Below, piece by piece: positions 1 to 64,000 of a stretch of 64,000 nucleotides of DNA. Made by a program: the position numbers and the translations under genes. Origin of the DNA: an uncultured Desulfobacteraceae bacterium (GTDB taxonomy: Bacteria > Desulfobacterota > Desulfobacteria > Desulfobacterales > JALSRD01). Below the pieces are notes generated by a model that was given only the letters and a program-made list of their open reading frames with translations, did not search any database and was not told where the DNA came from. The DNA lies in NCBI GenBank assembly GCA_964476595.1, contig CAYZCL010000053.1:40690-104689 (forward strand), given 5' to 3'. How positions within the stretch are numbered: position 1 is the stretch's first letter; each line of letters starts with the position of its first letter.

Positions 1-203
1 TTGCCCCGCGCGTTGAGTATCAGCGACTCGGACAGATCGGTGCCCCGGTCCGTCACCTGCCGCAGGGGCGCCAGGCTGATCCGGAGGTTCAGGCCGGTGT
101 CGGCGTCGGCCACCGGAAAGACGTTGATGTCGTCCAGCAGGTCGGTCCAGGCGCACAGCCGCTCGTAACCGGCAATGCAGGCCTCGGGAAAGTCATATGC
201 CAT
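1..203 (-). CDS. DAK2 domain-containing protein, N-terminal part (gene runs off the left edge)
   Basis: Not in the ORF track because it is truncated. ATG at 203..201 reads MAYDFPEACIAGYERLCAWTDLLDDINVFPVADADTGLNLRISL... The NVFPVxDxDTGxN segment resembles the Dak2/DhaL-type motif. The start overlaps the stop of the upstream thioesterase by 11 nt. Confidence 0.5.
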   Translation of the reverse strand, partial: MAYDFPEACIAGYERLCAWTDLLDDINVFPVADADTGLNLRISLAPLRQVTDRGTDLSESLILNARG

Positions 204-633
204 GGCCGAATCCCAGTGCCCGGCGGATGTCCGCCGGTATTTCGAACTGCATCTCCATGTCGGGCAGCCTGACGGCCAGCTGTTCGCTTTTGGCGCGGGC
301 GCAGACCGCCTGGTCGCTGTCGCGGCGGATGTCGAAGGCCATGGCGATCTTGTAGCGCGCCTCGGTCACCACCGCCCGGCAGGTGAACGCGTCGTTGTGC
401 CTCAGGGCCACGATGTTTTTCATGGAAAAGCGCGTGATGGGAAATATGATCTGCCGATCCAGGGAGTAGCGGTACAGGTCGACGCCGGCCGCCTCGAAGA
501 CGGCGAAGCGGGCGATGTCGAAATACTTGAGGTAGTTGCCGTGCCACACGACGTGCAGCGGGTCGAGGTCGTGAAAAGGGACCCTCAGCCGTACGGCAGC
601 GCTTTTTCCCCCTTTGGATGTCTCGGATGTCAT
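193..633 (-). CDS. Hotdog-fold acyl-CoA thioesterase (4HBT/YbgC-like)
   Basis: ORF 193..867 trimmed to the internal ATG at 633 (MTSETSKGG...). VPFHDLDPLHVVWHGNYLKYFD and overall size (146 aa) are typical of 4-hydroxybenzoyl-CoA thioesterase family proteins. Confidence 0.7.
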   Translation of the reverse strand: MTSETSKGGKSAAVRLRVPFHDLDPLHVVWHGNYLKYFDIARFAVFEAAGVDLYRYSLDRQIIFPITRFSMKNIVALRHNDAFTCRAVVTEARYKIAMAFDIRRDSDQAVCARAKSEQLAVRLPDMEMQFEIPADIRRALGFGHGI

Positions 634-896
634 GTTTCCAGCGTGGAAATCGGGTTCGGACGTACCACCGCGCCGGCCGGTCGGCGGTCCCGCGGCGCCG
701 TCAAGAATTCCTCTCATAGCAGGAAGGCCGGTTGAAGACAATACCCGGCCGCCGACGGTTGAATGCGGGTTTTTTCGCTTATGGCTTGACAGCACGGGGA
801 AAAGGACGCCATTGGTAGACGTCGGAGCGGTCAGGGAGACCGTGAGCGATATTTTTTCGGTATCCATGGTGAAAGCTGAATGGTCGGAAGGGGAAA

Positions 897-2096
897 ATGG
901 AAATGAAACAGGGTCAAGCGATTTTTCAGACGGTTCCCAGGATCGTCTTCGGGGTCGGCAGCATCGAGGGCCTGGGGGCGGAATTGAAGCGCACGGGCGG
1001 CCGGCGCGTGGCGGTGATTACGGACTCCGGTATCGTGGGGGCCGGCATCGACCGGCTGGCGGTCGATGCCTTGGTAAAAGAGGGGCTGGAAGCGGCCGTG
1101 TTCGAAGGCGTCGAACCGGATCCGCGCATCGACATCGCCGGCAGGGCCGCTGAATTCGTGCGGGATCAGGGGGCCGATGCGATTGTCGGCCTGGGGGGCG
1201 GCAGTTCCATGGACATCGCCAAGGCCGCGGCGGTGATCTGCACCAACCCGGATCCCATCGAGGCTTACAAGGGCGTCAACCAGGTCCCCAGGCCGGGGCT
1301 GCCCACCGTATTGGTCCCCACCACCGCCGGCACCGGTTCCGAGGTGACCTCCATCGCGGTGCTCAGCGACACGGCCAACAAGGTCAAGGTGGGCGTGGTG
1401 TCGGACCACATGTTCGCCCGCTGCGCGCTCCTGGACCCGGCCCTGACGGTCAAGCTGCCCCCGCGGGTGACGGCTTCCACCGGGCTGGACGCGCTGATCC
1501 ACGCCATCGAGTCCTACGTCGGGCGCCAGGCATCCTTCATGACCGAACCGCTGGCGCTGGCGGCCATCGAGCTGGTGGCCGAAAACCTGCGAAAGGCATA
1601 CGCCTGCGGCGAGGATCTGGATGCCCGTACCGGCATGCTGCGGGCCAGCCTGCTGGCCGGCATGGCCTTTGCCAACACCCAGACCGGAGCCGCCCACGCC
1701 TGCGCCCTGGCCCTGGGCGGCGCTTTTCACGTGCCCCACGGCATCGCCACCTCGCTGATGCTGCCGGCGGTGATGCGCTTCAACAGCATCGCCGTGCCCG
1801 AAAAGTTTGCCCGTATCGCCGCGATTTTCGGCGAGAAGGTGGCGGGGCTCCCGCCCACGGCGGCGGCACGGCGGGCGGTGGCGGCCGTGATCGACCTGAT
1901 CGAGGACGTCGATTTCGAACTGGGCCTGGAAAACTACGGCGTGACCGAAAGCGACATCCCCGGCCTGGCCGAGGCGTCCATCCTGCCGGCCGCCCGGCTC
2001 TGGAACAACAACCCGCGCAGCGCCACCCGCGAGCAGGTGGAACGGATCTTTCTCGATTCCATGTCGGCGGGTGTTGCGGCCCTCAAGGGGGAGTGA
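897..2096 (+). CDS. Iron-containing (group III) alcohol dehydrogenase
   Basis: 399 aa. Contains GGGSSMDIAKAAA, a PTTAGTGSE nucleotide/metal region and conserved His residues (HAIESY, AHACA..HVPHG). GGAAGGGG RBS lies before the ATG. Confidence 0.85.
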   Translation: MEMKQGQAIFQTVPRIVFGVGSIEGLGAELKRTGGRRVAVITDSGIVGAGIDRLAVDALVKEGLEAAVFEGVEPDPRIDIAGRAAEFVRDQGADAIVGLGGGSSMDIAKAAAVICTNPDPIEAYKGVNQVPRPGLPTVLVPTTAGTGSEVTSIAVLSDTANKVKVGVVSDHMFARCALLDPALTVKLPPRVTASTGLDALIHAIESYVGRQASFMTEPLALAAIELVAENLRKAYACGEDLDARTGMLRASLLAGMAFANTQTGAAHACALALGGAFHVPHGIATSLMLPAVMRFNSIAVPEKFARIAAIFGEKVAGLPPTAAARRAVAAVIDLIEDVDFELGLENYGVTESDIPGLAEASILPAARLWNNNPRSATREQVERIFLDSMSAGVAALKGE

Positions 2097-2147
2097 GGCA
2101 AAACCCGCAGGCGAAGCGGGGTTGAAGGTTTTTGGGCAGCGCCGGCA

Positions 2148-2212
2148 TGTTGCATTTTTGCACCTGCTGGCAGATTTGCCACGTCGCCGGGGTCGCCTTG
2201 TTGCATTTTTGC
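2148..2212 (+). promoter_or_regulatory. Pair of identical 14-bp direct repeats TGTTGCATTTTTGC, candidate upstream activator sites
   Basis: Exact copies at 2148..2161 and 2199..2212, 51 bp apart (about five helical turns). They lie 150-230 bp upstream of a sigma-54-type promoter. Confidence 0.4.
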
Positions 2213-2364
2213 GACTACGGCCCGCCTTCACACTTTCCGGTTCGTTGCGGCAGTGAATGACGGCCGCCGGAACCGGTTTTTCCCATGTATAACATGCCGG
2301 AATTACCAGCGTTCGGTTTTCCGGCGGCCGACGCTGGAGAGATGGGGTGTTTTCGGCGGTCGGA

Positions 2365-2380
2365 AGGCATGCTTTTTGCT
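2365..2380 (+). promoter_or_regulatory. Candidate sigma-54 (-24/-12) promoter for the glycyl-radical enzyme gene
   Basis: AGGCATGCTTTTTGCT aligns to TGGCACG-N4-TTGCW with the correct GG-N10-GC spacing. It sits 72 nt upstream of the ATG at 2452, and a canonical sigma-54 activator gene is adjacent. Confidence 0.55.
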
Positions 2381-2451
2381 CGGGTGTTGGGTGTGGGACG
2401 CCCGGATTGAAGGATCCGCAGGAATGAATCGACCGAAAGAGGGAGAAGAGG

Positions 2452-4932
2452 ATGGATTGCTGTCTTTCACCGCACGAACAGATGATTCAGGACAAGATCG
2501 AGGGCCGCCAGAGCCGCTACCGTGACAGCCATGCCCGCGTTTTCACTATTCTCGACAGCATCGAGGGCCTCAAGCCCCGGATCGACGTGGAGCGGGCCCT
2601 GTATTTCACCGAGTCCATGTCGCGGACCGAGGGCCAGCCGCTGGTACTGCGCTGGGCCAAGGCCATGCGTCACATCGCCGAAAACATCACGGTGTACATC
2701 GACGACCACCAGCTGCTGGCCGGGCGGGCCGGCGCCCAGGGGCGTTACGGCATTCTCTATCCCGAACTGGACGGAGACTTCCTGGACATCGCCGTCAAGG
2801 AACTGCCCAACCGCACGGAGTCGCCCTTTTTCATTAGTGAGGAGAACGCCCGGATCGTGGTGGAGCGGATTGCACCGTACTGGAAGGGCAAGACCTACCA
2901 CGAGGCCCTCAACCGCGCGCTGCCGGAAGACACCCACAAGCTGACCTACGACGACCCCGAGGGGCTCAACTCGCGTTTCATCGTCAACGAAACCTCTTCT
3001 TTCCGCAGCGCGCTGCAGTGGGTCCACGATTACGAGAAGGTCCTCAAACGCGGTTTCGGCGGATTGCGAAGAGAGGCTCAGGAGCGGCTGGAGGCCCTGG
3101 ATCCTTTCTCCCCGCTGGACAACACCGAGAAGAAGCCCTTCCTGGAGGCCATGGTGATCGTCTGCGACGCGATCATCTGCTGGGCCAACCGGCACGCCGA
3201 CCTGGCCGAGGAAATGGCCGCACGGGAAAGCGATCCCCGCCGTCGGGAAGAGCTGGCGCTGATTGCGGCCAACTGCCGGCGCGTGCCCGAGCACCCGGCG
3301 CGCACCTTCCACGAGGCCGTCCAGAGCCAGTGGTTTACCCAGATGTTTTCGCGCCTGGAGCAGAAAACCGGCACCATCATCTCCAACGGCCGCATGGACC
3401 AGTACTTCTACCCTTACTACAGGCGGGACGTTGAAGCCGGCATCCTCGACGACGACAAGGCCATCGAGCTCATCGAGCTCATGTACGTGGGCATGGCCCA
3501 GTTCATCGATCTGTACATCTCTCCCACCGGCGGCGCCTTCAACGAGGGCTATGCCCACTGGGAGGCGGTTACCATCGGAGGCCAGACCCCGGACGGCTTG
3601 GACGCCACCAACGAGCTGACCTACCTGTTCCTGCGCTCCAAGCGCGAGTTCCCGCACCACTACCCGGACCTGGCGGCCCGCATCCACGCGCGCGCACCCG
3701 AACGCTACCTGTGGGAAGTGGCCGAGACCATCAAGGAGGGCTCCGGCTTTCCCAAGCTGATCAACGACGAGGAGGTCATTCCGCTGCACCTGGCCAAGGG
3801 GGCCGCCTTCGAGGAGATTTTCGACTACGCCGTGTCCGGCTGCTCGGAGATCCGCATGCCCAACCGCGACACCTACACTTCCGGCTGCGCTTACATCAAC
3901 TTCGCGGCCGCGCTGGAGACGACGCTCTATAACGGCAAGATGCTCAAGTACGGCGACGAGCAGCTCTCCATCCGGACCGGGGACCCCCTCGAGTTTGACA
4001 ACTGGGAACAGTTCTTCAACGCCTTTACCGCCCAGCAGATCAACTTCATCAAGCACGCCTTCATCCAGCAGTACCACATCATCCGGCTGCGGCACCGGCA
4101 CTTCGCCGCACCCATGGCCTCGGTGCTGCACGACCTGTGCACGAAGTACTGCCTGGATCTGCACACGCCCGACATCCCGGAGGGCATCGACCTGGGCTAT
4201 TTCGAGTGCATCGGGTTCGGCACGGTGGTCGATTCCCTCTCGGCCGTCAAGAAACTGGTTTTCGAGGAGAAGAAGCTGACCATGGCCGAACTGCTCGAGG
4301 CCCTGCGCAGCAACTTCAAGGGCCACGAGGACATCCGCGCCATGCTGCGGAACGTGCCGTGCTACGGCAACAACGACCCGTACGCGGACACCATCGCGCG
4401 GGCCGTCGACAAGGCTTCGCTGGACTTTACCCGGAAGTACGCGCGGGAGCTGGGGGTGCACCTGGACCTGCGCTACGTGCCGTTTACTTCCCACGTGCCC
4501 TTCGGCAAGGTGGTCTCGGCGACTCCCAACGGGCGGTACGCCTACACGCCCCTGTCCGACGGCTCTTCCGCCTCCCAGGGCGCCGACCGCAACGGCCCCA
4601 CGGCGGTGCTGCTCTCCAACTACGCCACCAAGAACTACAACTACCGGGAGCGCGCCGCCCGGCTGCTCAACATCAAGTTCACGCCCAAGTGCGTGGAGGG
4701 TGAGGCCGGAACCCGAAAACTGGTGGACTTCATCCGTACCTTCTGCGATCTGAAGCTGTGGCACATCCAGTTCAACGTGATCAACACCGAGACCCTCAAG
4801 GCGGCCCAGAAGGACCCGGACAAGTACCGCGGCCTGATCGTGCGCATCGCCGGTTACAGCGCCTACTTCTGCGACCTGTCCAAGGATCTGCAGGACGACC
4901 TGATCGCCCGCTATGCCCACGAGACGCTTTAG
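2452..4932 (+). CDS. Glycyl radical enzyme, PFL-fold, non-PFL clade (substrate unknown)
   Basis: 826 aa. C-terminal glycyl-radical fingerprint [13 protein letters not shown] (Gly801). Single catalytic Cys in VSGCSEIR (Cys464, Glu466) instead of the PFL Cys-Cys pair. GGAGAAGAGG RBS. Confidence 0.9.
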
Positions 4933-5016
4933 CGCCGCTTTTGAAAAACAGGCGGCGGATCGTTCCGGCGCGCGGTCGCGCCGGCTGTTACCGCCTTTGA
5001 AAGAGGCTCGGGTCGT

Positions 5017-5945
5017 ATGCCGCAAAACAACCAAAAGGGACTGATTTTCAACATTCAGAAGTACTCTGTGCACGACGGCCCGGGCATCCGCACGGTGGTT
5101 TTCTTTTCCGGCTGCCCCCTGCGCTGCAAGTGGTGCAGCAACCCGGAGTCCCAGTCCGGCCGGCCGCAGCTGTTCTACAACCGCAACAAGTGCATCACGC
5201 TGGACGAATGCCGCCGCTGCGTGGAGGTCTGCCCGGAATCCGCCATCGGGGCGGCCGAAGACCGCAGGGCGCACATCGACCGGGCCGCCTGCAGCGGCTG
5301 CCTGCTGTGCGCCGAGGCCTGCCCCGCCCAGGCGCTGCAGGTCTACGGGGAGGAAAAGACGGTGGCCCGGGTGCTCGAGCGCGTGGAGCAGGATGGTGTT
5401 TTCTACTCACGCTCGGGCGGAGGGCTTACTTTGAGCGGCGGCGAACCCATGCAGCAGCCGGCGTTTGCCGTGGCCCTGCTGCGCGAGGCCCGGCGGCGGC
5501 GCATCAACACCGCCATGGAAACCAGCGGGTTCTGCGCCGCGGAAGACCTGCTGTCCGCCTGCGAACACCTCGACTTCCTGCTCTACGACATCAAGGTGAT
5601 GGATCCGGATGTGCACCGGGAGGCCACCGGTGTTTCCAACGATCGCATTTTGCGAAATCTGGAGCAGGTGCGCCGCGCCCGTCCGCAGCTGCCCATCCTG
5701 GTGCGTACGCCCGTCATCCCGGGGGTCAACGACAGCCCCGGGGCCATCCGGGCGATCCTGGATTTTATCGGGGGATTCGAGAACCTGCACTACGAGATGC
5801 TTTCCTACCACCGCATGGGAAGCCCCAAGTACGCCTGCATCGGAAAGGACTACCCCATGGGGGACGTGGAACTGGGCGATGACGTGATGCCGGCGCTGAG
5901 GGAGTTGCTGGAAAACGAGTACGGCCACCTGCGCTTCTGCGGCCG

Positions 5946-5949
<4 letters not shown>
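5017..5949 (+). CDS. Glycyl-radical enzyme activating enzyme (radical SAM)
   Basis: CPLRCKWCSNPES radical-SAM cluster motif, plus an insert with two ferredoxin-like Cys motifs (CRRCVEVCP, CSGCLLCAEACP). Lies immediately downstream of the GRE. Confidence 0.9.
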
Positions 5950-7409
<1,460 letters not shown>

Positions 7410-7649
7410 GTGCGCCTCTCGCTTTGAAACCCGCATAGGTTGCCGCGGCGGTCACGATTCGTTGTAACGGCCGGCCGTTGAAAAGTCAACGCGCCGCCGC
7501 GGGGTACCGCATTTCCCCGCCGGGTAGGTCGAAAGTGACGGCCCGGCGTCGGAAGCGGTGTTCAGGCCGATTGAAATGTGCTATGGGTCGTCCTTAGACA
7601 GACCCGGTCCCCCGTGTGAAGCCATCACAACCAGAAAGGTGCGCCCGTC

Positions 7650-8504
7650 ATGAAGAACGTACTTGCCATCCTGGCATCCCCCCGCAAGCTGGGCAACAGC
7701 GAGGTCATGGCCAAGGAGATCAGCCGCTGCCTTTCCGAGCCCCATGAGCTCAATCTCCTGCGGCTGTCGGATTTCGACATTCAACCCTGTACCGGCTGCT
7801 ACCGCTGCCTGTTCAAGGAGCAGCGTTGCATTTTAAAGGACGATCTCCACATCATCCTGGACGCCATCGCCCGCGCCGATGCCCTCATCCTGGCGGTGCC
7901 TACCTACATGCTGGGCGCCAACGCCGTGCTCAAGGTCTTTCTGGACCGGGGGCTCGCCTTTTACGGCTATGCCGGGCGCCTGTGGGAAAAACCGGCCGTA
8001 GGCGTGGCCATTGCCGGCATCCGGGGCATGGAGGGATACACGCCGTTGATGGTCGAAAGCTTTCTCAAGATGATGCTGTGCGACATCAAACAGGTGCGCA
8101 CGGTGTACGGGGCGCTGCCCGGCGAGGTGTTCACCACGCCGGAAAACCGGCAGGCCGCCGCCGAGATGGCCGCGGCCCTGACGGCGCCGACCCCGGAAAA
8201 GGCTTCCTATGCCTGTCCGCTGTGCGGCGGGCAGACCTTCCGTTTCCTGGGCGGGGACCGCGTCAAGTGTATGCTGTGCAGCAACGACGGGCGGCTGCGC
8301 ATGGAAGACGGCCGGCCGTCGGTGGACATCCGCCGCGGCGATCACGTGCTGTTCCTGAGCCGGGAGGAGGCCCTGGCGCACGCCGACTGGCTGCGCAACA
8401 TGAAGGACCGTTTCCTGCAACAGAAGGAGGCCCTGAAAAAGATCGCCCTGGATTACCGTCGGGACGGGCGCTGGGTCACGCCTAAAGCCCCAGGACCTGA
8501 TTGA
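7650..8504 (+). CDS. Iron-sulfur flavoprotein (Isf / NADPH-dependent FMN reductase family) with C-terminal zinc-ribbon-like extension
   Basis: Flavodoxin-like N-terminus MKNVLAILASPRKLGNSE. Compact CX2CX2CX6C motif (CTGCYRCLFKEQRC). C-terminal CPLCGG...CMLCSN pairs. Confidence 0.6.
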   Translation: MKNVLAILASPRKLGNSEVMAKEISRCLSEPHELNLLRLSDFDIQPCTGCYRCLFKEQRCILKDDLHIILDAIARADALILAVPTYMLGANAVLKVFLDRGLAFYGYAGRLWEKPAVGVAIAGIRGMEGYTPLMVESFLKMMLCDIKQVRTVYGALPGEVFTTPENRQAAAEMAAALTAPTPEKASYACPLCGGQTFRFLGGDRVKCMLCSNDGRLRMEDGRPSVDIRRGDHVLFLSREEALAHADWLRNMKDRFLQQKEALKKIALDYRRDGRWVTPKAPGPD

Positions 8505-9135
8505 TCAGCACCACCTTGACGCGCCCCCCGGGAAACGATTTTTCGGTGATGGTCCAGGTGTTGCAGATGCGCTGGGGACTTTTACACTGTTCGCAGACCG
8601 AGGTCTTGGCGCAGGGGGTCTTCATGTCCAGGCGCATGGCGTTGGCCGGGGCGGCGAACTCCTTGATACGCCACATGGCGTCTTCCAGGTCGGCCACCAG
8701 CTTGTTGGCGCCCACCAGCACCACCACATGGCGGGGGCCGAAGGTCAGCGCCGCCACGCGGTTGCCGATCATGTCCAGGTTGACCAGCCGGCCGTCTTCG
8801 GTCACGGCGTTGCAGCCGGTCAGGTAGAGGTCCGCCAGCAGGGCCCGGCGGCGGCGCTCGAGCTTTTCCGTGTCGGACAGGCCTTTTTCGTAGGGGTCGA
8901 TGACCTCGATGCCGTCCATTTGCCGGAAATCGTCCATGAGGCCCGTGGCGCCGAGCGTCATGGAACCACCCCATGAGACACTCCCGGCCCGGACGGCGGG
9001 CAGCACCTGCTCCAGCACGACGCGGCGCGCAGCGGCGGCGTCGTCGGTCAGGTGGACTTCGAAGTTGTTGGCCTCCAGGGCCTGCTTGAGCCGTTCGAGG
9101 CGCACGCGGCGGTAGTTTTCAACGGGATTTTCCAT
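8482..9135 (-). CDS. LUD domain-containing protein (LutC/YkgG-like lactate-utilisation family)
   Basis: 217 aa. Overall similarity by eye to DUF162/LUD proteins (GSVSWGGSMTL..., VVVLVGANKLV). Convergent 23-nt overlap with the Isf gene. Confidence 0.55.
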   Translation of the reverse strand: MENPVENYRRVRLERLKQALEANNFEVHLTDDAAAARRVVLEQVLPAVRAGSVSWGGSMTLGATGLMDDFRQMDGIEVIDPYEKGLSDTEKLERRRRALLADLYLTGCNAVTEDGRLVNLDMIGNRVAALTFGPRHVVVLVGANKLVADLEDAMWRIKEFAAPANAMRLDMKTPCAKTSVCEQCKSPQRICNTWTITEKSFPGGRVKVVLINQVLGL

Positions 9136-9280
9136 GCTCAGCCATCCTGTGTCAAGGTGTGTAGATGATGAATCGGATCAGCGATAGACGCGTCTCCTGT
9201 TTAACACGGAAACCGCGCTCCCTACAAGGGATGGCACGGCCGGAAGCCCGGAAGGCGTCCGTGGGAGTGAAGCCGATTTC

Positions 9281-10864
9281 ATGAAACCGCGCATCGCCGA
9301 CCTGAAAAGAGCCCTGCTGGCCGTGGCCGGCGGCCTGCTGCTGACGGCCGCTTTTCCGCGCCTGGAGCTGGCCTGGGTGGCCTGGGCGGCGCTGCTGCCG
9401 CTGATGTTCGCCGTTCGCGGCCTGTCGGCCCGGGAAGGTTTCCGCATGGGTATCCTGGCCGGCCTGGCCCACTACATGACGCTCGTGTACTGGCTGGTGA
9501 TCACCATGAACACCTACGGCGGGCTGCCCAAGTCACTGTGCGGGCCGATCCTCTTTCTCTTTGCCGCCTACCTGGCGATCTATCCGGCCCTTTTCGCCGC
9601 CGGCTTCGCCGTCCTCTCGTCGCGGCCGGCGCTGTGCCTGGCAGTGGCCCCGGCGCTCTGGACGGCCCAGGAGTACCTGCGCGCCTTCATGTTGTCCGGC
9701 TTTCCCTGGGAACTGCTGGGCTATTCCCAGTACCGCCAGCTGAAACTCATCCAGGTGGCCGACATGACCGGTGTCTACGGCGTATCCTTCGTCATCGTGC
9801 TGGTCAACACGGCAGCCTTCCTGCTGCTGTCGGGCCTGCCGGCCCTGAAGCCCCCGCGAGCGACGGTCTCCGCCGGGCTGCGCATGACGGCCGTGGGGCT
9901 GGTGGTGGTGGTGCTCGGCGGTGTGCTGGGCTACGGGCAGTGGCGCATGGGCGCGGTGGACCGGCGCGCGGCCGCCGCCGCGGCCAAAACGGTCAGCCTG
10001 CTGCAGGGAAACATCGACCAGAGCATCAAGTGGGATCCGGCCCACCAGGAGGCCACCCTGAAGATATACTTTCGCCTGGCCCGCAAAGTGCTGCCGCGCA
10101 AGCCGGACCTGATCGTGTGGCCCGAGACGGCGGCGCCCTTTTACTTCGGCAACGACCGTCGGCTGACACGCATGCTGCAGCACGGGGTGGCCGAGCTGGG
10201 CGTTTACCAGCTCGTCGGCAGCCCCCTGGTGCTGGGGCGCGCCGAGGAGTATCTTTTTTACAACAGCGCCTTTCTGCTGCGCCCCGACGGCACTGTCGCC
10301 GGCCGTTACGACAAGGCCCACCTGGTGCCCTTCGGCGAATACGTGCCTTTCAAGAAGTACCTGCCCTTCCTGGGAAAGATCGTCGAACAGGTGGGGGATT
10401 TCCAGGCCGGCCGGCGCGGGGCCACCATCGCGTGGGAAGGCCATCACCTCGGTGTCCTGATCTGCTATGAGCTGATCTTCGCCGATCTTTCACGCGCCGC
10501 GGCGGCCAACGGCGCCGACCTGCTGGTCAACATTACCAACGACGCCTGGTACGGCCGCTCCGGCGCCCCTTACCAGCATTTTTCCATGGCGGTGCTGCGG
10601 GCCGTTGAGACACGACGCACCCTGGTACGGGCGGCCAACACCGGCATCAGCGGGGTCATCGGGCCCGCCGGGCGCATCCTGGCGCGCACCCCGATCTTCG
10701 AAGAGGCGGTCGTCACCCGCCGGGTGCCCCTGCTGACCGAAAAGAGCCTCTACGTGCGCGTGGGCGATGCCTTTGCCGTGACCTGCCTGGCGGTTTCGGT
10801 GATCTGCCTGCTGTGGCTGGGGCTTGTGACGCATCGTGCTGCGGGGGGCGGGCCCCGTGGCTGA
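9281..10864 (+). CDS. lnt: Apolipoprotein N-acyltransferase
   Basis: 527 aa. N-terminal multi-TM region followed by a CN-hydrolase domain with WPE(T), KxHLVPFGEYVP and ICYE catalytic E-K-C elements. Confidence 0.85.
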   Translation: MKPRIADLKRALLAVAGGLLLTAAFPRLELAWVAWAALLPLMFAVRGLSAREGFRMGILAGLAHYMTLVYWLVITMNTYGGLPKSLCGPILFLFAAYLAIYPALFAAGFAVLSSRPALCLAVAPALWTAQEYLRAFMLSGFPWELLGYSQYRQLKLIQVADMTGVYGVSFVIVLVNTAAFLLLSGLPALKPPRATVSAGLRMTAVGLVVVVLGGVLGYGQWRMGAVDRRAAAAAAKTVSLLQGNIDQSIKWDPAHQEATLKIYFRLARKVLPRKPDLIVWPETAAPFYFGNDRRLTRMLQHGVAELGVYQLVGSPLVLGRAEEYLFYNSAFLLRPDGTVAGRYDKAHLVPFGEYVPFKKYLPFLGKIVEQVGDFQAGRRGATIAWEGHHLGVLICYELIFADLSRAAAANGADLLVNITNDAWYGRSGAPYQHFSMAVLRAVETRRTLVRAANTGISGVIGPAGRILARTPIFEEAVVTRRVPLLTEKSLYVRVGDAFAVTCLAVSVICLLWLGLVTHRAAGGGPRG

Positions 10865-11203
10865 ACCGTCGCCGCGCGGCGGAAAAACCGGCCGCCCACG
10901 GGGAGGGTCCCTGCTGCGGCCGGAAGACCCACGACGCCGCTTCTCCGCGGGGATCGGCGGCATGGTCGTAATTTTTCAACCGAAACCGAGGGTTTCAAAG
11001 AATTGAAACGCTTCGCCCGGGAGGCCGGTTCTCAGGACCGGTGACGCGTTGAAGCCGTCGGGGACGTACGCACGGCAAGGCGCGTAAATTTCGGCATGCC
11101 GGGAAATGCCGTGGTTTTCGCAAGGCCGCCGGACGGGCGGCACGGGCGGATGAGTACCGTCGCGACGAGGCGTCGGGTCACCCGGGTAAAAAAGAGAGGT
11201 TTC

Positions 11204-12592
11204 ATGACAACCGATGGAAATCTGCACCTCGGGCGGCAGCGCGATTTTCTGCAGGCCGTGTTGAATGCCACCGACATCGGCATCCTGGTGGTCGACCGAA
11301 GCGGTCCGGTGCTGTTCACCAACGACCGCCTGTCCGAAGTATGGAACTATTCCGGAGCGCTGGCGGATGGGCGGCAATACGGACAGCCGTTGCTTCGGCA
11401 CATGCTGGGGCAGCTGAAAGAACCGGGGGTCCTGTCGTCGGACCCGGGTGCTTTCGGCCGCATTTCCGCGCAGATGGCGGCCGAGGCGGAACTCAAAGAC
11501 GGCCGCGTGCTGGAGATCCTCGCCGGACCGTTGGTTATCGACGGGCTGGCCACCGGTGGTGTCTACCAGTTCCGGGATGTCACCGAACGCTGTGAGGCCG
11601 CCGGGGCGCTGCGGGAGCGGGAAGCCTACTACCGGGAGGAGAACCGGCGTCTGCGGGCGGGCATGGGGGAGCGCTGGCGGCTCGGCGGCATGATCGGGAA
11701 GAGCCCGGCGATGCAGGCCGTCTTCGAAGGCGTTCTCAGGGCCGCGGCCTCCGACGCCGCCGTGCTGATCACCGGCGAGGCGGGCACCGGCAGGGAACTG
11801 GCCGCACGGACCATCCACGACCTGAGCGATCGCCGGGGGGCACCTTTCCGGGTGGTGGCATGCGGGAGCCTTGACGAGGCTGCGCCGCGGGGGGGAAATG
11901 CAAAGCGGAACGGAAACGGCAGGCGGGCGCCCGACGGCGGGTTGAACGGCCTGATGGACATGGCCCCGGGAGGGACTCTTTTCCTGGACGAGGCGGAGCG
12001 GGCCGGGCTGGAAACCCAGCGCCGGCTCCTGCGTGTCCTTGACGGCGGCGCCGGAAACCCGGGTGTTCGCCTGATCGCCGGCAGCCGCCGGGATCTCTCG
12101 GCGCTGGTGGAAAACGGCGCCATGCGCCGTGACTTTTTCTATCGCATCCAGACACTCGCCATCCACCTGCCGCCGCTGCGTGAACGCAGGGAGGACATCC
12201 CGCTGCTGGTCGACCATTTTCTCCGGCAGCTCGGCGACACCCAGGACCGGGGAGCGGTCATGGGCGCCGTTCTCGCTGAGATGATGCGGCGTGACTGGCC
12301 GGAAAACGTCCGCGAGTTGAAGCAGGCGCTGCGGCGTTTTCTGAACGACCGGGCGGAAGCGCAAACATCGGCGACGGCCGCAGCGACGGGGGCCGACACG
12401 CTCGGGGGGGTATTGCGGGAAGCGTCGGGTGACGCCTATCGCATCGCCATGGAGAACTTCGAAAAAAGCCTGTTCCTGAAGGCTCTGGAACGCCACCGCT
12501 GGCATCGGGCGGAAGCCGCCCGGGCACTGGGGCTTCCGTTGAGAACCTTTTACCGCAAGATGCAGCGCCTGGGTCTGAGTCGGCGCAAATAG
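11204..12592 (+). CDS. PAS-domain regulator with degenerate sigma-54-activator (AAA+) core and Fis-type HTH
   Basis: Start at ATG 11204 after an AAGAGAGG RBS. Walker A reads GEAGTGRE (Lys replaced by Arg). No GAFTGA; the region reads APRGGNAKRNGNGRRAPDGG. GGTLFLDEAE, LPPLRERREDIPLL and the C-terminal HTH (AARALGLPLRTFYRKM) are retained. Confidence 0.75.
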   Translation: MTTDGNLHLGRQRDFLQAVLNATDIGILVVDRSGPVLFTNDRLSEVWNYSGALADGRQYGQPLLRHMLGQLKEPGVLSSDPGAFGRISAQMAAEAELKDGRVLEILAGPLVIDGLATGGVYQFRDVTERCEAAGALREREAYYREENRRLRAGMGERWRLGGMIGKSPAMQAVFEGVLRAAASDAAVLITGEAGTGRELAARTIHDLSDRRGAPFRVVACGSLDEAAPRGGNAKRNGNGRRAPDGGLNGLMDMAPGGTLFLDEAERAGLETQRRLLRVLDGGAGNPGVRLIAGSRRDLSALVENGAMRRDFFYRIQTLAIHLPPLRERREDIPLLVDHFLRQLGDTQDRGAVMGAVLAEMMRRDWPENVRELKQALRRFLNDRAEAQTSATAAATGADTLGGVLREASGDAYRIAMENFEKSLFLKALERHRWHRAEAARALGLPLRTFYRKMQRLGLSRRK

Positions 12593-12959
12593 TGCCGTTT
12601 CCGGCATAAAAAGGTCGCTTGTGGTCCCCCGGTGGTGTTCCGGAGAGATGTGCCAGATGCGGCAGTCAGGCCTTCTCGTGCCGCTTCGGCAGGGACCTTT
12701 TTCTGCGGCTGGTTGGGGTACAACCCGTTGGAAGAATGCCGATTCCGGCATTCGATCCTGGGGGGCGCCTTTTACCGTCCGCAGGCCGCACCGCGCGGGG
12801 GCGCCGCCGCCCTTTCGACACCGGGCCTGCCCCCGGGCCATCTTCCAATTGCTTTTTCCAAAAAACCTGTTGTAAAGTCCCCTATCAGGACGTGCCCCGC
12901 GGGTGACGGCATCCGCGGAGCCATGACCCAGGACCGAAAGCACAGGAGAGAGTTGAACC

Positions 12960-14061
12960 ATGTCCGTGGAACTGAAACAGACCGTCAAGGAGCTCAAGGA
13001 AAAACTGGAACAAATGAAGGAGTATCTTTGACCTGGCCGGCAAAGAAAAACGGCTGGCCGAAATCGAACAGCTGACCGCCAAGGCCGACTTCTGGGAAGA
13101 CCAGGAAAAAGCCACCGCCGTGCTCAAGGAGCGGCGCCTGATCGCCAGTAAGGTGGAGACCTTCCGGCAACTGGAGACCGATCTGGAAGACAGCGAGGTG
13201 CTGTTGGAGCTGGCCCTCGACGAGCACGAGGAGGATGCCCTGCAGGAGGCCGCCGGGCAGATCGCCGACATCGAAAAGCGTGTCGACCAGTTCTCCTTCG
13301 ATCTCATGCTCGATGACCCCGAGGATCCCAGCAACGCCATTGTCTCCATCAATGCCGGCGCCGGCGGCACCGAGGCCCAGGACTGGGCCGAAATGCTATT
13401 TCGCATGTACATGCGCTGGGTGGAGCACAAGGGGTTTTCGGCCAAGGTGCTGGACATGCAGCCCGGCGACGAAGCGGGCATCAAGAGCGTGACCTTCACC
13501 GTCACCGGCGACTACGCCTACGGTTACCTGAAAACCGAACGCGGGGTGCACCGCCTGGTGCGCATCTCGCCCTTCAATGCCAGCGGCAAGCGACACACCT
13601 CCTTCGCGTCGGTCTTCGTCTATCCCGAGCTGGACAACGAGATCGTGGTGGAGATCGACGAAAAAGACCTGCGGGTGGACGTCTTTCGCGCCAGCGGTGC
13701 CGGTGGACAGCACGTCAACAAGACCAGCAGCGCGGTGCGCATCACGCACCTGCCCACGGGCATCGTGGTGCAGTGCCAGCAGGAGAAATCCCAGCACCGC
13801 AACCGCGACCTGGCCATGAAGGTGCTCAAGTCCCGGCTCTACCAGCTGGAGAAACAGAAGCAGCGGGAGAAGATGCAGGAGATTCACGACAGCAAGGACG
13901 ACATCGCCTGGGGCAGCCAGATCCGGTCGTACGTGCTGCACCCTTACCAGATGGTCAAGGACCACCGCACCAACTTGGAAGTCGGCAACGTCAACGGTGT
14001 GCTGGACGGAGACCTGGACCCCTTTATCGAGAGCATGCTGCTGCTGGAGCAGCGCAAGTAG
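12960..14061 (+). CDS. prfB: Peptide chain release factor 2, with programmed +1 ribosomal frameshift (join 12960..13028, 13030..14061)
   Basis: Short frame-0 ORF MSVELKQTVKELKEKLEQMKEYL ends at an in-frame TGA (13029..13031) within AAGGAG-TAT-CTT-TGA-C. The +1 frame continues into ORF 13120..14061, which carries SPF (RISPFNASG) and GGQ (SGAGGQHVNKT) motifs. Confidence 0.9.
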
Positions 14062-14086
14062 CGACGGGCCGAGAGAGGCGATTGCG

Positions 14087-15466
14087 ATGATGAAAGATCT
14101 GACGGAAGAACAGCGCAGGGCATTGGCGGAGATGACCGCCCCGGACCGGTTTTCCACGGGGGACTCCAACCGCGAGCTGCACCGCTTCGACTTTTCCCAC
14201 CACCGGGGCGTGCCGCCGGCCGGCGTCATCTGGCCGCTGTCCACCGAGGAGGTCTCCCGTATCCTGACCTGGTGTTACGCGCAGAAGGTGGCGGTGTTCC
14301 CCTGGGGGGCCGGCACCAGCATCGAGGGAAACCCGGTGCCCACCTGTCCCGGGCTGGTGATGGACCTGACGCGCATGGACCGGGTGCTGGCCATCCGCCC
14401 CGAGGACCTGCAGGCCGACGTGCAGCCCGGCGTGCTGCGGCGTTCGCTCAACCGTGAAGCCGGCCGCCACGGACTTTTCTTTCCCCCCGACCCGGGGGCC
14501 GACGCCACCATCGGCGGCATGATCGCCAACAACGCCTCGGGGGTGCGCACCGTCAAATACGGCGCCACCCGGGACTACGTCCTGCGCCTGACCGTGGTGT
14601 TGCCCCGGGGCGACGTGATTCACACCGGCTGCCGGGCGCCCAAGTCGTCTTCGGGATACGACCTGACACGGCTGTTCGTGGGTTCCGAAGGCACCCTGGG
14701 CGTGGTCACCGAGGCCACCCTGCGGCTGACGGGCATCCCCGCCCACCACCTGTCGGCGGTGGTCACTTTCAGGGAATTGCACGATGCCTCCAAAGCCGTG
14801 GCCATGCTCATTGCCTCCGGGCTGGATCCCGCGGCCCTGGAGCTCCTGCCGGCCAACCTGATCGCGCTGATCAACCGCGAAAAGGGACTGGGCCTACCCG
14901 AAATGCCGTCGCTTTTCTGTGAGTTTCACGGGGTCAGTCCCGCGGCGCTGGAAGAAACCGCCGCCCTGGCGAAAGAGGTCTGCGAGGACTGCGGGGCCAC
15001 CGATTTCAAGAGCGGGGTTTCGGCCGCCGAACGCCAGCGCCTGTGGCAGGCGCGCCACGAGGCCGCGGAAACCATCCTGCGTGCCCATCCCGGCGACAAG
15101 TCGCTGACCGTGGACGCCGCCGTGCCCATTTCACTGTACCCCGAGATGATCCTCTTCGCCCAGCAGGTGGTGGCCGAAGAGGGCGTCGTGGGGTACGTTT
15201 TCGGCCACGCCGGCGACGGCAACCTGCACGTGGTCATGCCCGGCAACCCCGAAGACACGGAGACCTGGTCCCACGTGGAGGCCGTCAACGAACGCATCGT
15301 CAAACGGGCCGTGGACCTAGGCGGCACCTGCACCGGGGAACACGGCATCGGCATCGGCAAGCGCAGGTTCATGCGGCGCGAACACGGCGACAGCTATGAC
15401 CTCATGCGCCGCATCAAGGAACTGATGGATCCCAAAAACCTGATGAACCCGGGAAAGATGTTCTGA
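14087..15466 (+). CDS. FAD-linked oxidase (GlcD / D-lactate dehydrogenase family)
   Basis: Start trimmed to ATG 14087, after the prfB stop. FAD_binding_4-type region (VFPWGAGTSIEGN), C-terminal oxidase domain, HGIGIGKRRFM motif. Confidence 0.8.
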   Translation: MMKDLTEEQRRALAEMTAPDRFSTGDSNRELHRFDFSHHRGVPPAGVIWPLSTEEVSRILTWCYAQKVAVFPWGAGTSIEGNPVPTCPGLVMDLTRMDRVLAIRPEDLQADVQPGVLRRSLNREAGRHGLFFPPDPGADATIGGMIANNASGVRTVKYGATRDYVLRLTVVLPRGDVIHTGCRAPKSSSGYDLTRLFVGSEGTLGVVTEATLRLTGIPAHHLSAVVTFRELHDASKAVAMLIASGLDPAALELLPANLIALINREKGLGLPEMPSLFCEFHGVSPAALEETAALAKEVCEDCGATDFKSGVSAAERQRLWQARHEAAETILRAHPGDKSLTVDAAVPISLYPEMILFAQQVVAEEGVVGYVFGHAGDGNLHVVMPGNPEDTETWSHVEAVNERIVKRAVDLGGTCTGEHGIGIGKRRFMRREHGDSYDLMRRIKELMDPKNLMNPGKMF

Positions 15467-15530
15467 CCGCCATGCGTGCGCACAGGCTTTGTTTCTGTCG
15501 GCGTTTTCCGGGCCGGCCGGAGATGCGGCC

Positions 15531-16811
15531 ATGACGATCGTGGAAATTCCCTTTGGCGGAGAACCGCTCGCCTTCGAGGTGCCCGCCGGAAACCTGGCCC
15601 GGGTTCTCCACCCGGCGGCGGCGGTGCCGCTGGCCGACCTGGATACGGAGATCGGCAGGGCGCTGGACCACCCCATCGGACAGCCGCCGCTGTCGCGGCG
15701 GGTCAGGCCCGGGGACCGGGTGGTGCTGGTGAGCGACGACAACACCCGGTTGACGCCGACCGACCGCATCCTGCCGCCCCTGCTGGAGCGCCTCAACGCT
15801 GCCGGTGTCCCCGACGCAAACATCACCTGCCTCATGGCCCTGGGGACCCACCGTTACATGACCGAAGAGGAAATGATCGCCAAGGTGGGCCGGGCGGTGT
15901 TCGGGCGCATCCGGGTGCGCAACCACCGCTGGCAGGATCCCGGAGAACTGGCCGACCTCGGCGTTTCCGCCCTGGGCACCCCCATCGAGATCAACCGGCA
16001 CGTGGCGGCCGCCGACGTGGTCATCGGCATCGGCGCCATCGTGCCGCACCACATTCCCGGCTACAGCGGCGGGTCCAAGATCATCCAGCCGGGCGTCTGC
16101 GGCCCCCGGACCACGGCGCACACCCACATGCTCTCGTGCGAGGGCGGCGGGGATTCCTTCCTCGGCATCGAGGACAACCCCGTGCGCCGCGACATGGACG
16201 ACATGGCCGACCGGGTGGGGATGGAAACCATTTTCAACGTGGTCATGGACCCCGCCGGCGCGGTTGCTGGCATTTTTTTCGGCGACGTGCGTGCGGCTTT
16301 CCGGGAAGGCGTACGGCTGGCGCGCCGCATCTACGGGGTGCCTTACCGGGAGACCCCTGACATCGTGGTGGCCAACTCGCACCCCTGCGACCTGGATTTC
16401 TGGCAGTCGCACAAGGCCCAGTACCCGGCCCAGCGCATGGTCCGTCCGGGTGGCACCATCATTTTATGCACGCCGGCCCCGGAAGGGGTCAGCCCGGTGC
16501 ACCGTGAACTGCTGGACTACACGGCCTGGCCCTCGGAGAAGATCAAGGCCGCCTACCGTCGGGGAGAGCTGGAAAACGGCGTGGCCGCCGCCCTGGCCGT
16601 GGCCTGGGCCATGGTGCGCGAAAAGGCCGAAGTCATCATGGTGTCACCCGGCATCTCACCCGAGGACAAACGGCGGCTGGGTCACACCCACGCGCCCGAC
16701 GTCCCTGCGGCGCTCGAGATGGCTTTCGAGTGCCAGGGCCCCGCGGCCCGTGTGACCGTGCTGACCCACGCCCCGGACCTGCTCCCCGTCAAAGTCGATG
16801 GAGAACCCTGA
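15531..16811 (+). CDS. LarA-family nickel-pincer-dependent 2-hydroxyacid racemase/epimerase homolog
   Basis: Start at ATG 15531 (MTIVEIPFG). DDNTRLTP, ALGTHR, and IVPHHIPGYSGGSKII...AHTH match the LarA catalytic His / Lys-tether / His pattern. Confidence 0.75.
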   Translation: MTIVEIPFGGEPLAFEVPAGNLARVLHPAAAVPLADLDTEIGRALDHPIGQPPLSRRVRPGDRVVLVSDDNTRLTPTDRILPPLLERLNAAGVPDANITCLMALGTHRYMTEEEMIAKVGRAVFGRIRVRNHRWQDPGELADLGVSALGTPIEINRHVAAADVVIGIGAIVPHHIPGYSGGSKIIQPGVCGPRTTAHTHMLSCEGGGDSFLGIEDNPVRRDMDDMADRVGMETIFNVVMDPAGAVAGIFFGDVRAAFREGVRLARRIYGVPYRETPDIVVANSHPCDLDFWQSHKAQYPAQRMVRPGGTIILCTPAPEGVSPVHRELLDYTAWPSEKIKAAYRRGELENGVAAALAVAWAMVREKAEVIMVSPGISPEDKRRLGHTHAPDVPAALEMAFECQGPAARVTVLTHAPDLLPVKVDGEP

Positions 16812-16856
16812 GAGCCGCACGGCGGCCGACTCACCTGCAAAGGAGGCGATCGATTC

Positions 16857-17882
16857 ATGTCTGCATCCCAACGCCCGTTGCTGGGCATCACCATGGGCGA
16901 CCCCGGCGGGATCGGTCCCGAGATCTGCGTCAAGGCCCTGGCGCGTGACGATATCTACCGGATCTGCCGGCCGCTGATCATCGGGGATGCGCAGATCCTG
17001 CGCAACGCCGCCGATTTCTGCGACGGCCCCGGCGACATCCGGGCCTGCCGCCGTCCCGCGGAGGGCCGTTACGCCCACGGCGGCATCGACGTGCTGGACC
17101 TGGCGAACCTGCCGCTTGCGCGACTGCGGCACAAGACGGTCACCGCCGAACAGGGACGGGCGTCTTTCGAGTACGTCAAAACGGTCATCGAACTGGCTTT
17201 GGCCGGCGATCTGGACGGCACGGTGACGGGCCCCATCAACAAGGAGGCCATCAACGCCGCCGGGTTCCACTACGCCGGGCACACCGAGATCTACGCCGAG
17301 CTGACCGGCACCCGCGACTATGCCATGATGCTGGCCGACAAGTCCTTCCGCGTGGTGCACGTATCCACCCACGTCTCTCTGCGCGAGGCCTGCGACCGGG
17401 TGAAAAAGAGGCGCGTGGAGACGGTCATCGACCTGACCCACGATGCGCTGCAGCGGCTGGGCATCGCGGCGCCGGTCATCGCCGTGGCCGGCCTCAACCC
17501 CCACTGCGGGGAGGGCGGCATGTTCGGCCACGAGGACGACCGCGAGATCGCGCCGGCGGTCGAGGCCGCCGCGGAGCGCGGCCTGCGGGTGGAGGGGCCC
17601 GTGCCGGCGGATACTGTGTTCTCCAAGATGCTGGGCGGCATGTACGATGCCGTGGTGGTCATGTACCACGACCAGGGTCACATCCCGGCCAAACTGGTGG
17701 GGTTTCGCTACAACGACCGCACCGGCGCCTGGGAGAACATGGCCGGCGTCAATGTCACCCTGGGGCTGCCCATCGTGCGCACATCGGTGGACCACGGCAC
17801 GGCCTTCGGCAAGGCCGGCGAGGGGCGTGCCAACCCCCAGTCCATGATCGAGGCCATCCGGCTGGCCGCCCAACTGGTCTGA
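16857..17882 (+). CDS. PdxA-family NAD-dependent 4-hydroxy(phospho)acid dehydrogenase
   Basis: ITMGDPGGIGPEI N-terminus, FHYAGHTE, YHDQGHIPAK and SVDHGTAFG metal-binding His motifs. AGGAGG RBS. Confidence 0.8.
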   Translation: MSASQRPLLGITMGDPGGIGPEICVKALARDDIYRICRPLIIGDAQILRNAADFCDGPGDIRACRRPAEGRYAHGGIDVLDLANLPLARLRHKTVTAEQGRASFEYVKTVIELALAGDLDGTVTGPINKEAINAAGFHYAGHTEIYAELTGTRDYAMMLADKSFRVVHVSTHVSLREACDRVKKRRVETVIDLTHDALQRLGIAAPVIAVAGLNPHCGEGGMFGHEDDREIAPAVEAAAERGLRVEGPVPADTVFSKMLGGMYDAVVVMYHDQGHIPAKLVGFRYNDRTGAWENMAGVNVTLGLPIVRTSVDHGTAFGKAGEGRANPQSMIEAIRLAAQLV

Positions 17883-17903
17883 GCTGTGTGGGGACCTGCG
17901 ATC

Positions 17904-18452
17904 ATGGATGCCGAAGCCCTGCTCAGCGCCCACTACCCGACGTCATCGAAGGCCTGGCGTATCCTTGTGGATCACGGGCGTCAGGTGGCGCGGAAGGCCT
18001 TGCGGGCCGCCGCGGCCGTGGGGCACCTGTCGCCGGACACCGTGTTCATCCGCCAGGCCGCCCTGTTGCACGACATTGGTATCCGCTACACCGACGCCCC
18101 CGGGTTGGGCTGCACGGGAAAATACCCTTACATCTGCCACGGCTACCTGGGGCGCGAACTGCTGGAAAAAGAGGGCTTTCCCCGCCACGCGCTGGTCTGC
18201 GAACGCCACGTGGGCGTGGGCATCTCGCGCGGGGACATCATCCGCCAGGGGCTTCCCCTGCCCCTGCGCGACATGCTGCCCGTGACCATCGAGGAGCAGA
18301 TCGTGTGCTACGCCGACAAATTTTTCTCCAAGAGCGGCGACGAGCCGGCAAGGGAGAAGAGCGTGACCGAAATCGCCCGCGGGCTCTCGCGCCACGGGGC
18401 CGACAAGGCCGAGAAGTTCCTGCGCTGGGCCGCGCTGTTTGGCGACGCCTGA
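17904..18452 (+). CDS. HD-domain phosphohydrolase
   Basis: AALLHDIG HD motif with downstream His/Asp residues. Start uncertain: 17886 alternative codon or ATG 17904. Confidence 0.65.
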   Translation: MDAEALLSAHYPTSSKAWRILVDHGRQVARKALRAAAAVGHLSPDTVFIRQAALLHDIGIRYTDAPGLGCTGKYPYICHGYLGRELLEKEGFPRHALVCERHVGVGISRGDIIRQGLPLPLRDMLPVTIEEQIVCYADKFFSKSGDEPAREKSVTEIARGLSRHGADKAEKFLRWAALFGDA

Positions 18453-18456
18453 ACCC

Positions 18457-18493
18457 AAAAAAAGGCCGCCGGCAGGTGATCCCGCCGACGGCC
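18457..18493 (-). terminator. Rho-independent terminator downstream of nfnB
   Basis: On the minus strand, GGCCGUCGGC-loop-GCCGGCGGCC (10-bp stem, one G.U pair) is followed by U7 (A7 at 18457..18463 on the plus strand). It starts 29 nt after the nfnB stop. Confidence 0.7.
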
Positions 18494-18521
18494 CGATGGC
18501 TTGGTATTGATTTGTTTGCGG

Positions 18522-19934
18522 CTACCAGCCCCAGGTCAGGTACTCGTGGATGGAATCGGCGGCCTTGCGGCCGGCGCCCATGGCCAGGATGACGGTGGCC
18601 GCGCCGGTGACGATGTCGCCGCCGGCCCACACGCCGCGGCGCGTGGTCTTGCCGGTCTCCGGCTGGGCCAGGATGTAGCCCCACTTGTTGAGCTCCAGTC
18701 CCGTGGTGGTCTCGGTGAGCAGCGGGTTGGCGCCGGAGCCCACGGCCACGATGGCCAGGTCGCACTCCAGCTCGAACTCCGAGCCCTCGATGGGCACCGG
18801 ACGGCGGCGGCCGGACTCGTCCGGTTCGCCCAGTTCCATGCGCAGGCACTCCATGCCCGTCAGGTGGCCCTTTTCGTCACCCAGGTAGCGGGTGGGGTTG
18901 GTCAGCAGGAAGAACTCGATGCCCTCTTCCTCGGCGTGGTGGATCTCGGCGGCGCGGGCCGGCATCTCCTCGCGCGAACGGCGGTAGACGATGCGCACGC
19001 GGTCGGCGCCCAGGCGCATGGCCGTGCGCGCCGAGTCCATGGCCACGTTGCCGGCGCCCAGCACCACCACGTCTTTGCCCTTGGGTACGGGGGTGTCGTA
19101 CTTGGGGAACAGGTAGCCCTTCATCAGGTTGGTGCGCGTCAGGTACTCGTTGGCCGAGAGTACGCCGATGAGGTTTTCGCCGGGAATGTTGAGAAAGCGC
19201 GGCAGCCCCGCGCCCACACCCACGTAAACCGCGTCGTAGCCCTGCTCGAAGAGTTCGTCCACGGTCACCGAACGGCCCACCACCGCGTTGCAGACCACCT
19301 CGACACCCTGTTTCTCCAGCGTGTGGATCTCCTGGGCCACGATGTCCTTGGGCAGCCGGAACTCGGGAATGCCGTAGACCAGCACGCCGCCGGGTTTGTG
19401 GAAGGCCTCCAGCACGGTGACCTCGTGCCCCTTGGCGATCAGGTCGCCGGCCACGGTGAGGCCCGAGGGGCCCGATCCCACCACGGCCACTTTCTTGCCG
19501 GTGGGCTTGGCGCGGGCCGGCAGCGTGCCGGTCCCGTGTTCGCGCTCCCAGTCAGCCGCGAAGCGCTCGAGGTTTCCGATGGCCACCGGTTCACCCTTCT
19601 TGGCCAGGATACAGTTGCCCTCGCACTGCAGCTCCTGGGGACAGACCCGACCGCAGACCGCCGGCAGGGCGTTCTTGGTCCACAGGTTGTGGGCGGCGCC
19701 GGAGAAGTCGCCCTCCAGGATCAGGTGGATGAAGCCGGGGATGTCCACGCTCACCGGGCATCCCTTGACGCAGCCGGGGTTGCGGCACTGCAGGCAGCGG
19801 GCGGCCTCCTCCCGGGCCAGCTCGGGGGTGTAACCCAGGGGTACTTCGTCGAAATTACGGCGTCTGATTTCAGGTTTCTGCTCCGGCATGGGCTGCCGGG
19901 GGATCTTTTTCTTCTTTGAAGACTGTTGAGCCAT
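18522..19934 (-). CDS. nfnB: NADPH-dependent oxidoreductase large subunit (NfnB / GltD / SudA family)
   Basis: N-terminal Cys clusters (CLQCRNPGCVKGCP...CPQELQCEGNC) and two Rossmann motifs (VAVVGSGPSG, VVVLGAGNVAMD). The second ATG is chosen because AGGAGG abuts the first. Confidence 0.8.
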   Translation of the reverse strand: MAQQSSKKKKIPRQPMPEQKPEIRRRNFDEVPLGYTPELAREEAARCLQCRNPGCVKGCPVSVDIPGFIHLILEGDFSGAAHNLWTKNALPAVCGRVCPQELQCEGNCILAKKGEPVAIGNLERFAADWEREHGTGTLPARAKPTGKKVAVVGSGPSGLTVAGDLIAKGHEVTVLEAFHKPGGVLVYGIPEFRLPKDIVAQEIHTLEKQGVEVVCNAVVGRSVTVDELFEQGYDAVYVGVGAGLPRFLNIPGENLIGVLSANEYLTRTNLMKGYLFPKYDTPVPKGKDVVVLGAGNVAMDSARTAMRLGADRVRIVYRRSREEMPARAAEIHHAEEEGIEFFLLTNPTRYLGDEKGHLTGMECLRMELGEPDESGRRRPVPIEGSEFELECDLAIVAVGSGANPLLTETTTGLELNKWGYILAQPETGKTTRRGVWAGGDIVTGAATVILAMGAGRKAADSIHEYLTWGW

Positions 19935-19982
19935 GGTCATTCCTCCTGGGGCTGGTAAAATACCGTCTGGCGGCGCGCCGTC

Positions 19983-20849
19983 TTACTTCTTTTCGACGTT
20001 GCTGAACAGCAGCGATTCCGAGTCGTGCAGCCGGCAGTAATCCTCGTAGCACTCCTTTTCCTGTTCGACATAGGACTGCAGGCGTTTCATGAGCTCGTCG
20101 TAGTCCACCTGGTGCCCGTCGAACTCCGGTCCGTCCACGCAGGCGAAACGGGTTTTACCGCCCACGCTCACCCGGCAACAACCACACATGCCGGTGCCGT
20201 CGACCATGATGGGGTTGAGGCTCACCAGGGTCCGGACCCCGTACTCTTCGGTGATCTTGGAGACGAACTTCATCATGGGCACCGGGCCGATGGCCACTAC
20301 CAAGGCGATGTCCCCCTTGTCGAGGAGCTGCTTGAGCACATCGGTGACGAAGCCGTGATGGCCGTAGGACCCGTCGTCGGTGCAGACGAATAGCTCATGG
20401 GAGGCGGCCTTCATGTAATCTTCCAGGATGAGCAGATCCTTGGTGCGGGCGCCGATGATGGCCTTGACGTGGTTGCCGGCTTCTTTGAGCCCGCGGGTGA
20501 TGGGGTGCAGCACGGCGATGCCGGTACCGCCGCCCACGCACACCACGTTGCCGAACTTCTCGATGTGGGTGGGTTTGCCCAGCGGGCCGATGACGTCCTG
20601 GTAAGCCTGGCCCACCTTGAGGTCCCGGAACAGGGCCGTGGTCTTGCCCACCACCATGTAGATGATGGTGATGGTCCCTCTGTCGGGGTCGGTCATGGCC
20701 ATGGTCAGGGGAATGCGCTCTCCCTCCTCGGTGGCTTTCAGGATGACGAACTGCCCCGGTTTCGCCTTGCGGGCGATCAACGGTGCCTCGATTTCATTGA
20801 GAATCACGGTACCGTCTGCCATTTCCTCGCGTTTTACGATTTTGAACAT
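19983..20849 (-). CDS. nfnA: Ferredoxin-NADP reductase-like small subunit (NfnA / SudB / PyrK family)
   Basis: FAD/NAD-binding fold (VCVGGGTGIA) and C-terminal 2Fe-2S motif GMCGCCRV...CVDGPEF. GGAGGG RBS. Lies directly upstream of nfnB. Confidence 0.8.
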   Translation of the reverse strand: MFKIVKREEMADGTVILNEIEAPLIARKAKPGQFVILKATEEGERIPLTMAMTDPDRGTITIIYMVVGKTTALFRDLKVGQAYQDVIGPLGKPTHIEKFGNVVCVGGGTGIAVLHPITRGLKEAGNHVKAIIGARTKDLLILEDYMKAASHELFVCTDDGSYGHHGFVTDVLKQLLDKGDIALVVAIGPVPMMKFVSKITEEYGVRTLVSLNPIMVDGTGMCGCCRVSVGGKTRFACVDGPEFDGHQVDYDELMKRLQSYVEQEKECYEDYCRLHDSESLLFSNVEKK

Positions 20850-21192
20850 AACAACCCTCCGATTTTATTGCCGCCCGGGAAACTTCCGGTAAATTTCCAC
20901 GTTTCGTCCACTGAGCATCCCCCTTTGGCCCTGGTTTACGGGGCGCGATCCGGGCTGTTCTCCAATCCGGGGCTTTTTAATGGATTGTGCCGTAAATTGC
21001 AAGCAACATGGTGTAACAACTCCAGAAAAAATGAATTTTCATTTCCGCCTTGATGCGGCCGATCCGACCATCACGCCGACTTTTAAGTATATACTCATTA
21101 TAATACCAGATCAAATAATATTTTTTTAAAACCGGTTGCAAAGCCTATCGGCGCCTGCTAACACCCGGCGCGGTCCCCAAAGGAGCCGTCCT

Positions 21193-21981
21193 ATGAAACT
21201 TTTCGACAGTCATTGCCACCTGGACGATGCGGTGTTTCAACCGGATTTTGATGCCGTGCTGGCACGCGCCGCGCATAACGGGGTGAAGGCCGTGCTGATC
21301 GCCGGTGTCAGCGAAAAGACCTCCCGACGGGCCGTGGAACTGGCCGCCTCCCACGAAGGTATCTTTGCGTCGGTGGGTGTGCACCCTCACGATGCGGCCG
21401 GCTGCAGTGACGAGACTCTGGCGGTGCTAACGGAGTTGGCCGGTGATTCCCGGGTACGCGCCTGGGGGGAAATCGGGCTGGACTTCAATCGCATGTATTC
21501 CCCGGCCTCCGTCCAGGAGCATTGGCTGGAGCGTCAATTGGAAGCCGCTATCAATCTGCGGTTGCCGGTGATTTTCCACGAACGCGACTCGGGCGGGCGC
21601 CTGATCGAGATGCTGCAGGGGTGCCACGCGCAGCTGCCTGGCGCCGTGGTCCACTGTTTCAGCGGCACCGGCGCCGAACTGCGCCGCTACCTGGATTTCG
21701 GTTTTCACATCGGTGTCACCGGCATCGTCACCATGCAAAAGCGCGGCGCCCCGCTGCGCGAACTGGTACCCGCCATCCCCGATGACCGGCTGCTCATCGA
21801 AACCGACGCCCCCTACCTGACCCCGGCGCCGGAGAGGAACCGCCGCCGGCGCAACGAGCCGGCTTTCGTGCGCCACGTGCTTTTCAGGTTGGCCGAGGTG
21901 CGTGGAGTCGACCCCGAAAGCCTGGCGCGGCAGGTCTGGCGCAACACCTGTCGGCTGTTCGGCATCAAAGCGACCGCCTGA
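21193..21981 (+). CDS. TatD-family metal-dependent hydrolase
   Basis: Start at ATG 21193 (AAAGGAG RBS). MKLFDSHCHLDD, GEIGLD, VIFHERD, VVHCFSG and ETDAPYL motifs. Confidence 0.85.
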   Translation: MKLFDSHCHLDDAVFQPDFDAVLARAAHNGVKAVLIAGVSEKTSRRAVELAASHEGIFASVGVHPHDAAGCSDETLAVLTELAGDSRVRAWGEIGLDFNRMYSPASVQEHWLERQLEAAINLRLPVIFHERDSGGRLIEMLQGCHAQLPGAVVHCFSGTGAELRRYLDFGFHIGVTGIVTMQKRGAPLRELVPAIPDDRLLIETDAPYLTPAPERNRRRRNEPAFVRHVLFRLAEVRGVDPESLARQVWRNTCRLFGIKATA

Positions 21982-21991
21982 CACCGGCCCT

Positions 21992-23185
21992 TCAGTCCGC
22001 CATGAGGTGTTCGACGGCTTTTTCCAGGCCGTCGATGGAGAGCTCGAACATGGGGAAGATCTGGCGGATGAGCATGATGGTGCGGGTGTAGCCCCAGCTG
22101 CCCTGGGGCACGGGGTTGAGCCACACGCTGTGCCGGAAGGTGCGCGCCAGGAACCGCAGGCGCTCGATGCTGGGCTGCCCTGAGCGTTCCTCGATGTGGA
22201 TGGAGCCGTCGGTGGCCATCAGTTCATAGGGCGCCATACTGGCGTCGCCCACCAGGATGAGACGTGTTTCCGGGTCCCAGCTGGCGAACTCGTCGATGCG
22301 CCGGGGTTTCTTATAGCGCGCGGGGTCCTCCCACAGGTAGTCGTAGATGGTGTTGTGGAAGAAGAAGGTCTTGAGCTCCTTGAACTGCGCCCGGGCGTGA
22401 TAGAAAAGGTGCTGAACCACCGGGATGTAGGGATCCATGGACCAGCCGCCGTTGTCGATGGCCAGGATCACCTTGAGGCGGTCCTTGAGGCTGCGTTCGA
22501 AGACGATCTCGATCTCGCCGCCGTTTTTCATGGTCTGATACAGCGTGGCGTCGATGTTGATCTGGTCCTTGGGCCCGGTGGGCACCAGGTGCCGCAGGCG
22601 TTTGAGCGCCTCGCCCATCATGGACTGGCGCAGGGGCCCGGTGAGCGAGTAGTCCCGGTAGCGCCGGTCCATGGCCACCTTGACGGCTGAGCGGTTGCGC
22701 GAAACGCCCCCCACGCGCATGCCCCCCGGGTGGTAGCCGGAGTGCCCCACCGGCGAGGTGCCGCCGGTGCCGATCCACTTGCCGCCCCCGTCGTGGCGTT
22801 CGGTCTGTTCCCGCAGGCGCTCCTTGAAGTATTCGATCAGTTCGTCCGGGCTCATTTTGCTCAGCTCGGACTCGTCCACCCCCAGGGCCTCGGCCAGGGT
22901 CTTGGGGTCCTCCAGCCAGCTGTCCAGCATCATGCGGGCCATTTCGGTCAGGGCGAAGCCCTCTTCGCCCTCGGGCATTTCGGCGCCCTCGAAGGTGTGG
23001 GCGAACACCTGGTCGTAAAGGTCGAAGTAGCGTTCGCTCTTGACCAGGATGGCCCGCGAGGCGGTGTAGAAGTCCCCCAGGGAATTGACGAGGCCCTTGT
23101 CCAGGGCCCGGTGCAGGGTCAGAAAGGCGGTGGGGCTGACCGGAATCCCCACCTCCTTGAGCTTGTAGAAAAAGTCGATGAACAT
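21992..23185 (-). CDS. VWA-domain protein (CoxE-like partner of a MoxR ATPase)
   Basis: 397 aa. C-terminal VWA-like region (ILAIDNGGWSMD..., LILVGDASM). Lies 15 nt downstream of a MoxR-type AAA+ gene. Confidence 0.6.
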   Translation of the reverse strand: MFIDFFYKLKEVGIPVSPTAFLTLHRALDKGLVNSLGDFYTASRAILVKSERYFDLYDQVFAHTFEGAEMPEGEEGFALTEMARMMLDSWLEDPKTLAEALGVDESELSKMSPDELIEYFKERLREQTERHDGGGKWIGTGGTSPVGHSGYHPGGMRVGGVSRNRSAVKVAMDRRYRDYSLTGPLRQSMMGEALKRLRHLVPTGPKDQINIDATLYQTMKNGGEIEIVFERSLKDRLKVILAIDNGGWSMDPYIPVVQHLFYHARAQFKELKTFFFHNTIYDYLWEDPARYKKPRRIDEFASWDPETRLILVGDASMAPYELMATDGSIHIEERSGQPSIERLRFLARTFRHSVWLNPVPQGSWGYTRTIMLIRQIFPMFELSIDGLEKAVEHLMAD

Positions 23186-23200
23186 AATAATGCCGCAGCG

Positions 23201-24055
23201 TTAGAAGAGTCGACGGCGGCGCACCGAGCTGGCCGCGATCTGGTAGTCCTGGCTCTTTTTGAAGAGCACGCCGAGGTAGGGCACGTCTCCCTTGGCCAGG
23301 TCTTTGGGCCGGAAATCGGGGTCCATGTTCAGGGCCCGGATCCAGTTGAGCAGCTCCCGGGTGGCCGGGCGCTTCTCCACGGCGTCCAGCTCGCGCAGGC
23401 GGTAGAAGGCCGCAATGGCGTTTTCCGCCAGCTGGCTGTCGATGTCCGGGAAGTGCACGTTGACGATCTTGCGCATCATCTTGGGGTCCGGAAAGGCGAT
23501 GTGGTGGAAATTGCAGCGCCCCAGGAAGGGATCCGAGAGGTCCTTCTTGGCGTTGGAGGTGATGATGAACACCGGACGGTGTTTGGCGCGGATGGTCTTG
23601 TCGATCTCGATGATGTCGAACTCCATCTGGTCGAGCACGTCCAGCATGTCGTCCTGGAAGTCGGTGTCGGCCTTGTCGATCTCGTCGATGAGCAGCACCG
23701 TGCGGGTGTCGGCCGTGAAGGCCTGGCCGATCTTGCCCATGCGGATGTACTCCTCGATGTTGCTCACGTCGCGCCGCGAGTCGCCGAAGCGGCTGTCGTT
23801 GAGGCGCGTCAGGGTGTCGTACTGGTAGAGGGCCTCGACCAGCTTCATGCTCGATTTGACGTTGAGCACGATCAGGGGCATCTTGAGATTCTCGGCGATG
23901 GCGTGGGCCAGCATGGTCTTTCCCGTACCGGGTTCGCCCTTGAGCAACAGGGGCATTTCCAGCGCCATGGAGATGTTGACGATACGGGCCAGTTCCTCGT
24001 CCAGCACGTATTTGCTCGCCCCCGAAAAGGTTTTTCCGCTTCCGTTGTCCAGCAT
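23201..24055 (-). CDS. MoxR-family AAA+ ATPase (CbbQ/NorQ/CoxD-like)
   Basis: Start trimmed to ATG 24055. Walker A LLKGEPGTGKT, Walker B VLLIDEIDKA, ITSN sensor-1-like element, about 284 aa. Confidence 0.8.
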   Translation of the reverse strand: MLDNGSGKTFSGASKYVLDEELARIVNISMALEMPLLLKGEPGTGKTMLAHAIAENLKMPLIVLNVKSSMKLVEALYQYDTLTRLNDSRFGDSRRDVSNIEEYIRMGKIGQAFTADTRTVLLIDEIDKADTDFQDDMLDVLDQMEFDIIEIDKTIRAKHRPVFIITSNAKKDLSDPFLGRCNFHHIAFPDPKMMRKIVNVHFPDIDSQLAENAIAAFYRLRELDAVEKRPATRELLNWIRALNMDPDFRPKDLAKGDVPYLGVLFKKSQDYQIAASSVRRRRLF

Positions 24056-24246
24056 GGGTCTTCCTCTTGAATAGGTGGTGAACACAAGCCACCGCCCGAC
24101 GGACCGCGGCGCATGCGCGTCTGTCCGGTGCGGATGGCGCAATCGAATAAAAACGCGCCCTTGGTAACACGACTGGTGACGCATTACAAGCCGGGGAACC
24201 GAGAAAACGGCACCTGCCCGGGCGCCGTCGCTGTCGCCATCAGCGA

Positions 24247-24275
24247 TTGACACCCCCCAGGGCCGGTGATATAGT
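24247..24275 (+). promoter_or_regulatory. Candidate sigma-70 promoter (TTGACA-N17-TATAGT)
   Basis: TTGACA at 24247..24252, an exact 17-nt spacer, then TATAGT at 24270..24275. Lies 44 nt upstream of the ATG at 24319. Confidence 0.5.
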
Positions 24276-24318
24276 CGATTAAAGAATAGGACGCCGTCCG
24301 GCGCCTGACGGGGGGCCC

Positions 24319-24732
24319 ATGGCCGACATCATCGAGCTCAACGAAAAAATCCGGGAGGCCGAGCAGCGGCGCAGGGCCGCCGTGCGCAAACGCAAACTGG
24401 AGGCTGTGCGCAACGTACTGCAGTGCTCGCACTGTTCCATGAAGTGCGAAAAATGCGGCACGCGTCTGGAGGACGACACCCCGGCGGAGCCTTTCCGGTA
24501 CCGGGATCTCAAGATTCCCTACCGCCTGTGCGACAGCTGCTCGCTGGAGTACAAGGATTACATCCAGCGGTTACAGGGCGGCGGCGACCGGGACTGCTAC
24601 TGGCACAACCAGGCCTGGCTGGACAGCTGGGGCGCCTGGATCGCCTACCGCGGCACGCTGGACCGCTACCTGCAGTCCAAGGAATTCTGCCGACTGCTGG
24701 AGGAACTCAAACAGGAACCGGCCGACAGCTGA
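24319..24732 (+). CDS. Hypothetical Cys-rich (zinc-ribbon-like) protein
   Basis: 137 aa. CSHC...CEKC...CDSC pairs after a basic coiled N-terminus. No family recognised by eye. Confidence 0.5.
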
Positions 24733-24773
24733 GGCCGGCGGCCTGGGATACAGGAGGAACGAACATGTTTGGA

Positions 24774-24977
24774 ATCGGAATGCCGGAGCTGATCATCATC
24801 CTGGTGATTATCCTGATCATATTCGGCGCGGGCAAGCTTCCCGAGATCGGCGGCGGCATGGGCAAGGCCATCCGCAATTTCAAATCCGCCACCAAGGAGA
24901 CCGAGCTGAAGGAAAAGAAGGACCCCCAAAAACTCGAAGACCTCAAGGAAGACACCCCGGAAGACAAGAAGGTCTGA
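24774..24977 (+). CDS. tatA: Twin-arginine translocase subunit TatA/E
   Basis: [40 protein letters not shown], the canonical TatA TM helix plus amphipathic helix. AGGAGG RBS. 67 aa, inside ORF 24423..24977. Confidence 0.9.
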
Positions 24978-25041
24978 TCACCGTCCGTACGTTTTTTCCT
25001 GGTGGCCCGTTTGCCTCCCGTCGGAATCCAGCCGGCGGGAC

Positions 25042-26493
25042 TCACCCTCCCCCGACACTTTCGACTTTCCCCTCCCGGCCGAAAACATCCATGATGTAGG
25101 CTTCCAGCTCCCGCAACAGCCCCAGGGCCTCGGCATCCTGCCGTTCTCCGGCGAGGCGCCGTATCTCGCCCAGGGTTTCCACGGGTGTGCGCCGCCGCCG
25201 GCCGCGGTAGTCCACCGGCGCAAGCTCGGCGCTGTCCGGGTTGATGCGGCGCATGTAGTCCTCGAATTCCCGCCGAAGCTCCCCGTCGAGCCGGTCCGGG
25301 TAGTTGCGGAACAGCACCCGCCGCGCCAGGGTGCCCAGGCAGGGGTCCGCAAAGCGCCGGGCGATTTCCAGGCGCTCCTCGAAGGCGGCCGACTGGAATT
25401 TGCGGCACAGGCGCCGATCCCCCGGGGAGGGAAAACCGTTTTCGTAGAGCCTTCCGTCGGGGTCCACGTCCGGGACCTCCGGGTACCGGAATTGGCGGTG
25501 GTGGGAGGCGATGCGCCCGAGCAGTTCGGATTCGCCCGCCAGCCACTGTCTGTTTTCCCGGGCCAGTGCGGCGCTTTCGGGCGATAGACGGTCCCAGAAG
25601 CGTTTGCGCGGCGGCAGGACGATGGGCGGCTCACCGGCCTTCTTGCGGATCACCCAGGTGGTGTCGTCGATGCTCTCCCGGTCGGTGGCGCGCAGTTCCT
25701 CGCGGTCCAGGCGCAGCCACAGGCTCTGGTTGCTGTAGGGGATGGAATCCCCCAGGCCCAGCACCGGGGCCTGGTAGTTGTGCTCGGGACCGAACTGGCT
25801 GTCCACCATGATGCCCAGGCGGTGGGGACCGGCCGGGCCTTCCAGCGCCACCGGCAGGTCGTTCATGCGCCGCCGGTCGGTTTCCTTGTCGAAACAGCCG
25901 CACAGGTAGTTCCAGATGTCTCCGGCCCGGCGGAAGCGCCGCGCCAGCGACAGGCAGGCTTCCACATCGGCCATGGCGTCGTGGGACTTTCCCTCCGTCA
26001 GCCGGTTGCGGGCGTTGAGGTTTTCCAGTTTGAGCGAGGCGACCCCTTCGACCTCCGGCCAGTCGAGCACATCGCGGTGGTAGAGCCGGAAGATGACGGC
26101 CATGGGCAGCAGGTCCAGGCGCCCGCACCCGTGGCTGTACTGGTGGGTGTAGGGCGGCAGCAGGTTGCGGTAGAAAGCGAAGCGCAGGAACTCGTCGTCG
26201 AAGCCCAGGGTGTTGTAGCCCAAGCTGGCGGTGCCGGGCGTGTTGAGCAGGGCGTGGATGCGTCCGGTGGCCTCGAATTCGCATTTCCCGGACAACAGGG
26301 TTTCGAAAGGGATGCGGTGGGTCAGCAGGGCCTGCGGGGAGGGCACCACATCCGGGCGCAGGCGCACCCGGATGTCGTAGCGGTCGATTTCGGTCAGGTC
26401 CGGGCTGGTGCGGATGCCCGCGAACTGCAGCACCTGGTCGAATACGCGGTTCAGCCCGGTGGTCTCGATGTCGTAGAACAGGTAGGTTTTCAC
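25042..26493 (-). CDS. sbcB: Exodeoxyribonuclease I
   Basis: GTG start 3 nt after the ssb stop. YDIETTG ExoI/DnaQ-like motif, HDAMADV ExoIII motif, about 480 aa with the SH3-like/C-terminal region typical of ExoI. Confidence 0.8.
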   Translation of the reverse strand: MKTYLFYDIETTGLNRVFDQVLQFAGIRTSPDLTEIDRYDIRVRLRPDVVPSPQALLTHRIPFETLLSGKCEFEATGRIHALLNTPGTASLGYNTLGFDDEFLRFAFYRNLLPPYTHQYSHGCGRLDLLPMAVIFRLYHRDVLDWPEVEGVASLKLENLNARNRLTEGKSHDAMADVEACLSLARRFRRAGDIWNYLCGCFDKETDRRRMNDLPVALEGPAGPHRLGIMVDSQFGPEHNYQAPVLGLGDSIPYSNQSLWLRLDREELRATDRESIDDTTWVIRKKAGEPPIVLPPRKRFWDRLSPESAALARENRQWLAGESELLGRIASHHRQFRYPEVPDVDPDGRLYENGFPSPGDRRLCRKFQSAAFEERLEIARRFADPCLGTLARRVLFRNYPDRLDGELRREFEDYMRRINPDSAELAPVDYRGRRRRTPVETLGEIRRLAGERQDAEALGLLRELEAYIMDVFGREGKVESVGGG

Positions 26494-26496
26494 CGA

Positions 26497-26946
26497 TCAG
26501 AAGGGGATGTCGTCGTCGGCCGGTCCCCCGCCGGCCGGGCCCCCGAAGCCGGGATCGCCGCCGGCCGGTCCCCCGCCGCCGCCGGCGGGTCCCCCGTATC
26601 CGCCGCCGTCGCCGCGGTTGCCCAGGAAGCGGACGTCGGAGGCCACGATTTCGGTGGTGTAACGCTTGTTGCCGTCACGGTCTTCCCACTCGCGGGTCTG
26701 GATGCGTCCCTCGACGTACACCTGGCGACCCTTGGACAGGTATTTCCCGCAGGTTTCGCCCATTTTGCCGAACACCACGATGCGGTGCCACTCGGTGCGT
26801 TCCCTGCGCTCCCCGCTCTCCTTGTCACTCCAGCTCTCGTTGGTCGCCAGGGTGAAATTGGCCACCGCCATGCCGCTCTGGGTGTAGCGGATTTCGGGAT
26901 CCCGTCCCAGGTTGCCGATCAGGATGGCCTTGTTGACGCTGGACAT
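26497..26946 (-). CDS. ssb: Single-stranded DNA-binding protein
   Basis: ORF 26497..27672 trimmed to ATG 26946. [24 protein letters not shown]-fold, Gly-rich linker, acidic tail DDDIPF. Confidence 0.9.
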
Positions 26947-27053
26947 AAGTTGCCTCCTTGGAAGAGAAGATGAATATGTGAGATGGATGGTCGTTTTACC
27001 GGCTGCCGGGCAGCCCCGTCTGAAAAGTGGAATATCGGATGCCGCCGGGAAAG

Positions 27054-28175
27054 TCAATCGCGGCGGGCTCTCAATTTCGAGAGGCCGTGAAGCAGGCGGC
27101 CGGCCGCCGGCTCGACGGCCTGCAGCGCCCCGTGGGGACAGACCTCGACGCAGCAGTAGCAACGGATGCAGCGCTCGTAGTCGAAACGCACCCCCCGGGG
27201 GGCGTCGGCGATGGCGCCGGCCGGGCAGTAGGTGCCGCACTGGCCGCACTGGCGGCAGCGCGCAGTGTCCACCACCGGCTTCTGCAGCACGTGGCGGCGC
27301 ATGAAACGGCTGACGGCCGGGGGGCCGAAGGTGGCCGGCGCCATGCGCGGCAGCATGAAATCGTCGACTACATGGAAATCGCCGCGCACGCTGGTTTCCG
27401 ACGGCAGCAGGCCGCGTTCTTCGGCGGCCCGGTGGGTGGCCAGGCGCCGCGGGTCGACCCCCAGCAGGCGGCACAGCACGGCGTCCACCGTCGGCGCGCT
27501 GCGCCCGCCGACGATGATGCCCAGCTGCCGCGGGGTGCCGCCGCGGCCCGGACCCTGCCCCTCCAGGGCGGTGATGCCGTCCACCAGGGTCAGGCAGGGG
27601 GCCACGGTGCGGTAGACGGCCACCAGCAATCGCGCGAACTGGTCGCGGTCGATGCCGCAGCGCAGGTGCCACCGGGGCTTGGCCAGCCCCACCACGCAGC
27701 CGAAGAGGTTCTTGACCCCCAGGGTGAGCATCATCTGGGTGTGGGTCTTGACCTTGGCCAGGTTGACCACGGCGTCGGCCGCCAGGGCCGCCGCGGCCAG
27801 CTCGATGCGCCCGAAAGGCGGGCCCACGTCCACGGTGCGGGCCTTTTCGAAGGGCTTCAGCGCCACGTCCAGGCCCGCCAGGGCCGCCGCGTAACCGGTG
27901 CGCCGCACCACCCGCTCGAAGGGCCCCACGGCCGGGCTGTCGGATACCCGGACGCGCACTTTTCGGGCCAGCAGGTACTCCACGACGGTGCGCACCACCA
28001 GCGGGTGGGTGACGATGCCCTCTTCGGGGCCGGCCGCCATCAGCAGGTTGGGTTTGACCAGCACCCGCATGCCGGGCATGAACAGGTCCCTCCCCAGGGT
28101 GTCGAGCATTTCGAACACCCGGGGGCGGATCTCGTCTTCGTTGTAGCGGCCTTTTTCGATCAGCACCGTTTCCAT
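27054..28175 (-). CDS. DUF362 domain protein with C-terminal 2x[4Fe-4S] ferredoxin domain
   Basis: Start trimmed to ATG 28175. VLVKPNLL and LKTHTQ-type DUF362 elements. C-terminal [12 protein letters not shown] and [12 protein letters not shown]. Confidence 0.6.
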
Positions 28176-28346
28176 GGGGTTTGCCTTTGTGCGCCGATGG
28201 GTATAGATAAGAGGCGCGCGGTCCGGCGCCTGTTCATGGACCGCGGCGGCTGCCGGGGCCGGCGGACGTCTGAAAGTGTTTTGTTTATACCACCGCCGTT
28301 TTACCATGTCAGCATCAAATCGGACCCCAACCCGTAACGAGGACGG

Positions 28347-29543
28347 ATGGAGGGACACAGCGCCAGCGACAACGCGGTTTCGGCCGCCTTCGCCAAACGG
28401 CTCAGGCGCCGGGTGGCGGCCCGGCAGTGGGACTTTTTCGCCGTCACGGCCCCGGGCCTGGAGGATTTGTGCCGGCGGGAACTCGAAGCCCTGCCGGCGG
28501 ACATCCAGGCCCTGAAGACCGTGGGCGGGGGCGTGGAATTCCGGGGGCGTCTGCACGACGCCTATGCCGCCAATCTACATCTGCGCACCGCCACGCGCGT
28601 TCTCATGCGCCTGGCCCATTTCCGGGCCGACACCTTCGGCCGCCTGGAGGAGAAGCTGTCCGGCGTGGACTGGGAGCTGTTTCTGCCCCGCGCATGCGCC
28701 CTCGACATCCGGGTGACCGCGAGGCATTCGCGGCTCTACCACAGCCGGGCCGTGGCCGAAGCGCTGCGCCGGGTGGTCTCCGGTCGGGTGAAGGTCGCCG
28801 CCGACGGCGAGGCCCCTCCGCAGCGGCTGCAGCTGCGCCTGTCCGACGACCGCGCCGTGCTGTCCCTGGACACCAGCGGCGAGCCGCTCTACAAGCGGGG
28901 TCTTAAGTCGTCCGGCGGGCTGGCGCCGGTGCGCGAGACCGTGGCCGCCGCCGTGCTCATGAGGGCGGGCTTTACGGCCGGCATGGCCCTGGTGGACCCC
29001 ATGTGCGGCAGCGGGACCTTTTCGCTGGAGGCCGCCCTGCTGGCCCAGCACATCGCGCCGGGTCGTCTGCGTGAATTCGCTTTCATGCGCTGGCCGGCCT
29101 TTGCGCCCGGCCGCTGGAAAGAGGCCCTGCGCCGGGCCGACCGCCGGCAGCGACGCCGCGACGAGCCGTTCATTACGGCCTCGGACGTCGACACGGCCGC
29201 CTGCGGGGCCCTGCGCGAGGTCGTCGGGGCCCACGAGGCCCTGGGAGTCATCCGGGTGGAGAACCGCGATTTTTTCGACACCGCACCCGGCCGGCCGCCG
29301 GCCGCCGGAGGCCTGGTGGTACTCAACCCGCCCTACGGCCGGCGGCTGGGCAGCCGTTCGGAGGGCCGGGCCCTGGTGGGACGAATCCTGCGCAAGCTGC
29401 GGGCCGATTACCGCGGCTGGAGACTTGCCATGATCCTGCCAAAGGGGTATGTTGAAAAAAAACCGCCCTTTGCGCTGCACTCCGGTTCGCTGTACCACGG
29501 CGGCCTGAAGGTGGTGCTGCTCACGGGACGGGTACCCCCGTGA
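28347..29543 (+). CDS. THUMP-domain class I SAM-dependent RNA methyltransferase (RlmL/UPF0020-like)
   Basis: DPMCGSGTF SAM motif I and LNPPYGRRLG motif IV. N-terminal THUMP-like region. Confidence 0.7.
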   Translation: MEGHSASDNAVSAAFAKRLRRRVAARQWDFFAVTAPGLEDLCRRELEALPADIQALKTVGGGVEFRGRLHDAYAANLHLRTATRVLMRLAHFRADTFGRLEEKLSGVDWELFLPRACALDIRVTARHSRLYHSRAVAEALRRVVSGRVKVAADGEAPPQRLQLRLSDDRAVLSLDTSGEPLYKRGLKSSGGLAPVRETVAAAVLMRAGFTAGMALVDPMCGSGTFSLEAALLAQHIAPGRLREFAFMRWPAFAPGRWKEALRRADRRQRRRDEPFITASDVDTAACGALREVVGAHEALGVIRVENRDFFDTAPGRPPAAGGLVVLNPPYGRRLGSRSEGRALVGRILRKLRADYRGWRLAMILPKGYVEKKPPFALHSGSLYHGGLKVVLLTGRVPP

Positions 29544-29612
29544 CGCCGGCGGAGGCGGGAGAAGCCCGTTGGGGACGTTTTGCAAAATCATCAATTACCC
29601 GGGAGCGCGCCG

Positions 29613-30638
<1,026 letters not shown>

Positions 30639-30733
30639 CAGGATCCAAAACGGTTGTATTTTTAAGAGAAAATATGCGTCCGCCGACGGCTTGACGGCCA
30701 TCCGGACACCGCAATCTCCACAGGAAATCACCC

Positions 30734-31408
30734 ATGGCCGTAAAACTCTTCAAGGGCAGGGATGTTTCCCGCTACCGGCCCTTCTTCCGGCTGGCCCACC
30801 GCTTGATCCTGCTGCACTGCGCCACCTTCCGCGTCACGGTGGTCAACGAGCGCAGCTGGCTGGACCTTTACGAGGCCGGCCGCCGGGTGCTGCTGTGCAG
30901 CTGGCACCAGCAGTTCTTTTCGAGCATGGGCTATTTCAACCGTTATCGTTTCGCGCATCCGGCCATCATGATCAGCCGCAGCCGGGACGGTGACATGGTT
31001 TCCCAAGTGGCCGAGCTGGCCGGGTGGCACCCGGTGCGCGGGTCTTCCTCCCGCGGCGGGTTCACGGCCCTCAAGGAGATGATCAAACATTTGCGCCGAC
31101 ACCGGCTGGCCGGCCATATCCTGGACGGTCCCCAGGGGCCCGCCGGTCATATCAAGCCGGGCATCGTCATGATGGCCCTGGCGGCCGGCGCCGTGATCGT
31201 TCCCGGCTACATGGAGGTGGACCGCTACTGGCAGCTTTCCAGCTGGGACCGCTTCGTGATTCCCAAGCCCTTCGCCCGGGTGCGTTTCGTCTTCTGCGAA
31301 CCGTTTTACCCCGAAAAGAAAAGGGACCTCGAGGCGCAGCGCAGGGACCTGGAGGCGATTCTGCGGCCCCACCTGATCTGGCCGTCCGGGGAGGCGCTGC
31401 CTTTCTGA
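30734..31408 (+). CDS. DUF374-domain lysophospholipid-acyltransferase-like protein
   Basis: [15 protein letters not shown] and VRGSSSRGG segments typical of DUF374. Confidence 0.6.
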
Positions 31409-31441
31409 CCGTTTACGACGTTGCGAGGTGACACGCACATC

Positions 31442-32803
31442 ATGGCCACAACCGACAGCCACTCGGCCGCACCCGCCAAAATCCCCGGCCGGATACGCCG
31501 TTTTTTCAGCCGGGAGGTCTGGCGCCTGCAGCGCAGGGACGTGTCCGGCCTGCACTGGAGACTGCTGAAGCTGCTGCGGGTGCTGCTGCTCAGCGCCCGG
31601 GGGTTCCTGCAGGACCTGTGCACCCTGCGGGCTTCGGCGCTGACCTTCTACACCCTGCTGTCCATTGTCCCCATCCTGGCGCTGGCCTTCGGCATCGCCA
31701 AAGGCTTCGGCTTCGAGCAGCGCTTGCAGGAGCAGTTGCTGCAGGAGTTTTCCGCTCAGCAGGAAGTCATGACCCGGATCTTCGGTTTCGCACGCACCCT
31801 GCTGGAAACCACCAAGGGTGGCCTGATCGCCGGCATCGGCCTGGTGGTGCTCTTCTGGTCGGTGGTCAAGGTGCTGCACAACATCGAGGAGTCCTTCAAC
31901 GTCATCTGGAAGGTGCGCCGTGCCCGCACCCTGGCACGCAAGTTCGCCGACTACCTCGCCATCATGTTCACCACCCCCGTGCTCATGCTGGTTTCCGGCA
32001 GCCTGACGGTGTTCATCACCACCCACGTCAACCAGGCCGCCGAAAACGTGGCCGTGCTGACCATGCTCAGCCCGGTGATCGGCCTGCTGCTCAAGCTGCT
32101 GAGCTACGCCCTCATCTGGATCATGTTCGCCATGCTGTACTTCATCATGCCCAACTGCCGTGTCAGCCTCTCCGGCGGGCTGCTGGCGGGCCTGCTGGCG
32201 GGTAGCCTGTTCCAGGTCGTGCAGTGGGCCTACATCAATTTCCAGGTGCTGATCGCCAAGTACAATGCCATCTACGGCGGTTTCGCGGCCCTGCCCCTGT
32301 TCCTGATCTGGCTGCACCTGAGCTGGCTGATCGTGCTCATGGGCGCGGAGTTCGCCTCGGCCTGGCAGCGCGTGGACTCCACCGATCTGCAGTGGGAAAA
32401 CACCCGGCCCAGCGCCCGCGCCCGCCGGCTGATGGCGCTGGCCATCGTCCACCTGATCGTCCGGCGTTTCGCCGACGGCCGCCCGGCGCTGACCGGCATC
32501 CAGATCGCCCGCAAACTCCAGTTGCCGGCACGCTACACCATGGACCTGCTGGAGCGCATGGTACACGGTGGGCTGCTGTCGCGGGTTCAGCTGGATGATG
32601 AAGACGAGGAGGCCTACCAGCCGGCCGCCGATATCGGCCGCTACAGCGTGCAGTACGTGCTGCAGGCCTGCGAGAACCACGGCGACCAGGACCTGCCGGC
32701 GCTGGAGCAGGAAACCTTCCGGCGGCTCTCGGAGGTGCTGGACGAGATGGAGACCGTTCTGTACACCTCGCCGGCCAACCGCCTGCTGAAAGATATCGCT
32801 TGA
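31442..32803 (+). CDS. YihY/BrkB-family membrane protein with C-terminal extension
   Basis: ASALTFYTLLSIVPILAL and YGGFAALPLFLIWLHLSWLIVLMGAEF are hallmark YihY segments. There are about 130 extra C-terminal residues. ATG 31442 is preferred over the TTG at 31421. Confidence 0.65.
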   Translation: MATTDSHSAAPAKIPGRIRRFFSREVWRLQRRDVSGLHWRLLKLLRVLLLSARGFLQDLCTLRASALTFYTLLSIVPILALAFGIAKGFGFEQRLQEQLLQEFSAQQEVMTRIFGFARTLLETTKGGLIAGIGLVVLFWSVVKVLHNIEESFNVIWKVRRARTLARKFADYLAIMFTTPVLMLVSGSLTVFITTHVNQAAENVAVLTMLSPVIGLLLKLLSYALIWIMFAMLYFIMPNCRVSLSGGLLAGLLAGSLFQVVQWAYINFQVLIAKYNAIYGGFAALPLFLIWLHLSWLIVLMGAEFASAWQRVDSTDLQWENTRPSARARRLMALAIVHLIVRRFADGRPALTGIQIARKLQLPARYTMDLLERMVHGGLLSRVQLDDEDEEAYQPAADIGRYSVQYVLQACENHGDQDLPALEQETFRRLSEVLDEMETVLYTSPANRLLKDIA

Positions 32804-33105
32804 GCCGCCGGGCGGGCGAAGCCGTCCGCTACCCGCCGTCGGCGAAGACGGCCGGGGCGAAAAGTGCGGGAGTGGTTTTACCGACGCGCTTGACAAGGCC
32901 GGTACAATGGTTTCATTTTTCAGCAGAGATTTGATATAGAAATCGGAGGGACATTCGCTGCCGGCCTTCCCGGAAAACCGGCCGCGCGAGCAAGAAAACG
33001 CAGGCGGGCCTGCCGCGGTGCCGTGCATGCCCCAGCCCTGTTTTCTTTCGCCTGATACCCGACGGCTGAGCATGCCCGGGATATCGCCAACAAGAGAGGT
33101 GCAAG

Positions 33106-33795
33106 ATGGATCCCTATACGCACATCGTCAGCGTCATCGCCCTGACCATGGGCACGGCCTGGGCCAGCGGCCTCAACCTGTATGCGGCCATCCTGGTGCT
33201 CGGGCTGCTGGGCAGCACCGGCAACATCGTGCTTCCACCGGACCTTCAGATTCTCACCAACCCCATGGTCATTGGGGCCGCCGCCCTGATGTACGTGGTG
33301 GAGTTCTTCGCCGACAAGGTGCCGGGCGGCGACACCGGGTGGGACACCTTGCAGACTTTCGTGCGCATCCCCGGGGGCGCCCTGCTGGCCGCCGGTGCAG
33401 TGGGGCCGGTGAACCCGGCCGTAGCCGTGGTGGCCGGTATCCTGGGCGGCACGCTGGCCGCCGGGGTGCACGCCACCAAGACCGGCACGCGCATCCTGAT
33501 CAACACGTCGCCCGAACCGGTCACCAACTGGATCGTGTCCCTGGCCGAGGACGCCATGGTGGTGGTCGGGCTGTGGACGGCCCTGCACCACCCGTGGGTG
33601 TTCATCGGCCTGCTGATCGTGTTCGTGCTGATGATGATCTGGCTGCTGCCGCGCATCTGGCGGGGGGTCAAGCGCCTGTTCGCGGCCATCGGCCGTCTTT
33701 TCACCGGTTCGAAACCCCAGTCCCCGCCCATGGGGCCGGCCCCCGGCGGGCCGCCGCTCATCGAACACGGCAGCCCGCCCTCGTCCACCTCTTAA
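33106..33795 (+). CDS. DUF4126-like integral membrane protein
   Basis: Multi-TM, with an ASGLNLYA N-terminal segment and FFADKVPG. AGAGAGG RBS. Confidence 0.5.
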   Translation: MDPYTHIVSVIALTMGTAWASGLNLYAAILVLGLLGSTGNIVLPPDLQILTNPMVIGAAALMYVVEFFADKVPGGDTGWDTLQTFVRIPGGALLAAGAVGPVNPAVAVVAGILGGTLAAGVHATKTGTRILINTSPEPVTNWIVSLAEDAMVVVGLWTALHHPWVFIGLLIVFVLMMIWLLPRIWRGVKRLFAAIGRLFTGSKPQSPPMGPAPGGPPLIEHGSPPSSTS

Positions 33796-33835
33796 CGCCG
33801 CGTCGCCTGCAGCGCCGGGGGAGGATGACCGGGGC

Positions 33836-35002
33836 CTATTTGCGGGCCAGCAGTTCCAGTGCTACACGGCAGAAGGTTTCCACACCGTTGCGCATGGTGT
33901 CCTCGTTGAAGTCGAAACGGGGATTGTGGATGGGGGCGCCGCCCTCGCGGCCCACCCCCAGGCAGAAATAGCAGCCCGGCGCCCGCTCCAGGAAAAAGGA
34001 CATGTCCTCGCCGCCCATGGTGGGTTGGGGTTCGACCACATTGTCCGCACCCACCACGGCGGCAGCGCAACGGCGCACCACGGCGGCGATTTCTGGGTCG
34101 TTGATGGTGGGCGGGTACCCCGGCGAAAAAGTCAGCTCGTACTCGGCGCCCATTGCGCTGCACACGCCGCCGATGATTTGGTCCAGCCGCCGGGGCCAGG
34201 ACTGCCACACATCGCGTTCGAAGGTGCGCGTGGTGCCGCACATCTCGGCTTGCGGTGCGATGACGTTGAAGGCGCTGCCGGCGTGGAAGTTTCCCACGGT
34301 CACCACCGTGGGCGTCAGTGGGTTCATCTGGCGGCTGGCGATGCGCTGCAGGGCCCCCACCACCTGGCAGCCGATCTCCAGGGCGTCCACGCACTGGTGG
34401 GGCATGGCCCCGTGGCCGCCGCGGCCGATGATCTTCAGGTCGAAACGGTCCATGGCCGCCATGAGCGGACCGGCCTTAACACCAATGGCGCCTTCGGGCA
34501 CGTCGGGCCACACGTGGCAGCCCAGTGTGTAGTCCACGGTGGGGTTCTCCATTACGCCGGCCTCGATCATGGGCTTGGCGCCTCCCGGCCCCTCCTCGGC
34601 GGGCTGGAAAACGAACTTGACCACCCCGCAGAGCTCGTCCTCCATCTCTTTGAGGACGGCGGCTGCGCCCATCAGCATGGCCATGTGGGCGTCGTGGCCG
34701 CAGGCGTGCATGCTGCCGGGATGCTCGGAGGCGAACGGCAGCCCGGTCTCCTCGGTGACGGGCAGTGCATCCATGTCCGCGCGGATCAGCAGGCAGGGGC
34801 CGCTGCGGCCAGTGTCCAGCGTGGCCAGCACCCCGAACCGGGCGATGCCCTTCTGCAGCGGCAGGTTCAGGGTTTCGAGAAAGGCCGCCACATAGGCCGA
34901 TGTTTTTTCCTCCGTGTAGGCGGTTTCGGGGATGCGGTGCAGGTCGCGCCGAAGTTTGACGATCAGGTCCCGTTGGGCCGCCACTCGCTGTTTTAATTCC
35001 AT
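33836..35002 (-). CDS. M20D-family amidohydrolase (N-acyl-amino-acid amidohydrolase type)
   Basis: Start at ATG 35002 (GGAGA RBS). DLHRIPE, MHACGHDAH and FQPAEEG motifs. Confidence 0.8.
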   Translation of the reverse strand: MELKQRVAAQRDLIVKLRRDLHRIPETAYTEEKTSAYVAAFLETLNLPLQKGIARFGVLATLDTGRSGPCLLIRADMDALPVTEETGLPFASEHPGSMHACGHDAHMAMLMGAAAVLKEMEDELCGVVKFVFQPAEEGPGGAKPMIEAGVMENPTVDYTLGCHVWPDVPEGAIGVKAGPLMAAMDRFDLKIIGRGGHGAMPHQCVDALEIGCQVVGALQRIASRQMNPLTPTVVTVGNFHAGSAFNVIAPQAEMCGTTRTFERDVWQSWPRRLDQIIGGVCSAMGAEYELTFSPGYPPTINDPEIAAVVRRCAAAVVGADNVVEPQPTMGGEDMSFFLERAPGCYFCLGVGREGGAPIHNPRFDFNEDTMRNGVETFCRVALELLARK

Positions 35003-35424
35003 AGCTTCGGATCTCCTTCCATTGGGTGTGCGGGGGTATCGTGCCGAATAGATCGCCATACCACCCTGCGGCGCTCAATACAAGCCGGGGGCGGTCCGGC
35101 AATCCGGACAATCGCAGGCAGCGGCGGGCACCTGGGGCGACCGATGGCCTGTGTTGCCGAGTCCATCCGCACCGGGAGCCGGGCGAGAGCAACGGCTTCC
35201 GGTCAACAGGGAGTATTTCCTGCGATCGGCATGCCGGATGCCGGAGCCTCGCACGGGTTGCGGGCACCCGGGTTCGAGGGGCGCATCATGCGGTTTGCGC
35301 CCGGCCCAGGGACCGGGGTGCAAAAAAACTTGCATTGGCGCAGGCCAGCAGGTAGTTTCGGAGACGTCCTTTCCCGGGGTTTACAGCGCCCTTTGGCTGC
35401 CGTCCGATAGAGGGGAAAAGCGCC

Positions 35425-36318
35425 ATGCTCTTTCCGGTTTCCGGGGTTCAGACGCCGTTCTGGCTGCCGCCGGCGGTGGCATTCGGGATCTCTTTCTTCA
35501 CCGCCATGGGCGGGGTCAGCGGGGCCTTTCTGCTGCTGCCCTTTCAGGTCAGCGTGCTGGGCTACACGGCCCCTTCTGTTAGCGCCACCAATCAGCTCTT
35601 CAACATCGTGGCCATCCCCGGCGGGGTTTGGCGCTACATCCGGGAGGGCCGCATGCTCTGGCCCCTGACGCGGGCGGTGATCATCGGAACCCTGCCGGGC
35701 GTTTTCATCGGCGCCTGGGTGCGCATCCGCTACCTGCCGGATGCCCGCAACTTCAAGTTTTTCGTGGGGCTGGTGCTGTTCTACATCGGAACACGCCTGC
35801 TGCGCGACACGTTGCGCCCGGCAGCGCCGGACCGCGCCGGCCGCCACGCCGCCGTCCGGCATCCCCGGGTGCGGGTGACGCGCTCGTCGCCCCGGCGGGT
35901 TGAATTCATCTACGACGACCGCACCTACGGGTTTTCCCCACTGCTGGTCTACTCCATCTGTTTCCTGGTGGGGATCGCCGGCGGCATATACGGCATCGGC
36001 GGCGGGGCCATTGTGGCGCCGTTTTTCATCGCCATCGTGGGGCTGCCGGTCTACACGGTGGCCGGCGCGGCGCTGATGGGCACTTTCATCACCTCGGTGG
36101 CCGGGGTGATTTTCTACCAGGCGCTGGCCCATTGTTACCCGCACCTTTCGGTGTCGCCGGACTGGCGGCTGGGGCTGCTTTTCGGCCTGGGCGGGACGGC
36201 CGGGATCTACCTGGGGGCCCGCTGCCAGAAATTTTTTCCGGCCCGTTTCATCAAGGCCATGCTGTGCGCCTGCGTGCTATTCGTGGCCGCCAAATATATC
36301 ATCGGTTTTTTTCTGTAA
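35425..36318 (+). CDS. TauE/SafE-family (DUF81) anion exporter
   Basis: 297 aa polytopic membrane protein with the duplicated 4-TM DUF81 pattern (GGVSGAFLLLP..., GIGGGAIVAP). Confidence 0.65.
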   Translation: MLFPVSGVQTPFWLPPAVAFGISFFTAMGGVSGAFLLLPFQVSVLGYTAPSVSATNQLFNIVAIPGGVWRYIREGRMLWPLTRAVIIGTLPGVFIGAWVRIRYLPDARNFKFFVGLVLFYIGTRLLRDTLRPAAPDRAGRHAAVRHPRVRVTRSSPRRVEFIYDDRTYGFSPLLVYSICFLVGIAGGIYGIGGGAIVAPFFIAIVGLPVYTVAGAALMGTFITSVAGVIFYQALAHCYPHLSVSPDWRLGLLFGLGGTAGIYLGARCQKFFPARFIKAMLCACVLFVAAKYIIGFFL

Positions 36319-36335
36319 AGGCGAGGAGGGACACC

Positions 36336-37217
36336 ATGGAGACATCCAGCGGCGTAGCTCTGGCGCTGGGCGGCGGCGGTGCGCGCGGTCTGGCCCACAT
36401 CGGCGTGCTCAAGGTCCTGGAGGCGCAGCGCATTCCGGTGGCCTCCATCACCGGCAGCAGCATCGGCGCCCTGGTGGGGGCGGCGTACGCTGTTCACCCG
36501 GATGCCGGTTACATCGAGACGCTGGTCACCGAAATCCTGGGATCCGAGGGCCCCGAAACCCTGGGGCTGCGGCTGCTCGAAAGGATCCCCCGCCACGAGC
36601 ACACGCGCGCCGAGGGCCTGCGTCGACTGGCCGAGATCGTCGCCAAGGAAATGGTTTTCAACATGGTGCTGGTCCGCAAGGCCCTGCTGACGGAGGAGGA
36701 GCTGCGCCGGGCCGTGGCGCCTTACCTGGACGACATCGACATCACCGAGACGCGGGTGCCTTTCGCGGCCACGGCCGTGGACCTGGTGTCGGGCCGCAAG
36801 GTGACCCTGACCGAGGGCCCCCTGATCCCGGCCGTCATGGCCAGCTGCGCGGTCCCCGGCTTCATGCCGCCGGTGGCCTGGGGCGACATGCTGCTGGTGG
36901 ACGGGGGGGTTATCGACCCGGTTCCGGCCGAGGAGGCTCGGCGGGGCGGCGCACACCGGGTGGTGGGCGTGGACGTGGGGGCCTACCTGAGTTCCCCCTC
37001 CAGCTTCGACGACGGCATTGACGTGGTGCGGCGCGTCATGGACATCATGATCACGCACTTGGCGCACCCCGGCCGGCGGCAGTGCGACGTCCTCATCGAA
37101 CCGGAAGTGGACGCGTTTCACTGGACCGATTTTTCGCGTTTCGCCGAGATCATCGCCTGTGGCGAAGCCGCGGCGACGGCCGGCGCCGACCGCATTCGAG
37201 CCGTTTTTTCATTTTGA
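36336..37217 (+). CDS. Patatin-like phospholipase
   Basis: Start at ATG 36336 (GAGGAGGG RBS). GGGGARG oxyanion motif, GSSIGA (GxSxG), and the catalytic dyad Asp in VDGGV. Confidence 0.85.
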
Positions 37218-37239
37218 CACACTGGGGGTAAGGGCACAG

Positions 37240-38049
37240 ATGGACTGGCTCGCGCGTTTGTCTCCGGTCACCCAGGCCCTGGCTGCCACGCTGTTTACCT
37301 GGTTCGTGACCATGCTGGGCGCAGGGCTGGTTTTCTTTTTCAAGACCATCAACCGCAAGGTGCTCGACGGCATGCTGGGATTTGCCGCCGGGGTGATGAT
37401 CGCCGCCAGCTTCTGGTCGCTGCTGGCGCCGGCCATCGAGATGGCGGCCGAATCCGGCGGTCCGGCCTGGGTGCCGGCCACGGTCGGTTTTCTGCTGGGC
37501 GGAGCCTTCCTGTGGTCGGTGGACAAGGTCCTGCCCCACCTGCACCTGGGCTTTCCCATCGAAGAGGCCGAGGGCATTCACACCCACTGGCGGCGCAGCG
37601 TACTGCTCGTACTGGCCATCACGCTGCACAACATCCCCGAAGGGTTGGCGGTGGGCGTGGCCTTCGGTGCGGTGGGCGCCGGCCTGCCGTCGGCCACCCT
37701 GGCCGGCGCCGTCGCCCTGGCGCTGGGCATCGGTATCCAGAATTTTCCGGAAGGAGCCGCCGTTTCCGTGCCCCTGCGGCGCGAAGGCATGTCGCGCATC
37801 AAGAGTTTCTGGTATGGGCAGCTCTCCGGGGCGGTGGAACCCGTGGCCGGCGTCATTGGCGCGACCGCCGTCATCCTGATGCGGCCCATTCTTCCCTATG
37901 CCTTGGCCTTTGCCGCCGGCGCCATGATTTACGTGGTCGTCGAGGAGCTGATTCCCGAATCCCAGCTGGAGAAGAACACCGATATCGCCACCGTCGGTGC
38001 CATGCTGGGATTCGCCGTCATGATGACCCTGGATGTGGCCCTGGGGTGA
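37240..38049 (+). CDS. ZIP-family divalent metal transporter (ZupT-like)
   Basis: Start at ATG 37240. [10 protein letters not shown] and QNFPEGAAV metal-binding motifs. Eight-TM pattern. Confidence 0.85.
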
Positions 38050-38076
38050 GAGCGGTACGCCGCCAGGGCTCCGGGG

Positions 38077-38093
38077 TGTGTAATATTTACACA
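38077..38093. repeat. Perfect 17-bp palindrome TGTGTAA-TAT-TTACACA
   Basis: 7-bp arms with a 3-nt centre, AT-rich within a GC-rich intergenic region. Lies 28 nt after the ZIP stop and 240 nt upstream of the Met-rich protein gene. Confidence 0.6.
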
Positions 38094-38243
38094 GGCGTCC
38101 CCTTCGGGGCCACCCCGGATGAGTAGATTCTGACCACTGGTTCCCGTGCCGATCCGTCCCGCCTCTGGCCGCCGGATCTTTTCGCGTGAAAATCCTCTTC
38201 GATATCAGGCTGTAAGGAGCTTTATGATTTGTTGGGTGCAGTT

Positions 38244-38259
38244 CGGCACGTTTCTTGAT
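38244..38259 (+). promoter_or_regulatory. Candidate sigma-54 promoter upstream of the Met-rich periplasmic protein gene
   Basis: CGGCACGTTTCTTGAT: GGCACG-N4-TTGA with the correct -24/-12 spacing, but the -12 element is GA rather than GC. Lies 74 nt upstream of the ATG at 38333. Confidence 0.35.
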
Positions 38260-38332
38260 CTATCTTCTTCCTGTCGACAGGCGGACCGGTGTGTCCCCGA
38301 AGGCCAATTTAACGACAGAAAGGATACGGAAA

Positions 38333-38980
38333 ATGAAAAATGGACGCAGGAAAGTGAAGATGACCCTGTTTTCGGCGGCGCTGGTGTTTTTTGTCACCGC
38401 TGTGATGACCGGCATGGCGGGTGCCCAGGGAGGTAACGGCATGATGCGCGGCGGTATGATGCAGGGCGGCATGATGGGGCCCAACGCCCGGTTGACCCCC
38501 GAAGAACGGCGGAAGGTCGCGCGGGTCAGGGCGGATTTCTGGAAAAAGACCGAAGACCTGCGCGGCGATATTTATCGCAAACGTCTGGAAATGCAGATCG
38601 AAATGAGCAGGAAATCCCCGGATGAAGCCACCGTTATGAAAATCGAGGACGAACTGCTGGCGCTTCAGGGGAAACTGGCCAGGATGCGGGTCAGGCATCA
38701 GCTGGCCCTGAAGGCCATCAATCCCCGCCTGGGCATGATGGGTCCCGGTATGATGCGCGGCGGTATGATGCAGGGCGGCATGATGGGCCGGGGCATGGGT
38801 CGACACCACGGGATGATGGGCGGTTGCATGAAAAAGAGTGGCATGATGGGCATGGGCCGGGGCGCCGGCATGATGGGTGGTGGTATGCCCGCGAATCCGG
38901 TCGGCGGTGAGGCGTCTGTGCCGGCGCCGGAGTCAACGCCTGCCGCCGGCGGAACCGGCAGCGGTGAGGCGACCCAGTAA
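38333..38980 (+). CDS. Exported Met/Gly-rich Spy/CpxP/ZraP-like periplasmic protein
   Basis: Start at ATG 38333. Signal peptide MKNGRRKVKMTLFSAALVFFVTAVMTGMAGA. Central LTPEERRKV... helical core flanked by MMRGGMMQGGMMG repeats. The C-terminus has further GMMG/HH motifs. Confidence 0.7.
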   Translation: MKNGRRKVKMTLFSAALVFFVTAVMTGMAGAQGGNGMMRGGMMQGGMMGPNARLTPEERRKVARVRADFWKKTEDLRGDIYRKRLEMQIEMSRKSPDEATVMKIEDELLALQGKLARMRVRHQLALKAINPRLGMMGPGMMRGGMMQGGMMGRGMGRHHGMMGGCMKKSGMMGMGRGAGMMGGGMPANPVGGEASVPAPESTPAAGGTGSGEATQ

Positions 38981-39039
38981 CGGCCAAAAAGCACGGTGCG
39001 GGCATCGGTCCGCATCGCTGAAACAGGGGGGAAACATAG

Positions 39040-39384
39040 ATGAGTGTAATTCTAATCCTATCCATTATTTTGTTGGTCCTGGGCGGTGCACCCGCCGCCC
39101 TGGCCCAGGGGCCCGGCGGCGGCTTCATGGGGCCGGGCATGATGGGTTCCTGGGGGATGCGCATGGGGTGGCCGGGCATGATCTTCATGTGGCTTTTCTG
39201 GGCGCTGATCATCGTCGGCCTGATCCTGCTGATTCGCTGGTTGCTGCAGTCTACCCGCGAAATTCGGCCCGCGGTTCCCGCCTCACCGGGTTCCCGGGCA
39301 CTGGACATCCTGGCGGAACGGTACGCCCGCGGCGAAATCGACAGGGAAGAGTACGAAGAGAAAAAACGGGACCTGATGCTTTGA
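39040..39384 (+). CDS. SHOCT-domain membrane protein with Met-rich N-terminal segment
   Basis: Signal/TM segment, GFMGPGMMGSWGMRMGWPGM, a second TM, and a C-terminal SHOCT motif LAERYARGEIDREEYEEKKRDL. Confidence 0.7.
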   Translation: MSVILILSIILLVLGGAPAALAQGPGGGFMGPGMMGSWGMRMGWPGMIFMWLFWALIIVGLILLIRWLLQSTREIRPAVPASPGSRALDILAERYARGEIDREEYEEKKRDLML

Positions 39385-39486
39385 TAAACAAGTCGTCAGG
39401 TGCCGGCGGTCGGCAAGCGGGGAAAAAGGCGCAGATCACGTGCCATCCCGCTTGACACGCCCACTAGAATGATTTCATCTTTAGAT

Positions 39487-39521
39487 TGAAACCTGAAACC
39501 TGAAACCTGAAACCTGAAACC
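39487..39521 (+). repeat. Five perfect tandem copies of the heptamer TGAAACC
   Basis: 35 bp, (TGAAACC)x5 followed by a partial TG. It ends 18 nt before the copZ-like ATG and directly abuts the AAAGGA RBS. Confidence 0.95.
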
Positions 39522-39539
39522 TGCACAAAGGAAAAAATC

Positions 39540-39746
39540 ATGGCCAACAAGGAGACATTTTCCATACCCAATATTTCCTGTGGACACTGCACCCTGTCCA
39601 TCCGCAACGAACTGGGTGAACTGCCCGGCGTTTCCAGGGTGGAGGGCGACGTGGAGGCCAAGACCGTTACTGTAGAGTGGGACGAACCGGCCAGCCGCGA
39701 GAAGATTCTCGAAACCCTGAAGGAGATCAATTACCCGGCCGCCTGA
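39540..39746 (+). CDS. copZ: Heavy-metal-associated (HMA) domain metallochaperone, CopZ-like
   Basis: 68 aa with a ferredoxin-like HMA pattern and a CGHC metal-binding motif (NISCGHCTLSI). The 3' end overlaps the convergent ABC ATPase gene by 16 nt. Confidence 0.75.
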   Translation: MANKETFSIPNISCGHCTLSIRNELGELPGVSRVEGDVEAKTVTVEWDEPASREKILETLKEINYPAA

Positions 39747-40786
39747 GTCCCGGGAGAATGATCCGGTGCGTCCACCGCGTGGCACGACACCATGACCCCG
39801 TCGGCTACGGGCCGCAGGTGGGGGCGCTCCCGGCGGCAGACGTCCATCACCCGGGGGCAGCGGGGGTGAAAAGCACACCCCGCGGGCGGGTCGATGGGAT
39901 TGGGAATCTCGCCGGCCACGGGGACCCGCTTGCGGCCGGTCATCTCGATGTCCGGGATGGTGTCCAGCAGCAGCCGGGTGTAGGGATGGCGGGGATTCTC
40001 GAAGAGGGTGTCGGCCGGGGCGGATTCGCACAGGCGGCCCAGGTACATGACGCCGATGCGGTCGGCCATGTGGCGCACCACGGCCAGGTCGTGGGAAATA
40101 AACAGGTAGGACAACCCCAGGCGCCGCTGCAGCTCGCTCATCAGGTTCAGGATCTGGGCCTGTACGGAGACATCCAGCGCCGAGGTGGGTTCGTCGCAGA
40201 CGATGAACCGCGGGTCGCTGGCCAGGGCGCGGGCGATGGAGATGCGCTGACGCTGGCCGCCGGAGAATTCGTGGGGGTACTTCTGCCCGTCTTCGGGTGA
40301 GAGCCCCACCTGGGTCAGCAGCTGGGCCGTGCGGTCGATGATGGCCTGCTTGTCTTTCAGCAGGCCGAAGGCGCGGATGGGTTCGCTGATGATGTTGAAC
40401 ACCCGCCAGCGCGGGTTGAGGCTGGCGTATGGGTCCTGGAAGATCATGGCCATCTTGCGCCGGATGGCGGCCAGTTCGCTGCGGCGCTGCAGCCCGGCCA
40501 GGTCCTGGCCGTCGAATTCGATGGTGCCGGCCGTGGGCCGGTATAGTCCCACCACCAGGTTGGCCACCGTGGACTTGCCGCAGCCCGACTCTCCCACCAG
40601 GGCGAAGGTGTGCCCCCTTTGAATGTCGAAATCGATGCCGCTGACGGCCCGCAGGATCTGCCGGGGTTTGCCCTCCAGCAGGCGGTTGAGCAGCGGCCGG
40701 GAGACATCGAAGTAGCGCTTCAGGCCCCGGACGCGCAGCAGCACGTCGCCTCCGCCGGTGGTTTGCGTCGCCTGCGCCCCGTTCAT
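39731..40786 (-). CDS. Peptide/nickel ABC transporter ATP-binding protein (DppF/OppF-like)
   Basis: ORF trimmed to ATG 40786 (ATGA overlap with the upstream gene). Walker A GESGCGKST, signature FSGGQRQR, Walker B FIVCDEPTSALD, C-terminal oligopeptide-type extension. Confidence 0.85.
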   Translation of the reverse strand: MNGAQATQTTGGGDVLLRVRGLKRYFDVSRPLLNRLLEGKPRQILRAVSGIDFDIQRGHTFALVGESGCGKSTVANLVVGLYRPTAGTIEFDGQDLAGLQRRSELAAIRRKMAMIFQDPYASLNPRWRVFNIISEPIRAFGLLKDKQAIIDRTAQLLTQVGLSPEDGQKYPHEFSGGQRQRISIARALASDPRFIVCDEPTSALDVSVQAQILNLMSELQRRLGLSYLFISHDLAVVRHMADRIGVMYLGRLCESAPADTLFENPRHPYTRLLLDTIPDIEMTGRKRVPVAGEIPNPIDPPAGCAFHPRCPRVMDVCRRERPHLRPVADGVMVSCHAVDAPDHSPGTQAAG

Positions 40787-41754
40787 GAAGACCCCCCGTA
40801 CAGCCAGCAGGCCACCTGCGATTGCCCTACGTTGACCAGATCCGGCCGCTCCCGGCGGCAGCGTTCGAAAGCCTGCGGGCATCGGGGGTGAAAGGCGCAG
40901 CCGGACGGAATCTCGGTCAGCCGCGGCATGCTGCCGTCGATCTGGTTGAGCTTTTCCACCCGTCGGTGCAGCGAGGGAATGGCGCCCATGAGTCCCCGCG
41001 CATAGGGATGCCGGGCCTTCTTGACCACCTCCCGTACGCCGCCGATCTCGACGATGCGCCCGGCGTACATCACGGCCACGCGGTCGGAGATCTCGGCGAT
41101 GACCCCCATGTCGTGGGTGATCAGGATGACGGCCGTGTCGTACTGCTCGCACAGCTGCTTGAGCAGGATGATGATCTGGGCCTGGATGGAGACGTCCAGG
41201 GCCGTGGTCGGCTCGTCGGCGATCACCAGCCGGGGGTTGGCGCACAGCGCCAGGGCGATGACCACCCGCTGGCGCATGCCCCCCGAAAACTGGTGCGGGT
41301 AGTGGTCGATGCGCTTATCGGCCGCCGGAATCCCCACGTCCTGCAACAGCTTCACCGCCCGCCGGCGGGCCTCCTCGTGGTTCAGCGAGGTGTGCGTCTG
41401 AATGGTCTCCACCAGTTGCCGACCCACGGTGTAGAGCGGGTTGAGGCTGGTGAGGGGGTCCTGGAAGATCATGCCGATCTGCCGTCCGCGAAGCCGCCGC
41501 ATCTGGCCGTAGGGCAGGTTGTCGATGCGGCGGCCGTCGAGGCGGATCTCTCCGGCGGCGATACGGCCGGGCGGCTCCAGCAGGCCGATGATGGCCTGCC
41601 CGGTCAGGGATTTTCCGGCGCCGGACTCGCCCACCACGCCGAACACCTCGCCGGGCATGACGTCGAAGGAGACGTCGTCGACGGCCACAAGCGTCCCCCG
41701 GCGGGTGTTAAATTCGATACGCAGGTGTTCAACGTGCAACAACGGTTCGCTCAT
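40783..41754 (-). CDS. Peptide/nickel ABC transporter ATP-binding protein (DppD/OppD-like)
   Basis: GESGAGKS, FSGGMRQR and LVIADEPTTALD motifs. Confidence 0.85.
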   Translation of the reverse strand: MSEPLLHVEHLRIEFNTRRGTLVAVDDVSFDVMPGEVFGVVGESGAGKSLTGQAIIGLLEPPGRIAAGEIRLDGRRIDNLPYGQMRRLRGRQIGMIFQDPLTSLNPLYTVGRQLVETIQTHTSLNHEEARRRAVKLLQDVGIPAADKRIDHYPHQFSGGMRQRVVIALALCANPRLVIADEPTTALDVSIQAQIIILLKQLCEQYDTAVILITHDMGVIAEISDRVAVMYAGRIVEIGGVREVVKKARHPYARGLMGAIPSLHRRVEKLNQIDGSMPRLTEIPSGCAFHPRCPQAFERCRRERPDLVNVGQSQVACWLYGGSS

Positions 41755-41766
41755 GGCCGGCCGGTA

Positions 41767-42732
41767 CTACCTCAGCTTGGGGTTCAGGGCGTCGCGCATC
41801 CAGTCGCCCAGCAGGTTGACGGCCAGCACCAGGATGGCCAGGGCCGCACTGGGGAAAATGGTGATCCACCACTCCCCGGAAAACAGGTAATCGTTGCCGA
41901 TGCGGATCAGGGTGCCCAGCGACGGCTCGGTGGGTGGCACGCCCACTCCCAGGAAGGACAGGGTCGCCTCGGTGATGATGGCCACGGCCAGGTGGATGGT
42001 GGCGATCACCAGCACCGGCCCCATGACGTTGGGCAGGATGTGGCGCAGCATGATCTTCACCGGGTGGATGCCGATGACCCGCGCCGCCTGAACGTACTCG
42101 CGGTTTCGCTCCACCATGGTGGAGCTGCGCACCGTGCGGGCGTATTGCACCCATCCGGAGATGCCGATGGAGAAAATCAGCACGGTCAGCGCCAGTTCCT
42201 CGGCGCGCGCTTCGGGGATCACCGTGCGCAGGATGCCGTCGGTGAGCAGTGCGATCAGAATGGCCGGAAAGCTGATCTGGATCTCGGCCACGCGCATGAT
42301 GACGGCGTCCAGCCAGCCGCCGGCATAGCCCGAGACGATGCCCAGACCCACCCCCAGCACCATGGAGAAGATCACGCTCAGAAAACCCACCTCCAGCGAG
42401 ATGCGCGAACCGTAAAGAATGGTGGACAGCACGTCGCGTCCCTGGTCGTCGGTGCCCAGCAGGTATTTCGGATTGCCGTCGGCCATCCAGGACGGCGGCG
42501 TGTGGGCGTCAAGCAGGTCCAGGCTGGCCATGTCGAAGGGGTTCTGCGGGGCGATCCAGGGCGCCAGCACCGCGCTCAGGATGATCAGCACCGTGACGGC
42601 CGTGGCCGCCACGGTCACCGGCGAGTGGATAAAAGAGTAAAAGATGTCCCCGTCGGCGGCCCTTCGCAGGGCGTCGGCTGCGCGGCGGTGCAAGGGGATG
42701 TGGACGGCCTGCAGGCTTGCCGGTTTAGCCAT
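41767..42732 (-). CDS. Peptide ABC transporter permease (DppC/OppC-like)
   Basis: Six-TM BPD_transp_1-type permease. Operon position. Confidence 0.8.
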   Translation of the reverse strand: MAKPASLQAVHIPLHRRAADALRRAADGDIFYSFIHSPVTVAATAVTVLIILSAVLAPWIAPQNPFDMASLDLLDAHTPPSWMADGNPKYLLGTDDQGRDVLSTILYGSRISLEVGFLSVIFSMVLGVGLGIVSGYAGGWLDAVIMRVAEIQISFPAILIALLTDGILRTVIPEARAEELALTVLIFSIGISGWVQYARTVRSSTMVERNREYVQAARVIGIHPVKIMLRHILPNVMGPVLVIATIHLAVAIITEATLSFLGVGVPPTEPSLGTLIRIGNDYLFSGEWWITIFPSAALAILVLAVNLLGDWMRDALNPKLR

Positions 42733-43714
42733 GACCGCCCGCCTTTCCGATGTCGACCCGCAGCCGGGGGTCGACCACGTAGTAGAGGATGTCCACGATC
42801 AGGTTGATGACCACGAAGAAAAAAGCCACCAGGATCAGGTAGGCCGACATAATGGGGATGTCGACGTTGTGAATGGCCTGCAGGAACAGCAGGCCCATGC
42901 CCGGCCACTGGAAGACCGTCTCGGTGATGATGGCGAAGGCGATGATGGAGCCGATCTGCAGCCCCGTGATGGTGATCACCGGCACCAGGGTGTTTTTCAG
43001 GGCGTGTCCGAAGTTGATGGCCCGGTCGGTCAGGCCCCGGGCGCGGGCGAACTTGATGTAGTCGGTGCGCAGCACCTCCAGCATCTCCGACCGGATCAGG
43101 CGCATGATCAGCGTCAGCTGGAACATTCCCAGGGTGATGGCCGGCATGATCAGGGCCTTGAGGCCGCTGACCGTCAGCAGCCCCGTGGTCCAGCCGCCGA
43201 TGGCCACGACTTCTCCCCGGCCGTAGGATGGCAGCCAGCCCAGGATGACTGCAAAGACGAAGATCAGCAGGATGCCGATCAGGAACGTGGGCAGCGAGAT
43301 GCCGATGAGCGAGAAGGTCATGAAGACGCGGCTCAGGAACCCGCTGCGGTGCAGGCCGGTGTAGACCCCCATGGGGATGCCGATGACCAGCGAGAACAGG
43401 GCCGCTACCAGGGACAGCTCCAGGGTGGCCGGCAGCCGCTCCTCAAACAGTTCGGCCACCGGCCGCTTGTACTGGTAGGAGAGGCCGAACTTGCCCTGCA
43501 CGGCATGGCCCACGAAGCGTGCGAACTGCACCAGCGGCGGGTCGTTGAGGCCCAGCGCCTCGCGCAGCGCTTCGCGTTCCTGCATGGAAGTTTCGATCCC
43601 CACCATCTGGTGGACGGGATCTCCCACGTAGTTGAACATCAGGAAGGCCACCATGGCCACCACCAGCATGACGAATACCGATTGGGCCAGGCGACGTATG
43701 ATGAAAGCCGGCAT
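42725..43714 (-). CDS. Peptide ABC transporter permease (DppB/OppB-like)
   Basis: MPAFIIRRLAQSVFVMLVV N-terminus typical of DppB/OppB. FARARGL EAA-loop. Confidence 0.8.
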   Translation of the reverse strand: MPAFIIRRLAQSVFVMLVVAMVAFLMFNYVGDPVHQMVGIETSMQEREALREALGLNDPPLVQFARFVGHAVQGKFGLSYQYKRPVAELFEERLPATLELSLVAALFSLVIGIPMGVYTGLHRSGFLSRVFMTFSLIGISLPTFLIGILLIFVFAVILGWLPSYGRGEVVAIGGWTTGLLTVSGLKALIMPAITLGMFQLTLIMRLIRSEMLEVLRTDYIKFARARGLTDRAINFGHALKNTLVPVITITGLQIGSIIAFAIITETVFQWPGMGLLFLQAIHNVDIPIMSAYLILVAFFFVVINLIVDILYYVVDPRLRVDIGKAGGHG

Positions 43715-43773
43715 CTGTTGCTTACTGAAAAGGACCGTTTCCCCGCGGTAAGCGGGGGAAACGGTCCCTGCGG

Positions 43774-45366
43774 TTATTTGATGTTGACGAAATAGAGCAT
43801 GAAGACGTTGTCGGCGCGCTGGACCAGGTCGACGTTGTCTTTTTTACCCCAGGCCAGGGACTGCTGGTGCAGCGGGATGTATCCCACGTCCTTGTTCAGC
43901 AGCTCGTAGGCCTCCTTGATCATCAGGTTGCGCTTGGCGATGTCGGTTTCGCTGAGGATCTTGTCCGTCAGGGCATCGATCTTGGGGTTGGAGTAGCCGC
44001 CCAGGTTGAACTTGCCGCGGCCGGTCTTGGGGTCGCGGGTGTCGATCAGGTTGTAGAGCACGTTCCAGCTGTCGAAGCTCGACGGCGTCCAGCCCAGCAG
44101 GTAAAACTCGGTGTCGTAGGACAGCACTTTCTTGAAATACTGGGCCTTGGGCTGGGCCTTGAGGTTGACCTTGATGCCCACCTTGGCCAGCATGGAAACC
44201 ACCGCCTGGGCGATCTGCTCGTCGTTGACGTAGCGGTTGTTGGGCGCGTCCATGCACATGGTGAAGCCGTTGGGGTAGCCGGCCTCGGCCAGCAGCTTCT
44301 TGGAAGCCGCGGGGTCGTAGGGATAGCGCTTGAAGTCCTTGGCGTAGGACGGGAACAGCTTGGGCGAGATCATGAGCGCCGAGGGCTCGGAAAGGCCGCG
44401 CATGATCTTTTTCTTGATGGCCTGGATGTCGATGGCCTGGTAGATGGCCTTTCTCACCCGCACATCCTTGAGCGGGTTCTTGCCCTTGATGTCGGAGCAG
44501 GGCAGTTCGTCGTAGGTCTGGTTCATGCCCAGGAAGATGGTGCGCAGCTCCGGGCCCACCAGCACCGAGGTGCCGGCATGCTTGTCGATGCGCTTGATGT
44601 CCTGCACGGGCACGGGGTACATCATGTCCACTTCGCCGGACAGCAGTGCCGCCACGCGGGTGGCGTCCGAGGAGATGGGTGTGAAAATCACGCGGGTCAG
44701 GTTGTGCTTGGGCTTGTCCCACCAGCCCTTGTAAGGCTCCAGCACGGTCTTGACGTCTTTCTGGCGCTCGGTGACGATGAAGGCGCCGGTGCCGTTCTCG
44801 TGGCGCGTGGCGTAGTTTTCCTTGCCGGACTTAACGTTGGCCGATTCGGTGGCGCCGTGCTTTTCGCACCACTCCTTGTCCATGATGAACCAGCTGGCCC
44901 ACTCCGAGATGAGAATCGGGTTGGGGGCCTTGGTGATCACGTCCACCGTGTAGTCGTCGATCTTCTTCATCTCCTTGACGGTGGAAACGCGGGTCTTGAA
45001 GTCGGAGCCTTCCGACATGGCGCGGTGGTAGGAGAAGATGACGTCGTCGGCCGTGAAGGGGTTGCCGTTGTGGAACTTGACGCCCTTGCGCAGGTAGAAG
45101 CGCCAGCGGGTGGGTTCTTTGATTTCCCAACGTTCCGCCAGGGCGGGCTCGATCTCCAGGTTGGGCCCCCGGCGCACCAGGCCCTCGTAGACGTTTCCGA
45201 GGAAGCCGATCAGGAAGGTTTCGTTGAGCGAGTGGGGGTCCAGGGACATGAGATCGCCCTGAAAGGCCCACTTGAGGGTCTTGGCCTGCGCCGGCGCGGA
45301 CAGGGGAGACAGGCACAGGGCCGCCACGGCCACCACGAGAGTCATACCGAACAATAATTTACGCAT
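43774..45366 (-). CDS. ABC transporter substrate-binding protein, family 5 (peptide/nickel type)
   Basis: Start at ATG 45366 (GGAGG RBS). Signal peptide. About 530 aa with the family-5 SBP pattern. Confidence 0.8.
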   Translation of the reverse strand: MRKLLFGMTLVVAVAALCLSPLSAPAQAKTLKWAFQGDLMSLDPHSLNETFLIGFLGNVYEGLVRRGPNLEIEPALAERWEIKEPTRWRFYLRKGVKFHNGNPFTADDVIFSYHRAMSEGSDFKTRVSTVKEMKKIDDYTVDVITKAPNPILISEWASWFIMDKEWCEKHGATESANVKSGKENYATRHENGTGAFIVTERQKDVKTVLEPYKGWWDKPKHNLTRVIFTPISSDATRVAALLSGEVDMMYPVPVQDIKRIDKHAGTSVLVGPELRTIFLGMNQTYDELPCSDIKGKNPLKDVRVRKAIYQAIDIQAIKKKIMRGLSEPSALMISPKLFPSYAKDFKRYPYDPAASKKLLAEAGYPNGFTMCMDAPNNRYVNDEQIAQAVVSMLAKVGIKVNLKAQPKAQYFKKVLSYDTEFYLLGWTPSSFDSWNVLYNLIDTRDPKTGRGKFNLGGYSNPKIDALTDKILSETDIAKRNLMIKEAYELLNKDVGYIPLHQQSLAWGKKDNVDLVQRADNVFMLYFVNIK

Positions 45367-45401
45367 TTGCACCTCCGTACTGAAAAAGGGTTGTTGTCGA
45401 A

Positions 45402-46487
45402 TCAGCAGTAATGGACTTTCTCAACCTTTTTGAGAAATGCTTCCAGCAAGTCGTAAAGCCGGGTGAGGCTGTCGATGTTGACGTGTTCATCCGCGGTGTG
45501 GGCGCTGTCGTCCCCGTCGGCCCCCCACACCACGCCGCAGATGCCGTAGTCGGACACGAAACGCGCGTCACTGGCGCCGTGCTCTGCACCGGACCGGATC
45601 GTGTCGGACAGTTCCAGCAGCAGGGACAGGTAGGGACACCGGCCGCTGGTGAACATGGGTTCGCGGGCCAGGACCGTCAGTTCCCCCGACACCGCCGCAC
45701 GCATTTGCTCGAGGAGCCGGTCGATGTCGTCATTTTCGGTGTACCGGATGTCCAGGGTCGCCTCGGCGCGGTCCGGCACCTGGTTGAACGATCGGCCGGC
45801 CCGGATGAGGCTGAGGTTCAGCGTGCGGTGCCAATGGTCTTCGGTGGATTGGCGGAAAAAGCCCTTGATGCGGCCATAGTCCTCGAACAGGTTTTCGATG
45901 GCGTTCTCCCCCAGCCAGGGACGGGCGCCGTGGGCGGCCCTGCCGCGGCTGACGAGCCCGAGGGTCAGCAGCCCCTTCTCCTTGACCACCACCTTGTTCA
46001 CCCGGCCGCCGTCCAGTGCGATGCAGAACTCGGGCTCGATCTGCTCGAGGGCCTTTTGGGCCCCATCGTGCCCCCCGACCTCTTCGTCGCCGGTAATCAG
46101 GATGCCGAAAGGCAGGTCGGACTGGTCTTTTCCCTGGCGGCCCAGCCGTTCCAGGTAGCGCTTCATCAGCACCAACGAGAGGGCCACGGCGTACTTGTCG
46201 TCGATGCTGCCGCGGCCGTAGAGTCTGCCGTCCCGGATGCTCGGCTCGAAGAGGGCCTCGGGGCCGTCCACCACGTCGATGTGGCTCATGAGCAGCACCG
46301 GCACGAAGCGTTCGTTGGGCAGGGCCAGGATGGAGGGTGTTCCCCGGTGATCGATGCGTCGGTAGGCGATGCCGTTGGCGTCCAAATAGGACGTGACGTA
46401 CGCCGCGCACTCCAGGATCTGCTGGGGATCGGCATGCGTAGAACGAAATCGGATCAGATCCTGGGTCAGTGCGACGATTTCCTGCAT
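45402..46487 (-). CDS. M20-family metallopeptidase (ArgE/DapE/dipeptidase-like)
   Basis: SHIDVV, GRGSIDDK and TGDEEVGG metal-ligand motifs. First gene of the peptide ABC operon. Confidence 0.75.
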   Translation of the reverse strand: MQEIVALTQDLIRFRSTHADPQQILECAAYVTSYLDANGIAYRRIDHRGTPSILALPNERFVPVLLMSHIDVVDGPEALFEPSIRDGRLYGRGSIDDKYAVALSLVLMKRYLERLGRQGKDQSDLPFGILITGDEEVGGHDGAQKALEQIEPEFCIALDGGRVNKVVVKEKGLLTLGLVSRGRAAHGARPWLGENAIENLFEDYGRIKGFFRQSTEDHWHRTLNLSLIRAGRSFNQVPDRAEATLDIRYTENDDIDRLLEQMRAAVSGELTVLAREPMFTSGRCPYLSLLLELSDTIRSGAEHGASDARFVSDYGICGVVWGADGDDSAHTADEHVNIDSLTRLYDLLEAFLKKVEKVHYC

Positions 46488-46639
46488 GACTGGGTCCGTG
46501 ACCTATAGAGGATGCGCTGCCTCGACAACGCGGTTGTTCGGGGATTCGCCTGGCCCTGACCGACTTCTGGCGGTGGGCGGGGTTGTTTCCGTACCTCAGG
46601 TGGGCTGTACTATAAAGAAGCCTCCGGGGGGCGTCAAGC

Positions 46640-46660
46640 AAAAAGCCGGCCCCGCCGGGC
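46640..46660 (-). terminator. Possible weak intrinsic terminator after the dodecin gene
   Basis: On the minus strand, CCGGC-GGG-GCCGG (5-bp GC stem) is followed by CUUUUU. Lies about 70 nt downstream of the dodecin stop. Confidence 0.3.
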
Positions 46661-46728
46661 GGCAACCGGGCGTGCGTGGCCCGGTGTCTACCCGGCAAGA
46701 CCGACTTTGCCTGGAGAACGTGCGGCCG

Positions 46729-46941
46729 CTATTCGGTGTCGTACTTGAAGGAGAGCTGGACCCGGGCGCGGAAGGCCACGGCCTTGCCGTCTTCGATTTT
46801 CATGTCGAGCTTGGAGACCTCTGCGATGCGCAGATTCTTGAGGCTTTTGGAAGCGGTTTCAACGGCATTGCGGGCAGCGGCTTCCCAGGACTCGGTGCTC
46901 GTGCCGACCAGCTGGATGACTTTGTAGACACTGTCGCTCAT
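46729..46941 (-). CDS. Dodecin-family flavin-binding protein
   Basis: 70 aa, MSDSVYKVIQLVGTSTESWEAAARNAV...FRARVQLSF, matching the dodecin (DUF1458) pattern. GGAGGT RBS. Confidence 0.8.
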   Translation of the reverse strand: MSDSVYKVIQLVGTSTESWEAAARNAVETASKSLKNLRIAEVSKLDMKIEDGKAVAFRARVQLSFKYDTE

Positions 46942-47311
46942 GGTGACCTCCTTGTACGGGTGATGGGGTTAGGGGGATGGGGGAAAAGCCGCGACGGCTT
47001 TTCCGGTACACTGGTGAAAGCGTCAACGGCCCGCGGTGGGGGTGTCGAGGAGATGCCGCAGCAGAAGAACCGGTGCAGGTGGAAACCGAGGTCCGCCACC
47101 GGCCGCAGGGTTGTCATCGCACACGCTGCTGATCAGATTAATCAAATCCCCGCGCAAAGTCAAGACGCATTGTCCGGCGGCGTTGCCAAAGCCACAGTAT
47201 CTTACCGATATAGCAGAGTTTTCATGCCCTGCCGGCTTCGATTCCTCACCGGGTTTCGCATGCTGACTACCGGAGGGCAATCATTCCTTATGGCTGCACG
47301 ATCCGTCGGTA

Positions 47312-48799
47312 TCAGCCGGGCCGCCACTGACGGATGTGAATCAGGCCGGGAAAGGCCCGCGGCTTGTAGATGGATTTGTCCAGCAGCACCCGCAGGCACT
47401 CCTGAATGCCCTCGGACATGGTGGGATGGGGGTGGACCGTTTTGAGCACGTCCCGGATGCCCTTGTCCTGGTCCATGAGCATGGCGATGGACATGATGGT
47501 GTTGGACACCTGGGGACCGGCGGCGCGCATACCCAGGATGCGGCCTTCCGGGTCGTCGCTGACGATGATCTTGACGAAACCGCTGGTGGCGTGCATGGCC
47601 AGCGCACGGCTCAGTAGGCGGTTGGCGTACACCGCCACACGGTAGGCGATGCGCTTGCGGCGGCAAGCTTTTTCGTTTCGGCCCACCGCCGCTACGGGCG
47701 GGTTGAAGAACATGACCGTCGACATGTTGGCGTAGTTCAGCGGCCAGCGGTTGGCGCCGCAGATCACCTTGGCGGCGTAGCGCCCCTGGGTTTCAGCGAT
47801 GTTGACCAGCGCCGGGTGGGCGGTGACGTCCCCGGCCGCAAAGATGTTGCCGGACACCCGGCAGTTGCGGTCGGTCTGCAGAAAACCCCGCTCGTCCGGG
47901 TAGATGCCGGCGGCGTCCAGGTCGAGAGGCTCGAGGTTGGGGGTGCGGCCGATGGCGATCAGGGCGGCGTCCACGCTGAGCACCTGCGAATGGCCGTCCT
48001 TGAAGTCCAGCACGGCCTCCAGCCGTTCGCCCCGGGCCTTGATGCCGCGCAGGATGGCGGAGTGGATGATCTCCACGCCGTGGCGCCTCAGGTGAGTGCT
48101 CACGAATTCGCCGACGTCGTCGTCCTCGAAGGGCAGGATGCGCTCGGCGTAATCCACCAGGGTGACCCGCGTCTGCCCGAAGTTCGAGAAAATGGTGGCG
48201 TACTCGCAGCCGATGATGCCGGCACCTACGATGATCAGGCGCCGGGGGAAACGCTTGAGCTGCAGGATACCGTCCGAGTCGAAAACCCGTCGCTGGTCCA
48301 CGGCCACGCCGGGAAAAGGCCGCGGCCGGGAGCCGGTGGCGATGATGAAATGCCTTGCGTGAACATCCTCGCGGCTTCCGTCCGGGTAGCGCACCTCCAG
48401 CTTGCGGGAGGAGAGAAACGATCCGCGACCGCGCTTGAGGGTGATGGAGCCGGGGCCCTGCCGGCGCCGGGGGGAAAAGGTCTCCAGCTGGGACAGCATC
48501 TGGTACTGCTTCTCCCGCACAGCCCGGAACACCGAGCGTCGTACTGCCCGGTAGTCCACCGTGAGCCCGGAGGTGCGGTAGCCGCGGTCCACCCGGGAGG
48601 CGATGGAGAAGTCTTTGGACAGTTCCCACAGGGTCTTGGAGGCCAGTGCGCCGTTTCGGACACCGGCGCCGCCCACTTGGCCCCCCTCCACCACGCAGAC
48701 GTGCCGCCCCAGGTCCAGGGCCCGCATGGCGGCGGCGAAGCCGCCCGGCCCGCACCCGATGATGCAGATGTCGAACGGCTGGCTATCGGCGGGTTCCAT
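47312..48799 (-). CDS. FAD/NAD(P)-dependent oxidoreductase of the dihydrolipoamide dehydrogenase / transhydrogenase family, lacking the redox-active disulfide
   Basis: GCGPGG FAD motif, second Rossmann IIVGAGIIGCE, C-terminal dimerisation domain (HPHPTMSE). The position of the CxxxxC motif reads GGAGVRNGALASK, with no Cys. Confidence 0.75.
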   Translation of the reverse strand: MEPADSQPFDICIIGCGPGGFAAAMRALDLGRHVCVVEGGQVGGAGVRNGALASKTLWELSKDFSIASRVDRGYRTSGLTVDYRAVRRSVFRAVREKQYQMLSQLETFSPRRRQGPGSITLKRGRGSFLSSRKLEVRYPDGSREDVHARHFIIATGSRPRPFPGVAVDQRRVFDSDGILQLKRFPRRLIIVGAGIIGCEYATIFSNFGQTRVTLVDYAERILPFEDDDVGEFVSTHLRRHGVEIIHSAILRGIKARGERLEAVLDFKDGHSQVLSVDAALIAIGRTPNLEPLDLDAAGIYPDERGFLQTDRNCRVSGNIFAAGDVTAHPALVNIAETQGRYAAKVICGANRWPLNYANMSTVMFFNPPVAAVGRNEKACRRKRIAYRVAVYANRLLSRALAMHATSGFVKIIVSDDPEGRILGMRAAGPQVSNTIMSIAMLMDQDKGIRDVLKTVHPHPTMSEGIQECLRVLLDKSIYKPRAFPGLIHIRQWRPG

Positions 48800-48831
48800 G
48801 GTTCGTGCCTACACCGCCCCCGACGCGCCTG

Positions 48832-50361
48832 TCAATCGAAAACCCCGGCGGCGGCCGGATCCGGGGTGGCCCGCACGGTGACCTTCCCGCTCCCGTCGAG
48901 CACCAGCAGGTGCGATATGCACGCCGGCAGTTCGTCGCGGTGGTGGGTGGCGTAGAGCAGGGTGGTGCCGGAGGCGGCGATGACCGCCAGCGTGTCGGCG
49001 ATGCGGCGGCGGTTGGCGGGGTCCAGGCCCTGGCAGGGTTCGTCCAGCACCAGGATGCGCGGCGATTTGACCGCCGCGCGGGCGATCAGCACCAGGCGCT
49101 GCTGGCCATAGGAGAGCTGGTCGAAGAAGCGGTCGGCCAGGTCCTGCAGTCCCAGCCGGTTCAGCCAGCGTTCGGCCAGTGCGCGCTGGCACGGGTCGGG
49201 TCGGCGGTAGAGGCCGATGCTGTCGAAAAAGCCCGAGGCCGTGACGTCCGCACAGCGAAGACATTGGCGGTAGGCGGTCTGCAGGCGGCCCGAGACCACA
49301 CCGATGTGACGGCGCAGCTCGGCCGCGGTTTCGCCGCTGCCCTTGCGGCGGCCGAAGATGGTGATGTTGTTGGCGTAAGCCTGGGGGTGGTCTTGGCTCA
49401 CCAGGGACAGCAGGGTGGTTTTCCCGCTGCCGTTGGGCCCCACAACAGCCCAGTGTTCGCCCGGGCGCACCTGCCAGTCGACGGCGTCCAGGACCACGTG
49501 CCGGCCATAGGCTACCGTGACGGATCGCATGTCCACCAGCGGGAGCGCCCTGTGCGGGGCGGCCGCTGCGGAGGACGCCCGGAGCTGAACGGGGGCGGGG
49601 TCTGCGTAAAGCTCCCGCAGTCGCCGGGGGGTCAGCACACTCCGGCGGGGACCCTGAAACGCCACGCGGCCCTCCCGAAGGGCGATCACGTGGGTGATGC
49701 CGCGGTTTACGGCTTCGAAGCGGTGGGTGACCAGCACCAGCTGCCGGCCAAGGCCGATCCGGTTGTCCAGAATCTGTGACAGATTGCGCGAGGCGTTCTC
49801 GTCCAGGCCCTCGAAGGGTTCGTCCAGCACCAGCACGGCCGGGTCGGCGGCCAGGGCACGGGCGATGAGCACCTGTCGCATCTCGCCGCTGGAAAGCGCC
49901 GTGATGTCCCGCCGCAGCAGGTGCGCGATGCCCAGCGCCGCCGCGGCGGGACGAACGGCCCGGGCATCGCGCAGCCCCTCGCCGATGACCGCTGCGGCGG
50001 TGGTTATCCGGAAGGGGTGCCCGCTGAAACTGCGGGCCTCGGCGTGCAGGGCCTCTCGGGCCATCAGGCGGCCCTGCAGTTCGAAGGAAACGTAGCCGAT
50101 GCGCCGGGCATCGGCAAACGGCCCCCGGCGGTGCACACGGCCGGCGACCACCGGTGTCCTGCCGCACAGCACCCCCACCAGGGTGGACTTGCCCGAACCG
50201 TTGGGGCCGACGACGGCCCACTGTTCCCCGGCGCGAATACGCCAGTCGGTGCCGGCCAGGATTCGCCGGTCACGGATGCGCAGCGTGGCCGCCTCCAGCG
50301 CGAACAGCGGTACTTGATCCGATTCGCACCGCGTCGATTTCCGTCCTTCGGCGATCTTCAT
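48832..50361 (-). CDS. Tandem-domain ABC ATPase without associated permease (ModF-like)
   Basis: Start at ATG 50361 (ATGA overlap). Two Walker A motifs (GPNGSGKSTL, GPNGSGKTTL), two signatures (LSSGEMRQ, LSYGQQRL) and two Walker B motifs (VLVLDEP, ILVLDEP). Confidence 0.75.
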   Translation of the reverse strand: MKIAEGRKSTRCESDQVPLFALEAATLRIRDRRILAGTDWRIRAGEQWAVVGPNGSGKSTLVGVLCGRTPVVAGRVHRRGPFADARRIGYVSFELQGRLMAREALHAEARSFSGHPFRITTAAAVIGEGLRDARAVRPAAAALGIAHLLRRDITALSSGEMRQVLIARALAADPAVLVLDEPFEGLDENASRNLSQILDNRIGLGRQLVLVTHRFEAVNRGITHVIALREGRVAFQGPRRSVLTPRRLRELYADPAPVQLRASSAAAAPHRALPLVDMRSVTVAYGRHVVLDAVDWQVRPGEHWAVVGPNGSGKTTLLSLVSQDHPQAYANNITIFGRRKGSGETAAELRRHIGVVSGRLQTAYRQCLRCADVTASGFFDSIGLYRRPDPCQRALAERWLNRLGLQDLADRFFDQLSYGQQRLVLIARAAVKSPRILVLDEPCQGLDPANRRRIADTLAVIAASGTTLLYATHHRDELPACISHLLVLDGSGKVTVRATPDPAAAGVFD

Positions 50362-51281
50362 CTCGAAAGGTCGTTGTCGATTTCCGACTGCAGTTTCCGC
50401 TGGTTTGCGAACTCGCGGTGTTTGTCGATGAGATAGTCCGTGCGGTCCACCTCGTGAAGCTGCACGGCGTAGCGCTGGGTAAGGTCGAACCACTCCCGGA
50501 TACGCCGGGACCGCGCTTGCGGACCGTCCTGGCCCAGGGTGTCCATGTAGACCACCAGTGCCAGGAAATAGCGCATGGCGTTGCGCTCGACGATGCCGCG
50601 CACGCCGCCGACGTAATCGTCCCCGGCGGCGCCTTCCGCCGGATGGCTGAAACCCACCTTGTTGCGGCCCAGGGTCGCGAGGTAGGCGCGTGTGGCCATG
50701 CGGCTGGCCAGGCTCTGGCGGTAGGACAGCGAAAAGTGCAGCAGCACGTCTTTTTCGTTCATGCGCTCAGCCTCCAGCCGGAAGCGGTGATCCCGGGTGG
50801 AAAGTTCCCCCTTTTCGGCCGTCAGCAGCACCACCAGCCGCCGCCGGTCGCGTTCGACCACCCGGAAACGGTAGTCCATGCGCGTGGCGTCTGCCGGCGG
50901 CTGGTAGAATTTGCGGCCGGCGTAAATGCTCAGCACGGGATCCGGCGCGGTCCGCCAGGTGCAGGCCTTGACGTTGAGGTGCAGGGTCACGAACCGGCAC
51001 CAGTCGCGGGGACGACTCAGGGCCTGCGCGAGGTCCACCAGGCGGTAATGCACGATGCTGTACACGTCGGCCCTCAGCCGTTTCTTGTCGACCTCCGAGT
51101 GGACGTAGACCGGTTGGCCGGGCAGCAGCGGCAGCCGTCCGTCGTGCATGGCGCGGTAAATCCCGGCCAGTCCCGGGTCCGGCGGTGCGGCGGTGTCGTT
51201 CGCCGAGGCCGGGCTGCTCAGCGATGCCGCGGCCACCAGCGCCAGCATGAACAGGCAGGTGAGGAGGCGTCCGGCTTTCAT
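50358..51281 (-). CDS. Exported hypothetical protein
   Basis: Signal peptide MKAGRLLTCLFMLALVAAASLSSPASA. 307 aa. No motif recognised by eye. 4-nt overlaps with both neighbours. Confidence 0.55.
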   Translation of the reverse strand: MKAGRLLTCLFMLALVAAASLSSPASANDTAAPPDPGLAGIYRAMHDGRLPLLPGQPVYVHSEVDKKRLRADVYSIVHYRLVDLAQALSRPRDWCRFVTLHLNVKACTWRTAPDPVLSIYAGRKFYQPPADATRMDYRFRVVERDRRRLVVLLTAEKGELSTRDHRFRLEAERMNEKDVLLHFSLSYRQSLASRMATRAYLATLGRNKVGFSHPAEGAAGDDYVGGVRGIVERNAMRYFLALVVYMDTLGQDGPQARSRRIREWFDLTQRYAVQLHEVDRTDYLIDKHREFANQRKLQSEIDNDLSR

Positions 51282-51955
51282 GCGGGCGGCAGGAGCGATC
51301 GAATTCGTGCGGCGTCCAGTTCCCGCAGGCTGTCCACGACCAGGTCGGCCGCCGCCAACTGCCGGCGGGGGGCGGTGCCGGTGACGGCCACCACGGCGCA
51401 GCCGGCCGCCTTGCCGGCTTCCACGCCCACCGGCGCGTCTTCCACCACCACGCAGCGTTCGGGCGGCAGCGAGATTTTGCCGGCCGCCTTGAGAAAGACC
51501 TCGGGGTGCGGTTTGCCGTGGCGGATTTCGCCGCCGTCGGTGGTGGCCTCGAAGAGGCCGCCGGCCGGCAGGCGGGACAGCACGGCGCGCACGTTCTCCA
51601 GCGGGCCCGAGGACCCGATGGCCAGGCGTGCACCGGCCGCGTGCAGCGCCCGCACCAAGTCCGATGCGCCCGCCTTTTCCGGGAAACGGCGCGTGATGAC
51701 CTGTCGGAAAATAGCTTCTTTCTCGTCACCCAGGGCCACGTAGCGGTCTTTTTCCAGCGAGGGGAAAAGGCCGGCGAAAATGTCCGCGTTGGTCTGTCCG
51801 AAAGTGGCGGCGAACTGCTCCTCGCTGATGTCCAGGCCGTGATTGCGCAGCATGCGCCGCCAGGCCTCGAAGTGTGCCTCGTAGCTGTCGATGAGCACGC
51901 CGTCCATATCGAAGATGACTCCCCAGGGGGAGCCGGAATCACTGGTTTGCGCCAT
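51278..51955 (-). CDS. HAD-superfamily hydrolase (beta-phosphoglucomutase-like, subfamily IA)
   Basis: VIFDMDGVLIDS motif I, GSSG motif II region, and GKPHPEVF...VVVEDAPVGVEAG motifs III/IV. Confidence 0.8.
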   Translation of the reverse strand: MAQTSDSGSPWGVIFDMDGVLIDSYEAHFEAWRRMLRNHGLDISEEQFAATFGQTNADIFAGLFPSLEKDRYVALGDEKEAIFRQVITRRFPEKAGASDLVRALHAAGARLAIGSSGPLENVRAVLSRLPAGGLFEATTDGGEIRHGKPHPEVFLKAAGKISLPPERCVVVEDAPVGVEAGKAAGCAVVAVTGTAPRRQLAAADLVVDSLRELDAARIRSLLPPA

Positions 51956-53822
51956 GTTCGGTCTCGATTCGGTTGGTGTTTTCCGGCTGCGCCGGCAGAT
52001 GCCGGCCGGCGCCTGCGTCGTCGTCGGGTCGGTCCGTTCTGCGGCCGACGGCGCCCGCCAGGGGCAGCACCTGGTCGAGCAGCACGGCCACCTGGTCCTC
52101 CAGCGGCGCGGCGGCCGCCGGGGAGAGGCCGGCCAGCTGCCGGCGGGCGGTTTCGAGGGTTTTTTTCAACACCCGCTCGGGGCGCGCCAACAGGCGCAGG
52201 GCGCCCTGGAGCAGGAAGAAACTCAAGAAGAGGATCACCCCGGCGGCCACGGCCGCGTGCAGGAAGAACCCGCTGTCGAGGTAGTGGCCGCCGAAAAAAC
52301 CGCTGACCGTCAGCCAGCCGGTGTAGGCCAGCACGGCCAGTACCGGCAGATTGAAGAGCAGTTGTACCGGCCCGCTGCTCATGGCGCGTGCCGCGCGCTC
52401 CGTCTCGGCCGCCAGGGCCGTGTCCCAGGTGAGGGCCAGGTCGCGGCCCACGCTTTCCCCCTGCCGCACCAGCGTGCCGGTCCGGCGTACGGCCGGGTCG
52501 AATCCCGCCGCCACTAGGTCTTCGGCCACCGCCGGCCAGTCTTTCAGCAGGGTCAGGCGGTAGCGCTCGAAGGCCGGTTCGGCGCCGGCGGTTTCCGGCA
52601 GGGCCGGCTCCCCGTCGGAGGACGGCCGCAACATGCGGCCCACCAGCCGGCCGGGTCGCAGCATCTGGCCGAGCCCGCCGCCGAAGTGGAGCAACCGCGA
52701 CCAGCCCGCCACCAGCCATCCCACCGGCCCCGACCAGCGCTGGGAGAGCTGCCGGTAGAGCAGTGCGCTGGTGCCCGCCGGGAGGCCGGACTGGCGCGAG
52801 GCCAGCACTTCCAGGGCATCCGAAAAGGCCCGGCGGTGCACCGCCTCGATGTCGCGGCGGGCTTTTTCCAGCTGCGGACCCACGGCGATGACCGCTTCTC
52901 GCGCCTGCCGCCACACGTAGTCGCGCAACGCCTCGGCGTTTCGTACGCGGCGGTCGGCAGCGAATCCGGGCCGGTTGTAGGCCCCGAAGACCAGGTCGCG
53001 CAGCGTCTCGAACTGGTCGAATCCATGCCGCGGACGCGCCTGGGGGGCCCAGGCCGGTCGTCGCAGGTGGCTGCGCGCCGACAGGCACAGCACCTGTTCC
53101 ACGGTCCGCGGCCAGGCATCGGCCAGGTACTGCTCAAATTCGGGCAGGATCACTTCCCGCAGCTCGTTTTCGTCCAGTCGGTCGCAGCGGTTGAGCACCG
53201 CCACCAGGGACTGGCCGTCGAACAGCGCCACGAAAGGCGCCAGCACGTCGGCGTGATCGCGGGTCTTGGGGTTTTCGGCGTTGAAAACGCAGATCAGGAT
53301 GTCCGACAGCCCGATGGCCTCCTGCAGCAGGGCCAGGTGACGCTGCTGCTCGGTGGAATCCGTGTCCGGGGTGTCGATGAGAATCACGTGTTCCAGCGCG
53401 GCCGCCGCCGGGCTGGAGCGCAGCGTCACTTCCTGCCCGCCCAGGCGCCGGCGCAGCTGGCCGGCGTCGTCCGGATCCCGGCTGAGCACCACCAGGTTCC
53501 GGGTGGTGGGCCGCTCGGTGCCGGTCGCCGAGAGCTCGTCCACCCCGGCCAGGGCGTTGAGCAGTGTCGACTTTCCCGACCCGCAGGGACCGATGAGCGT
53601 CACCACCAGCTTGTAGTCCAGCCGTTCGGCCAGGGCGTCGATGATCTCCAGGGCGCGGCTGCACTGCTGCTGCAGGCCGGCCGCCGGGCGCCACAGGGGC
53701 ACCCTGGCCAGCGCCTCCCTCAGCTGGTGCACGTCGCGGCGCACCGTCTGGATGCGTCCGGCGGCCTCCAGGGCCATGGCCTGGCGCTCGGGAATCAGTT
53801 GGTTTTCAGGGCGCTGCGGCAT
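51939..53822 (-). CDS. Dynamin-like / large P-loop GTPase with C-terminal membrane hairpin (second of a tandem pair)
   Basis: Start set at ATG 53822 (GGAAGAG RBS); 53777 is an alternative. G1 GPCGSGKST, G3 LIDTPDTD, G4 NRCD. Long helical region. Hydrophobic helices LFNLPVLAVLAYTGWLTVSGFF and AAVAAGVILFLSFFLL. Confidence 0.65.
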   Translation of the reverse strand: MPQRPENQLIPERQAMALEAAGRIQTVRRDVHQLREALARVPLWRPAAGLQQQCSRALEIIDALAERLDYKLVVTLIGPCGSGKSTLLNALAGVDELSATGTERPTTRNLVVLSRDPDDAGQLRRRLGGQEVTLRSSPAAAALEHVILIDTPDTDSTEQQRHLALLQEAIGLSDILICVFNAENPKTRDHADVLAPFVALFDGQSLVAVLNRCDRLDENELREVILPEFEQYLADAWPRTVEQVLCLSARSHLRRPAWAPQARPRHGFDQFETLRDLVFGAYNRPGFAADRRVRNAEALRDYVWRQAREAVIAVGPQLEKARRDIEAVHRRAFSDALEVLASRQSGLPAGTSALLYRQLSQRWSGPVGWLVAGWSRLLHFGGGLGQMLRPGRLVGRMLRPSSDGEPALPETAGAEPAFERYRLTLLKDWPAVAEDLVAAGFDPAVRRTGTLVRQGESVGRDLALTWDTALAAETERAARAMSSGPVQLLFNLPVLAVLAYTGWLTVSGFFGGHYLDSGFFLHAAVAAGVILFLSFFLLQGALRLLARPERVLKKTLETARRQLAGLSPAAAAPLEDQVAVLLDQVLPLAGAVGRRTDRPDDDAGAGRHLPAQPENTNRIETEHGANQ

Positions 53823-55783
53823 TGCGAGAGTTTCTCTTCCAGTTGGGTGATCAGTCGACGGGAGACTTGCATGTCCTCCCCCGCACGGGCCAGCAGTGGT
53901 GCGCTGATTTCCTCCTCCAGCATGCGGCGCACCAGGGCGGCCTTGTCGTCCAGCCACACGCGCGCCACCGGGGCCAGCAGGCGTTCCAGTTGCGCCCGGT
54001 CGGCCTTGTTGAGGCCCGAAGTGGCCGGCAGCGCCACCAGGGCGTAGAGGTCGTGCAGCCCGAAGAGGCTGCCCAGCTTGATCTTGATGCCCGCCGCGCC
54101 CACCGGATCTCCGGTGGAGAGGATGTAGGTCACGGCGGCCGTGGCCGGCAGGACGTTCAGAAAGGCGGCAAAGGTCTGGGTGAGCCGGTCCCGCCAGCTC
54201 ATCTGCGCCCGCAGCCGATCGGCCAGCTGCGCCAGCTCGGCGTCGATGTGGTCGGAGAAATCCACCACACCCCGGCTGCGCGCCACCAAGGCTTCGGACA
54301 AAGACGCCCAGCTGTGCCGCCGCACCTGCCGGCGCACCGTCTCCAGTGCCGGCGGGGCCTCGGCGGTCAGCATGCGCCGGCGGTCGCCGTCGGGCGCGGA
54401 CAGGCGCGGCACGCCGTCGCCGTGGATGCCGCGCGCGGCCCGGATGCGCGCCACGGTTTCCGCCGTCTTCGCGGCGGCCGGGTCGGCGGCCGCGAGGCCC
54501 ACCTCGATGCGCGGCGCCAGGATCTGCTCGTAGAGCCGGTTGGCGGCCTCCAGCAGGTCGGCCTGGATCTGTCGACGCACGTCTTCGGAGATTTCACCGC
54601 CGGCAGGGTCCGGCTTGCGCGGTTCGTCTCCCTTGATCAGCCGCGACACCAGCCGCACCGGGAGGGCGAGGATATCGCCGGTTTTGCGCATGGCGCGGAT
54701 GTGGGTCGGGTCGCCCCGGTACCAGATGCGCGCGAACCGGCGCATGACCGTGTCCAGCGGGAAGTGGCGCAGCGCGGTCTGCAGGCACTCGGCTTCCACG
54801 GCCTGCAGGGCCTGGGAGTAGAGCGCCAGCTCGTCCAGGCACACGCCGGCCTCGGCGGTGATGCGGTCCGCGATGGACACCACGTCCGCCAGCACCGAGG
54901 AAAACAGCGACAAGCGGATGGGAATGGGGTCCATGCCGGTGAGGGCTTCGCCCAGCGGCGGCCCGTCGGGCTCCAGGGGTCTCAGGGACATGGGCTTGCG
55001 CCCGGCGGCGACCTCGTTGTCCTCGTCGGCCCGGTAGATGCCCAGCAGGAATTCTTCCGCGCGGGCGCCGTAGATGTTGTGTGCCACGGTCATGGCGTGC
55101 CGACGCACCTCCGGGTCATCGAAGCTGGGATAGGCGCGGTAGACGAGGTATGCCCGGCGCTGCCCTACGCCGGTGAGCATCTCGGCCACGAAATCGGTGT
55201 TGTCGCGATTGGCGTAGTTGGAGTTGGTGAAGATGTACAACATCAGGTCGGCCAGCTCCAGGGCCTGGCGCGCGGCCTCGCGGTTGGCGTAGACCCCCTT
55301 GGCGCCGGTGTCGAAGTCGGGCGTGTCCAGCAGCAGCAGGTGCGGCGGCAGGGTGTCGCTGAGCACGTAGAGCGGGTCCCCCGGGCGAGTCAGTTCGGCG
55401 GGTTCTTTCAGTTGCCGGGGGTGCCAGCCGAAGGGTTCGAAAAGGGACGAGAGCGCCTCGGAGGAGCCGAACCGCCTGCGGGATGCGGCGATGAGTACCC
55501 GCCGGTTCATGCCCGCCCGCCCGCCGGCCGGGGACACGGCATGGCCGGCAAGGGTGTTGAAGAGCGTCGACTTGCCCGCCGATCCGCCGCCGCAGATGAC
55601 GGCCACCAGGGGCGCGTCGGGCGCGAAACGGGCCAGCAGTCGGCTGTTGACCACCGTGCGCCACCGCGCCAGCCGGTCCCGGCCGCAGCCGCCGAGTTGC
55701 TCCGAAAGCCGCACCAGCAGCCCCTCCATGTCCTGCAGGACGCCTTTCAGGTCCGGCAGCCGCTTGTGTAAGTCCGGGGTCAC
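53795..55783 (-). CDS. Dynamin-like / large P-loop GTPase (first of a tandem pair)
   Basis: G1 GGGSAGKST, G3 LLDTPDFD, no clear NKxD motif. Long helical C-terminal half with hydrophobic segments FAAFLNVLPATAAVTYIL and LGSLFGLHDLYALVALPA. Start uncertain: GTG 55783, ATG 55729, or the ORF-track 55969, which extends into an AT-rich, probably noncoding stretch. Confidence 0.6.
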   Translation of the reverse strand: MTPDLHKRLPDLKGVLQDMEGLLVRLSEQLGGCGRDRLARWRTVVNSRLLARFAPDAPLVAVICGGGSAGKSTLFNTLAGHAVSPAGGRAGMNRRVLIAASRRRFGSSEALSSLFEPFGWHPRQLKEPAELTRPGDPLYVLSDTLPPHLLLLDTPDFDTGAKGVYANREAARQALELADLMLYIFTNSNYANRDNTDFVAEMLTGVGQRRAYLVYRAYPSFDDPEVRRHAMTVAHNIYGARAEEFLLGIYRADEDNEVAAGRKPMSLRPLEPDGPPLGEALTGMDPIPIRLSLFSSVLADVVSIADRITAEAGVCLDELALYSQALQAVEAECLQTALRHFPLDTVMRRFARIWYRGDPTHIRAMRKTGDILALPVRLVSRLIKGDEPRKPDPAGGEISEDVRRQIQADLLEAANRLYEQILAPRIEVGLAAADPAAAKTAETVARIRAARGIHGDGVPRLSAPDGDRRRMLTAEAPPALETVRRQVRRHSWASLSEALVARSRGVVDFSDHIDAELAQLADRLRAQMSWRDRLTQTFAAFLNVLPATAAVTYILSTGDPVGAAGIKIKLGSLFGLHDLYALVALPATSGLNKADRAQLERLLAPVARVWLDDKAALVRRMLEEEISAPLLARAGEDMQVSRRLITQLEEKLSQCRSALKTN

Positions 55784-56138
55784 TTTATATTCCGTATGAA
55801 AACAGTCCGGTTGATGGGTTGAACCAAACACAAGAATACCATAATCATCAAATGGCATAAATCCATGGGATTGGCGCCCGAAATCGCACCGATGGATCTT
55901 TTCGGCGGGCAAAAAAGAGCGGGTTCGGTGTCCGGCAAGGCCTGGATGAAGCTTGATATATACCGCCACGCGGCTTCATCTAGTTATAATCTTTTACCTT
56001 ACCGAGGGGGCCGGGCAGCGAATCGACGTCGGGCGCAGGATTTGAGCCGCGAAGTCGCCGGGAGCGCCGGTTGTTCCACTTCGGTCGATTGGCGCGGCGG
56101 CCGGCCACAGCGGCGTTTCGACCGGCCCCGTGCCCGTA

Positions 56139-56167
56139 TTGACAGCAGAGGGCAATTTGCCTATACC
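56139..56167 (+). promoter_or_regulatory. Candidate sigma-70 promoter (TTGACA-N17-TATACC)
   Basis: TTGACA at 56139..56144, a 17-nt spacer, then TATACC at 56162..56167. Lies 37 nt upstream of the aminotransferase ATG. Confidence 0.4.
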
Positions 56168-56203
56168 TTCGGCAACGCATAACCGCCATCGGACACCGGA
56201 CCC

Positions 56204-57346
56204 ATGAAACTGCAATCCAAGCTTCCCCGGGTGGGGACCACCATATTTTCGGTCATGTCGGCCCTGGCCAACGAGCAGGGGGCCATCAACCTTTCCCAGG
56301 GGTTTCCGGACTTTGAGGTGGACCCCGCGCTGATCGATCTAGTCACCCGTCACATGCGCGCCGGGCATAACCAGTACCCGCCCATGCAGGGGGTCGCCCA
56401 GGTGCGCGAACGCCTGGCGGCCAAGACCCTGGAACTGCAGGGCGCGCGCTACGATGCGGACGCCGAGATCACGGTGACCGCCGGGGGCACCGAGGCCATT
56501 TTCGCCGCCATCAGCGCCGTGGTGCACCGCGGCGACGAGGTCATCATCCTGGAACCGGCCTACGACGCCTACGGTCCCATCGTTGAACTCAACGGCGGCG
56601 TGCCGGTGTACTGCAGCCTGGTCTACCCCGAATACGCCGTGGACTGGGACGCGGTGGGCCGGGCCGTGAGCCCCCGCACCCGCATGATCGTGCTCAACTC
56701 GCCCCACAACCCCACCGGCGCGGTGCTGTCGGCCGACGACATGGCGGCCCTTGCGGACCTCACCCGCGGCACCGATATCCTGATTCTCAGCGACGAGGTC
56801 TACGAGCACATCATCTTCGACGGGCGGCGCCACGAGAGCATGTCACGCTACCCGGAACTGGCGCGGCGCAGCTTCGTGGTGGGCTCCTTCGGCAAGACCT
56901 ACCACGCAACCGGCTGGAAAACCGGCTACTGCTTGGCGCCGGCCGAACTCACGGCCGAACTGCGGCGCGTGCACCAGTACGTGGTGTTCGCCGCCAACGC
57001 CCCCATTCAGCACGCCTATGCCGATTTCATGGCCGACCCCCGCACCTATCTCGGGGTGGCGGATTTCTATCAGCGCAAGCGGGACCTTTTCCTGGATCTC
57101 ATGAAGGGCTCACGCTTCCGGGCCCTGCCCTGCCGGGGCACCTATTTCGCCATGTTCGACTACAGCGCCGTCTCCGACGAGCCCGACGTGGACTTCGCCC
57201 GCCGGCTGACGGTAGAGCACAAGGTGGCTGCCATCCCGCCCTCGGTCTTTTACGACGGCGGCGAAGACCACAAGGTGCTGCGGTTCTGTTTCGCCAAGAA
57301 CGATCAGACCTTGCGGGAGGCCGCGGAGAGACTATGCCGGATCTGA
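56204..57346 (+). CDS. Class I/II PLP-dependent aminotransferase (YbdL / glutamine transaminase K-like)
   Basis: INLSQGFPDF, NSPHNPTG, and SFGKTYHATGWKTGY (PLP lysine). Confidence 0.8.
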   Translation: MKLQSKLPRVGTTIFSVMSALANEQGAINLSQGFPDFEVDPALIDLVTRHMRAGHNQYPPMQGVAQVRERLAAKTLELQGARYDADAEITVTAGGTEAIFAAISAVVHRGDEVIILEPAYDAYGPIVELNGGVPVYCSLVYPEYAVDWDAVGRAVSPRTRMIVLNSPHNPTGAVLSADDMAALADLTRGTDILILSDEVYEHIIFDGRRHESMSRYPELARRSFVVGSFGKTYHATGWKTGYCLAPAELTAELRRVHQYVVFAANAPIQHAYADFMADPRTYLGVADFYQRKRDLFLDLMKGSRFRALPCRGTYFAMFDYSAVSDEPDVDFARRLTVEHKVAAIPPSVFYDGGEDHKVLRFCFAKNDQTLREAAERLCRI

Positions 57347-58101
57347 AAGTGACCCTCATCCAGGCCGACCTGGCCTGGGAAGACATTGAGGCCAACCTGG
57401 CCGCCTTCGAAAAGCGCATTGACGACCTGGCGGACGACACCCATCTCATCGTGTTGCCCGAGATGTTCACCACCGGTTTCAGCATGAACGCCCCGGCCCT
57501 GGCCGAGGACATGCGGGGCCGCACGGTGGCCTGGCTTCGGGACACGGCCTGCAGGAAGGGGGTGGACGTGGTGGGCGGGTCCATGATCCGGGAGGGCGAC
57601 CGCTACGTCAACCGCCTGCTATGGGCCGCGCCCGACGGCCGGCTGCAGTGGTACGACAAACGCCACCTGATCGGCATCGCCGGCGAAGACCGTGCCTACA
57701 GCCGGGGGTGGGAGAAGCTGACCGTCGAACTCCGGGGCTGGCGCATCTGCCCGTTTATCTGCTACGACCTGCGCTTTCCCGTCTGGCTGCGAAATCTGGA
57801 GCGGCCGCCCTACGACCTGTCCCTGTTCATCGCCAACTGGCCCAGTGCCCGGGCGCATCACTGGCGCACGCTGCTGCTGGCCCGTGCCATCGAGAACAAG
57901 TGCTTCGTGGTGGGCGTCAACCGCGTCGGCACCGACGGCAACGGACTCGATTACTGCGGCGACTCGGCGGTCATCGACCCGCTGGGCAACCTTCTCTTCC
58001 AGAAGAAAGACGCCCCGGCCGTGCACACTGCCAGACTGTCTTATGCCGTTCTGGAAGAATGCCGCCGAACCTTTCCCGTACTGGACGACGCCGATCGGTA
58101 G
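57334..58101 (+). CDS. Carbon-nitrogen hydrolase (omega-amidase, YafV-like)
   Basis: Catalytic E-K-C triad elements VLPEMF, YDKRHL and ICYDLRFP. 13-nt overlap with the aminotransferase gene. Confidence 0.8.
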   Translation: MPDLKVTLIQADLAWEDIEANLAAFEKRIDDLADDTHLIVLPEMFTTGFSMNAPALAEDMRGRTVAWLRDTACRKGVDVVGGSMIREGDRYVNRLLWAAPDGRLQWYDKRHLIGIAGEDRAYSRGWEKLTVELRGWRICPFICYDLRFPVWLRNLERPPYDLSLFIANWPSARAHHWRTLLLARAIENKCFVVGVNRVGTDGNGLDYCGDSAVIDPLGNLLFQKKDAPAVHTARLSYAVLEECRRTFPVLDDADR

Positions 58102-58136
58102 CTTCGGAAAGCCCGGCGGTGGGGGGCGTCGGCCGA

Positions 58137-58727
58137 TCAGTCCTTGTCGGAAGTGCCGCTTTCGCCGGCCGCCGCCCGGCTTTCCAGGTCACGGATGCGG
58201 CGCTCCAGCTGATTGAGGCGCATGTCCAGGGCGTCGGCGCGTTCCCGCGAGGCGATTTTCATCTTTTCCATGACGTCGTTGATGCGCTGGTCGATTTTCT
58301 CCGAAGCCCACTCCTTGAACATTCCGGCGTAGGACTGGATTTCCTGTTTCAGCTTGCGCCCCTCCTCCTCGGACATCTCCACGCCGCCGGACAGCAGGCC
58401 GGCGATCTTGTCCAGTTCGTCCTCGGCCAGGTGCAGGGCGCTGTGGCCGAAGGTGAAGGACTTGCGGGCCACCTCGGCCAGGGTGCCGCCGCCGCGGCGC
58501 AGCAGTTCCGAGAGGGTTCCGGCGGACAGGCCGTTGCCCCGCTGACCGCTCTGGCGGGCCAGCAGCTGGGACAGCACCGACACGGTGATATCTTCCCCGC
58601 TGGTGTTATCGATGACCTCGATCTCCTCGCCGGAACGGATCAGTTCGGCCAGGCCGTCCATGGAGATGTACTGTTTGGCTTCGGTGTCGTAAAGCTTGCG
58701 GTTGGCGTATTTCTTGATGGTGCGCAT
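58137..58727 (-). CDS. PhaR-type polyhydroxyalkanoate synthesis regulator with phasin-like C-terminal coiled coil
   Basis: Start trimmed to ATG 58727 (GGAGGAGG RBS). MRTIKKYANRKLYDT...YISMDGLAELIRSGEEIEV matches the PHB_acc_N DNA-binding domain. Confidence 0.65.
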   Translation of the reverse strand: MRTIKKYANRKLYDTEAKQYISMDGLAELIRSGEEIEVIDNTSGEDITVSVLSQLLARQSGQRGNGLSAGTLSELLRRGGGTLAEVARKSFTFGHSALHLAEDELDKIAGLLSGGVEMSEEEGRKLKQEIQSYAGMFKEWASEKIDQRINDVMEKMKIASRERADALDMRLNQLERRIRDLESRAAAGESGTSDKD

Positions 58728-58867
58728 GGTTGTCCTCCTCCTGGATAATGCGTGTGGCTTGCAGTAGATGACGCGTTGCGTCAAAACCAATATGCGGCAT
58801 GCACACCCCTTTGTCAAGCGGTGCACGGTAATTTCCGGGATGGAAAGCGGTCGCGGAGCGCCGGTGA

Positions 58868-59575
58868 CTAGAGCCCCAGGTAGGCTTTCTTGACGTCTTC
58901 GTTGCTGAGCAGGCTGGCGGCGCTGTCGGACAGCGTGATGCGGCCGTTTTCCATGACGTAGCCGCGGTGGGCCACCTTGAGGGCCAGGTTGGCGTTCTGC
59001 TCCACCAGGAAGATGGTGGTGCCCTGCTCGCTGTTGACCTTGGTGATGATGTCGAAGATCTGCTTGACCACCAGGGGGGCCAGCCCCAGGGACGGCTCGT
59101 CCAGCAGCAGCAGGCGGGGTTTGGCCATCAGGGCGCGGGAGATGGCCAGCATCTGCTGCTCGCCGCCGCTGAGGGTGCCGCCGGACTGGTGACGGCGTTC
59201 GGCCAGGATGGGAAAAAGCTCGAAGATGTACTCCAGGTCGCGTTTGACGTTTTCCTTGTCGCTGCGCAGGAAAGCGCCCATGTCGAGGTTTTCCAGGACG
59301 GTCAGGTAGGGGAAGATGCGCCGCCCCTCGGGCACCTGGCTGATGCCCAGGGAGACGATGCGGTCGGGCTTCATGTTCTGGATGGGTTCCCCCATGAACA
59401 GGATCTCGCCGGAGCGCGGCGGCACGATGCCGCAGATGGACATCAGGGTGGTGGACTTGCCCGCCCCGTTGGCGCCGATGAGGGTGATGATCTCTCCCTC
59501 GGAGATGTCCATGCTGACGCCTTTGAGGGCCATGATGTTGCCGTAGAAGGTTCGGATATCTTTCAGTTTAAGCAT
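58868..59575 (-). CDS. livF: Branched-chain amino acid ABC transporter ATP-binding protein
   Basis: GANGAGKST, LSGGEQQM, LLLLDEPSLGLAP. Last gene of a five-gene Liv-type operon. Confidence 0.85.
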   Translation of the reverse strand: MLKLKDIRTFYGNIMALKGVSMDISEGEIITLIGANGAGKSTTLMSICGIVPPRSGEILFMGEPIQNMKPDRIVSLGISQVPEGRRIFPYLTVLENLDMGAFLRSDKENVKRDLEYIFELFPILAERRHQSGGTLSGGEQQMLAISRALMAKPRLLLLDEPSLGLAPLVVKQIFDIITKVNSEQGTTIFLVEQNANLALKVAHRGYVMENGRITLSDSAASLLSNEDVKKAYLGL

Positions 59576-60356
59576 CGATGTCCTCTCCCAGGTAGGCTTT
59601 GATGACCGCCGGGTTGTTCTTGATCTCCTCGGGCGTTCCCTGGGCGATCTTGCGGCCGTAGTCCATCACGAAGATGCGGTCCGACAGGCTCATGACCAGT
59701 TTCATGTCGTGCTCGATGAGCAGGATGGAGATATTCTCCTCGGAACGGATCCGCAGGATCAGCTCGTCGAGTTCCTTGGTCTCCTGGTTGTTCATGCCCG
59801 CCGCCGGTTCGTCCAGCAGCAGCAGGAAAGGTTCGGTGGCCATGGCGCGGGCGATCTCCAGCCGCCGCTGGGCGCCGTAAGGCAGGTTCTTGGCAAACTC
59901 GTTGACGAACTGCGCCAGGCCGATTTTTTTGAGGATGGCGTAACTGTCCTCCACCACGCGCTGCTCCTCCTCGCGGGTGGCGCGGTTTCGGAGGATGGCA
60001 CCCGGAATGCCGGCCCGCATGCGGCAGTGTCGGCCCATCATCACGTTTTCCAGCACGGTCATGTTCTGAAAGAGGCGGATGTTCTGGAAGGTGCGCGCCA
60101 TGCCCTTCTCGGTCACCTGGTTGGGCTTGAGGCCGTTGATGCGCTCGCGCTCCTTACCCGGCGGGGAGATAAACATGTCCCCCTCGGTGGGCTTGTAGAT
60201 GCCCGTGACGCAGTTGAAGAAGGTCGTCTTGCCGGCACCGTTGGGGCCGATGAGGGCCGCGATCTCACCGGCCTTGACGTCCAGGTCGATGTGGTCCAGG
60301 GCCCGCAGGCCGCCGAAATCCATGGTGAGCTGCTTGATGTCGAGTACGGATTCCAT
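59568..60356 (-). CDS. livG: Branched-chain amino acid ABC transporter ATP-binding protein
   Basis: GPNGAGKTT, LPYGAQRRLEIARA, LLLLDEPAAGMN. ATG 60356 is used; the ORF track begins at TTG 60365. Confidence 0.85.
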   Translation of the reverse strand: MESVLDIKQLTMDFGGLRALDHIDLDVKAGEIAALIGPNGAGKTTFFNCVTGIYKPTEGDMFISPPGKERERINGLKPNQVTEKGMARTFQNIRLFQNMTVLENVMMGRHCRMRAGIPGAILRNRATREEEQRVVEDSYAILKKIGLAQFVNEFAKNLPYGAQRRLEIARAMATEPFLLLLDEPAAGMNNQETKELDELILRIRSEENISILLIEHDMKLVMSLSDRIFVMDYGRKIAQGTPEEIKNNPAVIKAYLGEDIDA

Positions 60357-60374
60357 AGTCTCCAAGACCCCGCG

Positions 60375-61601
<1,227 letters not shown>

Positions 61602-61605
61602 GGGA

Positions 61606-62508
61606 TTATACCTTATCCGTGTTGGCGCGTCCCAGGATGCCCGAAGGCCGGAAAATCAGGATCAGCACCAGAAACAGAAACGCGAAGACATCCTCGTAGT
61701 CGCTGGAGATGTAGCCCGTGAAAAAACTCTCGGTCCAGCCCAGTACCAGGCTGCCGAGCACCGCGCCCGGCATGCTGCCGATGCCGCCCAGCACGGCCGC
61801 CACGAAGGCCTTGATGCCGGCGATGAAGCCGATGTAGAAGTTGATCTGGCCGATGTGCGAGGCGATTAGCACCCCGCCCAGGGCCGCCGTGGCCGACCCC
61901 ACGATGAAGGTAAACGAGATCACGCGGTCCACGTTGACGCCCACCAGCATGGCCATGTCGCGGTCCTGCGCCGTGGCCCGCATGGCTTTGCCCAGCTTGG
62001 TGAACTTGATCAGCACCGTCAGGATCACCAGCACGATGGCGGTGACCACGTAGATGACGATTTCCGTGGAGCGCACGATCCCCCCCAGGGGTTCCAGGAA
62101 TTTGAACTCGGGAATCAGGTTGGGAAAGGGCAGGAAATCGGAGGTCTGGGCAAGCAGCACGTAGTTTTGCAGGAACAGGGAAACACCGATGGCGCTGATC
62201 AGGGGGGACAGCCGGGGGGCGTTTCGCAGCGGCTTGTAAGCCACCTTTTCAGCGGTGAAGCCGTAGGCCGACGACCACACGATGGCCGCCAGCGTGGCGA
62301 TGGCCAGAATCGCCAGCTGGTTCCACCCCAGCATGGTCAGCACGCTGATGACGATCAGCGCGGTGAAGGCGCCGATCATGTAGATTTCACCGTGGGCGAA
62401 GTTGATCAGCTCGATGATGCCGTACACCATGGTGTAGCCCAGAGCGATCAGCGCGTAGATACTCCCCCGGGTGAGCCCTCCGAGAAACAGCTCCAGAAAA
62501 TAATCCAT
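61606..62508 (-). CDS. livH: Branched-chain amino acid ABC transporter permease
   Basis: 300 aa. LGGLTRGSIYALIALGYTMVYGI..INFAHGE is typical of LivH. Confidence 0.85.
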   Translation of the reverse strand: MDYFLELFLGGLTRGSIYALIALGYTMVYGIIELINFAHGEIYMIGAFTALIVISVLTMLGWNQLAILAIATLAAIVWSSAYGFTAEKVAYKPLRNAPRLSPLISAIGVSLFLQNYVLLAQTSDFLPFPNLIPEFKFLEPLGGIVRSTEIVIYVVTAIVLVILTVLIKFTKLGKAMRATAQDRDMAMLVGVNVDRVISFTFIVGSATAALGGVLIASHIGQINFYIGFIAGIKAFVAAVLGGIGSMPGAVLGSLVLGWTESFFTGYISSDYEDVFAFLFLVLILIFRPSGILGRANTDKV

Positions 62509-62586
62509 GTGACCTTGCCTCGCCGCCCCGTTGAAAACAGTCGGGGCAGGCCGAACGCCTGCCCCGTGTCGTCGTTTGCGTCAGTC

Positions 62587-63717
62587 TTACTTCACTTCCA
62601 CGTATTTGCCGTCCTTGACCTGGTACATGGCGAAGCCGACGCCGATGGCGTCGCCGCGCTTGTCAAACTTGATCTTGCCCAGCGGGGTGTCCACCAGGTT
62701 GGTGCGCAGCGCCTTCACGATGGCGTCGTAGTCGGTGGAGCCGGCCTTTTCGATGGCGTTGAGCAGCGCCAGGGCCGCGGCATAGGCGTTGTCATAGAAG
62801 GCGCCCGGATCGGATCCGTAGGCCTTCTTGTGTTCCTCGCGGGCCTTGATGGCCAGGGGGTTCTTGCTGACGTCCTTGGGACCCGTGGCGTAGACGCCCT
62901 CGGCGTACTTCTTGGCAACCTTGATGAAGGTGTCGTCCTTGACGCCGTCGTCGGAGATGAAATAGGTTTTCATCTTCTTCTTGCGCATCTGGGTGACGAT
63001 CTTGGAGGCTTCGGGATGGTAACCGCCGAAGATGACGGCCTCGGCGCCCTTGCGCTTGATCTTCTGCACGATGGCGGAGTAGTCCACGGCGCCGGGCGTG
63101 ATGCCTTCGAAGAGCACCACTTCAGCCTTGTCGGGGCCGGCTGCCTCGAGGAACTTCTTGGCGTATTCCGCCAGGCCCTTGCCGTAGTCGCCCTTGTCGT
63201 GCAGCACGGCGATCTTTTTGACTTTCAGGGTGTTTAGGGCGAAGTCGACTTCCAGCTTGGCCTGGGCGTCGTCGGAGGCGATGGTGCGGAAGAAGTTCGG
63301 GTAGTCGCCGCTCTGGGTCAAGGCCGGGTTGGTGGCCGAAGGCGACATGACCACGATCTTGGCTTCCTTGTAGATGCCCAGGGCGGCCTTGGTGGCGCCG
63401 CTGCAAATGTGGCCCAGCACCACGTTGACGCCTTCACCGACCAGCTTGGTGGCCGTGTTGGTGGCGACTTCCGGCTTGCAGACGTCGTCTTCCACCAACA
63501 GTTCCACCTTCTTGCCCAGCACGCCGCCCTTGGCGTTGATGTTCTTGACCACCAGTTCGGCCGCATGCACGGTGGGGATGCCGTAGGAGGCCAGGTCACC
63601 GCTGTGGGGTCCGGCGACTCCGAGTTTGATGGTGTCTCCCGCCAGGGCGGTCCCGCCGAAGAGCAGGAATACCCCGACCATGGCCGTCAGTGCGAGTACG
63701 CTGATTCGATGCTTCAT
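62587..63717 (-). CDS. livK: Branched-chain amino acid ABC transporter substrate-binding protein
   Basis: Start trimmed to ATG 63717 (GGAGGAGG RBS). Signal peptide. IKLGVAGPHSGDLASYG and the type-I periplasmic-binding fold pattern. Confidence 0.8.
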   Translation of the reverse strand: MKHRISVLALTAMVGVFLLFGGTALAGDTIKLGVAGPHSGDLASYGIPTVHAAELVVKNINAKGGVLGKKVELLVEDDVCKPEVATNTATKLVGEGVNVVLGHICSGATKAALGIYKEAKIVVMSPSATNPALTQSGDYPNFFRTIASDDAQAKLEVDFALNTLKVKKIAVLHDKGDYGKGLAEYAKKFLEAAGPDKAEVVLFEGITPGAVDYSAIVQKIKRKGAEAVIFGGYHPEASKIVTQMRKKKMKTYFISDDGVKDDTFIKVAKKYAEGVYATGPKDVSKNPLAIKAREEHKKAYGSDPGAFYDNAYAAALALLNAIEKAGSTDYDAIVKALRTNLVDTPLGKIKFDKRGDAIGVGFAMYQVKDGKYVEVK

Positions 63718-63801
63718 TTGCCTCCTCCTTCTGTCTGTATTGATTGCCAACAAGCGCGATTCAAGCCGATCCGCATGAGAAAGTCTTTCGTTCAAATTTC
63801 T

Positions 63802-63830
63802 ATTTTATATTTTCCACGAGACAGCGTCAA
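63802..63830 (-). promoter_or_regulatory. Candidate sigma-70 promoter of the liv operon (TTGACG-N17-TAAAAT on the minus strand)
   Basis: Plus-strand ATTTTA at 63802..63807 and CGTCAA at 63825..63830, separated by a 17-nt spacer. About 85 nt upstream of the ATG at 63717. Confidence 0.4.
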
Positions 63831-64000
63831 GGGAAAAGAAATTCCCCTCGGGACAATAAAGGCTTGCCGTTTGGGGCGATGTTTGCAATATTATTCGGCT
63901 ATCGAATGTTTCGAAGACAGCACCGGGCGACCGGTTCGAAGCGCCGCCGGGGGGTGGAGACGCCCCCCCGACGGGTCGCTCCCACAACCCTCAAGCGGGT

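Follow-up and report, generated by a model that had tools for sequence, protein, structure and literature searches.

A predicted, trimmed sugar-acid pathway around a LarA homolog and a PdxA-family enzyme, rather than a lactate racemase system

Which genes at this locus work together, and on which hydroxyacid? The window, a 64,000-nucleotide stretch of DNA from an uncultured Desulfobacteraceae bacterium, carries at 14087–18452 four co-directional plus-strand open reading frames. They encode a GlcD-like flavoenzyme, a LarA homolog (LarAH), a PdxA-family enzyme and a small HD-domain phosphohydrolase (Table 1). All four are present where a first-pass annotation had placed them, and Pfam domains show that it had assigned their enzyme families correctly. 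That annotation had read them as one co-functional block, serving either a lactate racemase plus D-specific oxidase route or an uncharacterised hydroxyacid pathway. The four reading frames are real but do not form one functional unit. The conserved core is LarAH and the PdxA-family gene only. Because this pair accompanies a transporter and a kinase for four-carbon sugar acids in most relatives, we read it as a trimmed sugar-acid pathway that holds a predicted enzyme activity, and not as a system for racemising lactate.

Table 1. Features of the locus, in window coordinates
Feature	Position	Strand	Evidence
prfB (release factor 2)	12961..14061	+	ORF and translation; ATG at 12961; upstream boundary
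GlcD-like	14087..15466	+	FAD_binding_4 E=3.8e-37; FAD-oxidase_C E=4.1e-56 (Pfam)
LarA homolog (LarAH)	15531..16811	+	Lar_N E=2.4e-59; LarA_C E=1.7e-6 (Pfam)
PdxA-family gene	16857..17882	+	PdxA E=1.6e-105 (Pfam)
HD-domain phosphohydrolase, small	17904..18452 (alternative start 17886)	+	HD E=2.1e-7 (Pfam)
GC-rich hairpin, 14 bp	18463..18494	.	Terminator scan

Upstream, prfB carries a programmed +1 frameshift site (CTTTGAC, 13026–13032). Intergenic gaps from prfB through the HD gene are 25, 64, 45 and 3–21 nt, and a terminator scan found no credible terminator upstream of the 14-bp hairpin. This hairpin separates the HD gene from a convergent NfnB/SudA-like gene and is likely the end of both transcription units. 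Pfam scans and tblastn found no LarB (AIRC), LarC (DUF111), LarE, PdxJ, DUF1537 or TRAP protein among the roughly 40 other genes of the window, which bears out the first-pass statement that larB, larC, larE and a DUF1537 kinase are missing from it. These three genes of nickel-pincer nucleotide (NPN) synthesis are also absent from the conserved cluster of relatives.

The likely start of the HD gene is the tabulated ATG, which gives 182 aa, as in homologs; the alternative start, a GTG, is also possible. At least 7,889 of 8,000 candidates scored are homologs at E ≤ 1e-10, and the top matches listed have about 57–90% identity. The gene directly follows prfB in three related loci (L085, L086 and L088), none with LarAH. 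Desulfonema magnum and a Desulfobacterales MAG show this direct succession with neither LarAH nor PdxA nearby; lnt–prfB–HD is the order in relatives that lack LarAH. Its linkage to PdxA is confined to the clade of the window. On both grounds we rejected the HD gene as a pathway member; it is an ancestral partner of prfB, not of LarAH or PdxA.

The best solved homolog of the GlcD-like protein is the mitochondrial D-lactate dehydrogenase 8JDC (366 bits). The two match over their full length and share the same two FAD-oxidase domains, although the window protein is bacterial. A glycolate oxidase GlcDEF was rejected because the protein scores 359 bits against the glcD equivalog (cut-off 568), no GlcE or GlcF partner adjoins its gene, and the best solved homolog is LDHD. 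Its sequence is that of a putative stand-alone FAD-linked D-2-hydroxyacid dehydrogenase of the LDHD, or D-lactate dehydrogenase (cytochrome), type. Orthologs at 70–78% identity stand mostly in unrelated contexts; their JGI label is D-lactate dehydrogenase (cytochrome). Adjacency to LarAH occurs only in the narrow clade of the window (L081 and L082, at 91% identity, besides the window itself). In L089 the ortholog lies directly upstream of DeoR–PanB–DctP, flanking the ancestral cluster. The link to LarAH is positional, not conserved, and the gene is probably a neighbour of the ancestral cluster, not an obligate pathway member. GlcD-type genes, some with GlcF, also adjoin the cluster in L020, L056, L070, L075 and L076, at 35–46% identity to the window gene and to one another. 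With the HD gene paired with prfB and the GlcD ortholog mostly free-standing, the single four-gene block does not hold.

LarAH retains the LarA catalytic pattern, as first described. The motifs ALGTHRYM, VPHHIPGYSGGSK and TTAHTHM are all found, and D70/R73/H107/H173/K183/H199/Q292/K295 align pairwise with D72/R75/H108/H174/K184/H200/Q295/K298 of L. plantarum LarA. All eight catalytic or cofactor residues are invariant across 80 orthologs and 22 paralogs. Both LarA-superfamily domains exceed their cut-offs (Lar_N 200 bits, LarA_C 28.5 bits), and the AlphaFold model (pLDDT 79) has TM scores of 0.73–0.81 against 2YJG, 9EID and 5HUQ. The superfamily includes LarA, malate racemase Mar2/LarAH6, gluconate 2-epimerase GntE and LarAH10 (PMC7583248, PMC11770544, PMC11851776). 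LarAH shares its fold (TM about 0.8), domains, both catalytic His, Lys tether, Ni-ligand His and Gln/Lys carboxylate binders, and would be expected to invert C2 by proton-coupled hydride transfer. Unlike the characterised groups, LarAH lies below all of their cut-offs and differs in pocket residues. No NCBIfam equivalog cut-off is reached by LarAH, each shortfall being about 200 bits or more. The malate racemase LarAH6 model is the closest and the best NCBIfam match (302 bits, cut-off 500); scores are 285 bits for LarAH10 (cut-off 540), 263 for LarAH5 (462) and 250.8 for the lactate racemase model NF033504 (460). His174 and Ile175, polar and smaller, stand at the positions of LarA Phe175 and Phe176. 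Relative to the LarAH10-type paralog of related loci, which itself passes the LarAH10 model (620 bits, cut-off 540), LarAH has an 8-residue insertion before Trp359 and the extra invariant residues Arg219, Arg302 and Lys380; mapping of C-terminal pocket residues is uncertain at about residues 350–360, where HMMER and MAFFT alignments conflict. No full-length relative in a library clustered at 50% identity is more than 48% identical to LarAH. Databases label many of the orthologs ‘nickel-dependent lactate racemase’. We know of no LarA-family enzyme yet for tetronates or phosphorylated acids. We predict that LarAH depends on NPN and epimerises, at C2, an acid sugar of the D-erythronate/D-threonate type, either free or as the 4-phosphate.

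The PdxA-family gene appears from its sequence to be PdxA2-like, encoding a putative NAD-dependent oxidative decarboxylase of the 4-phospho-D-threonate dehydrogenase type. Its PDB matches are 2HI1 (PdxA2, 290 bits), 6E85 (D-threonate 4-phosphate dehydrogenase, 278 bits) and E. coli PdxA 1PS6 (188 bits). Its motif is GPINKEA (P-[IL]-N-K-E type), compared with APLNKEA in PdxA2 and GPVHKGV in E. coli PdxA. The gene passes the TIGR00557 pdxA model, a broad one (345.5 bits, cut-off 290.35), and falls below the PdxA2 equivalog NF002891 (320 bits, cut-off 583) and all other PdxA equivalog models (381/470, 291/378, 239/425, 236/476 and 178/376 bits, score/cut-off). After HDQGHIPAK it has a clade-specific 11-residue insertion, absent from the solved PdxA2 structures. 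This one insertion is common to all 65 LarAH-linked copies (65/65), a sign that LarAH and PdxA are inherited together as a module.

Orthologs of LarAH were collected from 85 loci (62–100% identity); downstream neighbours were counted in 65 loci with at least 3.5 kb downstream and upstream neighbours in 56 with at least 4.5 kb upstream. PdxA orthologs occur downstream of LarAH in 59 of the 65, and the other 6 lack an adjacent PdxA. Neighbourhood conservation, raised at first for all four genes, thus stands for the LarAH–PdxA pair and not for GlcD or HD linkage. A DUF1537 kinase lies between the pair in 40 of these 59 loci, DctM immediately precedes LarAH in 31/56, and regulators are of the DeoR/IclR type. 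The kinase matches DUF1537 acid-sugar kinase models only (D-threonate kinase 221 bits, far short of the DtnK cut-off of 450; 3-oxo-tetronate kinase 104 bits). The cluster DctP is closest to PDB 4PDD, 4P9K/4PAK, 4PDH and 4NQ8 (226–239 bits), which, by the ligand of each entry, we take to be members of the pantoate/D-erythronate binder group. Solved TRAP binding proteins of this group bind pantoate or D-erythronate (PMC5812351, PMC11668362). The full cluster also holds PanB, IlvD and the LarAH10-type paralog, which point to further substrates, possibly branched. Among isolates, Desulfofustis glycolicus DSM 9705 and Dethiosulfatarculus sandiegensis have this full cluster. We found no published link of LarA to PdxA or DUF1537 in the literature, and this gene context is missing from the 2020 LarA context table and from the 2024 paper.

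The window order is the canonical order, GlcD–[regulator–PanB–TRAP]–LarAH–[kinase]–PdxA, minus two deletions. One removed the regulator, PanB and TRAP genes that separated LarAH from the GlcD-type gene; the other took out the kinase between LarAH and PdxA. The remnant lies between prfB and its usual neighbour, the HD gene. In L084 a truncated dctM stands directly upstream of LarAH, and a fused, truncated fcl'-'dctM reading frame is a deletion scar. By the tree, the kinase was lost at least two times independently with LarAH–PdxA adjacency kept; a second kinase-less clade of about 22 loci retains the same pair.

The best explanation, which we hold with modest confidence, is that LarAH interconverts D-erythronate and D-threonate by epimerisation at C2, as free acids or as 4-phosphates, and feeds an oxidative decarboxylation by the PdxA2-type enzyme to dihydroxyacetone phosphate (DHAP) and CO2. 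We infer the substrate, flux direction and phosphorylation state of this pathway. The covalently tethered NPN of LarAH would take a hydride from C2 and give it back, inverting the 2-hydroxyl of the four-carbon acid sugar and so switching it between the configurations of D-erythronate and D-threonate. Oxidation of the 3-hydroxyl of 4-phospho-D-threonate by the PdxA2-type enzyme, with NAD+, would follow, and the resulting 3-oxo acid would decarboxylate to DHAP and CO2. In most relatives the pathway would be complete, with LarAH and PdxA joined by a DUF1537 kinase and by a TRAP transporter whose binding protein is of the D-erythronate/pantoate type. In the window it is incomplete as drawn because transporter, kinase and regulator are all missing there. 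Either a kinase and transporter encoded elsewhere supply the pair, or the pair acts directly on 4-phosphate esters, converting 4-phospho-D-erythronate to 4-phospho-D-threonate; we lean slightly toward the latter. The suggestion of an uncharacterised hydroxyacid pathway survives in this form, tied to 4-phospho four-carbon acid sugars by the kinase found between LarAH and PdxA in 40/59 loci and by the PdxA2-like sequence.

Zhang et al. (PNAS, 2016) are said to have described D-threonate catabolism through the DUF1537 kinase DtnK and PdxA2, a decarboxylating 4-phospho-D-threonate dehydrogenase. The window resembles that pathway in its PdxA2-type enzyme (closest to 2HI1 and 6E85) and in the expected end products, DHAP and CO2, and 40 related loci have a DUF1537 kinase and TRAP in the same operon. 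It differs in that a LarA-type nickel epimerase is integral and more strongly conserved, in lacking a transporter and the adjacent DUF1537 kinase expected of PdxA2 systems, and in that the kinase of related loci misses the DtnK cut-off. The pathway of DtnK and PdxA2 has been summarised (PMC7954711, PMC9997740).

A more specific proposal, which we offer tentatively and regard as doubtful, is that LarAH is a 4-phospho-D-erythronate/4-phospho-D-threonate 2-epimerase that forms with the PdxA2-type enzyme a self-sufficient two-enzyme shunt from endogenous 4-phosphoerythronate to DHAP and CO2. 4-Phosphoerythronate is a vitamin B6 intermediate and a toxic by-product of erythrose-4-phosphate oxidation. 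If the proposal is true, LarAH would be the first enzyme with a nickel-pincer cofactor for which a phosphorylated substrate is known, and the shunt would serve metabolite repair or overflow and explain why the pair has persisted where kinase and transporter were repeatedly lost.

Several other readings of the pair are less probable. LarAH could act on another 2-hydroxyacid (malate/tartrate, a pentonate/hexonate or a pantoate-like branched acid) and the PdxA-like enzyme on a non-canonical substrate. This would fit the top family models, LarAH6 and LarAH10, and the PanB, IlvD and LarAH10-type genes of the full cluster; the PdxA family has a non-phosphate member, terephthalate dihydrodiol dehydrogenase 4ATY, and the PdxA insertion, which adjoins the metal-binding motif, might alter specificity. 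PdxA-type chemistry, however, requires a 3-hydroxyl, which erythronate and threonate provide and pantoate does not. The nearest solved binding proteins also bind pantoate (PMC5812351), but every equivalog cut-off is missed by a wide margin and the kinase between the pair in 40 loci favours a phosphorylated four-carbon-type acid sugar, which makes this reading unlikely. We regard as more improbable still a vitamin B6 route, in which PdxA is a genuine 4-hydroxythreonine-4-phosphate dehydrogenase, the GlcD-type protein stands in for PdxB as an FAD-dependent 4-phosphoerythronate dehydrogenase like PdxR, and LarAH supplies or balances 4-phosphoerythronate. As in the PdxA/PdxR step of DXP-dependent synthesis, a PdxA-family enzyme adjoins a GlcD-family flavoenzyme, 4-phosphoerythronate would be the common hub metabolite, the PdxA gene passes TIGR00557, and GlcD-type genes recur beside the cluster in the five loci named above. 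A GlcD-family PdxR replaces PdxB in S. meliloti, and Desulfovibrio B6 synthesis requires DVU0826/0827 (PMC10102598, PMC9997740); many Gracilicutes lack PdxB and PdxR, and PdxA2 is able to run the PdxA reaction (PMC9997740). Unlike E. coli PdxA, S. meliloti PdxR and DVU0826/0827, however, the window pairs a PdxA much nearer PdxA2/D-threonate-4-phosphate dehydrogenase than bona fide PdxA with an LDHD-like GlcD that has no Fe-S partner subunit and whose orthologs lie mostly in unrelated contexts, and the low identity among cluster-side GlcD genes also argues against the route. The conserved context is catabolic, with PdxA orthologs in inducible-looking clusters with TRAP, a DeoR/IclR regulator and kinase, and window Pfam scans found no pdxJ or serC-like partner in the block.

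A lactate racemase role for LarAH, in which L-lactate would be turned into the D-form used by the neighbouring D-lactate dehydrogenase and both enantiomers would thus become usable, is hardly credible. The GlcD-type gene is LDHD-like, ortholog names point to lactate enzymes for both proteins, and the organism resembles a sulfate reducer, a group commonly using lactate. The first-pass proposal of a racemase with a D-specific oxidase nevertheless fails on the lactate racemase model score, on His/Ile in place of Phe175/Phe176, and on the partners of LarAH, which are PdxA, DUF1537 and TRAP: GlcD adjacency is confined to the narrow window clade, PdxA adjacency extends to 59/65 loci, and the conserved cluster contains neither a lactate permease nor any other gene for lactate. 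It is also very improbable that the pair is a functionless relic left by chance from a decayed catabolic cluster, as the loss of transporter, regulator and kinase and the L084 scar might suggest. Both reading frames are intact with all invariant residues kept, and the separate kinase-less clade keeps the pair as well. Within the kinase-less window clade, dN/dS is 0.10–0.13 across dS 0.3–0.9 (LarAH 0.126 against L081 and 0.125 against L084; the PdxA gene 0.10–0.11), and the LarAH–PdxA pair is still under purifying selection.

The four co-directional open reading frames (ORFs) of the block are present with strong Pfam matches, as the first-pass annotation had them (table below). Their intergenic gaps are 3–64 nt, and the block starts 25 nt after the end of prfB. 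Terminator and promoter scans gave no signal above chance within the block, and the sole convincing hairpin lies 3′ of the HD gene (18463–18494). Pfam scans of about 40 further genes of the 64-kb window found no LarB, LarC, LarE, PdxJ, DUF1537 or TRAP, in agreement with the earlier remark that the nickel-pincer nucleotide synthesis genes larB, larC and larE and a DUF1537 kinase are missing from it. Upstream, prfB has a programmed +1 frameshift site (CTTTGAC, 13026–13032) after ATG 12961 and a GGAG-like element, so the ORF finder reports only its downstream frame, from 13120.

Genes of the block, with lnt and prfB (window coordinates)
Feature	Position	Strand	Pfam match
lnt	9281–10864		
prfB	12961–14061		
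GlcD-like gene	14087–15466	+	FAD-oxidase_C, 4e-56
LarAH	15531–16811	+	Lar_N, 2e-59
PdxA-family gene	16857–17882	+	PdxA, 2e-105
HD gene	17886/17904–18452	+	HD, 2e-7

The LarA motifs reported from the first pass are found in LarAH, the window's LarA homolog. In pairwise alignment, the L. plantarum LarA catalytic and cofactor residues H108, H174, K184, H200, D72, R75, Q295 and K298 correspond to LarAH H107, H173, K183, H199, D70, R73, Q292 and K295. All residues required for LarA-type proton-coupled hydride transfer are present. Its AlphaFold model (pLDDT 79) matches LarA structures at a TM of about 0.8. LarAH scores below every curated subfamily cut-off, including malate racemase LarAH6 (302 vs 500) and LarAH10 (285 vs 540). 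More than 1,300 homologs are found at E ≤ 1e-20, and the best 120 among the matches listed are 69–100% identical; in a library reduced to 50%-identity clusters, no full-length relative exceeds 48% identity. Judged by sequence, the LarAH ortholog group is a tight, widespread LarA subfamily. The nearest out-group protein (P0361, 48% identity) is on a short contig with LysM and YchF as its sole visible neighbors. Arg219, Arg302, Lys380 and several His residues are invariant in the LarAH clade and missing from the LarAH10-type paralog of related loci. These residues and His174/Ile175, at the pocket positions of LarA Phe175/Phe176, are compatible with a polar or anionic side chain but are no proof of a phosphate site. 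For the equivalents of LarA Trp358/Thr359, HMMER pairwise and MAFFT family alignments conflict around residues 350–360. The LarA (DUF2088) superfamily tree has been rooted with a DUF362 outgroup (PMC11770544), and the window encodes a DUF362 protein with a C-terminal 4Fe-4S dicluster domain (27054–28556, − strand); a distant LarA-fold relative is therefore also present.

Related loci were gathered by subfamily-specific peptide patterns. A LarAH-alignment genome scan gave 80 loci and exact-protein look-ups gave four more; many are MAG contigs with possibly unreliable taxonomic labels. They are mainly from Desulfobacterota (Desulfobacterales, Desulfatibacillum, Desulfosarcina, Desulfofustis and Desulfarculia), and also from Candidatus Thiosymbion and Chromatiaceae. 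Among loci with at least 3.5 kb of downstream sequence, 59/65 have a same-strand PdxA ortholog (62–95% identical) downstream of LarAH. In 40 of these 59, the two are separated by a gene of about 1.25 kb whose matches are confined to DUF1537 acid-sugar kinase models (D-threonate kinase, 221 bits; 3-oxo-tetronate kinase, 104). Where enough upstream sequence is available, TRAP genes (DctPQM) end directly 5′ of LarAH (31/56 loci), usually preceded by a DeoR or IclR regulator, a PanB paralog and a second LarA paralog. PdxA is often followed by an IlvD paralog or GlcD/GlcF genes. The cluster DctP is nearest to the solved binding proteins 4PDD, 4P9K/4PAK, 4PDH and 4NQ8 (226–239 bits), whose individual ligands we take to be D-erythronate or pantoate. 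Both ligands are reported for the group to which these structures belong (PMC5812351, PMC11668362).

The second LarA paralog of the full cluster passes the LarAH10 cut-off (620 vs 540), and the accompanying PanB and IlvD paralogs also score above curated cut-offs. A PanB paralog and a LarAH10-type racemase, often with an IlvD paralog, occur in L051 (e.g. 999–12305), L066, L020, L002 and about 35 other loci. Isolates with the full cluster include Desulfofustis glycolicus DSM 9705 and Dethiosulfatarculus sandiegensis. Together with the pantoate/D-erythronate-like binding protein, these paralogs suggest that the full cluster may have another arm, acting on pantoate-like or 2,3-dihydroxy acids, in which, for example, the dehydratase and PanB in reverse would yield a 2-oxoacid and methylene-THF.

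The window's PdxA is clearly nearer the PdxA2 type than E. coli PdxA: it is closest to PdxA2 (2HI1, 290 bits) and D-threonate-4-phosphate dehydrogenase (6E85, 278) vs 188 for E. coli PdxA, and has the PdxA2 motif P-[IL]-N-K-E. In all 65 of 65 LarAH-linked PdxA proteins, HDQGHIPxK is followed by an 11-residue insertion, F-x-Y-[DN]-x-x-T-x-x-W-x-x, which is missing from all solved PdxA and PdxA2 structures compared. In the window it reads RYNDRTGAWEN (17700–17740, PdxA residues ~284–296), behind the HDQGH metal-binding motif. Since all LarAH-linked PdxA proteins share it, LarAH and PdxA form a co-inherited module. The GlcD-like protein, described earlier as a D-lactate/glycolate-oxidase-type flavoenzyme, is most similar to the mitochondrial D-lactate dehydrogenase LDHD (366 bits); it fails the glcD equivalog (359 vs 568) and has no GlcE/GlcF partner. 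The HD protein is a small phosphohydrolase of a very widespread kind.

A single conserved four-gene operon is rejected: relatives have HD next to prfB, and most GlcD orthologs are located elsewhere. In Desulfonema magnum and a Desulfobacterales MAG, HD homologs (60–65% identical) are directly 3′ of prfB in the order lnt-prfB-HD, with neither LarAH nor PdxA nearby. GlcD-LarAH-PdxA was therefore inserted into an older prfB-HD pair, which places HD outside the pathway. Desulfobacterales relatives (L085, L088) conserve lnt-prfB-HD as a housekeeping order; the window breaks it at two points, with a sigma-54 activator (11096–12592) separating lnt from prfB and GlcD-LarAH-PdxA separating prfB from HD. 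The window's gene order is also found in 91%-identical relatives, one such block being that of the MAG GCA_027031205.1. In an 84% relative (L084), a 517-aa fused ORF (539–2092) upstream of LarAH-PdxA-HD joins a truncated GDP-L-fucose synthase (model positions 2–188 of 308) to DctM residues 122–425, about the last three quarters of that protein, and has the look of a scar left by deletion in the TRAP operon. Beyond the window clade, the nearest GlcD ortholog (L089, 78% identity) is directly 5′ of DeoR-PanB-DctP, the canonical cluster start; further orthologs (71–75% identity) are free-standing, in unrelated or differing contexts. From the L084 scar and the L089 position, we infer that the window order is GlcD-[DeoR-PanB-DctPQM]-LarAH-[kinase]-PdxA minus two deletions.

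In a neighbor-joining tree of 80 LarAH orthologs, the kinase-containing state is ancestral and the kinase was lost at least twice independently: in the window clade, which is nested next to L002 and L007, both with the kinase, and in a clade of about 22 loci with a divergent GatZ-like gene. Within the window clade, LarAH gives dN/dS values of 0.126 and 0.125 and PdxA values of 0.103 and 0.113, so both genes are maintained. In the larger kinase-less clade (L004, L006, L012, L022, L026, L033, L069, L078 and others; e.g. L012:4776–6068), the gene divergent from LarAH-PdxA is GatZ/KbaZ-like (tagatose-bisphosphate aldolase accessory/sugar-phosphate epimerase family, 433 bits, under cut-off); genes for a SAM-methyltransferase-like protein and a NupC-like transporter are located downstream. 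PdxA is missing in three GatZ-clade loci (L034, L043, L071).

D-erythronate and D-threonate differ solely at C2. Reportedly, Zhang et al. showed in 2016 that D-threonate is converted to DHAP and CO2 through PdxA2 and a DUF1537 kinase. The same two enzymes are assigned this conversion in PMC7954711 and PMC9997740. Enzymes of the LarA superfamily invert C2 of 2-hydroxyacids via proton-coupled hydride transfer to a tethered nickel-pincer nucleotide (PMC7583248, PMC11851776). The conserved partners of LarAH (an erythronate/pantoate-type transporter, a tetronate-type kinase and a PdxA2-type oxidative decarboxylase) point to a C2 epimerase that would interconvert erythronate and threonate configurations and so join the two types of acid sugar, the substrate being predicted from gene context. 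The PdxA linkage, the intervening kinase and the PdxA2-like PdxA also bear out the first-pass suggestion of an uncharacterised hydroxyacid pathway around 4-phospho four-carbon acid sugars. Pantoate is rejected as a substrate of the LarAH-kinase-PdxA arm because PdxA-type chemistry requires a 3-hydroxyl, which pantoate lacks; it is possible for the PanB/LarAH10 arm.

Other readings of the block fare less well. In a vitamin B6 pathway, PdxA would be genuine and the GlcD-like protein PdxR-like, a role proposed for DVU0826/0827 (PMC10102598, PMC9997740). PdxA does pass the broad TIGR00557 model, but this reading is weakened by its likeness to PdxA2, by a conserved gene context that is catabolic, and by a GlcD that is LDHD-like and variable in context. 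Threonine-aldolase-type enzymes can produce 4-hydroxythreonine in ‘serendipitous’ B6 routes that start from glycolaldehyde and glycine; a Beta_elim_lyase protein of the low-specificity threonine aldolase type is encoded 12 kb from the block (29580–30638), with no link shown. A lactate racemase working with a D-specific lactate dehydrogenase, the other first-pass suggestion, is rejected on the lactate racemase model score (251 vs 460), on His174/Ile175 at the pocket positions of LarA Phe175/Phe176 and on synteny with PdxA, DUF1537 and TRAP. That the LarAH-PdxA pair is a functionless relic is contradicted by purifying selection on both genes and by its parallel retention in two kinase-less clades. 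Action of LarAH on another hydroxyacid is possible.

For the predicted erythronate/threonate epimerase, we lean slightly towards 4-phosphate esters as substrates, i.e. action after the kinase step, because the kinase was lost repeatedly while the adjacent pair was kept under selection, the window is without any kinase or transporter, and the cluster kinase scores under the D-threonate kinase cut-off. Against this, we know of no LarA-family substrate that is phosphorylated, and in one locus (L032) a DUF1537 gene is 6 kb from LarAH, so kinase and LarAH can be unlinked. If phosphate esters are the substrates, nickel-pincer chemistry would extend to sugar-phosphate metabolism and 4-phosphoerythronate handling.

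Full-text searches and the supplements of two LarA superfamily papers gave no LarA link to PdxA or DUF1537, and a published gene-context table of 25 LarAH groups enters neither. We therefore regard this as a newly predicted activity in a known superfamily and a new variation on a known type of pathway; a testable reaction can now be proposed for the LarAH subfamily. If C2 epimerisation is correct, the DUF1537/PdxA2 tetronate pathway would gain a nickel-pincer step in anaerobes. Orthologs widely carry the labels ‘nickel-dependent lactate racemase’ or ‘4-hydroxythreonine-4-phosphate dehydrogenase PdxA’. Neither name is likely to be right in this clade, and correcting the latter bears on vitamin B6 pathway-gap calls in Desulfobacterota.

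Elsewhere in the window, an iron-containing alcohol dehydrogenase, a PFL-like glycyl-radical enzyme (826 aa), a radical-SAM activase and a divergent PAS/sigma-54 regulator (897–7436) form a candidate unit for anaerobic catabolism of the diol or organosulfonate type. At 8482–9135 (− strand), a LUD-domain (LutC-like) protein is encoded on its own, without LutA/LutB nearby. A GltD/SudA-like gene (Fer4_20 + Pyr_redox_2) and a SudB/DHOD-B Fe-S-like gene (18522–20849, − strand) resemble an NfnAB-type NADH-dependent ferredoxin:NADP oxidoreductase and are beside HD in the closest relatives (L001, L081, L082). Two large adjoining dynamin-family GTPase genes (672 and 724 aa; 51939–55969, − strand) make up a pair of the bacterial dynamin-like kind, and a HAD hydrolase gene comes after them.
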